The notes below the pieces were generated by a model that was not told the DNA's origin, searched no databases, and saw only the letters and a program-made list of their open reading frames with translations. Shown here piece after piece: positions 1 to 41,898 of a DNA stretch of 41,898 nucleotides. The DNA lies in the IMG/VR virus record IMGVR_UViG_3300037440_000669, positions 1-41,898 of that record. One strand, given 5' to 3'. How positions within the stretch are numbered: position 1 is the first letter of the stretch; every line of letters starts with the position of its first letter. This DNA is from a virus. Taxonomy: Duplodnaviria; Caudoviricetes. The position numbers were made by a program, and so were the translations under genes.

Positions 1-111
1 CGTGCTGGAGAGGTCGGTGGCCGTGGTCGGTGCACGGGCGGCCACCGGGTACGGCGCCCATGTCGCTCGCCAGCTCGGGTACGGGCTGGCCGAGCAGGAC
101 TGGACGGTGGT
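1..111 (+). pseudogene. dprA: dprA 5' fragment (host DNA-processing protein A), cut by prophage insertion; begins upstream of the window
   Basis: Frame 2 reads ERSVAVVGARAATGYGAHVARQLGYGLAEQDWTVV, the DprA/Smf 'VAVVGAR..T.YG' motif. Similarity ends exactly at the GTGGT core (107-111). Confidence 0.93.
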
Positions 112-131
112 GAGGTACGGCTATCTACAGC
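92..131. other. attL (core GTGGT 107-111)
   Basis: Host/phage junction. The phage arm ggtgaggtacggcta (109-123) is an imperfect inverted repeat of the attR phage arm tagccgacctgcacc. Confidence 0.88.
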
Positions 132-1591
132 CAGTCCAGCACGACGCGGCCGCGGGCGGGCTGAGCCCGGTAGGAGGCCGGTCGGATCAAGATCCGCCCG
201 ACGAGCGACCGCAGCGCCTGCTGGCGCTCGTGGGGCAGCATCTGCGGCCACAGCGCCACCAGGTGCTCGGCGAGCTGGACGGTCTGCTCTACCGGCCGCA
301 CCGCGGCGACCTCCTGGAGCTCGTCGAGCCGGCGGACCAGCTGCTGCTCGCTGGCGGCCAGCTGGGCCATGGTCGCCTCGTACACCGGGTCGGTGACCTG
401 CCCGCGTGCCCACCCGTCGGCCAGGCGGACCATCGCCGCCCGGGTGTCGGCGAGCTCCCGGTCGACCCGGGCGGCGTCTCCGCCGGCGCGTGCGGCCCGG
501 GCGGTGCGGCTGACCGCGGCGGCGACGTCGCCGCGCAGCCGCGCGATGTGCTCGGTGACCTGGCGGAGGATCTCGGCCTCGACGTAGGCCAGGGTGAGCA
601 TGCCGCAGCCGGCGCAGGTGCCGCGGCCCTGCCGGTGGTCGCGGCAGAACACGCCGTGGCCCCGCTCGCGACCGCCGGGGCGGCGCTGGGGGGTTACGCC
701 GGCGGCGCCCTCGCAGCGGCCGCAGACGGCCAGCCCGGTGATGGAGTAGCGGGCCTCGAGGACCCGGGAGGGGGTGCGCCGGTCGCGGCGGATTCGCCTC
801 TGCACGCGCTCCCACGTGGCCTGGTCGACCAGCGGTGGGTGGGCGTCCTGAACTTCGATCGGCTCGCCTCCGCGCGGCCGCAGCCGGACCGTCCCCCGGT
901 AGACCGTGTTGGCCAACAACCTCTTGAAGGCGCTCTCGGTGATGTGGGTATCGAGTTGGTCGCACAGGCGCCGGCGTACGACCCGCACGGGGTCGCCGGC
1001 GGCGTACTCCTCGAACGCGGCCTGGACGGCCGGCCCGGTGGCCTGGTCGGGCTGGAGCCTGCCGTCGGGGCCGCGGCGGTACCCGGCGGGTACGCGGCCG
1101 TGGTGCCGGCCGGCACGGGCCCGCGCGGCGATCGTCTGCCGCCACGCTCGGCCGACCTCCCGGGACCGGTACTGCGCGAGATTCAGGAGGTTGATCAGCA
1201 TCATCTCGCCGACGTCGGTGGAGGTGTCGATCGCCTCGCTGGCGGAGATCACCGTGACGCCATAGGACGTGAGCTCGCGAAGGAACAGCAGCGACTCCAG
1301 CACGTTGCGACCCAGCCGGCTGACGTCGTAGACGGCGATCGCGTCGATCTCCCGGCGCTCGGCGAGGCGCCGTATCCGCTCGATGCCCTCCCGGGCGAAC
1401 GTGGTCCCGGTGCGGTCGAGGTCCTGGACGACGTCGACTTCCCGCCAGCCGGCGGTCGCCCGGCGCATCGCGCCGAGCTGGACGTCCGGGGAGTGGAAGG
1501 TGTCGCCGGCGCGGCCCATCAGCGCGCTGACCCGGACGTAGAGAACCACCCGGCCCGGCTGGTCGGGGACCGCGGCAAGCCGGCGGGTCAA
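125..1591 (-). CDS. int: Large serine recombinase (phage integrase)
   Basis: N-terminal catalytic VLYVRVS and DVSRLGR motifs, recombinase domain, Zn ribbon (CGRC...C...C), coiled coil. TTG start overlaps the repressor TGA, and the stop lies 13 nt from the att core. Confidence 0.95.
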   Translation of the reverse strand: MTRRLAAVPDQPGRVVLYVRVSALMGRAGDTFHSPDVQLGAMRRATAGWREVDVVQDLDRTGTTFAREGIERIRRLAERREIDAIAVYDVSRLGRNVLESLLFLRELTSYGVTVISASEAIDTSTDVGEMMLINLLNLAQYRSREVGRAWRQTIAARARAGRHHGRVPAGYRRGPDGRLQPDQATGPAVQAAFEEYAAGDPVRVVRRRLCDQLDTHITESAFKRLLANTVYRGTVRLRPRGGEPIEVQDAHPPLVDQATWERVQRRIRRDRRTPSRVLEARYSITGLAVCGRCEGAAGVTPQRRPGGRERGHGVFCRDHRQGRGTCAGCGMLTLAYVEAEILRQVTEHIARLRGDVAAAVSRTARAARAGGDAARVDRELADTRAAMVRLADGWARGQVTDPVYEATMAQLAASEQQLVRRLDELQEVAAVRPVEQTVQLAEHLVALWPQMLPHERQQALRSLVGRILIRPASYRAQPARGRVVLDWL

Positions 1592-1992
1592 CGGCGCTCG
1601 CGGATCCGGTCGGCCAGATCCGCCAGGTAGCGCAGCTGGCCCCTGATCAGCTGCTTGTGCTCCTCCGGGACGTCCGGGTCGGCCAGCTGTTCCAGGAGCA
1701 GCCGCACATCCGGATCAATCGGGAGCTCCTGGCGCCGCGGCGTCTCCGGGGCATGGTGCCCGGGCCGCAGGCCTGCGGCTGCGAGTGCCTCGTCAAGGTC
1801 GACGCCGGTGACTCGCGCGACCCGCAGCACTATCTCCGCCTGCTCGGGGCGCTGCTCACCAGCCTCCCATCGGTAGACGGTGGCGCGTCCGACGTTCGCG
1901 GCCCTCGCGAGCTGGGCGCGGGTGAGCCCGGTGTGCTCACGTGCGGCGCGTACGTAGCTGGCCCACGTCCCGCCGAGCGCCTTGTCTCGCAT
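1588..1992 (-). CDS. XRE-family HTH immunity repressor (start uncertain; ORF open to 2124)
   Basis: VRAAREHTGLTRAQLARAANVGRATVYRWEAG HTH. Divergent from a Cro-like gene and coupled to int. Confidence 0.85.
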   Translation of the reverse strand: MRDKALGGTWASYVRAAREHTGLTRAQLARAANVGRATVYRWEAGEQRPEQAEIVLRVARVTGVDLDEALAAAGLRPGHHAPETPRRQELPIDPDVRLLLEQLADPDVPEEHKQLIRGQLRYLADLADRIRERR

Positions 1993-2198
1993 GCGCAACA
2001 CGGTACCGGAGCGGAGCCGATTGGGCGATCTCCGCTCGCGGCGCTCGCGGCGCTGACGATAGCCGACCGTGACTAGTGTCCGTTGCATATGCGAGACAGT
2101 ACATGTCCCGGTCGCGGGATACATTCATCCGATCGGGTGGATTGTATCGCTTGCGCAACACGCCGGGTGGTGGCAGCGTGTGTCTCGTGCTCGATACC
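1983..2198. promoter_or_regulatory. Repeated 18-bp operators of the lysis/lysogeny switch
   Basis: TGTCTCGCATGCGCAACA (1983-2000), TGTCTCGCATATGCAACG (minus strand, 2081-2098), TGTATCGCTTGCGCAACA (2143-2160), and a weaker copy at 2181-2198. Confidence 0.75.
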
Positions 2199-2432
2199 CA
2201 TCCATCATCCGAGCCCGAGACTGCGACAGTCCGCCTCGACTGGCAGCTGATCGATGCTCGCTGCGTAGAGCTCGGCGCTACCACAGGAGCCGAGCGCGCT
2301 CTGCTGCTCGGAGCCGGCCGTGCCCAGCTCTACCGGTGGCGCCACGGAACCAACGACATCGGGCTGGCGCGTGCAGGCGGGGTCGCCGCCCGACTCGGGC
2401 TGGCACTGACCGACATCATCCAGGGCGCCTGA
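2076..2432 (+). CDS. Cro-like HTH regulator (true start probably ~2180)
   Basis: ERALLLGAGRAQLYRWRHG..IGL..A..VAARLGL HTH. First gene of the rightward early operon. Confidence 0.75.
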   Translation: MSVAYARQYMSRSRDTFIRSGGLYRLRNTPGGGSVCLVLDTHPSSEPETATVRLDWQLIDARCVELGATTGAERALLLGAGRAQLYRWRHGTNDIGLARAGGVAARLGLALTDIIQGA

Positions 2433-2803
2433 TGGCGAAGCCACCGAGCCCGCCGCCGCAGGGGCCATCGCCCGGGCCACGACCGCCGGCGAGTCCGCCC
2501 GCGCCGCGACCACCGGCGGGGCCGCGGCCCGGGACCACCACCGTCTCTCTCGATCCGGACAGCCCGCGCGGTAGGGAGGCTGCCGCGGAGCTGACCGGCC
2601 TGTTCGCCCGCGTGTACCTGCGTCTGGCGCAGCAGCACGGCCGCGCTGGCGAGCTCGGCGAGCCGGCCGCCCCTGATCGTCCGGCGCCGGTCCCACCCGC
2701 CGCCTCGACCCCCGGCGGCAATGGCCGGGCCGGCGCCGGACATCCACCTAGCAGCAGTTGGCCCCGGTCGCGGTCTGGACGCGCCGGGGCCTCGACCAGA
2801 TAG
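2432..2803 (+). CDS. Hypothetical Pro-rich early protein
   Basis: ATG overlaps the Cro stop (TGATG). Ordered core VSLDPDSPRGREAAAELTGLFARVYLRL. Confidence 0.55.
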   Translation: MAKPPSPPPQGPSPGPRPPASPPAPRPPAGPRPGTTTVSLDPDSPRGREAAAELTGLFARVYLRLAQQHGRAGELGEPAAPDRPAPVPPAASTPGGNGRAGAGHPPSSSWPRSRSGRAGASTR

Positions 2804-2812
2804 GAGCTGGCC

Positions 2813-3697
2813 GTGAAACCCAACCTACCTGACCTACCTGAGCCGCCGGGATTGCCGCGGCTGATCGAGTTCGTGCGCGACCTGGCCGCGGACCGGGGGA
2901 TGCCGGAGTCGGTGGTGCTGGCACAGTCGCGCGCCGGGTACGACCCGGGCGACTCGCTGGCTGCCAGCTGGGGGGTCACCGAGGCCGAGCTGGACGGGCT
3001 GCACCAGGTGTACCTGGATGTGGAGCGGTTGGAGCGGTCCGGCTCGACCGGTCCGGACCGCGCCGCCGACACCCCGACCGTCGCGCAGCCCGAGGGGGTG
3101 TGCCGCTGGTGCGTGCTGGCCCGGCATGACCTGTGCATCGCGGCCGGCGGGTGGCCGTGCACGTGCGCGTGCGCGTGCCGGATGGCCGACGTCATGCTCG
3201 CCGAGACGGCCGGCCCGGGCGCTGATGGCGACCTGGACGAGCCCGACCGGTGCCCGCGATGCGGGGGTGGTCACGACCGCATCGATCGACGAGAGCCCTG
3301 CCCAACCGAGCCTGCCGCCGAGCCGTTGCGCGTGAAGCCGCACGCGGTCGCCGAGCCGTCGCGCGTGAAGACGGTGGCTGTTCAGCCGGGGCAGCGGGTC
3401 CGGGTTGGTGGCCACACCTACACGGTGATGGGCACGGAGACAGCGGCTTGGCTGCTGCCCCGGCAGCCGAAGGTGCCGACGGTCGGTAGCCGCGTGCGGT
3501 TGCTGGATGGCCGGCACACCGGAGTGGTGGTGGAGGTCCTGGACCGTTGCCCCCAGGCTGGTTGCCACCTGGGGGCGGTCAGGGTGCGGCGCGACCCCGG
3601 CAACTTCCCGGCGTGGCCGGTCGATGTCGGGTTGTGGCACCTGGGGCAGGCGATCCCGGTAGATGCCGCGTTCATCCCTGATGGGGACGGCCGGTGA
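2813..3697 (+). CDS. Hypothetical protein with Cys clusters and a beta-rich C-terminus
   Basis: AGGAG RBS; CxxC, CxCxC and CPRC motifs; stop overlaps the next start. Confidence 0.65.
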   Translation: MKPNLPDLPEPPGLPRLIEFVRDLAADRGMPESVVLAQSRAGYDPGDSLAASWGVTEAELDGLHQVYLDVERLERSGSTGPDRAADTPTVAQPEGVCRWCVLARHDLCIAAGGWPCTCACACRMADVMLAETAGPGADGDLDEPDRCPRCGGGHDRIDRREPCPTEPAAEPLRVKPHAVAEPSRVKTVAVQPGQRVRVGGHTYTVMGTETAAWLLPRQPKVPTVGSRVRLLDGRHTGVVVEVLDRCPQAGCHLGAVRVRRDPGNFPAWPVDVGLWHLGQAIPVDAAFIPDGDGR

Positions 3698-4308
3698 CCG
3701 CGGTGGTGCCGGCGCAGCGGGATCCGCAGCAGCAGCTGCGGGCGGCGGCGGCGGCCGGTGACCGGGTCGCGTTCGGGCAGTTGTGTGTGGCGGCACGCCC
3801 GCACGTGCTGCGGGTGGTGCTGCACCGCTGCGGGGATCGGCAGCTGGCCGAGGATGTGACGCAGGACGCGATCGCCAGGGCGTTGTCGCGGGCGTCGTCG
3901 TACCGGGATCTGGGCCGGCCGTTCGAGGCGTGGCTGGTGACGATCGCCTGCCGGCTGGTGGTCGACCACGCGAAGTCGGGGTGGCGCCGCTACATGGTGG
4001 CCGCCGGTGGGCCGGATGACCTGCCGCCGGCGCCGACGTCGCTGGGGCGGCCTGTTGTGGAGCCGGACGTGGTGGTGGTGGAGCGTCTGACCCATCTCGA
4101 GCATGCTCGGGTGCTGGCGGCTGCGCTGCGCTGCCTGAGCCGGCCGCAGCGCACGGTGCTGCAGCTGCGGTTCTGGCGGGGACTGTCCGTGGAGGACACG
4201 GCGGCGGCGATGGGGCTGTCCCGGGCGGCGTGTAAGGCGGTGCAGCACCGGGCGATCCGCACTCTGGCCCGCCAGGAGGCGCTCCGGTCTCTGCGGGCGG
4301 TGATCTGA
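3694..4308 (+). CDS. ECF sigma-70 factor, BldN-like
   Basis: Region 2 (AEDVTQD..RAL, FEAWLVTIA.RLVVDH.KS) and region 4 (LS..QR.VL.LRF..GLSVEDTA..MG......K..QHRA.RTL). Confidence 0.9.
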   Translation: MTAVVPAQRDPQQQLRAAAAAGDRVAFGQLCVAARPHVLRVVLHRCGDRQLAEDVTQDAIARALSRASSYRDLGRPFEAWLVTIACRLVVDHAKSGWRRYMVAAGGPDDLPPAPTSLGRPVVEPDVVVVERLTHLEHARVLAAALRCLSRPQRTVLQLRFWRGLSVEDTAAAMGLSRAACKAVQHRAIRTLARQEALRSLRAVI

Positions 4309-4544
4309 TGATCCGCCGCCTCGCCCACGGCCTGCTCGCCGCCGGCATCCTCATGCTCGTCGCCGCCTCCGGCCACCAGGCCGCCACCATGCCCAGCACC
4401 CGCGCCAACGGGCAGGCGCTACCGGCCGCCAACGCCTACTCGGCGTCGGTGACCGCCACGCTGATCCTGGCGCTCGGGCTGCTGATCCTCGCCGCGCTGC
4501 CCGGCCTGTTCCGCCGCCGCCCGCCGCGTGAGGTGACCTCGTGA
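4308..4544 (+). CDS. Small membrane protein
   Basis: Two hydrophobic segments; coupled start/stop. Confidence 0.6.
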   Translation: MIRRLAHGLLAAGILMLVAASGHQAATMPSTRANGQALPAANAYSASVTATLILALGLLILAALPGLFRRRPPREVTS

Positions 4545-4882
4545 CCCGGCGCCGGCTGACCGGGGTGCCCGCCCGGGCGGTGCTGGAGCAGCTCACCGAT
4601 GCGCAGCGGGAGCTGCTGGCCGGTGTCCGGGCGCAGCAGGTGGGCCGTTTCCGGATCAACGCAGTCAGCACGCTGGCTGAGGGCGAGGACGTGTGGGTGC
4701 GGGCGGCTGGTGACTACCGGCGGGTGGGCCGGCGGCTGCGCCGGCTGGTCCGGCTGGGGCTGGTGGTGCTGCCCGAGGCCGAGCTGGAGGCGGCGCAGGC
4801 TGCCGGCCGGGCGGAGTGCCTGTGGCAGCTGACCGGGCTGGGTACCGCGGTGCTGGCCGAGCTCGCCCGGGGTGGCGCGTGA
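4541..4882 (+). CDS. Hypothetical protein, possible winged helix
   Basis: GAGG RBS; GTGA overlap; LRRLVRLGLV...WQLT.LG pattern. Confidence 0.6.
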   Translation: MTRRRLTGVPARAVLEQLTDAQRELLAGVRAQQVGRFRINAVSTLAEGEDVWVRAAGDYRRVGRRLRRLVRLGLVVLPEAELEAAQAAGRAECLWQLTGLGTAVLAELARGGA

Positions 4883-5082
4883 TGGTCCGGCCGTTCGAGA
4901 GGCAGGTGGCGGCGGCGCTCGCGGTCCTGCGGGCCGCCCCGGGGTCGGTGCAGCGGGGGGACGCGCTGACCAGCCTGGCGGAATGGCGGGCCGCGACGAT
5001 GCTGGCTGCCGGCGCCGACCCGGCCGACCTGGACCGCAACGGCCGGTACGCGCCTTCCTGGTCCCGTGGCGGGCGGTCGTGA
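4882..5082 (+). CDS. Hypothetical protein
   Basis: TGATG coupling at both ends. Confidence 0.5.
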   Translation: MVRPFERQVAAALAVLRAAPGSVQRGDALTSLAEWRAATMLAAGADPADLDRNGRYAPSWSRGGRS

Positions 5083-5309
5083 TGTTCGCCGCGGGCGTGG
5101 TGGTGGGCGTGGTGGCCGGCGCTCTGGTGGCCGGTGTGCTGCTCGGCACGGTGATGGCCTACCGGATTCACCAGCTGCAGCTGCAGCTGGCCGCAGCGCA
5201 CCGTTCGGCGGCCCGCCGCGGCCGACTGGACATCTACCGGCCGGATCTCGAGGACCGGCTAGGTGGTGACCTGGCACGCCAGGCGGCAAAGCGTGGGAGG
5301 CGGCCATGA
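5082..5309 (+). CDS. Small protein with N-terminal TM helix
   Basis: MFAAGVVVGVVAGALVAGVLLG; coupled to neighbours. Confidence 0.55.
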   Translation: MFAAGVVVGVVAGALVAGVLLGTVMAYRIHQLQLQLAAAHRSAARRGRLDIYRPDLEDRLGGDLARQAAKRGRRP

Positions 5310-5572
5310 CCCTCTACGGGCAGGTGCTGCAGATTACCGGCTGCGTCCTGATCATGGTGACGGCGGTCGCCCTGACCTGGAGAGTCGCCCGCGCCGCGCA
5401 GCGCCGGCAGCTGTGCCAGGCACGGGCCCGGGCCGCCCGGGCCGAGCACGCCTTGCGGCAGGAGCAGGCCGCCCGGCACCGCCTGTTCGCCCAGGTTGAC
5501 CGGGCGCAGGCCGCGGAGGCGGGGACGGTGCTGATGCACGGGATGACCCCGCGGGGCGTGGGCCACCTATGA
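5306..5572 (+). CDS. Small protein with N-terminal TM helix and coiled coil
   Basis: GGAGG RBS; ATGA overlap. Confidence 0.6.
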   Translation: MTLYGQVLQITGCVLIMVTAVALTWRVARAAQRRQLCQARARAARAEHALRQEQAARHRLFAQVDRAQAAEAGTVLMHGMTPRGVGHL

Positions 5573-5608
5573 GCAACTCCGTGACCGACCAATGAGGAGG
5601 ACTCCACG

Positions 5609-5878
5609 ATGATCCACACTCTGATCTTCGGCGCTCTCGTCGTCGGGTTGGCCGTGCTGGTCTGGTGGGCCTGGCACACCGTGCCGCTGCGGGATCTGGC
5701 CGCGGCGCCCGGCCGTTGGCGCCGCTGGCGTCGCGCTGCCCGCCAGTTTAGGCGGGCCGGCGGCCTCACCCCCGCGCCGCAGCCCGGGCAGCCCGGGTAC
5801 GACGAGCTCGTCTATTTCCGGTCGCTGCGTGTGCGGCAGCCCGGGGAGATCCGGTCCCGCCGCCGGAGGATCGCGTGA
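5609..5878 (+). CDS. Small membrane protein
   Basis: AGGAGG RBS; hydrophobic N-terminus. Confidence 0.65.
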   Translation: MIHTLIFGALVVGLAVLVWWAWHTVPLRDLAAAPGRWRRWRRAARQFRRAGGLTPAPQPGQPGYDELVYFRSLRVRQPGEIRSRRRRIA

Positions 5879-6429
5879 TCACCCGGGCCGCGCCGGCGGC
5901 GACGGCCGGGCCGTGGCGGCTGGTGCTCGCGGCTCCGTGCGCGTGGATCTCGGCGAATGACGGTATGCACTGGGGCGCTCGACCGGCGCTGCTGGACCGG
6001 TGGCGCAACGCCGCCTATCTGTCGTTGCTGGCCCGCTTCGGCGGCCGGGCTGATGCCCCGCCCAAGCAGATGGATCGGGTGCGGGTGGACATCGAGTGCC
6101 ACTTCCGGGACCGGCAGCATCGGGATGCGGCGAACTACCATCCGACCGCCAAGCCGGTGGTCGACGCGCTCGGCCCGCCGTTCCTGCGCCGGCCGACCCG
6201 CCGGCAGCCGCGGGGCCGTTCGGCGCCCGGGTTCGGGCTGCTGGTCGACGACACCCCGGCGCACCTTGACGGGCCTCACGTGACGATCGGTCGGCTGTGG
6301 CGGGAGGTCGCCACGGAGGAGTTGCGTACCGGGATGGCGTTGCGGGACACGCTGCGCCGCACCTGCCCGGGCGGGATGACCGTGACCATCACCGACCTGT
6401 CTGGAGGGACGACGGATGCGGGGACCTGA
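5875..6429 (+). CDS. RusA-like Holliday junction resolvase
   Basis: SAN..HW N-terminus, RDAANY.PTAKPVVDAL and GLLVDD acidic motifs. Confidence 0.75.
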   Translation: MITRAAPAATAGPWRLVLAAPCAWISANDGMHWGARPALLDRWRNAAYLSLLARFGGRADAPPKQMDRVRVDIECHFRDRQHRDAANYHPTAKPVVDALGPPFLRRPTRRQPRGRSAPGFGLLVDDTPAHLDGPHVTIGRLWREVATEELRTGMALRDTLRRTCPGGMTVTITDLSGGTTDAGT

Positions 6430-6703
6430 CCACTTCCTAGCCGGTGAGGAGCACCTGCGTTTGGCGGAAGACCTGTACCGCACGGGCGGAGACGACGAGA
6501 TCGTCGGCGGGCAGCTGGCGGCCGCGATCGCGCAGGCGCACTTCGCCGCGGCGACCGCGGCCGCGCTCGCCGAGCTGGAGGACAACCGCGCGGGAGACCA
6601 GCCGGTGCTGGGCCGGCCGTACGAGGCGAGTGACCGGTGGCGGCGGGTGCTCGTCGACGACCTGGACCCGGAGCTCGAGGGGTGGCGTGGCGATGGCACC
6701 TAG
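6416..6703 (+). CDS. Hypothetical protein
   Basis: GGAGG RBS; overlaps both neighbours. Confidence 0.6.
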   Translation: MRGPDHFLAGEEHLRLAEDLYRTGGDDEIVGGQLAAAIAQAHFAAATAAALAELEDNRAGDQPVLGRPYEASDRWRRVLVDDLDPELEGWRGDGT

Positions 6704-7313
6704 TGGGCGGCCGCGGCGGCTGGCCGGGCCGACGCGGCGGGAAGTGCTGCTGCGCTTCGCCCGCGGTGCGTCGGTGCGGGAGATCGCCGACGGCATGCCG
6801 GACGTGTCCAGTGAGGAGGTCGACCGGCTGCTGTTGGAGGTCGGCATGAACCGGCAGCGGGCGGCCGCACTGGTGCGGGAGGCCGCCGCAGCGCCGGCGG
6901 CGGTGGAGGTGGCGCCGGATGCGGTGCGCGTTGTGTCGGCGGAGGAGCTGCTGCGGCGGGCCGCCTCCGGGCCGCAGCGGCTCCAGACGTTGGCCGCGCG
7001 GATCGAGGCGTACCTGGACAAGCTGCGGGGGCAGCTGCTCGAGGAGGAACAGCTGGCCAAGGCGCGGGCGGAGGTCGCGGCCGCGCACGCCGCGCTGGAG
7101 CGGGCGACCCGGGAGCTTGCGGAGCGCACGGCGCTGCTGCGGGCGGGCCGGGTCCTGCGGGACCGGCCGGCGGAAGTCGACACGCGCTCGCGCCGGGCGG
7201 CGATCCGGGCGTGGGCGGCGGCGGAGGGCATCTCGTGCTCTCAGCGGGGGCGGATCGCTGTCGATGTGGAAGCGCGGTATGACCAGGCGCACGCCGGGGG
7301 GTCCGATGGATGA
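6693..7313 (+). CDS. Coiled-coil protein with C-terminal Lsr2-type DNA-binding domain
   Basis: C-terminal AAIRAWAAAEGISCSQRGRIAVDVEARYD matches the Lsr2 IR.WA...G..VS.RGRI signature. N-terminal HTH-like segment. Confidence 0.8.
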   Translation: MAPSGRPRRLAGPTRREVLLRFARGASVREIADGMPDVSSEEVDRLLLEVGMNRQRAAALVREAAAAPAAVEVAPDAVRVVSAEELLRRAASGPQRLQTLAARIEAYLDKLRGQLLEEEQLAKARAEVAAAHAALERATRELAERTALLRAGRVLRDRPAEVDTRSRRAAIRAWAAAEGISCSQRGRIAVDVEARYDQAHAGGSDG

Positions 7314-7569
7314 GCCGAGGTACGTGGTCAAGCACTGCAGGTCCTGCCATGCGGAGATCATCTGGGCGGAGACGGGCAGGGGTGTCAGCATGCCCGTCGA
7401 CGCGGAGGTCTCGGCGTTCGGCACGGTCACCCTCGATCTGCGGGCCTCCCCGGCGAAGCCGTTGGCACGGGTGGTGCCAGGGAAGCTGGCGTTTGGCCGG
7501 CGGGACTTGCGCCGGCCGCACCACTCCACCTGCCCGTACGCCGCCGAGCATCGCCGGCGGAAGCGGTGA
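7306..7569 (+). CDS. Small Zn-binding phage protein
   Basis: CRSC.AEIIW...G..MPVD ... H..TCP pattern. Confidence 0.7.
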   Translation: MDEPRYVVKHCRSCHAEIIWAETGRGVSMPVDAEVSAFGTVTLDLRASPAKPLARVVPGKLAFGRRDLRRPHHSTCPYAAEHRRRKR

Positions 7570-7775
7570 TCGGGGTGGCGGCCCGGACCCGGGCCCGCGG
7601 CTGCGCGGGGAAGCTGGCGCACGGCAGTCCGCAGGGTGCGCAGGTGCAGATCGCCCGGCTGGTGGCCCAACGTGGCGCCCCGGCGGATGCGTATGAGGCG
7701 TACGAGTGCCGCTGGTGCGGCCGCTGGCACGTCGGGCACCGCAACCCGCGCAAGCGGGGTGGTCGCCGTGCCTGA
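7566..7775 (+). CDS. Small Zn-finger protein
   Basis: C.GK...YECRWCGRWHVGH. Confidence 0.7.
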   Translation: MIGVAARTRARGCAGKLAHGSPQGAQVQIARLVAQRGAPADAYEAYECRWCGRWHVGHRNPRKRGGRRA

Positions 7776-7995
7776 GCCGCTGTTCTTCGAGGCCACCGAT
7801 GAGACCAACGGCCGCGAGCTGGTCGTGACCGCCGCCGAGGACGGCTACGGGTGCGTGGCCGTGTACGGGCCGGGCTGCTGCACGTCCCGGTATCGGGTGG
7901 ACCTGCCCCCGGTAGAGGTGGCCCAGCTGGCGCTGGCGCTCGCCGCGCACGCACACGACGCGCTCGGTGTGGACGAGCTGCGGGAGCGGTTGTGA
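7768..7995 (+). CDS. Hypothetical protein
   Basis: Coupled ORF in the early operon. Confidence 0.55.
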   Translation: MPEPLFFEATDETNGRELVVTAAEDGYGCVAVYGPGCCTSRYRVDLPPVEVAQLALALAAHAHDALGVDELRERL

Positions 7996-8270
7996 TGACG
8001 GTGGCGACCAGGAGGACGCGTTCACGTGTGCCGCCGCACCACTTCGAGCCGGACGAGCAGCTGGGGGCGGAGTCGTACGTGCCGCAGGCGCGGCGTTGTC
8101 TGCCGCGGCGGTGGTGGTGCCGGCGGTGCGGGCTGCTGGGTGAGCCGGGCGATGCCCGGCATCCGGTCGGTGCGCTGCCGCCGCCGGAGCCGGATCCGGT
8201 GTTGGCCCAGGCGGCACGTCAGCGAGATCAGGCTGTGCTGGGTGAGAGGGAGGACGCGGATGATGGGTAA
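7995..8270 (+). CDS. Hypothetical Zn-binding protein
   Basis: H.F.PD...CRRC.L.GEPGDARH; TGATG coupling. Confidence 0.6.
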   Translation: MTVATRRTRSRVPPHHFEPDEQLGAESYVPQARRCLPRRWWCRRCGLLGEPGDARHPVGALPPPEPDPVLAQAARQRDQAVLGEREDADDG

Positions 8271-8282
8271 GCAGGTGCGCTC

Positions 8283-8639
8283 GTGAGCCGGCCGACTGAC
8301 AAGTCGGCCTTGTCACGCCGTCCGCCAGTACGGCGGGCTGCTTACCGGGAGACTCCGGACGTGGCGGCGGCCGTGGTGCGGCTGGTGACGGCGATCGGCC
8401 GCCGGGTTGCCGACGGCGATCCGGAGGACCTGACCGAGCTGCTGCGGGTCGACCGGGCGGTGGCCGAGGCGTACCGGGCCGGGGTGGACGGTCTACGCGC
8501 GGCCGGCCGCAGCGACGGCGAGATCGGGGCGGTGCTGGGTGTCACGCGGCAGGCGGTGGCGCAGCGTTGGCCCCGGGTGGCCGTGGTCCAACCGGCAGCT
8601 GAGCCGCCAAACTTCTCTGTTCGAGGTGGAGGACCATGA
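8283..8639 (+). CDS. HTH DNA-binding protein
   Basis: SDGEIGAVLGVTRQAVAQRW. Confidence 0.75.
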   Translation: MSRPTDKSALSRRPPVRRAAYRETPDVAAAVVRLVTAIGRRVADGDPEDLTELLRVDRAVAEAYRAGVDGLRAAGRSDGEIGAVLGVTRQAVAQRWPRVAVVQPAAEPPNFSVRGGGP

Positions 8640-9175
8640 CGAAGATCCGGTTTGACAGCAAGGTTTCGGCCAGCGCGGCGGACGCGTTGACGCCTTTGGC
8701 CGGGACGCTGTACGCGGCGCTGGGCACTCACCGTGTCGCGGTGATGGAGCTGGCCAGCGTGGAGCGTAACGACCTGGCCGACGACGAGGACAAGGAGCCG
8801 TACGTCAAGGTGCGGGTGGTGCACCTCGAGGTGGCCAACGAGGAGCAGGAGGAGACGCTGCGGCAGGCCCTGCGTGCGCTCAGGCTGCACCGCACGGCCA
8901 CCGGCACCCTGGACGAGGACGGGGAGGTGTAGCTGTCCACGTCCACGCTGCAGGGCACCGCTGGCATGCTCCACGCGGTCGAGGCGGCCAGGCTGCGTAC
9001 CGGCACCCAGCATTGGCTGGACTACGCCCGCCGGGTGCTGGCGTTGGACAAGCCTGCGGTCTCGGAGCTGCGCCACGAGCTGGACATTGTGGCCCGGGGG
9101 CTGGCGGCGGTGCTGCACGGCCCGTCCGGTCAGCTGCCGCTCGACGAGGCCGGGGCGGAGGGTGGCCATGGCTGA
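8636..9175 (+). pseudogene. Hypothetical gene interrupted by one in-frame TAG (8930-8932), or two in-frame ORFs
   Basis: ORFs 8636-8932 and 8966-9175 are in the same frame, separated only by the TAG and 11 sense codons. No clear RBS before 8966. Confidence 0.5.
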
Positions 9176-9350
9176 TCTCCGCACTGAGGCCGGGGTGGAG
9201 CTGGCCGGCGACGCGCTGTTCGTGTACGTCGACCGGCTCGGCCTGGACCCGGCAATGATCCGGCCGTACGCCGCCGCGGCTGCGGTGATGGACACGCTGG
9301 CCGGCCGGCGTGCCCGGCGGCGCGCGGTGCGGGAGGTGCGCGGTGGCTGA
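9168..9350 (+). CDS. Hypothetical protein
   Basis: GGAGG RBS; overlaps neighbours. Confidence 0.55.
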   Translation: MADLRTEAGVELAGDALFVYVDRLGLDPAMIRPYAAAAAVMDTLAGRRARRRAVREVRGG

Positions 9351-9621
9351 GCAGGATGTGTACGTACTGGCCGTGGTGCTGGATCGGACATCGTGCACCC
9401 ACGTCGGCGTGTTCCAGCGATCCGCGGGGGCGCAGTGGCCGTGCTCGACCTGCACGGCCCGGGCGGTGCTCGCCGCTGGCTGGCGCCCGGCGGGCATGGT
9501 CCGCGCCGAGGTGGCCGAGGAGATCGCGCGGTACCTCGAGGCCGCCACCTGGCAGAAGTGGGGCCCGAAGGCCGCCGGGATCGCCCGTGGCCGCGCCGGA
9601 GTCCGGGGGGAGGGCGGCTGA
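9343..9621 (+). CDS. Hypothetical protein with Cys motifs
   Basis: GGAGG RBS; C.H...CSTC. Confidence 0.5.
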   Translation: MAEQDVYVLAVVLDRTSCTHVGVFQRSAGAQWPCSTCTARAVLAAGWRPAGMVRAEVAEEIARYLEAATWQKWGPKAAGIARGRAGVRGEGG

Positions 9622-9749
9622 GCGACGACGTCGCGCGCTGGGCGCGCGGTCAGGGGGGACGCGCTGTGGCGCGGTCACGGTGGTGACCGCGCCAGACGCG
9701 TACCCACACATGAGAGACAGAGACCGCGGATCATGGGCGGAGGTGGCGG

Positions 9750-10832
9750 GTGCCGTACTGGCTGGAGAGCGACAGCTTCGGCCACGATCCGGTGTGGTCG
9801 GCGCTCGCCGGCGGCTCCGCGGCCCGTGAGGATGCGCTGCAGGCCGCGTATTGCCGGCTGCAGGCCGCGGCGTCGCACATCCGCAGCGACGGCTGGCTGA
9901 CTCGGGCGCAGGCGCTGCGGGAGTGCCGCGGCCGCGTCCAGGTGCTCGACCGGCTCGCGGCCCGGGTGCTCGCCGACCGGGCGCCGCGGCTGCACCGTCC
10001 CGCTGACCAGTGCGAGTGCCTGGAGGGTGTCGACTGGCGCGACGGGTACGACTTCGTGATCCACGGCTTCCTCAAACGGAACCCGAGCAAGGCGGAGAAC
10101 AAGCGGCACAGGGCGCAGCTGGCCGACCTGCGCGACGCACGGCTAAAGCAGCAGGTGTACGGCCGCGACGGCGGATGCTGCCGGTACTGCCGGTCTGGTC
10201 CGCTGCCACGCAAGGGCATGGGCAGGGCCCGCGACCGGCGGAAGGTCATCCACTACGACCACGTCGACCCGGACCGCCCGGCTGGCCCGGACGCGGTCAA
10301 CCTGGTGGTGGCGTGCGCCCGCTGCAACGAGTACAAGGGCCGCCGCACGCCGGCGGAGGCGGACATGGTGCTGCTGGACCCGCCGACCGACGCAGAGCGG
10401 GCAGCGTGGTTGGCCCGCGACCTGACCCTGATGGACCCCCCGCCGGCGGCGGCGACAACCGACGCGACAACCAACACGACAACCGACGAACAACCAACAG
10501 ACGCGTTGTCGGACGCGTTGTCGACAGGCTGTGACGACGGTTGTCCGTCGGATGATCCGCAGACCGTTTCCGCAGGTGAAGTGTGCCCTGACAACGGGCG
10601 ATCGTCGCCTGAATCAGCTGCAACGACGGCCGGGACAACGCCCGGGGAGGGTCTCGGCTCGGGTCGGGTCGGGCGCACGCGTGCGTCCGTTGGTGAGCTC
10701 GGCCAGCCGCTGCGCCCGCCAGATGCTCCGGACGTCTACCACCGGCGCTCGCGGGGGCCGGCGCCGCCGCACCTGCGGGACCTACCGCCGATCGATGACC
10801 ACCTGCCGGATCTGCCTGGAGGGGAGCCATGA
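9750..10832 (+). CDS. Putative replication initiator with central HNH domain
   Basis: GGAGG RBS. N-terminus MPYWLESDSF.HDP...SDGWLT resembles actinophage replisome organisers. HNH: CRYC...DHVDP...NLVVACARCNEYKG. Internal repeat array. Confidence 0.7.
   Translation: MPYWLESDSFGHDPVWSALAGGSAAREDALQAAYCRLQAAASHIRSDGWLTRAQALRECRGRVQVLDRLAARVLADRAPRLHRPADQCECLEGVDWRDGYDFVIHGFLKRNPSKAENKRHRAQLADLRDARLKQQVYGRDGGCCRYCRSGPLPRKGMGRARDRRKVIHYDHVDPDRPAGPDAVNLVVACARCNEYKGRRTPAEADMVLLDPPTDAERAAWLARDLTLMDPPPAAATTDATTNTTTDEQPTDALSDALSTGCDDGCPSDDPQTVSAGEVCPDNGRSSPESAATTAGTTPGEGLGSGRVGRTRASVGELGQPLRPPDAPDVYHRRSRGPAPPHLRDLPPIDDHLPDLPGGEP
10452..10546. repeat. Iteron-like array, candidate replication origin
   Basis: GACAACC at 10454, 10466 and 10478, ACAACC at 10490; inverted GTTGTC at 10505, 10517 and 10540. 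Confidence 0.6.
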
Positions 10833-11695
10833 CCACGACCGGCGACGTCGAGCAGGACCTGGACGCAGAGCTGGCCGACGCGCTCGCCGATGCGGTGGAG
10901 GTGGTCGGTCGGTTGCAGCATGCGTTCGGCTGGTGCCGCGTGCTGCTGTCGCCTGGTCGGGAGCCGCGGCCGGCGCCGCCGGTGCTGTCCGACGCTGCTC
11001 GCCGGCGGGCGGCGGACCTGGCTCGGGCGGAGGCGTCGGATCGGCGGGAGCTCCTGGCGGCTGGTTTGCCGGCTGGCGCCGCGTCGCCGGCGCCGCTCGA
11101 CGTTCGGCTCCTGGACGTGCAGCAGTGGACGGTGGACCGGGTGGCCCGGCTGGTGTCCCGGGTCGCGCGGGCCGGGCATCTCCGGCTACGCCTGAGGGTG
11201 GCGGACCCGGCCGGCGTGGTGGCCGCGCTGGACTGGCTGGTTGGGTTGTCGCCGCGGTGGGTGGTCTCGCCGGCGGGTGAGGTGTACCGGTGGGCTGGGG
11301 TGCTCGGCGACGTCGGGAAGCCGGGTGTGGTGGTGGAGGTCGTCGACGAGCTGCGGGAGCTGGCCGAGTACGTCCGCCAGGCGGTGGGCATCCTGACGGA
11401 TCGGATGGTGCCGTGGCCGGGTGGCCGGTGCCCGGCGTGCCGGCTGCGGACGCTGCAGATCGACGCGACGCTGGCTGACCCGCGGCATTGGACGGTGCGC
11501 TGCATCTCGGACGACTGCCGCTGCGGGCCGGGCTGCACCTGCCGGCAGCGGGTGCGCTACGAGGGGCGGCCGCATGGGTGGTCGTACGCCGAGCTGGACG
11601 GGCCGTTCGGGTTGCGGCCGGCGATCGCCGCGGCGGCCTCCGGCGGCCGCCGGGCGGTGCGCTCGGGCGTGGAGGGTTACGGGGACCGTGCCTGA
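10829..11695 (+). CDS. Hypothetical protein with C-terminal Zn finger (possible late regulator)
   Basis: CPAC...C....C.C...C.C...H; ATGA overlap; lies at the end of the early operon. Confidence 0.65.
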   Translation: MTTTGDVEQDLDAELADALADAVEVVGRLQHAFGWCRVLLSPGREPRPAPPVLSDAARRRAADLARAEASDRRELLAAGLPAGAASPAPLDVRLLDVQQWTVDRVARLVSRVARAGHLRLRLRVADPAGVVAALDWLVGLSPRWVVSPAGEVYRWAGVLGDVGKPGVVVEVVDELRELAEYVRQAVGILTDRMVPWPGGRCPACRLRTLQIDATLADPRHWTVRCISDDCRCGPGCTCRQRVRYEGRPHGWSYAELDGPFGLRPAIAAAASGGRRAVRSGVEGYGDRA

Positions 11696-11969
11696 GGTGG
11701 AGACGGTGCTGGTCGACGGGGTCCGTTACGCCCGGGCCGCCGGCGTGCTGGCGCAGCTGGGCCCCGACGTCACCCTGGAGATGCTGCGGTGGTGGGCCCG
11801 TTCGGGTCAGGTGGCTCGGGTCTGGGATGGCCGGTGCTACTGGTACGACCTGGTCTCCGCTGCACACGCGGAACTGGCCGCGGCCGATTCAGGCCGCGGC
11901 CGGTTCCGTCGTGGACACACGGTGAATCAACGTCGATCTAGGCCTGGAGCTGGATCGCAGGCGGTGTGA
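11688..11969 (+). CDS. Small MerR/Xis-like HTH protein
   Basis: VTLEMLRWWARSGQV....DGRCYWYDL pattern. Confidence 0.65.
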   Translation: MPEVETVLVDGVRYARAAGVLAQLGPDVTLEMLRWWARSGQVARVWDGRCYWYDLVSAAHAELAAADSGRGRFRRGHTVNQRRSRPGAGSQAV

Positions 11970-12423
11970 CCACCCGGAACTCGAGCCGATTGATCTCGTG
12001 ATCGTCAATGGTGAAGACAAACGAGTACAGCCCCGGCATCGCAAAACTGACGCCATCGATGTTGACCGCGATCGGGATGTTCTGCCGGTCACCCGACTGG
12101 AGGTTCGGCGGCCGGCCGATGGTGAAGTCGGCATGCCCGTGGATCCGCAGCCCCTCGTGATCGGGCGGCACGAGCGCGCCATCGGGCGCAACACCCTGCC
12201 CATCCGCGGCCAAGAGGACGAACCCGAGGCGGTGCTGCTTGTTGGTCTGCGTGTAGGGCACGCCAACGACTGCGGCGAGCCCGACTCTCGCGATCTTGAC
12301 GGGGAGCTTGTCGCTGTTCACCATGTTCCAGCCGCCCCCCTGCACGTAGAGCTTCCCGTCCGCGGCCGCCGCACTGTCGGCGAGGATCGCGTCGAGGGTG
12401 AAGTCACCGCGATCGGTGGCCAT
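11938..12423 (-). CDS. Moron protein, beta-sandwich (DUF6941-like)
   Basis: AAGGAG RBS, own promoter, lower GC. Motifs ILAD.A...DGKLYVQGGGW and PG.YSF...ID..E..R..F.V. Confidence 0.75.
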   Translation of the reverse strand: MATDRGDFTLDAILADSAAAADGKLYVQGGGWNMVNSDKLPVKIARVGLAAVVGVPYTQTNKQHRLGFVLLAADGQGVAPDGALVPPDHEGLRIHGHADFTIGRPPNLQSGDRQNIPIAVNIDGVSFAMPGLYSFVFTIDDHEINRLEFRVVTPPAIQLQA

Positions 12424-12455
12424 GTCTCTCCTTCTTGTTGATCTTGATACTGCGC

Positions 12456-12540
12456 TGTAGTACAGGCTAGCGGGCCCTGTACGACGCTGTCAAGCTGAAG
12501 TTGGGGCTTCCGTATACGGCACGTGTCATGATGTACTACA
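12456..12540. promoter_or_regulatory. Divergent promoter region with inverted operator pair
   Basis: Minus strand TTGACA (12493-12488)-N18-TAGCCT (12469-12464). TGTAGTACA (12456-12464) and its reverse complement TGTACTACA (12532-12540). Confidence 0.7.
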
Positions 12541-12571
12541 GAAAACTCGCACGCGAAAGGGGGTTTAACCT

Positions 12572-12838
12572 ATGGGACGGGAAGCAAGAGGGTCGATCGT
12601 CTCCGTCCGGCTATCAGAGCAAGAGCAAATCCAGCTCCGGCAGATCGCTGAGAGCCGCGGTACCTCGATCTCGGAGGTCATTCGATCATACGTAGCAGGC
12701 GAAATGCATCCGACGCCTCTTGGCCAGACTGCGTCAGCACAACCAACCAACCCGAGTGTGCACATCGAAGGTGGGGTCCGCTGGCAGGCCGGTACTGAGG
12801 CTGTCGCCGATGGCACCAACCTAAACATGTGGTCGTAG
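12572..12838 (+). CDS. Ribbon-helix-helix (CopG-like) protein
   Basis: IVSVRLSEQE..QLRQIAESRGTSISEVIRSYV; AAAGGGGG RBS. Confidence 0.8.
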   Translation: MGREARGSIVSVRLSEQEQIQLRQIAESRGTSISEVIRSYVAGEMHPTPLGQTASAQPTNPSVHIEGGVRWQAGTEAVADGTNLNMWS

Positions 12839-12841
12839 CCT

Positions 12842-12897
12842 GGCGAACAGACGGGGCCCTCCGAGTTTCTGACCTCTCGGGGGGCCGCCTGTTCGCC
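12842..12897 (+). terminator. Long hairpin directly after the RHH gene
   Basis: ggcgaacag...ctgttcgcc outer stem with ggccctccgag/ctcggggggcc inner stem. Confidence 0.65.
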
Positions 12898-12980
12898 GGT
12901 GCCCAAAAGCGGTCGGCCGTTGCCCGGTGCCCGCGCACGACAGCAGCTACCGGTCGCCGTCGTGGTACATTCTCCACCCA

Positions 12981-13268
12981 GAGGGTGCTGGCAGAGGCTG
13001 CGCAGGAGCGGCCCGCGGGCGCCCTTCGATGACTTCCGAGCAGGGTCACTACCTCGCGGCTTTCGGTGGGCTGCGGGGTCCCGGAGTGTACGGCCGGCCC
13101 ACCACCCCCGGTACATGAGGGGGGTAGCGGCACAGCACCGAAGCACGGCAACGTGCTGGCGCGCTGGTAAGTCCGTCCCCCGCCGTCGGGGTGGTGGTGA
13201 GTGCGGGTAAGCGTGGCCCGACACAGCAGAGCACGATCCCCGGGGCTGGTCTGGTCCTGGCCCTGGGG
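12981..13268 (+). ncRNA. Candidate structured RNA or late-operon leader
   Basis: Five to six consecutive helices, including a ~100-nt rod closed by ccaccacccc/ggggtggtgg and capped by agcacg-GCAA-cgtgct. Extended -10-like TGgTACATT at 12963-12971. Confidence 0.5.
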
Positions 13269-13291
13269 CACACCGAGGGGGGTGGGGTGTG

Positions 13292-13705
13292 GTGCCGACT
13301 CGCCCAGCGTCCCCGTGTGGGTGGCGGGGGTGGCCACCCTGCCCGCATCGCAGGCCGTGCCCGGTGCATCCGCCCCGGCCTCGCCGGCGTACGCCTGATG
13401 GCAGGGAGAGCGCAGCACGTAGGGGTTACGACAGGCGCCACCGGGAGTGGCGCCGGAAGGTACTCAGGAACGACCCGATCTGCGTGTTGTGCAACAGCAG
13501 GCCAAGCAAGCGAGCGGACCACTTCCCGCTTGGCGTCGACGAGCTCCAGGCGCAGGGCCTCGACCCATGGGGTAGCTCGCTGCTCGGTCGAGGTTTGTGT
13601 GTACGATGCGACAGCAGGCAGACCGCGCAGCGTCAGCCTGGTGGCTGGCATCGGGACCAGCTGAGGTCGGCGCAGACCCCCGCCCCCGGGTCGGAATCCG
13701 TGTGA
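13292..13705 (+). CDS. Packaging-associated HNH endonuclease
   Basis: C..H N-terminus, RGYD..H..WR..VL..DPICVLC, ADH, GRGLCVRC. Immediately upstream of terS. Confidence 0.8.
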   Translation: MPTRPASPCGWRGWPPCPHRRPCPVHPPRPRRRTPDGRESAARRGYDRRHREWRRKVLRNDPICVLCNSRPSKRADHFPLGVDELQAQGLDPWGSSLLGRGLCVRCDSRQTAQRQPGGWHRDQLRSAQTPAPGSESV

Positions 13706-13815
13706 TGGGGCATGTAGACCGCCGGGGTGTTAGCCGAGCGCACGCACGCTCAAGCTGATGACCCCCCTTGTGATCCTGTTGCCCCCCTTGGGGTTGAGCC
13801 CTCCGGGAGTCCACT

Positions 13816-14292
13816 GTGCCTAGCCCGAAACCCCGCCCTGCTCACCTCAAGTTGATCTCTGGGCGGAGCGAGGGGAAGGACTCCGGCGGCCGGGAGGTCA
13901 AGCAGCCGCCCGGGTTCGTGCGGCTGCCGCCGGAGGCGCCGGACTGGTTGCCGGAGGAGGCGCGGGCCGAGTGGCAGCGGGTGGTGCCGGAGCTGCAGAG
14001 GCTGCAGCTGCTCAAGCCGATCGACCGGGCGGCGCTCACCGCGTACTGCCTGACTTGGGACCGGTTGGTCACCGCGCAGCGCGAGCTCGCCGAGAACACG
14101 GACGATCAGGGCCGGCCCTCGACGCTCGGCACGAACAGCCAGGGCGTGGTGCGGCACCCGGCCGTCGCGGTAATTGAGGCGGCGTCCAAGGAGCTCCGGG
14201 CGTGGTGCGGTGAGTTCGGGTTCACCCCGTCCGCCGAAGGCCGGCTCAGCACCCCGGACGGCGACGGCGGCGAGGACGACCCGTACGCCTGA
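13816..14292 (+). CDS. terS: Terminase small subunit (P27-like)
   Basis: P.P..LKL..G, PPEAPDWL...A..EW.RV, D.AAL.AYC, HPAV, EFG.TPSA..RL. Confidence 0.92.
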   Translation: MPSPKPRPAHLKLISGRSEGKDSGGREVKQPPGFVRLPPEAPDWLPEEARAEWQRVVPELQRLQLLKPIDRAALTAYCLTWDRLVTAQRELAENTDDQGRPSTLGTNSQGVVRHPAVAVIEAASKELRAWCGEFGFTPSAEGRLSTPDGDGGEDDPYA

Positions 14293-14307
14293 CGCTGGGG
14301 GTGGCTC

Positions 14308-15147
14308 GTGCCGGATGCTTTCTACTGGACCGAGCTCGCGACGGTGTACCAGGCCGACGCGCTCGTGGTCCTGCGGGAGCTGCCGGCGGCCTCGGCCGAC
14401 GCGGTCATCACCGACCCGCCCTATTCGTCGGGTGGCCAGTTCCGCTCAGACCGGATCCAGGGCGTGCACACCAAGTACGTGCAGACCGGCTCCGGCAGCG
14501 GTAACCGGTTGCCGGCGTTCACCGGCGACAACCGCGACCAGCATGGGTACGGGTACTGGTGTGCGCTGTGGCTCGGTGAGTGCCGCCGCATCGTGGTCCC
14601 GGGCGGCGTGATCGCGGTGTTCTGCGACTGGCGGCAGCTGCCGGTCACCTCGGACATGCTGCAGGCCGCCGGCATCGTATGGCGGGGGATCCTGCCCTGG
14701 CACAAGCCGAACGGCCGCCCGGTGCAGGGCCGGTGGGCCAATCAGTGCGAGTACGTGGTCTGGGGCACCAACGGGCCGCGGGCGCTCGGCATGCTCGGCT
14801 CACGTGCACTGGCCGGGTTTCTGCAGGCCAACCCGCCGCGAGTGCGTGACCACATCACGCAGAAGCCGCTGCAGATCATGCGGGAGCTGGTGAAGATCGC
14901 ACCGGTGGGCGGGGTGGTGCTCGACCCGTTCGCCGGCGCCGGCACCACCGGGGTCGCTGCGTTGCACGAGGGCCGCCGGTTCGTCGGGGTCGAGCAGGAC
15001 CCGCGGCATTGTGCGACGATCGCCCGCAACCTCGACGCCGCGCAGCTGATCGCCGGCCCGGCCGCCGACGTGCTGCCGCTGGATTGGGCGGCCGCGGCCG
15101 CCGGCGAGGCGGAGGGCGCCGGTGGCGAGGAAATCGCGGACGCCTGA
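14308..15147 (+). CDS. DNA amino-methyltransferase (N6A/N4C, beta-class motif order)
   Basis: TDPPY catalytic motif precedes H.TQKP and the VLDPFAGAGTTG SAM-binding motif. Confidence 0.93.
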   Translation: MPDAFYWTELATVYQADALVVLRELPAASADAVITDPPYSSGGQFRSDRIQGVHTKYVQTGSGSGNRLPAFTGDNRDQHGYGYWCALWLGECRRIVVPGGVIAVFCDWRQLPVTSDMLQAAGIVWRGILPWHKPNGRPVQGRWANQCEYVVWGTNGPRALGMLGSRALAGFLQANPPRVRDHITQKPLQIMRELVKIAPVGGVVLDPFAGAGTTGVAALHEGRRFVGVEQDPRHCATIARNLDAAQLIAGPAADVLPLDWAAAAAGEAEGAGGEEIADA

Positions 15148-16942
15148 CCTGCCGGCAGGGGTGGAGCAGGCCGACCCGGCCAAGCTGCCGCCGGCGGCGA
15201 CGCTGCGGCGGTTGAAGCTCTCACCGGAGGTCGCCTGGTATCTGGTGTCGCGGGGAGTGCCGCTGCCGGACTGTCCGCCGCGGTGGAAGACACCGGAGCC
15301 GCGGACGGTCAAGGGCGCCCGCTTCGATCCGGAGCGCGTCGACCACGTGGTGCGCTCCTTCCGGGCGTTGCGGCACACGCAAGGCCGGCTGGCGGGCAAG
15401 CCGCTGGTCCCGGACCCGTGGCAGATCGCGTACATCCTGGCCCCGGTGTACGGCTGGGTGCGCCGCAACGACCACGGCCGGTGGGTTCGGATCATCCGCA
15501 CCGAGTATGTGGAGCTCCCGCGCAAGAACGGGAAGACCACGACCGCCGGCGGGCAGGCCATCTACCTGACCGGGGCCGATAAGGAGCCCGGGGCGCAGGT
15601 GTACGCGCTGGCGGCTGGGAAGGATCAGGCGCGGTTCTGCTTCGCCCCGGTCAAGGCGCTGGTGGACAAGACGCCGCGGCTGCGGGAGCGGTTCAAGCCG
15701 TACGCCGACAAGATCGTGCACCTCCGCACCGGCAGCTACTTCCAGGTGGTGTCGGCGCTCGCTGACCTGATCCACGGCGCGAACGTGCACGGCGCGGTGA
15801 TCGACGAGCTGCACGTGCACAAGACCCGCGACCTGGTGGACGCTGTGGAGTCCGGCGCAGGGTCGCGCGACCAGCCGCTGATCGTCATCATCACGACCGC
15901 GGATGACGGCCGGCAGGGCACGATCTACGCCGAGAAGCGCACGTACTGCGAGCAGCTGGCCCGGCGGGTACTCAAGGATCCGACGTTCTACGGCGTGATC
16001 TGGGCGGCCGACCCGGGCGACGACCCGTTCGCCGAGGCCACATGGAAGAAGGCGAACCCCGGCTACGGGATCTCCCCGACCCGGGAGTTCCTGGAGTCGG
16101 AAGCGGCGAAGGCGCGGCAGTCACCGGCTAACCTGGCCCGGTTTCTGCGGCTGTACCTGGGGATCCGGACCAAGCAGGCGACCCGGTATATCGACCTGGC
16201 GGTGTGGGACCGCAACGCCGGCGCCCGCCTCGACGAACAGCAGCTGGCCGGCCGGCGGGCGTTCGGCGGGCTGGACCTGGCGAGCTCGGCCGACCTGTGC
16301 GCGTTCTGTCTGGTCTTCCCGGGCGAGGAGATCGGGTACGAGGTGTTGTGGCGGCACTGGTGCCCGGAGCGGGCGTACGACCTGCTGTTTAAGCGGACCG
16401 CCGGGCAGGCGAAGGTGTGGCGCGATGCTGGGCTGCTGGTGGTCACCGACGGCGACGTCGCCGACTACGAGTGGATCGAGGAGCAGGTGCTCGCCGACGC
16501 CGGGACCTTCCGGTTGGTGGAGGTCGGCTACGACCCGTGGAACAGCTCGCAGACGGTCAACAACCTGGTGACGGCCGGGGTGGAGATGGTGCCGGTCCGG
16601 CAGGGGTACGGCACCTTGTCCGCGCCGACGAAGGAGCTTCTGCGGCTGCTGCTGACCGGCAAGCGGACCCGGCCGGTGCTGCGGCATGGCGGTAACCCGC
16701 TGGTGCGCTGGCAGGTGGACAACCTGGCGGTGGCGATGGACCCGGCCGGCAACGTGAAGCCGGACAAGGCCGCCAGCGGCGACAAGATCGACGGTTTCTC
16801 GGCCCTGGTTGCCGCGCTCGCGCGGGCGCTGGCGCACAAGCCGGAGGAGGAGAAGCCGCCGCCGGCGACCGCGCAGGCGGCGAAGGCCGAGGCGGACGCG
16901 GCGCGGGAGTTGTGGCGCCCGACGAAACGGCTCAACCTGTGA
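15122..16942 (+). CDS. terL: Terminase large subunit
   Basis: PWQ, Walker A PRKNGKTT, Walker B VIDELH, ITTA, nuclease GGLDLAS and KIDG motifs. Confidence 0.96.
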   Translation: MARKSRTPDLPAGVEQADPAKLPPAATLRRLKLSPEVAWYLVSRGVPLPDCPPRWKTPEPRTVKGARFDPERVDHVVRSFRALRHTQGRLAGKPLVPDPWQIAYILAPVYGWVRRNDHGRWVRIIRTEYVELPRKNGKTTTAGGQAIYLTGADKEPGAQVYALAAGKDQARFCFAPVKALVDKTPRLRERFKPYADKIVHLRTGSYFQVVSALADLIHGANVHGAVIDELHVHKTRDLVDAVESGAGSRDQPLIVIITTADDGRQGTIYAEKRTYCEQLARRVLKDPTFYGVIWAADPGDDPFAEATWKKANPGYGISPTREFLESEAAKARQSPANLARFLRLYLGIRTKQATRYIDLAVWDRNAGARLDEQQLAGRRAFGGLDLASSADLCAFCLVFPGEEIGYEVLWRHWCPERAYDLLFKRTAGQAKVWRDAGLLVVTDGDVADYEWIEEQVLADAGTFRLVEVGYDPWNSSQTVNNLVTAGVEMVPVRQGYGTLSAPTKELLRLLLTGKRTRPVLRHGGNPLVRWQVDNLAVAMDPAGNVKPDKAASGDKIDGFSALVAALARALAHKPEEEKPPPATAQAAKAEADAARELWRPTKRLNL

Positions 16943-16949
16943 GGAGCTG

Positions 16950-17243
16950 ATGGTGAGCGTTACCCGTATCACGCTTTCGGTGCCGACGCCGCACCTGACC
17001 CAGGTCGTGTCCAACCTGCTGGGGCTGGTCGGCCTGGTCGGCCTGGTCGTGTTCGTCGGCGGGGTGACCGGCAACTGGTGGTGGTCGCTTGGTGTGGCCG
17101 CGGCGATCGCGGTCACGTTGGCGTGGGTGGCGAACACGCACGCCCAGGCTGGGCAGGGGGAGGCGGCCGCCGATGGTGAGGCGGTGCAGCTGCGGCCGGT
17201 GCCGGCGGCTGCCCGGTCGGCGCCGTCGGCGAGGTCTGCGTGA
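16950..17243 (+). CDS. Small two-TM protein between terL and portal
   Basis: GAGGAG RBS; two hydrophobic helices. Confidence 0.7.
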   Translation: MVSVTRITLSVPTPHLTQVVSNLLGLVGLVGLVVFVGGVTGNWWWSLGVAAAIAVTLAWVANTHAQAGQGEAAADGEAVQLRPVPAAARSAPSARSA

Positions 17244-19567
17244 GGTCGTGGCTGTTCCCTGCCGCGCCGGCGCGGTCGGTTGAGGCGACACCGCAGCAGG
17301 TGGTCGCTACCGGTGCCGCCGGTGCCGGGTTCGGTGTTGACCCGCTCGACCAGGACCGCGGCTGGGCGCCGGCGGGCCGGTCGAGCCGGCCGGTTCCGTG
17401 GTGGACGCTGGAGAAGGCGCGGATCTACTCGGTGGCCGGGTATCGGGCTAACCCGATGGCCCGGGCGATCATCGACACGTACACGTCGTTCTGCGTCGGG
17501 GACTCCGGGGTGTCCTACCAGTGCAGCAACCCGCAGGTGTCCGAGGTGGTCGACCGGTTTTGGAATGACCCGGACGTCCAGCTGGGGCAGGTGCAGGACC
17601 TGTTGCTGCGGGACCACATGCTCATGGGGGAGACGGCCCTGGAGCTGCTGCAGGGCGAGCGGTCCGGGGTGGTGCTGTTCGTCCCGGTCGCGGTGTCGCG
17701 GATCACCGACGTGCGGCTGGCGGCGAACAACCCGCTATGGCCGGCGGAGCTGGTGTTCGCGCCCGGCCTGCCGGGCACCGGCGGGCCAGGGTACGGCGGC
17801 GTCACCCTGCCGGTGGCCAGGGTGGACCCGGCGACCAGGCTGCGTGACGGGCGGGTGGCGTGGTGGCGCTCGTGGCGGGCGCTGGCCGATGATGTGCGCG
17901 GCGACCCGTTCTTGACGCCGATCCTCGACCAGCTGGACTCCTACGACCAGGTGATCTCAAACCTGATCGACCGGACCGCGCTGTCCCGGTACCTGGTGTG
18001 GGACGTCACGGTGGAGGGTGACCAGAGCAAGGTCGACGAGTTCATCGCGACCCGCGGCGGTACTCACATCCCGCCGTCGGGGTCGGTCGAGGTGCACAAC
18101 CAGTCGGTGCAGTGGAAGCCTCAGACGGCGGAGACGCGGGCCGAGGAGGATTCGGTGACCGCCCGGCAGGTGCTTACCCAGGTGGCCGGCGGCGCCGGCC
18201 TGAGCAAGACCTGGCTGGCTGAGCCGGACGGTGCGAACCGGGCGACGTCGCTGACGATGGCCGAGCCGGTGCGCCGGCGGGTGGCAGGCGTCCAGAGGCT
18301 GTGGCTGGGGTACATCACCGAGCTGGTGCGGTTCGCGGTCGACCGGGCGGTTGCCGCGCGGCGGCTGCCGCAGCTGGTGCAGGCCAGGGACGCGAAGACC
18401 GGCGCCGAGTATGAGATCCCGGCCTCGCAGGCGGTCACGGTGACCGGCCCGTCGGTGTCGGCGGCGGATGCCGAGTTCACGGCGAAGATCCTTCTGAACT
18501 TGTCGACCGGGCTGGAGAAGCTGGTCAAGGCCGGTCTGATGTCGCGGGAGGCGGCGGCGGTGGCGGCCCGCAAGGCGTGGGAGGACTACGTCGGTGTCCC
18601 GTACACCTCGGATCTGGACTCGCCGGAGGCGGACGAGGGGGACCTGGCCACCGCGGTGGAGGAGGCGTGGTCCGCCGGCGGCCGCGGCGGCATGCTGCAC
18701 CACTTGGGCGCGCTGGATGAGGCGTTCGACCCGGCGTTGCATCCCCGGGACCGGCGTGGCCGGTTCCGCCGGGTGGTGTCACCGGACATCGCTGCCGGGT
18801 TCGAGCTGGGCCGGCTCTCGGAGCGGAGGCTGGTCGCCCTGTTCACCGAGTTTCTCGATGAGCGGCCGCCGAACGAGGGGGCGCTGGTGCGGCTCAACGA
18901 CGAGCTCGCCCGGCGTGAGGGGGCCAGGTCCCGCCCGCCCAACCCGATCGCCGGGGTGAACTTGCGTGACCTGTCCGACGATGACCTGTTGGACCTGTGG
19001 ACCGCGCACCGTGAGCGTGAGGACGTGTGGCGGCCGGTCACCGCCGAGCTCGAGGGCCGGCAGCGGCGCCGGCGCAGCGTCGGCGACGAGCCGCTGGTCA
19101 CCTGGGACGCGCCGGACACCCCGGAGCAGCGGCGCCTGGACGAGCTCGTCGCCGGCGGGGTGGACTATCGGGACGCGTATGCGGATGTGTACGGGTTGGC
19201 CCGTGACCAGCTGCTCGGGCAGGAGCGGGTGAGCGTGGTCGACCTGGAGCGGCGCGCCGGCGAGTCCCGCCGGCAGGCGGTCCGCCGGGCGTACGGCGAG
19301 TTCGTGCACCTGCAGCTGCTGGAGGCGGAGCAGGCCACCCGCGGGCATCTGCTCAAGCCGGAGGCGCGGGGGCGGATCGAACCGATCGGCCTGTTCTCCG
19401 GCCCGGCAGCGCGTGCCCGCCGGTGGGCCAGTGAGGACCTGCTGCGGTGGTGGTCCGAGCATCCGCGGCTGACCTATCAGGAGTTCGCCGGGCAGGTGCT
19501 CGGCGGCGATGGTGCGGCGCTGGCAGCGGCACGGCTGCGCGGCAACGCCCGGGACTTCGGGGTGTAG
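17240..19567 (+). CDS. Portal protein with ~285-aa C-terminal extension
   Basis: Position after terL. Portal-like NPMARAIID, DHMLMGE, RG.P.L.PILD and ANRATS..M. Extension starts at LDEAFDPALHPRDRRGRF. Confidence 0.85.
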   Translation: MRSWLFPAAPARSVEATPQQVVATGAAGAGFGVDPLDQDRGWAPAGRSSRPVPWWTLEKARIYSVAGYRANPMARAIIDTYTSFCVGDSGVSYQCSNPQVSEVVDRFWNDPDVQLGQVQDLLLRDHMLMGETALELLQGERSGVVLFVPVAVSRITDVRLAANNPLWPAELVFAPGLPGTGGPGYGGVTLPVARVDPATRLRDGRVAWWRSWRALADDVRGDPFLTPILDQLDSYDQVISNLIDRTALSRYLVWDVTVEGDQSKVDEFIATRGGTHIPPSGSVEVHNQSVQWKPQTAETRAEEDSVTARQVLTQVAGGAGLSKTWLAEPDGANRATSLTMAEPVRRRVAGVQRLWLGYITELVRFAVDRAVAARRLPQLVQARDAKTGAEYEIPASQAVTVTGPSVSAADAEFTAKILLNLSTGLEKLVKAGLMSREAAAVAARKAWEDYVGVPYTSDLDSPEADEGDLATAVEEAWSAGGRGGMLHHLGALDEAFDPALHPRDRRGRFRRVVSPDIAAGFELGRLSERRLVALFTEFLDERPPNEGALVRLNDELARREGARSRPPNPIAGVNLRDLSDDDLLDLWTAHREREDVWRPVTAELEGRQRRRRSVGDEPLVTWDAPDTPEQRRLDELVAGGVDYRDAYADVYGLARDQLLGQERVSVVDLERRAGESRRQAVRRAYGEFVHLQLLEAEQATRGHLLKPEARGRIEPIGLFSGPAARARRWASEDLLRWWSEHPRLTYQEFAGQVLGGDGAALAAARLRGNARDFGV

Positions 19568-19570
19568 GCG

Positions 19571-19762
19571 ATGGTGACCGAGCAGGTGCGCGCGGAGGCG
19601 GCCCGCAACGGCACGCTGGCCGCCCGGCTGGGTGTCGAGGTCACAGCCTGCCCCTTCGATCTGGCGCGCTCGCCGGAGCATCGGGCGCTGGCCCGGATCT
19701 GGGTGCGCGCCTACCTGGCGGCGCGGCCACCGACACCGGCAGAGGTCCGGTACGACCAGTAG
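19571..19762 (+). CDS. Small Rmf/CrpP-like protein
   Basis: A...G..AA..G.....CPF.........W..AY pattern. Confidence 0.55.
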   Translation: MVTEQVRAEAARNGTLAARLGVEVTACPFDLARSPEHRALARIWVRAYLAARPPTPAEVRYDQ

Positions 19763-19771
19763 AGGAGCGAC

Positions 19772-20206
19772 ATGACGATGACGCACGCCCAGGCCGCGAA
19801 GGCGATGGGCATGAAGACCCGGGAAATCCGCGACGTGGCGGACCGGCCCGGCGGCGGCTACCTGGTGACCACCTTCGACGGGGCACGCTGCGAGGTGCTG
19901 GCGGGAAAGGCGGCGCCGCTGGCCGAGCCGTCGCCGGCGGGGGCCGAGGAGCAGCCGGCGGGGGCCGAGGCCGGCGTGGCGGCGAAGCCGGGCAAGCAAA
20001 GGGGCGGCCGCGGCAAGAAGGTTAAGGACGCCGAGCCGGTGGATGTGTACCCGGCCGGTGGGGACGTGGCGGCGCGGCTGGCGTGGGTCGGCGACCGGGC
20101 GGACCGGGCCGCGGCCGCGCTCGAGGTGGAGCAGGACCGTGACAACCCGGACGCCGACCTGGTCGCCCAGCTGCAGCAGCTCGCCGCCGGCGCGGCCACG
20201 GGCTGA
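19772..20206 (+). CDS. Head-region hypothetical protein
   Basis: GAGGAG RBS; C-terminal LAWVGD..DRA.AAL..E helical module. Confidence 0.7.
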   Translation: MTMTHAQAAKAMGMKTREIRDVADRPGGGYLVTTFDGARCEVLAGKAAPLAEPSPAGAEEQPAGAEAGVAAKPGKQRGGRGKKVKDAEPVDVYPAGGDVAARLAWVGDRADRAAAALEVEQDRDNPDADLVAQLQQLAAGAATG

Positions 20207-20379
20207 TGGGCGACCAGGACCGCCCGGACGGGCTGCGGCACTCGCTGGGGCCGGAGCGGTGCCCGGCGTGCACCAGCGAGCCGGCCCGGCCGGTGCGGGC
20301 CCGTGAGGTCGTCGTGGACGTCGTCGACGTCGCCGATCCGGCGCCGGTCCGGCGGGTCACCGAGGTGGTCGAGGAGTGA
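20206..20379 (+). CDS. Small hypothetical protein (57 aa, not in the ORF track)
   Basis: TGATG start and GTGA stop coupling; MGDQDRPDGLRHSLGPERCPAC... Confidence 0.5.
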   Translation: MGDQDRPDGLRHSLGPERCPACTSEPARPVRAREVVVDVVDVADPAPVRRVTEVVEE

Positions 20380-21590
20380 GGGTGCCCGGCCGGGCAGCGG
20401 AGCGGTTCGACCCGTCCCAGCCGCGTGACGATGACGGCCGCTGGGCCAACGTCGCCGGCGCGATTACTGCGGTGATGGAGGACGGGCTGAGGCTGGCCGG
20501 CCGGGTCGGCCTGGACGCGGGGGAGCGGCTGGTGGCCAGCCGGCGGATGACCGGCCCGGGCCGCAACGACCTGGTGTGGGCGGTGACTGACTCGCCGGCC
20601 GGCCGGGAGCTGCGGCTGGGTGTGGTCGACCATGAGGACACGCCGCGGTGGCGGGCGGCGAACCTGGGCGGCACCGCCCGGCTGGACGTGGCCGGGATCT
20701 CCACGCTGCGCCGGCAGCTGGCCGCCGCGGCGGCCGCCGGCCGGCGGCATCAGGCGCAATGGCGGCGGCAGGCCGAACAGCCCGGCGCCACCGACCTGGA
20801 GCCGGATCCGCTGATCGCCGAGGGGACGGTGCCCGGTGCGCCCGGGTGGGGCCAGCTTGCGTGGCAGGTCAACGGCGTCGACGACGGTGGCGGCGGCTGG
20901 AGCGTGGATCTGGCGGTGCGGCCGCCGGAGGCGCCGGCCGGGTGGACGGTGGCAGACGCGATCAGCGAGGAGCGGGAGATGTCGCTGGATGCCCGGCAGG
21001 TCCACGGGCTGATCGGGCAGCTGGACCGTGTCGCTGGCGTTCCGGCCGCGGAGGCGTGGGATCCGACCCTGCACCCGCGCGGCCCGGATGGCCGGTTCAT
21101 CCGCCGCGGCATCGTGGCGGCGTTGCTGGGCCGGGCTGCCGGCACGGGCCGGTCGGCCGCCGGCGCGGCACGGCGGGCGGCCCGGGCCGTGGCCGCCAGG
21201 TTGCGGGCGGCCGCGGACACCGACGAGGCACGGGCGCTGATGGCGTCGCTGACGTTGCGTGCGCTGCAGGCGCTCACCGACGAGCTGGGGGTGCCCGGGT
21301 TGCCGTTTGCGACGCGCTCCGAGCTGGTGGAGCAGCTGGTGCGCAGTGCGTTCGTCCGGCGGGAGGCTGCCGCCGGGGACGACAACGCGTTGAAACGGTT
21401 CTGGACGAAGGACCCGGAGGGCCTGGCGAGGTGGGCGACCCGGCCGCATCCGTGGACGGCGCTGTACCGGCAGCTGGTAAAGCACATGCCGCCGGCGCCG
21501 GCGCGGCGGGTGGCCTCGGCCTGGTTCCACGAGGTGTTCGGGATCTGGCCGGGGGAGCGGGCCGGGGCCAACCCGACCGGGCCAGGCTGA
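20376..21590 (+). CDS. Multidomain head-region protein with two DP..PR...GR(F/W) tags
   Basis: GAGG RBS; ERFDPSQPRDDDGRW and EAWDPTLHPRGPDGRF; HeH/Rho-N-like helix pair; C-terminal LKRFWT...HE.FGIWPG domain. Confidence 0.7.
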   Translation: MRVPGRAAERFDPSQPRDDDGRWANVAGAITAVMEDGLRLAGRVGLDAGERLVASRRMTGPGRNDLVWAVTDSPAGRELRLGVVDHEDTPRWRAANLGGTARLDVAGISTLRRQLAAAAAAGRRHQAQWRRQAEQPGATDLEPDPLIAEGTVPGAPGWGQLAWQVNGVDDGGGGWSVDLAVRPPEAPAGWTVADAISEEREMSLDARQVHGLIGQLDRVAGVPAAEAWDPTLHPRGPDGRFIRRGIVAALLGRAAGTGRSAAGAARRAARAVAARLRAAADTDEARALMASLTLRALQALTDELGVPGLPFATRSELVEQLVRSAFVRREAAAGDDNALKRFWTKDPEGLARWATRPHPWTALYRQLVKHMPPAPARRVASAWFHEVFGIWPGERAGANPTGPG

Positions 21591-21604
21591 TGAGGGGAGG
21601 GCGT

Positions 21605-24427
21605 GTGGGCACCTGGCATGCGGCGGTGGAGGCTGCGGTGCGTAGGGAGGCGGAGGCGCTGGGCGTTGACGCCGGCGTGTTGCTCGCCGACCGGAACCTT
21701 GCCGAGGCGCTCGCGGAGCTTGCCGACCTGGAGCCTGGCACGGAGGCGCTCGACGTCGGGGTGGCCGCGGCGGTCGGGCACATGGTGGAGGCCGGCCGGG
21801 CGGTGCCGGCCGGCGCGGCGATGGTGGCGGCGATGCTGCCGGCCGACGTGGCTGAGGCGGTGGCCGTGGATGGTGGGCTGCCACCTGAGCAGCTGCACGT
21901 GACCCTGGCCTACCTGGGGGAGGAGCTGACCGCCGAGCAGCGGGAGGCCGCGGGCCGGGTGACCGGCGAGGTTGCCGGGCGGCATCCGCGGCTGGCCGGG
22001 CAGCTCGGCGGGCTGGGCCAGTTCCCGGCCGGTGAGGACGGGGTGCCGGTCTTCGCGCCGGTCGACGTGCCGGGCATGGTGGAGCTGCGGCAGGACCTGG
22101 TGCGGTCGCTGGCGGCTGCAGGGCTGCCGGTGCCGGCCGAGCATGACTTCACCCCGCACGCCACCCTGACCTACCTGGCCGGGGAGGGGGAGGCCACACC
22201 GGAGCCGGTGCCGCCGACACCGGTGGAGTTCGCCGCGTTGACGTTCGCGCAGGGCCGGGGTGAGCGGGTGGAGTTCCCGCTCGGTGCCCGGGAGGCGGCC
22301 GCCGGCGGGGTCACCGAGGTGCGGGACCGGATGGTCGGCCGGGTGGTCGAGGCGCGGGGCACGGACGGCTCCGGCGGCCGCGTGTTCCGGGTGCGGATCA
22401 TCCAGTGGGGGCAGTCCCGCAACCGCCGGTCGTATACGCAGCCGGTGATGGCGGCGGCGGCCCGCCTGTACGAGGGGGCCAAGGCCTACGACCACCACCG
22501 GTCGCCGGAGGAACTCAAGACTTCGACGATCAACGGTTTGGTGGGCCAGTACCGGCACGTGACCGTCGAGGCGGACGGCCTGTACGCGGACCTGCACCTG
22601 CTGCCCGGTGCGACGCACGCGGCGGAGGCGCTGGACGCGTCCCTCGCGGCGCAGGCCCGGGGGCTGCCGCCGCTGGTGGGGATCTCCCACGACGTGCTGG
22701 CCAGCTACCGGCCGGTGAACACCGGCCGCGGCCGCGTCGAGGAGGCCACGGCAATTCTCAAGGTCAACTCGGCGGACATCGTGGCCGACCCGGCCGCCGG
22801 TGGGATGCCGACCAGGATGCTCGCCGGCGGGACCGCCGGTGATGATGACGACCCGCAGAGCGCGGGAGAGAGTGAGGAGGGCGAGGTGCCAATTAAGAAG
22901 GCAGACGTGCTCGCCGCGCTGCGGGAGTGCGACGACCAGGAGCTCGCAGGCGTGGGCCTGTCCCGGGCCCCGGCCGGCGACGCCGGAGCACCGGCGGCGG
23001 CGCCGGCGGCTGGTGCTGTGGGTGGTGATGGTGCCTCCGCGGCCGCGCCCGCACCGGCGGCCGCGACCGAGGCGGTGCGGGGCACCGAGGCCGGCACCAT
23101 GCCCAAGGCGGGGTTCTTGGGCCAGATGATGATCCGGCACAAGGTCGAGTCGGCCGGGCTGCCGATCGGGGTGGTGCCGGAGCTGACCAAGGCGCTGCCC
23201 GAGCAGGTCACCGAGTCTGTGGTGGACGCGCAGGTGGCGGCGCTGCAGGCCGGTATCGGGGTGATCGAGCGGGCCGGGCTGGTCGGCGCGTCGGTGCTCG
23301 GCGCCAGCGGCGCGAAGGTCACCAAGGAGGCCACCGAGAAGAAGGCCACCGCGCTCGACAAGTTCTTCGAGGGCGACTACCGGGCCGGCTACCGGTCGTT
23401 CCGGGAGGCGTGGGCGGACTTCACCGGCTACCGGCCGCAGCAGTGGGGCGAGGACCTGAACCGGCGGATCCTGCGGGAGAGCTTCGGCGGCGGTTTCGAC
23501 TCGGCGGCGGTGCACGGTACCGAGTCGCTGGACTCGACGAGCTGGGCGCAGGTGCTCGGTGACAGCATCACCCGGCGCATGATCGCCATGTACTCGCAGC
23601 CGAGCCTGTCGACGTGGCGGAAGATCGTCTCCGATGTGATTCCGGTGACGGACTTCCGGCAGCAGCGCCGGGAGCGGGTCGGCGGGTACGGGCTGCTGCC
23701 GGTGGTGGCCGAGGGTGCCCCATACGCGCCGCTGGCGTCGCCGACCGACGAGGAAGCCGTGTACTCGATCATCAAGCGGGGTGGTCTGGACGACCTGACC
23801 CTGGAGATGATCGCGAACGACGACCTGGGCGCGATCCGGAACGTGCCGCGGGGGCTGGGCCTGGCGGCGGCGATCACGCTGTACCGGTTCATCTGGGACA
23901 TCCTGGCGACCAACACGGTGTGCACCTACGACACGGTGGCGCTGTTCAATGTGGCGCACAACAACACGGCCACGGCGGCATTGTCGAGCACGGCTCTGTC
24001 GGCGGCCCGGCAGCGGATGCGGCAGCAGGCGGCGTTCGGGCAGGCCACTAACATCCTGTCGCTGCGGCCGCGCACGCTGATCGTGCCCTCCGCGCTGGAG
24101 GAGCTGGCATTCCAGCTGGTCACCTCGGCGGTGGCGATCACGACGAACAGCGATGCGACGATCCCGAACCTGCACGCCGGGCTCGACCTGGAGGTCATCG
24201 ACTACTTCACCGACGCGGACGACTGGTTCCTGGCCGGCGACCCGGCGATGGTGCCGACCATCGAGGTCGGGTTCTACCAGGGCCGGGAGGACCCGGAGCT
24301 GTTCACCCAGGCCGACGAGAACGTCGGGTCGATGTTCAACGCGGACAAGCTGACCTACAAGATCAGGCACATCTATTCGGGGACGCCGCTGGACCACCGC
24401 GGCTTCCAGCGCGGCACCCAGCCGTGA
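21605..24427 (+). CDS. Head polyprotein: 2H phosphoesterase + prohead protease + scaffold + major capsid protein
   Basis: GGAGG RBS (alternative ATG 21590). HVT (21896) and HAT (22157) 2H motifs. Protease-like DHH, VGISH and SADIVADPAAGG. Mu gpT-like capsid C-terminus (EMIANDDLGA, LFN.AH.N, P..LIVP..LE, YKIRH.Y....D.RG). Confidence 0.88.
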   Translation: MGTWHAAVEAAVRREAEALGVDAGVLLADRNLAEALAELADLEPGTEALDVGVAAAVGHMVEAGRAVPAGAAMVAAMLPADVAEAVAVDGGLPPEQLHVTLAYLGEELTAEQREAAGRVTGEVAGRHPRLAGQLGGLGQFPAGEDGVPVFAPVDVPGMVELRQDLVRSLAAAGLPVPAEHDFTPHATLTYLAGEGEATPEPVPPTPVEFAALTFAQGRGERVEFPLGAREAAAGGVTEVRDRMVGRVVEARGTDGSGGRVFRVRIIQWGQSRNRRSYTQPVMAAAARLYEGAKAYDHHRSPEELKTSTINGLVGQYRHVTVEADGLYADLHLLPGATHAAEALDASLAAQARGLPPLVGISHDVLASYRPVNTGRGRVEEATAILKVNSADIVADPAAGGMPTRMLAGGTAGDDDDPQSAGESEEGEVPIKKADVLAALRECDDQELAGVGLSRAPAGDAGAPAAAPAAGAVGGDGASAAAPAPAAATEAVRGTEAGTMPKAGFLGQMMIRHKVESAGLPIGVVPELTKALPEQVTESVVDAQVAALQAGIGVIERAGLVGASVLGASGAKVTKEATEKKATALDKFFEGDYRAGYRSFREAWADFTGYRPQQWGEDLNRRILRESFGGGFDSAAVHGTESLDSTSWAQVLGDSITRRMIAMYSQPSLSTWRKIVSDVIPVTDFRQQRRERVGGYGLLPVVAEGAPYAPLASPTDEEAVYSIIKRGGLDDLTLEMIANDDLGAIRNVPRGLGLAAAITLYRFIWDILATNTVCTYDTVALFNVAHNNTATAALSSTALSAARQRMRQQAAFGQATNILSLRPRTLIVPSALEELAFQLVTSAVAITTNSDATIPNLHAGLDLEVIDYFTDADDWFLAGDPAMVPTIEVGFYQGREDPELFTQADENVGSMFNADKLTYKIRHIYSGTPLDHRGFQRGTQP

Positions 24428-24433
24428 TCGGGC

Positions 24434-24467
24434 GACCGTGCCCGCCTGGGGGAGGGCGGGCACGGTC
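24434..24467 (+). terminator. Hairpin after the capsid gene
   Basis: Perfect 13-bp stem gaccgtgcccgcc/ggcgggcacggtc; no U-tract. Confidence 0.7.
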
Positions 24468-24504
24468 CCTAACCGTCGTCCAACGTCGACCGTGGGGAGT
24501 GCTG

Positions 24505-24786
24505 GTGAGTCCGAGCATGCAGGCGGTTGCCCTGTCAGGGGCCAGCGAGGCGATCGCAGTAGGGCGGTCGCAGTATGGCGGCCTGACCGTCGTGGAGACC
24601 GGGGCAGCGGCGGCGTCGGTGCGGGTGTTCGACAACGCGGCCGGCCCGGCCGGGACGCTGATCGACGCGGTGAACTTGGCCGCTGGCGAGTCTGTGTCGC
24701 GGATCTACGACCGGGGCACCTGGTGCCAGGAGGGGATCTGGGTGGAGCTCACCGGCGCCGTGCAGGGGTCGGTGCGGGTCGCCTGA
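24505..24786 (+). CDS. Small virion protein (possible decoration protein)
   Basis: GGGGAG RBS; beta-rich; follows the capsid gene. Confidence 0.6.
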   Translation: MSPSMQAVALSGASEAIAVGRSQYGGLTVVETGAAAASVRVFDNAAGPAGTLIDAVNLAAGESVSRIYDRGTWCQEGIWVELTGAVQGSVRVA

Positions 24787-25781
24787 TGGACACCCTGACC
24801 CGGGTGGCCCGGACCGCGGCCGCGACGCTGGAGCACACCTTCCTGGTCGGTGAGGTGGGTACGGACTCGACCACGGCGGTGGCGGTGGCGGTGACCGCGG
24901 CGGACGGCACCGAGCTGGCCGCCGGGGCGGGAGTCTCGGCCGGCCAGGGCCGGTACACGTTCCCGTTGCCGGGGCAGCCTCAGCTGCTCTCCGGCCGGGT
25001 CGACTGGTCGGGCACGGTCGCCGGCGCCGCGGTGGTCGAGTCTGACCAGCTGGAGGTCGTCGGCGGGTTCCTGTTCGATCTGGTCCGGGCCCGTAGCTCT
25101 GATGACTCCCTGAAGGACACCACGAGGTACCCGACTGCGGATCTGGAGCGGGCCCGGGTCGAGGTGGAGCTGGAGTGCGAGTGGATCTGCGCGCAGGCGT
25201 GGGTGCCGCGGTACCGGCGGGTGGTGCTGGACGGCACGGGCACTCCGGATCTGGTGCTGCCCGACGGTGGTGACGAGGTACGCGGCGGGGTGCTGATGCG
25301 CGGCGTGCGCACCATCCGGTCCGCCTCGGTCGCGCCTCGGGTGGGACTGCCGGCCGTCGACCTGACCGCCGAGCAGCTCGCGGCGCTGACCGTGCGCGCC
25401 GGCGGGGTGTTGCGCCGCACCGACGGCAACGTGTGGACCGCCGGCGACTCTAACGTGGTGGTGGACTACGAGTACGGTTCGGACGGTCCACCACCGGACC
25501 TGGTGCGCGGCGCGTTGACCCGGCTGCGTTCGGTGTTGCAGCTGAACCGGACGCAGGTTCCGGACCGGGCCGTGTCGTTCACGATCACCGACCTGGGCAC
25601 CTACCGGCTGAGCCTGCCCGACGCGTTCCGGACCGGGCTGCCGGAGGTGGACGCGGCCTACGGCCGGTACTCCCGGCGGGTGTCGCCCAACGAGGCGCCG
25701 GGTGGCCGGCAGGTGCCCGCGTCGCGGACGATGACCTACGACCCGCAGCACTGGTCGATGTTCCACGGCGGCCGGCCGTGA
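24786..25781 (+). CDS. Head-to-tail adaptor with N-terminal extra domain
   Basis: V.VDYEYG...PP.DL and TGLPEVDA...RY motifs; synteny. Confidence 0.7.
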   Translation: MDTLTRVARTAAATLEHTFLVGEVGTDSTTAVAVAVTAADGTELAAGAGVSAGQGRYTFPLPGQPQLLSGRVDWSGTVAGAAVVESDQLEVVGGFLFDLVRARSSDDSLKDTTRYPTADLERARVEVELECEWICAQAWVPRYRRVVLDGTGTPDLVLPDGGDEVRGGVLMRGVRTIRSASVAPRVGLPAVDLTAEQLAALTVRAGGVLRRTDGNVWTAGDSNVVVDYEYGSDGPPPDLVRGALTRLRSVLQLNRTQVPDRAVSFTITDLGTYRLSLPDAFRTGLPEVDAAYGRYSRRVSPNEAPGGRQVPASRTMTYDPQHWSMFHGGRP

Positions 25782-26236
25782 TCCGCCCGGGGATCGTCAC
25801 TGAGGCGTACCGCTGCAAGCGGGCCTTGTTCGACCGGCTGGAGGCGTTGACCGGGGCCGGGCTGCCGCTGGCCGGGTTGCAGGTGCAGTACGCGTGGAAC
25901 GGGCGCACCGCCCTGCGGGAGCAGGTCTACGGCGGCGGGGTGAGGTTCACCCGGACCTCGGCCGGCCACGACGGGACGCGGGAGCTGTGGCTGGAGACGG
26001 CGGTGGTCGGCCTGTATGTGCGGGTGACCGAGCCGGGCGCCGAGGTCGCCGAGACCGACCAGCGGTGCGAGGAGATCGCCGGCGTGGTGGAGGAGGTGCT
26101 GGCCTCGGATCCGCAGCTGCCCGGCAACTACAGCTACGTGGGGATCACCGGCGGGACCGGGGACTACTCGCACGACGACGACGCGGCGGTGTCCGTGCTG
26201 GCCTACCAGGTCAGCTTCCAGTACTACCTCGACTAG
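25778..26236 (+). CDS. Tail terminator/completion protein
   Basis: Size, synteny, alternating beta pattern. Confidence 0.55.
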   Translation: MIRPGIVTEAYRCKRALFDRLEALTGAGLPLAGLQVQYAWNGRTALREQVYGGGVRFTRTSAGHDGTRELWLETAVVGLYVRVTEPGAEVAETDQRCEEIAGVVEEVLASDPQLPGNYSYVGITGGTGDYSHDDDAAVSVLAYQVSFQYYLD

Positions 26237-26245
26237 GAGGGGACT

Positions 26246-26587
26246 ATGGCGGTGGTGGGTGTGGGCCGCATCACGCGGAACGCCAACGTGGAGGTTTTGG
26301 CGCCGAACGCGGCGTCGGCCGGTGGTGACCAGTTCGCCGGCGGCGGGGATGTGTGGCTGTACCTGGCCAACGCTGATGCCGTGGCGACCAGGCAGGTGAC
26401 GGTCGCCACGCCGGGCAACGTGGGCGGTCAGGCGATCTTCGAGCTGGACATCGTGGTGCCGATGGCCGGGATCGCGGTGCGGGGCCCGTTCCCCCCGTCC
26501 CTGTTCGGCGACCCGGACGGCCGGGTGTCCCTGACCTACGACGACGAGACGCAGCTCACGTTCGGCGCGTGGAAGCTGGGGCAGTGA
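26246..26587 (+). CDS. Virion structural protein
   Basis: AGGAGG RBS; GPFPPSLF..DG.VSLTY. Confidence 0.6.
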   Translation: MAVVGVGRITRNANVEVLAPNAASAGGDQFAGGGDVWLYLANADAVATRQVTVATPGNVGGQAIFELDIVVPMAGIAVRGPFPPSLFGDPDGRVSLTYDDETQLTFGAWKLGQ

Positions 26588-26916
26588 TGGCGGCGGCCAA
26601 GCGCAGCGACACCGGCCGCACCGCGGCGGCCCCTCCTGCCGGCGACGTCGACCAGCCGGCGGCCGCACCTGCCGGCGACGTCGACCAGGCGCCGGCCGGC
26701 GTGGCGGCCACAAGTCCGCCAGCGGCGGCCGCACCGGGGCAGGGGCAGGGCCGCCGGCGGCCGCCGGCGCCGCGGCCGCCGGCCCGGTACGTGGTGGCGA
26801 CCAGGCGGCTGACCACACCGACCGGGGCGCTCGCGCACCTGCCCGGGGACCTGGTGCCGACACAGAACGTGGAGCGCAACGGCTGGGCCGGCGGTGTTCG
26901 CCCGCGCGAGGAGTAG
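26587..26916 (+). CDS. Hypothetical low-complexity protein
   Basis: TGATG coupling; 21-nt direct repeat (26635-26655, 26668-26688). Confidence 0.5.
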   Translation: MAAAKRSDTGRTAAAPPAGDVDQPAAAPAGDVDQAPAGVAATSPPAAAAPGQGQGRRRPPAPRPPARYVVATRRLTTPTGALAHLPGDLVPTQNVERNGWAGGVRPREE

Positions 26917-26922
26917 CCGGCC

Positions 26923-27234
26923 GTGCCGGCCACGCATCGGCTGCGGCTGGACTCTGCCGAGATCGGGCTCCTGGATGAGGACCCGGACGTGCAGCGGCTG
27001 CTGCTGGAGATCGGCTGGGGCATCGCCGGCGACGCGGCCGCTCGGGCGCGTAAGCGCACCGGGGAGGGCGCGGCGTCGATACAACCGTGGCCGGGCCGCA
27101 GCCCGGCCGGGCCGCATGTGGACGTGTCCTGGGACCAGGACCACTTCTACATGAGCTTCCACGAGTTCGGCACCGTCGAGATCAGCAGACGTCCGGCGCT
27201 GGGGCCGGCGCTGGACCGCTACATCCACCTGTGA
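26923..27234 (+). CDS. HK97 gp10-like neck protein
   Basis: RTG....SI, FY..FHEFGT and RP.L.PAL motifs. Confidence 0.8.
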   Translation: MPATHRLRLDSAEIGLLDEDPDVQRLLLEIGWGIAGDAAARARKRTGEGAASIQPWPGRSPAGPHVDVSWDQDHFYMSFHEFGTVEISRRPALGPALDRYIHL

Positions 27235-27247
27235 AGGAGAGATCGCC

Positions 27248-27793
27248 ATGCCTGGTGACGCGACGCAGCTCGCTCTGCTGCCCGGGATTTTGTACCTCGC
27301 GCCGGCTGGCTCGACCGAGCCGGCGGACCTGGTGACGCCGTGGGACCCGGCGTGGGTCGAGCTCGGCTACACCGCCGAGGGCAGCAAGTGGACCACCGAG
27401 CTGTCGATGGGCGAGGTGCTGGCCGCCGAGGAGATCGACCCGATCCACATCGCCACCGACAGCCGCAAGGTGAAGGTTTCGTTCGTGCTGCTCCAGTTGA
27501 CAGCGACGAACCTGCGCCGGGCGTTGAACGGTGGCACGATCGTCGCCGGCGGCGGGTTCGTCACGTTCGAGCCGCACGAGCCGGGTGACGACGTGTACAT
27601 CGCCCTGGGGCACGAGAGCCACGACGGCACCGAGCGGCACGTGTTCCGCGAGGGCAAGCAGATCGGCAACGTGGAGACCGAGCGCAAGCGGGGCGGCGAC
27701 AGCGCGAAGATCCCGGCCGAGTTCCAGTTCCGGCGCCCGGCGGCCAACCTGCTGCCGTGGAAATCCATCATGGCCAGCCCGCTGCGGGCGTAG
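27248..27793 (+). CDS. Major tail (tube) protein
   Basis: AAGGAG RBS; G.LYLAP.G..EP....W.ELGYT.EG motif. Confidence 0.85.
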   Translation: MPGDATQLALLPGILYLAPAGSTEPADLVTPWDPAWVELGYTAEGSKWTTELSMGEVLAAEEIDPIHIATDSRKVKVSFVLLQLTATNLRRALNGGTIVAGGGFVTFEPHEPGDDVYIALGHESHDGTERHVFREGKQIGNVETERKRGGDSAKIPAEFQFRRPAANLLPWKSIMASPLRA

Positions 27794-27804
27794 AGGGGGG
27801 TTGC

Positions 27805-28482
27805 ATGTCACGGGAATACACGTCGGCACGGGCGCAGGCGCAGGCGCCTAGTCTGCCGCCTGGAGACCTGCCCGGGCACGACGCACCATCGGAGGCGGTG
27901 CTCGCCTGGACGGGTAAGGACCCGGCCCGGGTTCGGGAGGCGCTGCGCTCGGAGCGGACCCGGATACCGCTGCGCCCGGGGCTGGTCGACGCGCTCGAGT
28001 CGCTGATCCCGAACTTCCGGCTTGACGGCCGGCGGTGGGTGGCGGCCGTGGACGACCTGACCGTGCTGGACATCACCGAGCTGGCGCGGATGGCGAACGT
28101 GGACGCCGACAGCCCGGAGGGGATCGCCGCGCTCGGCGACTTCTTCGAGACGGCGTTGGGCAGGGCGCAGTACCGGCAGTTCCGTGACCACTGCCGGCGC
28201 AACCGGACCCCCGACGACGTGCTGCTGGACGTGATGGCGGGGCTGGTGGAGGACCTGACCGGCCGCCCTACGCAGCCGCCCTCGCCCTCGCCGGCTGGGC
28301 CAGAGCCCATTGGGGCGACGTCGAGGGTGGTCTCGCTTTCGGATGGCACGGTCCGGCCGATGAGCTCGGAGGAGTTCGCCCGGTGGCAGGAGACCCGGCA
28401 GGAGCTGGGCGGGCGGGCCCGGCATCTGCTCGACCTGCAGCAGGAGGTGCCGCCGCCGCCGGGGTTTGTCTCCTACGGATGA
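27805..28482 (+). CDS. Tail assembly chaperone
   Basis: Between tail tube and tape measure; L.E..TGRPTQPPS.S motif. Confidence 0.7.
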   Translation: MSREYTSARAQAQAPSLPPGDLPGHDAPSEAVLAWTGKDPARVREALRSERTRIPLRPGLVDALESLIPNFRLDGRRWVAAVDDLTVLDITELARMANVDADSPEGIAALGDFFETALGRAQYRQFRDHCRRNRTPDDVLLDVMAGLVEDLTGRPTQPPSPSPAGPEPIGATSRVVSLSDGTVRPMSSEEFARWQETRQELGGRARHLLDLQQEVPPPPGFVSYG

Positions 28483-28679
28483 GCGCACGGCAGGGTCTGC
28501 CGATCTTGCACGAGCTGGTGACCCGGTGGACGTTCCGCCGGCGGCTGCTGGCGGCGGTGGGCGCCGAGCCTGACCTGTTCGCCATCACCGACGACGCCGG
28601 CGCCGCCGGAGCCGGCGGGGCGGCCGGGCGTGAGCAGCGGCACGAGGCCGCGGCGCGGATGGCCGCCGCCTGGACCTGA
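28479..28679 (+). CDS. Second tail-chaperone ORF (-1 frame)
   Basis: ATGA overlap; directly before the tape measure gene. Confidence 0.5.
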   Translation: MSARQGLPILHELVTRWTFRRRLLAAVGAEPDLFAITDDAGAAGAGGAAGREQRHEAAARMAAAWT

Positions 28680-28685
28680 CGGGGG

Positions 28686-31631
28686 GTGACCGTGGCGCGC
28701 AAGATCGGCGAGGGGTTCGTGCGGGTGCGCCCGGAGCTTGCCGGGTTCGAGGCCGAGGCGCGGCGGGAGCTCGACGGGCCGCTGGCCCGGCTGAACGCCC
28801 GGCTGCGGCAGCGGATCTCGCAGTCTCGGCTGGGTGAGGCGATCGCCCGGGCGGTGGGCCGCGGCGCGGTGGAGGCGGCTCCGGCGGCCGGCCGCGCAGG
28901 CGACGGCGCCGGCCGGCGCTTCGGTGACGGGTTCGCCGCGGCCGCCCGCCGCCGGCTGCGGGGCATGCTGCCGGGGCTGCTGCGGGTGGTGGCGATCGGC
29001 GCGGTGGTGGCCGTGCTCGGGTCGCTGGCGGCGCACGCGGTGGCGGTGACTGCGGCGCTGCTGCCGATGGTGGGTGCGCTGGCAGCGGTGCCCGGGGTGG
29101 CGTTCGCGTCGGCGGCCGGGCTGGGGTCGCTGCTGCTGGCGCTGGGTGGGATCGCCGCGGCGTGGAAGGAGTCGGGCAAGGCGTCTGCCGGTGGGGCGGC
29201 GGCGTCGCGGGCGGCGGCCCGGCAGGTGGCCGCGGCGCAGCGGCAGGTGGAGACCGCGCAACGGTCACTGTCGGACACGCAGCGGGAGGCACGCCGGGCG
29301 CAGGAGGAGCTGACCGAGGCGCGGAAGACCGCGGCGGAGCGGCTGGAGGACCTGTCCCGCAGCCTGGCCGGTGCCCGGCTGGACGAGGAGGCCGCCGTTC
29401 TGGCGGTGGCACGGGCGCAGGAGGAGCTCGAACGGACCCGCGCCGACCAGGGCGCCACGGCGGTAGACGTCGCCGAGGCGGACCTGGCCTACCGGCAGAG
29501 CCTGCAGACGCTGGCCGAGGTACGCGACCGGGTGGGGGACCTGGCCGCCGAGCAGACGATCGCGGCCCGGACCGGGGTGGAGGGCAGCGAGGAGGTCCGG
29601 CAGGCGCTCGAGCGGCAGGCTGACGCGGCCCGGGCGGTGCAGGATGCGCAGCGGCAGCTGGTCGACGCGCACGCCGAGCTGGCCACCGCGGGTCAGAGCT
29701 CCGCCGGCGGGGTGGACAAGGCGGCGGAGGCGATGGCCCGGCTGGCGCCGGCGGCGCGGCAGCTGGTCACGGTCGGCCGGGAGCTGGCCGAGACGTGGCG
29801 CACCAGGGTGCAGGTGGCGGTGCAGCAGGCCACGTTCGCCGGCGTGGCCGGTGAGCTGCGGCTGCTCTCCGACGCGCTGCTGCCCACGATGCAGCGCCGG
29901 CTGGTCGGCATCGGCGGGGCGTGGAACGAGGCCATCCTGGCCACGTCCGGGCTGGTGCGCTCCCGCGGGTTCGTGCAGGACCTGGACATCACGCTCGGGC
30001 ATGCCACGTTGGGGGCGCGGCTGCTGGGCCGGGTGTGGCCGCCGGTGATTTCCGGGCTGCGGCATCTGGGTGTGGTCGGCGGCGGGTTCCTGCCCAGGTT
30101 CGCCCGGTGGGTGCTGCAGATCGCGCAGCGGTTCGACGCGTGGGCGGCCGCGGCCCGCCGGTCCGGCCGCGCCCAGCAGTGGATCGAACGTGGCGGCGAA
30201 GTGCTGCGGCAGGTCGGGCGGATCGCGCGGAACGTGGGCGGGGCGGTGCGTGCCCTGTTCGCCGCCGGCGGTGACTCGGGCCGGACCCTCGACAGCATCG
30301 AGAAGGTCACGGCGAACATGCGGGACTGGCTGGCCTCGGCCGAGGGGCAGGCCAAGGTGCGGGCGTTCTTCTCCGGGTTGCGGGCGGTGCTGGCTTCGGT
30401 GGTGCAGGTGGTGCCGCAGCTGGTCGGCGCGGTGCTCGAGCTGGGTCCGGCGTTGCAGCGGGCGGGCGAGCAGGACGCGCTGGCCGACACCCTGTCGGTG
30501 GGTGCGGTGCTGATGGGGTTCCTGGCCGAGAACATCGACAAGGTAACCGCGGTGCTGCCGTACCTGATCGCAGGCTTTATCGCGTTCCGGACGGTGCAGG
30601 CCGCGGCGAACGTGGCGCAGGCGCTCTCGCCGGTGCTGTCGACGGCGCAGGTGATCGCGAACCTGCGGCTGGCCGCCTCGCAGCGGGCGTTGACGGCGCA
30701 GCTGCGTGCGCAGCGGGTGGCCACGATGGGGCAGGCGGCGGCACAAACCGCGTCGACGACCGCGACGAACGCCGGCGCGATGGCGGCCGGCCGCGGCATC
30801 GTGGCTATGGCCGCGCAGCGGGTGGCGATGATCGCCACCCGGGCGGCGACGATCGCCTGGACCGCCGTCCAGTGGCTGCTGAACATCGCGCTCAGCGCCA
30901 ACCCGATCGGTCTGATCATCATCGCGATCGCGGCGCTGATCGCCGGGATCGTGTTGGCGTACCAACGAAGCGAAACCTTCCGCAAGGTCGTAGACGCGGC
31001 GTTCCGGGCGGTCGGTGCCGTGGTCCGCTGGTGGTGGGAGAACGTCGTCAAGCGCTACTTCCAGCTGGTCGCGACGATCGCAAAGTGGCTGTGGGGGAAG
31101 ATCCAGGCGGCGTTCGCCGGGTGGAAGATCATTTTTGATCGGGTGCGGGAGTGGCTCGCCGGCGTCCGGGACCGGTTCGGCCGGTTCCTTGAGTTCGTCA
31201 CCGGCATTCCGGGCGCGATCAAGCGCGGGTTTTCCAAGCTGGTCGACATCCTGTCGGCGCCGTTCCGGGCCGCGTTCCGGGCGATCGCCCGGTTCTGGAA
31301 CAGCACGATCGGCGGTCGCGGGTTCACCGCCCCGGACTGGTTGCCGTTCGGGATGGGCGGCAAGTCGTTCACGATCCCGACGTTGCCGGAGCTGGCGAAG
31401 GGTGGGGTGCTGCGGGCCCGCCGCGGCGGCACCCTGTTCGTGGGCGGTGAGGGTGGCGAGGACGAGGCGGTGGCGCCGCTGTCCACGTTGGCCGGGATGA
31501 TCCGGCAGGCGATCGCCGATGGGTTCCGCGGCCGCGGTTCCGGCGGGGACACGCATGTCCACGTGCACGCGCTGTCGCCGTTCTCGCTGCCGCAGGTGCT
31601 GCGCAGCCTTGAGTTCGCCGGGGCGTCCTGA
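28686..31631 (+). CDS. Tape measure protein
   Basis: 981 aa, Ala-rich helical; IGEGFVRVRP N-terminus, ANPIGLII..IAAL, LA.GG....GEGG.DEAV.PL. Confidence 0.92.
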   Translation: MTVARKIGEGFVRVRPELAGFEAEARRELDGPLARLNARLRQRISQSRLGEAIARAVGRGAVEAAPAAGRAGDGAGRRFGDGFAAAARRRLRGMLPGLLRVVAIGAVVAVLGSLAAHAVAVTAALLPMVGALAAVPGVAFASAAGLGSLLLALGGIAAAWKESGKASAGGAAASRAAARQVAAAQRQVETAQRSLSDTQREARRAQEELTEARKTAAERLEDLSRSLAGARLDEEAAVLAVARAQEELERTRADQGATAVDVAEADLAYRQSLQTLAEVRDRVGDLAAEQTIAARTGVEGSEEVRQALERQADAARAVQDAQRQLVDAHAELATAGQSSAGGVDKAAEAMARLAPAARQLVTVGRELAETWRTRVQVAVQQATFAGVAGELRLLSDALLPTMQRRLVGIGGAWNEAILATSGLVRSRGFVQDLDITLGHATLGARLLGRVWPPVISGLRHLGVVGGGFLPRFARWVLQIAQRFDAWAAAARRSGRAQQWIERGGEVLRQVGRIARNVGGAVRALFAAGGDSGRTLDSIEKVTANMRDWLASAEGQAKVRAFFSGLRAVLASVVQVVPQLVGAVLELGPALQRAGEQDALADTLSVGAVLMGFLAENIDKVTAVLPYLIAGFIAFRTVQAAANVAQALSPVLSTAQVIANLRLAASQRALTAQLRAQRVATMGQAAAQTASTTATNAGAMAAGRGIVAMAAQRVAMIATRAATIAWTAVQWLLNIALSANPIGLIIIAIAALIAGIVLAYQRSETFRKVVDAAFRAVGAVVRWWWENVVKRYFQLVATIAKWLWGKIQAAFAGWKIIFDRVREWLAGVRDRFGRFLEFVTGIPGAIKRGFSKLVDILSAPFRAAFRAIARFWNSTIGGRGFTAPDWLPFGMGGKSFTIPTLPELAKGGVLRARRGGTLFVGGEGGEDEAVAPLSTLAGMIRQAIADGFRGRGSGGDTHVHVHALSPFSLPQVLRSLEFAGAS

Positions 31632-32485
31632 TGCCGTTGGCCGAGGGGCAGGTGCAGCTGCGGGGGCTGGTGCTCGGGCCGGGCACACCGTACCGGCTGG
31701 CCGAGCATTTCAACCCGTGGACGTTGACCGTGCGGGCCGAGCAGGGCGGGGCGCGGCCGTGGGCGCACGGGGCCTGGTCGGGTGCCGAGTGGCGTGAGGA
31801 GATCCCGATCGTCATCCGGCTGACCACCCTGGGCGCCGGCGGCGCCGGGTGGCTGGCGTTGCACCAGCCGCTGGCGGCGGCGTGGGCGCCCAGCGACCTC
31901 GACCTGGAGCTGCGGTTCGTGGTCGGCGGGCAGGAGTTCGTCATGTTCGGCCGGCCGCGGATGCTCACGCCGTCGCCGCGGCACGTCGACGGGCACGGCC
32001 GGTACGAGCTGGGGTTTAGCTGCCTGGACCCGACCGTCTACTCCGGGGTGGAGCATGTGGCCGGGCCGGTGGAGCTGCCGACGCAGGCCGGCGGGCTGGC
32101 CCTGCCGTTCACGCTGCCGTACACGGTGGCCGGTCAGCTGGTCGGCGGCACCGCCGAGCTGGTCAATGCCGGGACGAAGCCGGCGCCGCTTCGGGTCCGG
32201 ATCGACGCGCCGGTGCCGCGGCCGGGCTTCGTGCTGCAGCGCCCAGACAGCACGCTGCAGCGGGTGGAGGTGGACCTGGACTTGGCCGCCGGGCAGTGGC
32301 TGGACATCGACACCGCGGCGGGCACGGTGCTGCTCAACGGGTTGGTCACTGCCTCCCAGCGTGGTGTGACTGCCTGGGATGTGGACCCGGAGCCTCTGCT
32401 GCCCGGGACGACCACGTTCAGGTTCACCGGCGCCGACTTCGACGCCGGTGTGGCGACGCCGAGATGGAGAGACGCATGGTGGTGA
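31631..32485 (+). CDS. Distal tail (Dit-like) protein
   Basis: Follows TMP; F...DP..YS, N.GT.PA and L.PG motifs. Confidence 0.8.
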   Translation: MPLAEGQVQLRGLVLGPGTPYRLAEHFNPWTLTVRAEQGGARPWAHGAWSGAEWREEIPIVIRLTTLGAGGAGWLALHQPLAAAWAPSDLDLELRFVVGGQEFVMFGRPRMLTPSPRHVDGHGRYELGFSCLDPTVYSGVEHVAGPVELPTQAGGLALPFTLPYTVAGQLVGGTAELVNAGTKPAPLRVRIDAPVPRPGFVLQRPDSTLQRVEVDLDLAAGQWLDIDTAAGTVLLNGLVTASQRGVTAWDVDPEPLLPGTTTFRFTGADFDAGVATPRWRDAWW

Positions 32486-32489
32486 TCTC

Positions 32490-33857
32490 ATGAGCGACCC
32501 GCTATACATCAACGCCGGCAGGGATGCGCTGGTGGGGACGGCGACCATTGAGGCCGACAACGAGCTGCTGACGATCGCCGGTCACGGCCTGGTCGCCGGC
32601 GACACCGTGACCGTGGACAGCCTGACCGGTGGGGCGGCCGGGGTTCTGGTGGTTGACGCCGTCTATTTCGTCCGCGACGCCACGACCGACTCGTTCGGGT
32701 TGTCGCTGACTCCGCACGGACCTTTGATCGTCTTCGCTGCTGATGGCGGGGCCGATGTGTACCGGTACGCGCCGCAGTACCACGCGGCCGAGATGCGCCG
32801 CCTGCTCGGTGGGTTGTTGCAGCGCGGCGACGCGTTGGGCGGCTTCGCCGCCCGCAGCGGTTTGTTCCCGAACGGTAGCGTGGTTAGCGGCGCGAGCGCC
32901 GCCAGCCTGTCGGGTACGACGTGGACGGTGCATAACGTTACCGGGGTGATTCACACCGGGATCACCTCGCTCACCGGTCCGTACCTGTTCGCGCATCCAG
33001 AAGAATCCGGCAGTGTCGTTCCTGCTGACGCCACCAACCCGCGCATCGACGCCCTGGACCTGCAGATCCAGGACCATGACCAGGACGGGTCGGGCTTCCG
33101 CCGTGCCCGGGTGGTGTATGCCACGGGCGTGCCCGGGGTGTCGCCGGCCGATCCGCCGGTGACCGCGAATTCACTTCGGGTGGCGACGATCCTGGTGCCG
33201 GCCAACGGCTCTCCGTCACCGACGTTGACGGTTGTTGCGCCGTATACCGTCGCGGTTGGCGGCACCATCCCCGTACGCGACAGCGACGACTACCCGGGCG
33301 CAGGCGGGCGCTACCAGGGCATGTTGCTGTGGGACGTTGCCCAGGGCGCGCTTGTTGTCAACCAGAACGCGGGCGGGACGTGGGTGCCGATCGGCGGACC
33401 CGGCGCGTCCCCGCCTACCGTGCAGGATTTCGACGACGTTAGCATCTTCCAGTTCACAAACACCGCCTTCGATGTGCTCAGCTCAAGCGGCATCTATGTG
33501 GACTGCGGTGTCGCATTCGTTGCGCCGATCTCCGGCCGGGTCATGATCCACTGGACTGTGGCGTTGGATATCGTTTCCGGCACCAACGCCGTCGCCTATT
33601 GCAGCCCGGTCGTCCGCACTGGCGGGACCGTCGGCTCGGGGTCGGTCGTTCTCCCCGCGGCGGACAACAACTCCAGGCGGGTTTCGCGCTCCTCCGTGGG
33701 CACCGATGATGGTGGCAGCCGCAACCGGTCGGGTGCTTCGTATCTGCTGGAGAGCCTGACCGCAGGCAATACGTACAACGTACGCCTGGAGCACCGGGTG
33801 ACCAGCCAGACCGGGGAGATGTTCCACCGCGCGGTCCAGGTGGTCCCGGCCACATGA
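32490..33857 (+). CDS. Minor tail protein
   Basis: AD.TNPRID...L.I.D and G.P..SP..P...L.VA.I.VPA module; visibly lower-GC C-terminal domain. Confidence 0.75.
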   Translation: MSDPLYINAGRDALVGTATIEADNELLTIAGHGLVAGDTVTVDSLTGGAAGVLVVDAVYFVRDATTDSFGLSLTPHGPLIVFAADGGADVYRYAPQYHAAEMRRLLGGLLQRGDALGGFAARSGLFPNGSVVSGASAASLSGTTWTVHNVTGVIHTGITSLTGPYLFAHPEESGSVVPADATNPRIDALDLQIQDHDQDGSGFRRARVVYATGVPGVSPADPPVTANSLRVATILVPANGSPSPTLTVVAPYTVAVGGTIPVRDSDDYPGAGGRYQGMLLWDVAQGALVVNQNAGGTWVPIGGPGASPPTVQDFDDVSIFQFTNTAFDVLSSSGIYVDCGVAFVAPISGRVMIHWTVALDIVSGTNAVAYCSPVVRTGGTVGSGSVVLPAADNNSRRVSRSSVGTDDGGSRNRSGASYLLESLTAGNTYNVRLEHRVTSQTGEMFHRAVQVVPAT

Positions 33858-36304
33858 CCGTCATCAGCCTATGGGTGGGTGCGCTTAGCCACGGGGGTGC
33901 CCGCGTCCGGGCCAAGCTCAGCGGCGTGACGTCCGCACGGCTGGCGGTCGACACCGACGCCGCTTTCTCCGCCCCGGTGTTCTTCGGTCCTGCTTCTCCG
34001 ACCGGCGACGGGGTTGTGAGCATCGACGCCTCGGGGCTCGATCCCGGCGGCACGTACGTTTTCGCGATCGAGGAAGACTCGGTCCTCAATACCGGCACAA
34101 CCGGCCGGTTCCGCACCGCACCGGTCCCGGCCGGGCAGCCGGCGTCGTTCAGCTTCATCGCGTCGGGTGATGCCGGGCTCACACCGGACTTCCCGGACAC
34201 GACCGGCCTGGTACTGGCCTCGGCCAGGATTTCGAACGCACCGACCTTCGACACCATCCGCGAGCACCCGTCCGATCCGCTGTTCTTCATGCATTTGGGC
34301 GACCTGCATTACTACGACCTGGGGTCTGGGTCTCACGGGATCGTCGGCGGCGGCAGCTTGGGCAACTACCGCCGCGCGATCGACGACGTGCTGCTGCAGA
34401 GCCGCCAGCATGAGCTGTACCGAAGCGTGCCGCTGGTTTATATGTGGGACGACCACGACTTCGGGCCGAACAACTCGGACGGGACGCTGTCCACGAAGGG
34501 CAACGCGGCCACCGCGTATCGGGAGCGGGTGCCGTCGTACGCGCTGCCCGATCCTGGTGCGGCCTATCAAAGCTTTCCCATCGGGCGGGTTCTGTTCGTG
34601 GTGCTCGACACGCGGTTCTACCGCTCGCCCAACGGGGCTGCGGACGGCCCGTCCAAGACGATGCTCGGATCGAATCAGAAGGCGTGGCTCGCGCAGCTGC
34701 TGAGCGAGTCGACGGCCGAGGTCATGGTCATGGTGTCGTCTGTCCGGTGGATCAACGGGTCGAGCGACTCCTGGCCGGGTTTCGCGACCGAGCGGCAGGA
34801 GATCGCCGACTTGCTGGTGTCTACCGGCTGGGCTGACCGTATGGTCATGATCAACGCGGATGTGCACGCGTTGGCGTTCGACAGCGGCGCGAACAACGAC
34901 TGGGGCGGGTTTCCGGTCTACGTGGTGGGCTCGGTTGACGCCACCCCGTTTTCTCCTACCCCGAGCAGCTACGACCGGGGTGCTTCTGTGGAGCGCGACC
35001 AGTACGGTGGCTTCCAGGTAACGGACAACGGCGCGTCGATAACTATCACTGCACAGGGCTACCTGGGCACGACGGCCGTGATCAGCCACACATTTGTCAT
35101 TGGTGCCACAGACCCGGAGCCACCCCCGCCGCCGGCGCCGCCTGCCGGGCTTCCCACAGTTGCGGTGGCGACCGTCCGCAGCCGGGTGGTGTGGCTGGGC
35201 TGCGACCTGGTGTCCGGTCGTATGATCGCGCAGCTGCACGACGTGGCAGCCACCCCGAGCCGGGTGCTGGGGGCATACACCTCCACCGAGGCGGTGTTGC
35301 CGATCCCGCTGGGCGGGCCGGCGGCGCTCGGGCCGCTGGCGTTCCAAGCGACCGAGCCGCCCCGGACCATGCTGGTGCTGGTTGTCAACGACCTGCCGGT
35401 GTACGCCGGCATACCGCTGCCGCGTGAGGGTGGGACCGACCCGACCCTGCAGCTGGGGCTGATGTCGATCGAGGGCTACCTGGAGCACCGGTTCGTCCGC
35501 GACCACGTTTGGGTGCAGCAGGACGAGGCGTCGGTCATCGCGGCCGGGCTGTTCGCCGACGCCGCTGCTCTGCCCGGAATCGGCGGTGAGGGTATCGGTC
35601 TGATCGTCGACGCGCCGCCCACCGGCACCCGGCGGGACCGGACGTACAAGGCCAGCGACCACAAGTCGGTGTACGAGTCGTTGCAGGAGCTGATGGCCGT
35701 TGAGGGCGGCCCGGAGTGGACGATCGACCTGGATTGGGCCGACGCCGCCGCCCGCAACACGGTTTCGAAGATCGCCCGCGTGCGGCCACGCATCGGTGTC
35801 GCGGCCTCCCAACCGTCGGCGCTGTTCGTGACCACCGCCCGGTCGGTGTACGGGTCGACCGGCCAGGCCAACGCCCGGTACCGGTACAAGGAGGATTTCG
35901 GCGGCGGCCGCTACGCCAACGTGGTGCAGGCGTACTCCAGCGGTGAGGGAGACGACCAGCCGCACTCGGACCTGGCCGTGGACACGGCCGCGTTGGCCGC
36001 TGGTGTGCCGATCTGGGAGCGGCACTACCAGCCGTCCTCCAGCATCACCAACCTGGCCACCCTGAACGCCCATGCGCGGGCCGAGCTGGGCCGGCGGCGT
36101 CTCGGGTCGCGGCTGTGGGCGATCGAGGCGCGGTGGGACGCCACGCCCCGCTACGGGATCGACTGGCGCCTGGGCGACGACGTGGCCTGGCACCTGGTGG
36201 GGCACCGCCACCCGGACGGTGTGCGCGGCCAGGGCAGGGCGGTCGGGTTCGAGCTGGACACCGCCCGCGGGGTGATCGTCCCGATCTTGGAGGGGGAGGA
36301 GTAG
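33854..36304 (+). CDS. PhoD-like metallophosphoesterase fused to tail hub (Tal/Gp37-like) protein
   Basis: FN3-like N-terminus, HLGDLHYYD, WDDHDFG.N, LDTR.YR, TMLG..QK.WL, DSW.GF..ER, ADVH. Pro linker, then hub domain ending W.LGD.V. Confidence 0.82.
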   Translation: MTVISLWVGALSHGGARVRAKLSGVTSARLAVDTDAAFSAPVFFGPASPTGDGVVSIDASGLDPGGTYVFAIEEDSVLNTGTTGRFRTAPVPAGQPASFSFIASGDAGLTPDFPDTTGLVLASARISNAPTFDTIREHPSDPLFFMHLGDLHYYDLGSGSHGIVGGGSLGNYRRAIDDVLLQSRQHELYRSVPLVYMWDDHDFGPNNSDGTLSTKGNAATAYRERVPSYALPDPGAAYQSFPIGRVLFVVLDTRFYRSPNGAADGPSKTMLGSNQKAWLAQLLSESTAEVMVMVSSVRWINGSSDSWPGFATERQEIADLLVSTGWADRMVMINADVHALAFDSGANNDWGGFPVYVVGSVDATPFSPTPSSYDRGASVERDQYGGFQVTDNGASITITAQGYLGTTAVISHTFVIGATDPEPPPPPAPPAGLPTVAVATVRSRVVWLGCDLVSGRMIAQLHDVAATPSRVLGAYTSTEAVLPIPLGGPAALGPLAFQATEPPRTMLVLVVNDLPVYAGIPLPREGGTDPTLQLGLMSIEGYLEHRFVRDHVWVQQDEASVIAAGLFADAAALPGIGGEGIGLIVDAPPTGTRRDRTYKASDHKSVYESLQELMAVEGGPEWTIDLDWADAAARNTVSKIARVRPRIGVAASQPSALFVTTARSVYGSTGQANARYRYKEDFGGGRYANVVQAYSSGEGDDQPHSDLAVDTAALAAGVPIWERHYQPSSSITNLATLNAHARAELGRRRLGSRLWAIEARWDATPRYGIDWRLGDDVAWHLVGHRHPDGVRGQGRAVGFELDTARGVIVPILEGEE

Positions 36305-37005
36305 TGGAGGGCAGGTTCGATCACGTCTTCTCCCCAGCTGATGTGATGCGGCGGCTGGCCGAGCTCGAGCGGCAGCTGCGCCGGGAGCAGACAGCGCGGC
36401 GGCTGGAGGCGGCGCACATCGGCGCCGGCGGGGTGACAATCACCGGCGGTGCGGTGAAGATTCGCAACGCCGCCGGCGACCTCGTGGTGCAGATCGGGTT
36501 GCTGCCCGACGGCACCTACGGGGTGGCTGCGATCGACCCGGCCACCGGGCACCTCGTGTCGCTGTCCACGTTGGCGTTCGGGATGCGCGCGGTGGTCAAC
36601 AACGAGGTGCTGTCGATCACCGCCACAGATTGGGCGGACCCAGACGTCGGCGACCCGGGCCCGACAATCACGGACCTACCAGTCGGCACGTCAGGGCGCT
36701 GCGCCGTGTGGCTGTCAGCCACGCTGCGCCCGGGCATTCCTGAGGAACAGGTCGGCTCCGTCGAAATGTCGTTCGCGGTCTCCGGCGCTAGCTCGCGGCA
36801 GGCTGGCACGACCGGGATACTAGGCCTGGGCCGGGGGTCCTCCGGGACCGGCAACTTCGACACCACAGACGGCGACCTGGGCAACGCGTGCCTCCTGGAG
36901 GGGCTGTCGCCGGGGCTCCACACCCTGCACGCGCAGTACCAACTGACGGTCAACGCGTCCACGTCGTTTGTGATCCGCCCAACCCTCATCGCGATCCCGT
37001 TCTAG
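36304..37005 (+). CDS. Minor tail protein
   Basis: GGAGG RBS; N-terminal coiled coil RRLAELERQLR, then beta-rich domain. Confidence 0.7.
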   Translation: MEGRFDHVFSPADVMRRLAELERQLRREQTARRLEAAHIGAGGVTITGGAVKIRNAAGDLVVQIGLLPDGTYGVAAIDPATGHLVSLSTLAFGMRAVVNNEVLSITATDWADPDVGDPGPTITDLPVGTSGRCAVWLSATLRPGIPEEQVGSVEMSFAVSGASSRQAGTTGILGLGRGSSGTGNFDTTDGDLGNACLLEGLSPGLHTLHAQYQLTVNASTSFVIRPTLIAIPF

Positions 37006-37014
37006 GAGGTTGCC

Positions 37015-38013
37015 GTGGCACGTTGGACTGACCTGGCCCGCTGGGTGGGGCCGTCGCCGAACAGGACTGCCGGCGGCATGGTGGAGGTGCGCGGCCTGGT
37101 GCTGCACATCGCCGTCGGCTGGTATGACGGCACGATCGCCTGGCAGCTCAACCCGGACAGCGACGTGTCGTCGCACTTCATCGCCGGCCGCGACCAGGGC
37201 GAGCTGGCGCAGATGGTCGACACCGCCGACCGGGCCTGGACGCAGGGCGACGGCAACGGCCGGTGGCTCTCCTCCGAGAACGAGGGGTTCCTCGCCTCCG
37301 ACAGCCGCAACCCGGGCGGCTGGGAGCGGCTGTCGAGCTGGCAGGTCGAGGCCAACGCGCAGCTGTTCGCCCGCGGCCACCTCGAGTACGGCTACCCGCT
37401 CAAGGTGGCCGACCACCCGGGCGAGCTCGGCCTGGGCCACCACTCGATGGACCGGGAATGGCTCGACGAGCAGTGGGGGCACGACCAGTGCCCTGGTGCG
37501 GCGATCGTCGCACAAAAACCGGAGATCGTCCGCCGGGCGATCGAAATCGTGGAAGGAAGCGGTATGCCACTCACGGACGCGGACGCACGGCTGGTCGCTC
37601 GGCACGTCTGGAAGGACGACGTCGTGAGCTCCCCGGTCAGCGCCGCGACTCACAAGAGCAACCCGGAATGGCAGGCGGAGTCGTACCTGGCCTCGATCCG
37701 GAACCACGCGGTCTGGGCACGTGACGACATCAGCGCGCTGCGGGAGCTGGTCGTGGCCACGCTGGCGGCCCGCGAGGACCTCGATACCGGGCAGATCCTG
37801 ACCCGGCTCGACGAGCACGCGGCCGCGGCCGCAGCCGCACGGCAGGCGCAGACGGACCAGATGGAGGCCACCCTGGCCAGGATGGGCCCGGAGCTGGCCG
37901 AGGAGCTGCGGGAGGTACCCGTCGACCGGGTCGAGCAGGCGTTCGTGAACGTGCTGTCGCGGGTCGCGTTCAGCGTCGCCCCGGCTGGGAGCTCCGTACC
38001 GGAGCCGCAGTGA
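37015..38013 (+). CDS. Endolysin, N-acetylmuramoyl-L-alanine amidase (Amidase_2)
   Basis: AGGAGG RBS; VLHIA, SSHF, AW.Q..GN, S.ENEG, GHH and CPG motifs. Confidence 0.9.
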   Translation: MARWTDLARWVGPSPNRTAGGMVEVRGLVLHIAVGWYDGTIAWQLNPDSDVSSHFIAGRDQGELAQMVDTADRAWTQGDGNGRWLSSENEGFLASDSRNPGGWERLSSWQVEANAQLFARGHLEYGYPLKVADHPGELGLGHHSMDREWLDEQWGHDQCPGAAIVAQKPEIVRRAIEIVEGSGMPLTDADARLVARHVWKDDVVSSPVSAATHKSNPEWQAESYLASIRNHAVWARDDISALRELVVATLAAREDLDTGQILTRLDEHAAAAAAARQAQTDQMEATLARMGPELAEELREVPVDRVEQAFVNVLSRVAFSVAPAGSSVPEPQ

Positions 38014-38324
38014 CCGCGGACATCCCGCACGGCTCGGTGGTCGTCACCCCGACCGAGATGTACCACGAGCTGCGCAACGTCGGCGACCAGTTGAAGCGGC
38101 TGGTGGCGGTGGTCGACCCGGCGATCGCCGAGGTGCGCCTCGACGTCGCCGAGAACAAGGCCACCATCCACGCGGCGCGCTCGGAGTTGTGGGGCGAGGT
38201 CCGCGCCCTGGACAAGCGGTTGCATGCGGTGCAGGCCCGGCTGTGGTTCGCCGCCGGTGCGGCGGTGGCGCTGGGCGGCACCGGCGGCTGGATCGCATCC
38301 ATCCTAACTGGAGGAATGACATGA
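38010..38324 (+). CDS. Lysis-cassette coiled-coil protein with C-terminal TM
   Basis: GTGA overlap with the endolysin; terminal hydrophobic helix. Confidence 0.65.
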   Translation: MTADIPHGSVVVTPTEMYHELRNVGDQLKRLVAVVDPAIAEVRLDVAENKATIHAARSELWGEVRALDKRLHAVQARLWFAAGAAVALGGTGGWIASILTGGMT

Positions 38325-38605
38325 ACGGTAAGACGATCACCGTAGGTGCGGTGCGCAAGGCGATCGCCTCGGCGCTCGGGGCCGGGCTGATTACGTTTTT
38401 GGCCGGTCTGGCCGAGGGCTTCGACTGGCGGGTGGCGCTGGGCATGGCGGCCGCGGCCGCGGTGCTCGCCGGCGGCGGCACCTATGCGGTGCCGAACAAG
38501 CCGACCGGCACCGAGCTGCGCAAGCAGCTGGGCACGGCGATCGCCGACGGACGGCTCGCTGCCGGTGACGTGCGGGCGACCCTCGAGCGGGCGACGGGCA
38601 GGTGA
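38321..38605 (+). CDS. Holin
   Basis: GGAGG RBS; RKAI...two TMs...TYAVPN. Confidence 0.75.
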   Translation: MNGKTITVGAVRKAIASALGAGLITFLAGLAEGFDWRVALGMAAAAAVLAGGGTYAVPNKPTGTELRKQLGTAIADGRLAAGDVRATLERATGR

Positions 38606-38829
38606 ACGCACGGGCACAATGGCGCCTGGTGTTCTTGGCGCTGACCGGGCTGGCGGTCGGGATGGAGCTGTGGGGCGCCTACGACGGGAACCCCGCGACC
38701 GACCCGTGGACGTACCTGCTGGTCGACTTTGGGCCTGCGCCGTTGACGATGGGCGCCGCCGCCGTCCTGTGCGTGTGGCTGCCGATGCACTTCGTGCGGT
38801 CGTACCGGGACCGGCGCTCGCCGGCGTAG
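38602..38829 (+). CDS. Small two-TM lysis-region protein
   Basis: TM-E...PWT-TM-WL..HF. Confidence 0.65.
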   Translation: MNARAQWRLVFLALTGLAVGMELWGAYDGNPATDPWTYLLVDFGPAPLTMGAAAVLCVWLPMHFVRSYRDRRSPA

Positions 38830-38846
38830 CTTCCCCCTGAAAGACT

Positions 38847-38886
38847 GCGGCCCCGGTCCTCCCAACGTGGGAGGGACCGGGGCCGC
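38847..38886. terminator. Bidirectional hairpin between convergent genes
   Basis: gcggccccggtcc/ggaccggggccgc stem with inner ctccca/tgggag. Confidence 0.8.
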
Positions 38887-38897
38887 TGTCGTGTGTG

Positions 38898-39803
38898 TCA
38901 GGTGGTGAACCGGGTCCACCTGCGCCGCGTGGCGCGTAGCACGCCGGCGCCGGCGGCGAGCAGCACCGTGCCACCGAGCAGCAGCAGCGGCAGTGGGGCT
39001 CCGGTCTTGGGAAGCCCGCCGCCGTCGCCATCGCCGTCCTGGCCGTTGTCATCGCCATCGCCGTCCTGGCCGTTGTCGCCGTTGCCGGCGGGCAGGGTCT
39101 CGCAGGCGATCCCGTCGCCGTCGGCGTCCAAGCCGTGCGGGTCGGACGGGTCGGCGTCGAGTACCGCCTGCGCCTCCGGCTGTGTGGCGAAGTCGGCGCA
39201 GTTGAGGTCGTCGCCCGGCGGGGGGCTCTGGCCGCCGGTACCGTCATCACCCTGGTCGGTGCAGCCTTCGGCCGCGTCGAGCAGGGCGGTCTTCTCGGCC
39301 TGGTCGACCGACAGCGACCATTCGACCTTGACGGCCACGTACGCCTGGACGTAGGTGCAGACCGCGGCCTCGTTCGGGGGTAGCCATTCGGCCGCGTCGT
39401 CGTCGCCCTTGGACTGGTTGAGGTTGTCGGTCATCAGCCAGAGGTTCGAGGTGTCGCCGGTGAATTGGTCGCGCTGGCTGTCGCTCCAGCCGTTGGCGCC
39501 GGAGTCCCAGGCTTCGGCCAGCGCGACGATGTGGTCGACGTCGACTTCACCAGCGTCGGTGTAGCACTGGTCGTCGGCGAACGAGTAGTACCCGTCGCAG
39601 TCTGGCCAGTCGGCGAGGTTGGCGTCGAGCTGGGCTGGCCGGTCGAAGTCGCCGAACAGGTCCCGGTCGTAGCCGGTGCGGTCCTCCACGGCGACGTTGA
39701 GGCTGTTGATGTCACCTGGGAGGTCCGCCTGCGCTGGCCCGGCTAGGGCGAGGGCGCCTGCGGCCAGGCCGAGGGCCGCCGCTGCGGCCAACTTCTTGAT
39801 CAC
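38898..39803 (-). CDS. Secreted, sortase-anchored DUF1524/HNH-type nuclease with Excalibur Ca-binding domain
   Basis: GAGGAG RBS; signal peptide ending AQA; DVDHIVALAEAWDSGA, NL.....N.SKGD, EWLPP; DLNCADF...LDADGDGIACE; LPKTG + TM + RRR tail. Confidence 0.88.
   Translation of the reverse strand: MIKKLAAAAALGLAAGALALAGPAQADLPGDINSLNVAVEDRTGYDRDLFGDFDRPAQLDANLADWPDCDGYYSFADDQCYTDAGEVDVDHIVALAEAWDSGANGWSDSQRDQFTGDTSNLWLMTDNLNQSKGDDDAAEWLPPNEAAVCTYVQAYVAVKVEWSLSVDQAEKTALLDAAEGCTDQGDDGTGGQSPPPGDDLNCADFATQPEAQAVLDADPSDPHGLDADGDGIACETLPAGNGDNGQDGDGDDNGQDGDGDGGGLPKTGAPLPLLLLGGTVLLAAGAGVLRATRRRWTRFTT
39025..39077. repeat. 27-bp-period tandem repeat (DNGQDGDGD linker)
   Basis: tcgccatcgccgtcctggccgttgtc occurs twice. 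Confidence 0.8.
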
Positions 39804-39884
39804 TCTGTTCTCCTCTCGCGCGCCGGCGGCTGTCGCCGGCGTTTGCTCCCCTGTGAGGTCATCGTGACGCCTGGGGACCGTATC

Positions 39885-40172
39885 TCACTCTGTGTCACGT
39901 TCGCTACCGTCTGTCCGGTCCACTACGGGTGGGCCTTCCGGGTGGCAGAGCAGGTCACCTGGTGAGGTGTGCGTCCGCGGGTGGTACACGGTGGCGATGA
40001 TGATCAGCCCATCTGTGCGGGGCTCGGTGCGCGTCGACTCGAGCACGTCCCAACCCTCCCGGCGCAGGATCTTCGCCTCCTCCCAGGCCGTTTGCCGGTT
40101 CGGCCATGGCCGGGAGCAGGTTTCCGCCGCGTCAGCGGCGGTGATGCGCGGTTCGCCGATCGTGTCCGCCAT
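39885..40172 (-). CDS. Hypothetical protein
   Basis: AGGGGGG RBS before ATG 40172; lies between the leftward promoter and the nuclease gene. Confidence 0.6.
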   Translation of the reverse strand: MADTIGEPRITAADAAETCSRPWPNRQTAWEEAKILRREGWDVLESTRTEPRTDGLIIIATVYHPRTHTSPGDLLCHPEGPPVVDRTDGSERDTE

Positions 40173-40267
40173 GGACCCCCCTACGGGTTGGCCGGCCTGG
40201 CCGTCGACGCCGGGCAGCGAACGAGGCCAGGCCGGGTACCCCCAGAGCCACCCGGGGGACAGGCGGG

Positions 40268-40297
40268 AACCTATATCATGGGCGTGACATAGGTCAA
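40268..40297 (-). promoter_or_regulatory. Leftward housekeeping-type promoter overlapped by an inverted repeat
   Basis: TTGACC (40297-40292)-N18-TAGGTT (40273-40268); ACCTAT (40269-40274) and ATAGGT (40289-40294). Confidence 0.65.
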
Positions 40298-40361
40298 GAG
40301 GAGCATCGACATGCAGCAGGTCGTCGTGGCAGACTCGCCCGTGCCACCCGGGGAGTTGACC

Positions 40362-40604
40362 ATGCCACCACGCAGTCTCACCTACCGCGAGATCGCAGAC
40401 GACATCCATACCCGCATTGCCAGGTCGGAGGCCGGTTACCGGCCCGGTGACCAGCTGCCGTCGTACGCGGGCCTGGCCGAGCTTTACTCGGTCAGCGTGT
40501 CGACCGCGGCGCGGGCTGTCGGGTTGCTCACCGACCGGGGGGTCATCGAGTCGGTGATCGGCCGCGGCGTGTACGTGCGTGAGCCTGACGCCGGGCGGAA
40601 GTAG
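40362..40604 (+). CDS. GntR-family winged-HTH-only regulator
   Basis: YREIADDI..RI.....PGDQLPS...LA..Y.VS..T..RA...L...G.I....GRGVYV. Confidence 0.9.
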   Translation: MPPRSLTYREIADDIHTRIARSEAGYRPGDQLPSYAGLAELYSVSVSTAARAVGLLTDRGVIESVIGRGVYVREPDAGRK

Positions 40605-40606
40605 CT

Positions 40607-41221
40607 GTGTGGGTAGTGGTCTACGTGCCGGCCGGGCCGCGGGCCGACCGGCACCGGGAGGCCTGCACCGCGCTCTGCGCCTGCAACGGCTGGGGCATCA
40701 GCGCGATCACCTCCGACCCGAGCGAGGCAACGGCCCTACTCGAGGGCGGCACAGCCCGTCGGGTGGTGGTAGCCCGGGACGCGCACCTGCGGGACCTGCT
40801 GCCGGCCGCAGTTGTGGTCGTTCGCCCGCCGCCGGGCCGGCCCTGTGCGGCCGCCCCGGTGCTCGCCGCCGGCGCCGCGGCTGTCCTGGTCCGGCGGGTA
40901 CGCGACCACCCGGTCATCACCGCGGCGGCGGCAGCCGCCGCGGCCGGAATGCTGCTCCTACCCTCGGTCGTCGACGAGCGGGACCGCCCGCCGGCCGCCG
41001 CCCCGCCGCCGCCGCTCGAGGTCGTAACGCTGCCGCCCACCGCGCCGCCGGTGACCTCTGCGCCACCGCCCACGGTGCCGGCGCCCGTCCCGCGCCCTGA
41101 CCCGCTGGTGACCCCGGCCCCGGTGGCGCCAGAGGCCGACCCTGGCGGCGCTGCCGGTGAGTTGCCCAACTGCCTGACCGTACGGCTACTCGATGTAACC
41201 CTAAGGGACTGCCTCGGATAG
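40607..41221 (+). CDS. Membrane protein with a degenerate resolvase-like N-terminus and Pro-rich tail
   Basis: VVVYV...C...C..NGW....G.A..VVVAR..HL, then a TM and a Pro-rich segment. Confidence 0.55.
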   Translation: MWVVVYVPAGPRADRHREACTALCACNGWGISAITSDPSEATALLEGGTARRVVVARDAHLRDLLPAAVVVVRPPPGRPCAAAPVLAAGAAAVLVRRVRDHPVITAAAAAAAAGMLLLPSVVDERDRPPAAAPPPPLEVVTLPPTAPPVTSAPPPTVPAPVPRPDPLVTPAPVAPEADPGGAAGELPNCLTVRLLDVTLRDCLG

Positions 41222-41308
41222 CGGCTTGGCTGAGAACGCGTGTACGTCACCCGAGCGTGCACGGAAGTTCACCTCCTCGACCGCTAGACGTGATCATGCC
41301 GTAACGCA

Positions 41309-41671
41309 ATGCTCCCGGTCATGTCTGTTACCCGATGGATACTCAGCGGCACAGTCGTCGTCTGGGTGGTCTACCTGACCGCCACTATGTCCGGAGTGCG
41401 GCCGCTGCCGGATACCCCGGCCCGGCCTGCCATCCTGGCTGCCCTGGCTGTGGCGACCGTGCTGGTCGGCGCGGCTGCTCTGATCGAGCATGCCGTGCGA
41501 GAGGTGGAGGCGTGCGCCGGCACCATCGCCTACCGCGCCGGGTACCGCGCCGGCTACTCGGCCGGCTCAGCCGGCCGGCCAGCGACCCCACGGCCGTTAG
41601 CCGGCCTCGACGGTGCCATCGTCGACGCCGGGGTCCGCATCAGCCGCCGCCTGGGTACCGGCGACGGTTGA
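41309..41671 (+). CDS. Two-TM membrane protein
   Basis: Two hydrophobic helices; YRAGYRAGYSAG repeat; in-frame TTA at 41597. Confidence 0.6.
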   Translation: MLPVMSVTRWILSGTVVVWVVYLTATMSGVRPLPDTPARPAILAALAVATVLVGAAALIEHAVREVEACAGTIAYRAGYRAGYSAGSAGRPATPRPLAGLDGAIVDAGVRISRRLGTGDG

Positions 41672-41673
41672 GG

Positions 41674-41749
41674 AGGGCCGGGGCGCTGGCGGCCCGGCTA
41701 CCCTGGCGATCGAGGCGACCTCCCGCCGCGAGGCAGGTGGGTCGCCTCG
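41674..41749. terminator. Two tandem hairpins next to attR
   Basis: gccggg/cccggc hairpin, then a cgaggcgacc/ggtcgcctcg 10-bp stem with gcc-GCGA-ggc cap. Confidence 0.65.
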
Positions 41750-41751
41750 CT

Positions 41752-41790
41752 GCTGTTAGCCGACCTGCACCGTGGTCTCCGGTGGCGCGT
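41752..41790. other. attR (core GTGGT 41772-41776)
   Basis: Phage/host junction; DprA coding resumes in the core. Confidence 0.88.
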
Positions 41791-41898
41791 TCGGCGTCGA
41801 CGCCTACGCGCACCGGGGAGCGCTCGCGGCGGGCGGGACCACGGTGGTGGTGCTGGCCTGCGGCGTGGACCGGCCATACCCGCTCGCCCATGCCAACC
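41772..41898 (+). pseudogene. dprA: dprA 3' fragment; continues beyond the window
   Basis: [37 protein letters not shown] is the DprA core motif. An in-frame TAG at 41757-41759 means the phage supplies no replacement N-terminus. Confidence 0.95.

Follow-up and report, generated by a model that had tools for sequence, protein, structure and literature searches.

A dprA-splitting prophage encodes a predicted wall-anchored DUF1524/HNH nuclease

The 41,898-nucleotide stretch of viral DNA analysed here, from now on referred to as the window, holds an integrated phage that splits dprA and carries, behind its lysis genes and divergent from a GntR-family regulator, a DUF1524/HNH nuclease gene with a multi-domain layout and an intact catalytic motif. 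With slightly better than even confidence, we read its product as a predicted wall-fixed extracellular HNH DNase that would degrade DNA at the cell surface and was gained as accessory cargo independently of dprA insertion. The preliminary description of this DNA had combined a wall-anchored nuclease moron with loss of DprA into one possible two-lock strategy against foreign DNA. Its first half stands, as the protein is predicted to be secreted and likely sortase-anchored and its gene lies in a moron-type position, while the coupling found no backing from co-occurrence in tests of low power. New here are a predicted sortase-anchored subclade of this nuclease family, carried by a phage in each of the two members whose context is known, and a serine integrase clade with members in dprA, tadA and a second ssb copy.

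An element integrated in dprA

CheckV rates the virus record that makes up the window as 88% complete, and both of its ends lie inside dprA. The host dprA 5′ part (1-111) leads into the attL core GTGGT (107-111, plus strand), and the attR core GTGGT (41772-41776, plus strand) opens the 3′ part (41772-41898). Joined across this core, the pieces are in register and meet at Pfam positions 77/78, with positions 44-77 encoded at 2-109 and positions 78-117 at 41772-41897, confirming that a prophage interrupts dprA. The phage arms flanking the core are imperfectly symmetric, and the nuclease gene lies between the two att cores. A Micromonospora DprA shares 82% and 80% identity with the two dprA parts, and the named matches of the window integrase are mostly from Micromonospora, so the host is likely a member of the Micromonosporaceae.

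The record may stem from either of two sediment runs, which were compared at the right junction. In both, the phage contig agrees with the window up to 41776 and then continues with different sequence for 714 letters or more, and the dprA 3′ part is found on separate, deeper contigs (depth 35.5 vs 14 in one run and 91.9 vs 10.8 in the other). In run X2, the loose end of the dprA 3′ contigs reads as intact dprA. These right-junction contigs and depths therefore suggest that the population contains excised phage and empty sites.

Further features of the prophage include an ECF-type sigma factor (3694-4308), an Lsr2-like DNA-binding domain (6444-7313), a DNA methyltransferase (14308-15147) and a fusion of the major capsid protein with a 2H phosphoesterase (2′-5′ RNA ligase-like) domain plus a region resembling proteases (20648-24427). 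Running antisense to the integrase, the dprA 5′ piece continues as a frame of 542 open codons (2-1630), which is probably a shadow frame.

Domain organization and fold of the nuclease

The nuclease gene (38898-39803, minus strand) encodes 301 amino acids, begins with GTG and has an AGGAG motif 6 nt 5′ of its start. The span given in the preliminary description, 38898 to 40604, shares one boundary with this gene; 40604 is the end of the divergent GntR gene. The remaining layout agrees with that description and is borne out by Pfam matches and sequence patterns. A predicted Sec signal peptide covers residues 1-26 (39726-39803, minus strand), judged by its basic-hydrophobic-AQA pattern and hydropathy, with a helix at 2-20 in the structural model. 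The catalytic domain (residues 27-181; 39261-39725, minus strand) contains cysteines at 69, 80, 149 and 181 and matches PF07510 over residues 85-176 (E 1.9e-13, 50.9 bits vs a cut-off of 23). It is followed by an Excalibur calcium-binding domain (PF05901; residues 201-235; 39099-39203, minus strand; E 4.9e-6, above cut-off), and the architecture also includes an acidic linker and a C-terminal sorting signal (38901-39014, minus strand) made up of LPKTG at residue 264, a hydrophobic helix at 268-292 and an RRRW tail at 293. The anchor models of Pfam and NCBIfam did not match the window nuclease; both weakly matched its homologue in the phage G001, which is described below. Searches of PHROG, NCBIfam and PADLOC returned no family for the nuclease.

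Alignments of 18 and 28 rows show H91 in every row and conservation of at least 90% for D90 and N129. We take D90-H91 (39536-39531) and N129 (39419-39417) to be the catalytic residues of a beta-beta-alpha motif, as in the family generally. The catalytic domain is very acidic, with 34 aspartate and glutamate residues vs 7 lysine and arginine residues, which may reflect adaptation to a saline habitat or a limit on activity. Judged by sequence, the protein is a putative DNase, a predicted secreted member of the DUF1524 (His-Me finger group 3) nucleases.

An AlphaFold model of the nuclease has a mean pLDDT of 81, exceeding 90 over the catalytic domain. Structural comparison of the model ranks V. 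cholerae endonuclease I first, with Z 10.2, an rmsd of 3.1, 129 aligned residues and 12% identity; the second-best match reaches Z 5.5, and the match to BrxU is weak (Z 3.5). Foldseek gave no match at E 0.001 and weak HNH rows only, the sequence has no match in the PDB, and the endonuclease I Pfam family does not match the protein at E 0.01. The endonuclease I-like fold of the model fits an extracellular DNase-type action.

Genomic surroundings of the nuclease gene

As noted before, the gene is antisense to the late genes, converging on the lysis region with its amidase (37015-38013, plus strand). Between the converging genes lies a GC hairpin (38847-38886) with a weak U tract. Its claimed strength is confirmed (z -5.85; 0 of 200 shuffles as stable), and it is likely a terminator; the U run is short, and the hairpin is absent from the output of a terminator scan.

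On the other side of the nuclease gene lie an ORF of 95 amino acids belonging to no known family (39885-40172, minus strand), a TTGACC-N18-TAGGTT promoter-like site (40268-40297, minus strand) and the GntR-family regulator (40311-40604, plus strand; Pfam). The window contains 2 matches to TTGAC-N17-19-TANNNT vs 0.20 expected, a number reached by 1 of 100 shuffles; a sigma-70 scan, which is stricter than this site, called no promoter. An inverted repeat, ACCTAT/ATAGGT, overlaps the site and is a possible GntR operator. While the promoter-like site reported earlier is thus present, a promoter directly adjacent to the nuclease was rejected: the nuclease start is about 465 nt downstream, and the site first serves the 95-aa ORF. 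This ORF and a GC hairpin intervene over that distance, so any direct control of the nuclease by the site is putative. Of the marks of a moron, namely its own orientation, promoter and terminator, the antisense orientation and the hairpin are seen at the gene itself.

A second such site, TTGACA-N18-TAGCCT (12464-12493), precedes a minus-strand gene (11941-12423) that is divergent from a ribbon-helix-helix gene and has no Pfam, PHROG or PADLOC match; this region (11941-12838) falls in the lowest-GC kilobase of the window (0.63). For the ORF at 41309-41671, BLASTP gave no support for homology to a matching ORF in G005.

A predicted sortase-anchored subclade on phages

A quick tree of 68 nuclease domains places the close homologues on their own branch (31 rows, SH-aLRT 99), apart from the sampled chromosomal Micromonosporaceae copies. 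An L[PA]xTG motif is found in 11 of 29 homologues with at least 50% domain identity and in none of the 73 below. As the anchored subclade is distinct from the host chromosomal copies, it may do something that those do not. With this query, no subclade member was found at E 1e-38 in 391 class-wide genomes (the G001 homologue scores 5e-62).

The only other member found in viral contigs (L001) belongs to G001, a complete 94.9-kb phage, and is 53% identical overall and 69% in the domain. As in the window, its gene follows the lysis genes and is divergent from GntR; ahead of it lie a small ORF, different from that of the window, which overlaps the nuclease start, and a TTGACT-N18-TACTCT site. In the protein, the sorting signal is LPVTG, and the place of Excalibur is taken by a ComEA-like HhH domain; such a domain suits DNA capture at the surface. 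The serine integrase of G001 is unrelated to that of the window (25%); relatives of the G001 integrase at 43-50% adjoin, as read by eye, genes with no part in competence (VOC-like, SDR-like, Smr-like and peptidase-like). In both phages with an anchored nuclease, a PhoD-like phosphodiesterase domain is joined to a minor tail protein (window 33854-36304; L001 15873-18257).

Two prophages that split ssb likewise have GntR close to their att end; they lack the nuclease and have FtsK/TraB-like genes there. The GntR region is therefore a variable cargo slot. FtsK/TraB-like and neighbouring membrane genes are located beside GntR in L231 (14744-17604), L242 (12069-16311) and L001 (4651-9159). This suggests that the related prophages and G001 are phage-conjugative hybrids; the window has GntR but lacks these other genes.

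Eight other viral loci were examined, and in 2 of them (actinophage records L041 and L049) an unanchored DUF1524 nuclease lies just after the amidase; related nucleases are also present on near-complete viral records of 112-116 kb and in Vibrio and Rhodococcus phages. Six loci (L031, L038, L040, L043, L046 and L058) form a tight DUF1524 clade apart from the anchored subclade; the viral records that carry them are about 110 kb long where complete. Elsewhere, genes beside DUF1524 nucleases include a Cas6-like CRISPR-associated gene (L036, 8988-9605) and a DpdA/Vut_1 pair (L098, 11695-13289).

The integrase clade and its targets

The large serine integrase of the window (125-1591, minus strand) is sister to two tadA-associated Micromonospora integrases with support of 100/98 in a 25-row tree, from which 5 partial or duplicate loci were omitted. 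Relatives in viral contigs were found by an alignment scan, a single-sequence scan having found none. Related integrase elements split tadA, located after ssd, in L002 (9318-9644) and L003 (from 50 letters only), and a second copy of ssb in L004 (11436-12314), L005, L013 and L015 (11532-12266); a further element (L012) lies in a mechanosensitive-channel-like gene. A single serine integrase clade is found to split three transformation-related genes in Micromonosporaceae, namely dprA, tadA and the second ssb. The ssb gene is cut after about 8 codons, so its 3′ part might be restarted. No dprA piece was found at 29 loci with integrase relatives (26-67% identity), few of which inform on the site because about 8 end right after the integrase gene and many are circular.

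The yraN-comM-dprA operon is a repeated insertion target. Serine integrase elements occupy comM in three viral records (L270, L273 and L275), and recombinase remnants mark two loci (L215 and L220, in G349 and G234) that have lost comM and the 5′ part of dprA. A 4.3-kb element with two tyrosine integrases and no nuclease splits the dprA of G403 (L210) near position 141-149, and L211 (G353) is a decayed locus.

Association between the nuclease and dprA insertion

Comparing nuclease carriage with dprA insertion, the check proposed with the two-lock reading, gave no association in either direction, at low power. The tests scored the DUF1524-family nuclease only, and both the nuclease and the DprA search matched the window as positive controls. 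Among 15 viral records whose integrases are related to that of the window (5 of them at least 90% complete), none carries the nuclease, and it is found in 0 of 5 related genomic elements, all 5 genomes encoding it on contigs other than that of the integrase. It is likewise found in 0 of 3 records in which comM, just upstream of dprA, is split, and in 0 of 5 records searched. Conversely, a DprA piece is present in 0 of 80 nuclease-bearing viral records; among 79 of these, 67 are less than 90% complete and 8 are classed as provirus, and circular ones carry no host flank.

A dprA screen covered 401 family genomes, 391 of which gave a match; among these, the best-matching copy was inspected in the 15 genomes where that match was weakest. 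None of the 15 loci is split at Pfam position 77/78, several being contig breaks. DprA scans of viral contigs gave 17 loci from 13 records and no second dprA-split prophage, leaving the window as the only such prophage in the comparison. Overall, these co-occurrence tests are weak, and the two-lock pairing of the nuclease with the dprA site is unproven. The absence of the nuclease from all 15 records and all 5 genomic elements with related integrases gives it the patchy distribution of a moron, and because related phages have one trait without the other, it is likely ordinary extra cargo.

Possible roles of the nuclease

The background of the likely host family was surveyed by tallies. Up to six of the genomes counted (G071, G112, G144, G204, G218 and G222) are marked as unpublished; they contribute to the counts alone, and no single one carries a claim. 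The nuclease family is encoded by 392 of 401 Micromonosporaceae genomes and dprA by 391 of 401, while comEC is present, as a gene, in 95 of 101. Sortases are encoded by 149 of 151 genomes in a sample of the family. On the reading we favour, transcription in the lysogen would start at the promoter divergent from GntR and pass through the 95-aa ORF into the nuclease gene, and the nuclease would be exported by Sec and attached to the wall by a host sortase. It would then cut free DNA at the lysogen surface non-specifically and aided by calcium, and the benefit would be a general one, i.e. clearing or feeding on extracellular DNA. Since loss of DprA already blocks a step downstream, lower DNA uptake would be a side effect, and an anti-transformation effect of this kind is plausible.

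It is doubtful that the nuclease is instead kept because it lowers DNA uptake, backing the dprA knockout and guarding the prophage from curing by transformation. Each tactic has separate precedent in the available parts of two reviews (PMC12378983, PMC4774983), the fold resembles endonuclease I, and comEC and dprA are widespread in the family. Further, integrase relatives split tadA and the second ssb, other elements lie in comM, and intact dprA alleles in the same samples mean that curing DNA is available. RecO is reported to be able to replace DprA in B. subtilis (PMC4824099), so the knockout may leak. Against these points, the nuclease and dprA insertion do not co-occur, the closest phage homologue is paired with an unrelated integrase, the hosts already encode the nuclease family, and no description of natural transformation in Micromonosporaceae was found in the literature searched, most subscription papers lying outside it. 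This explanation keeps a low probability because the integrase clade favours transformation genes and intact dprA is nearby, but no finding links the nuclease to that site. Its widest form is speculative and decidedly doubtful: Micromonosporaceae might be cryptically transformable, with phages countering by a retargeted integrase clade (dprA, tadA, second ssb) and an anchored DNase subclade, one member of which is fused to a ComEA-like domain, and the window element having both locks.

The wider insertion pattern matters more than the locus itself. Repeated insertion of related integrases into dprA, tadA, ssb and comM of Micromonosporaceae, if borne out, would point indirectly to natural DNA uptake by these antibiotic producers, a testable idea that would be of use to their genetics.

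Unlikely as well is a phage-centred role in which the enzyme clears DNA around lysing or neighbouring mycelium, aiding virion spread or the recycling of nucleotides and phosphate. The position right after the lysis genes recurs in the window, L001, L041 and L049, the PhoD-tail fusion of both anchored-form phages would join the same economy, and related nucleases occur on the 112-116 kb viral records and in Vibrio and Rhodococcus phages; however, the antisense orientation and terminator-like hairpin set the gene apart from the late operon, and a wall anchor holds the enzyme on living cells. That the gene is a silent or neutral passenger, rarely expressed or weakly active, would agree with the very acidic catalytic domain, the hairpin between the 95-aa ORF and the nuclease and possible GntR repression, but is quite improbable given its intact ORF, ribosome-binding site, conserved motif, GC3 of 0.90 like that of core genes and the matching arrangement found in a distant phage. 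A defensive role, against superinfecting phages or the entry of conjugative DNA, to which the moron position and a PF07510 domain common to GmrSD restriction enzymes might point, is very improbable, as there is no GmrS domain or PADLOC match and DNA that enters by injection or conjugation is protected from enzymes at the surface.

Comparison with known systems

GmrSD type IV restriction enzymes share PF07510 with the window nuclease, which differs in its predicted export, its weak match to BrxU (Z 3.5) and its lack of a GmrS (ParB/Srx) domain: only PF07510 and Excalibur were found in the protein, no GmrS domain was found in the scanned neighbours, and PADLOC gave 0 matches. A GmrSD-type defence was rejected on these grounds.

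Element-borne DNases that lower transformation have been reviewed (PMC12378983, PMC4774983, PMC11472951). Examples given in the accessible parts of the first two include Dns and CJE0566/CJE1441 of C. jejuni CJIEs, IdeA/SxnA of V. cholerae ICEs, YokF of a B. subtilis prophage and streptodornases. In common with the Dns/IdeA type, the window has a predicted secreted DNase on an integrated element, with V. cholerae endonuclease I as the best match of its model. In contrast to that type, it matches another Pfam family, is predicted to be wall-anchored and comes from a host not known to be transformable.

Insertion into dprA by large serine recombinases is likewise known, from aggregate data. The sections of PMC10083194 consulted list DNA_processg_A for 9 of 1069 target genes and for none of 908 in the background (FDR 0.032), as well as T2SSE (15 vs 2) and SSB (7 vs 0, FDR 0.065). 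Elements of that study and the window have dprA insertion in common, and integrases related to that of the window split tadA and ssb; Micrococcus luteus needs its tad genes for transformation, as stated in the available text of PMC4322843. A single clade using dprA, tadA and ssb was not seen in the same sections of PMC10083194, whose supplements, as far as covered, name one Salinispora integrase and no Micromonospora or Actinoplanes.

With separate prophage DNases and competence-gene insertions already known, the single pieces of this locus are unsurprising. Neither a pairing of such a nuclease with dprA insertion nor a sortase-anchored DUF1524 nuclease on a phage was described in the same body of literature, again with most subscription papers outside it. 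Putative extracellular His-Me finger group 3 (DUF1524) nucleases with an Excalibur domain have been described (PMC5714182, in the portion consulted), and the window nuclease shares their catalytic family, Excalibur domain, membrane helix and predicted export. Unlike them, it adds an LPXTG sorting signal and sits on a prophage, so that the locus contributes a phage-borne, predicted wall-anchored DUF1524 variant together with a defined attachment site in dprA.
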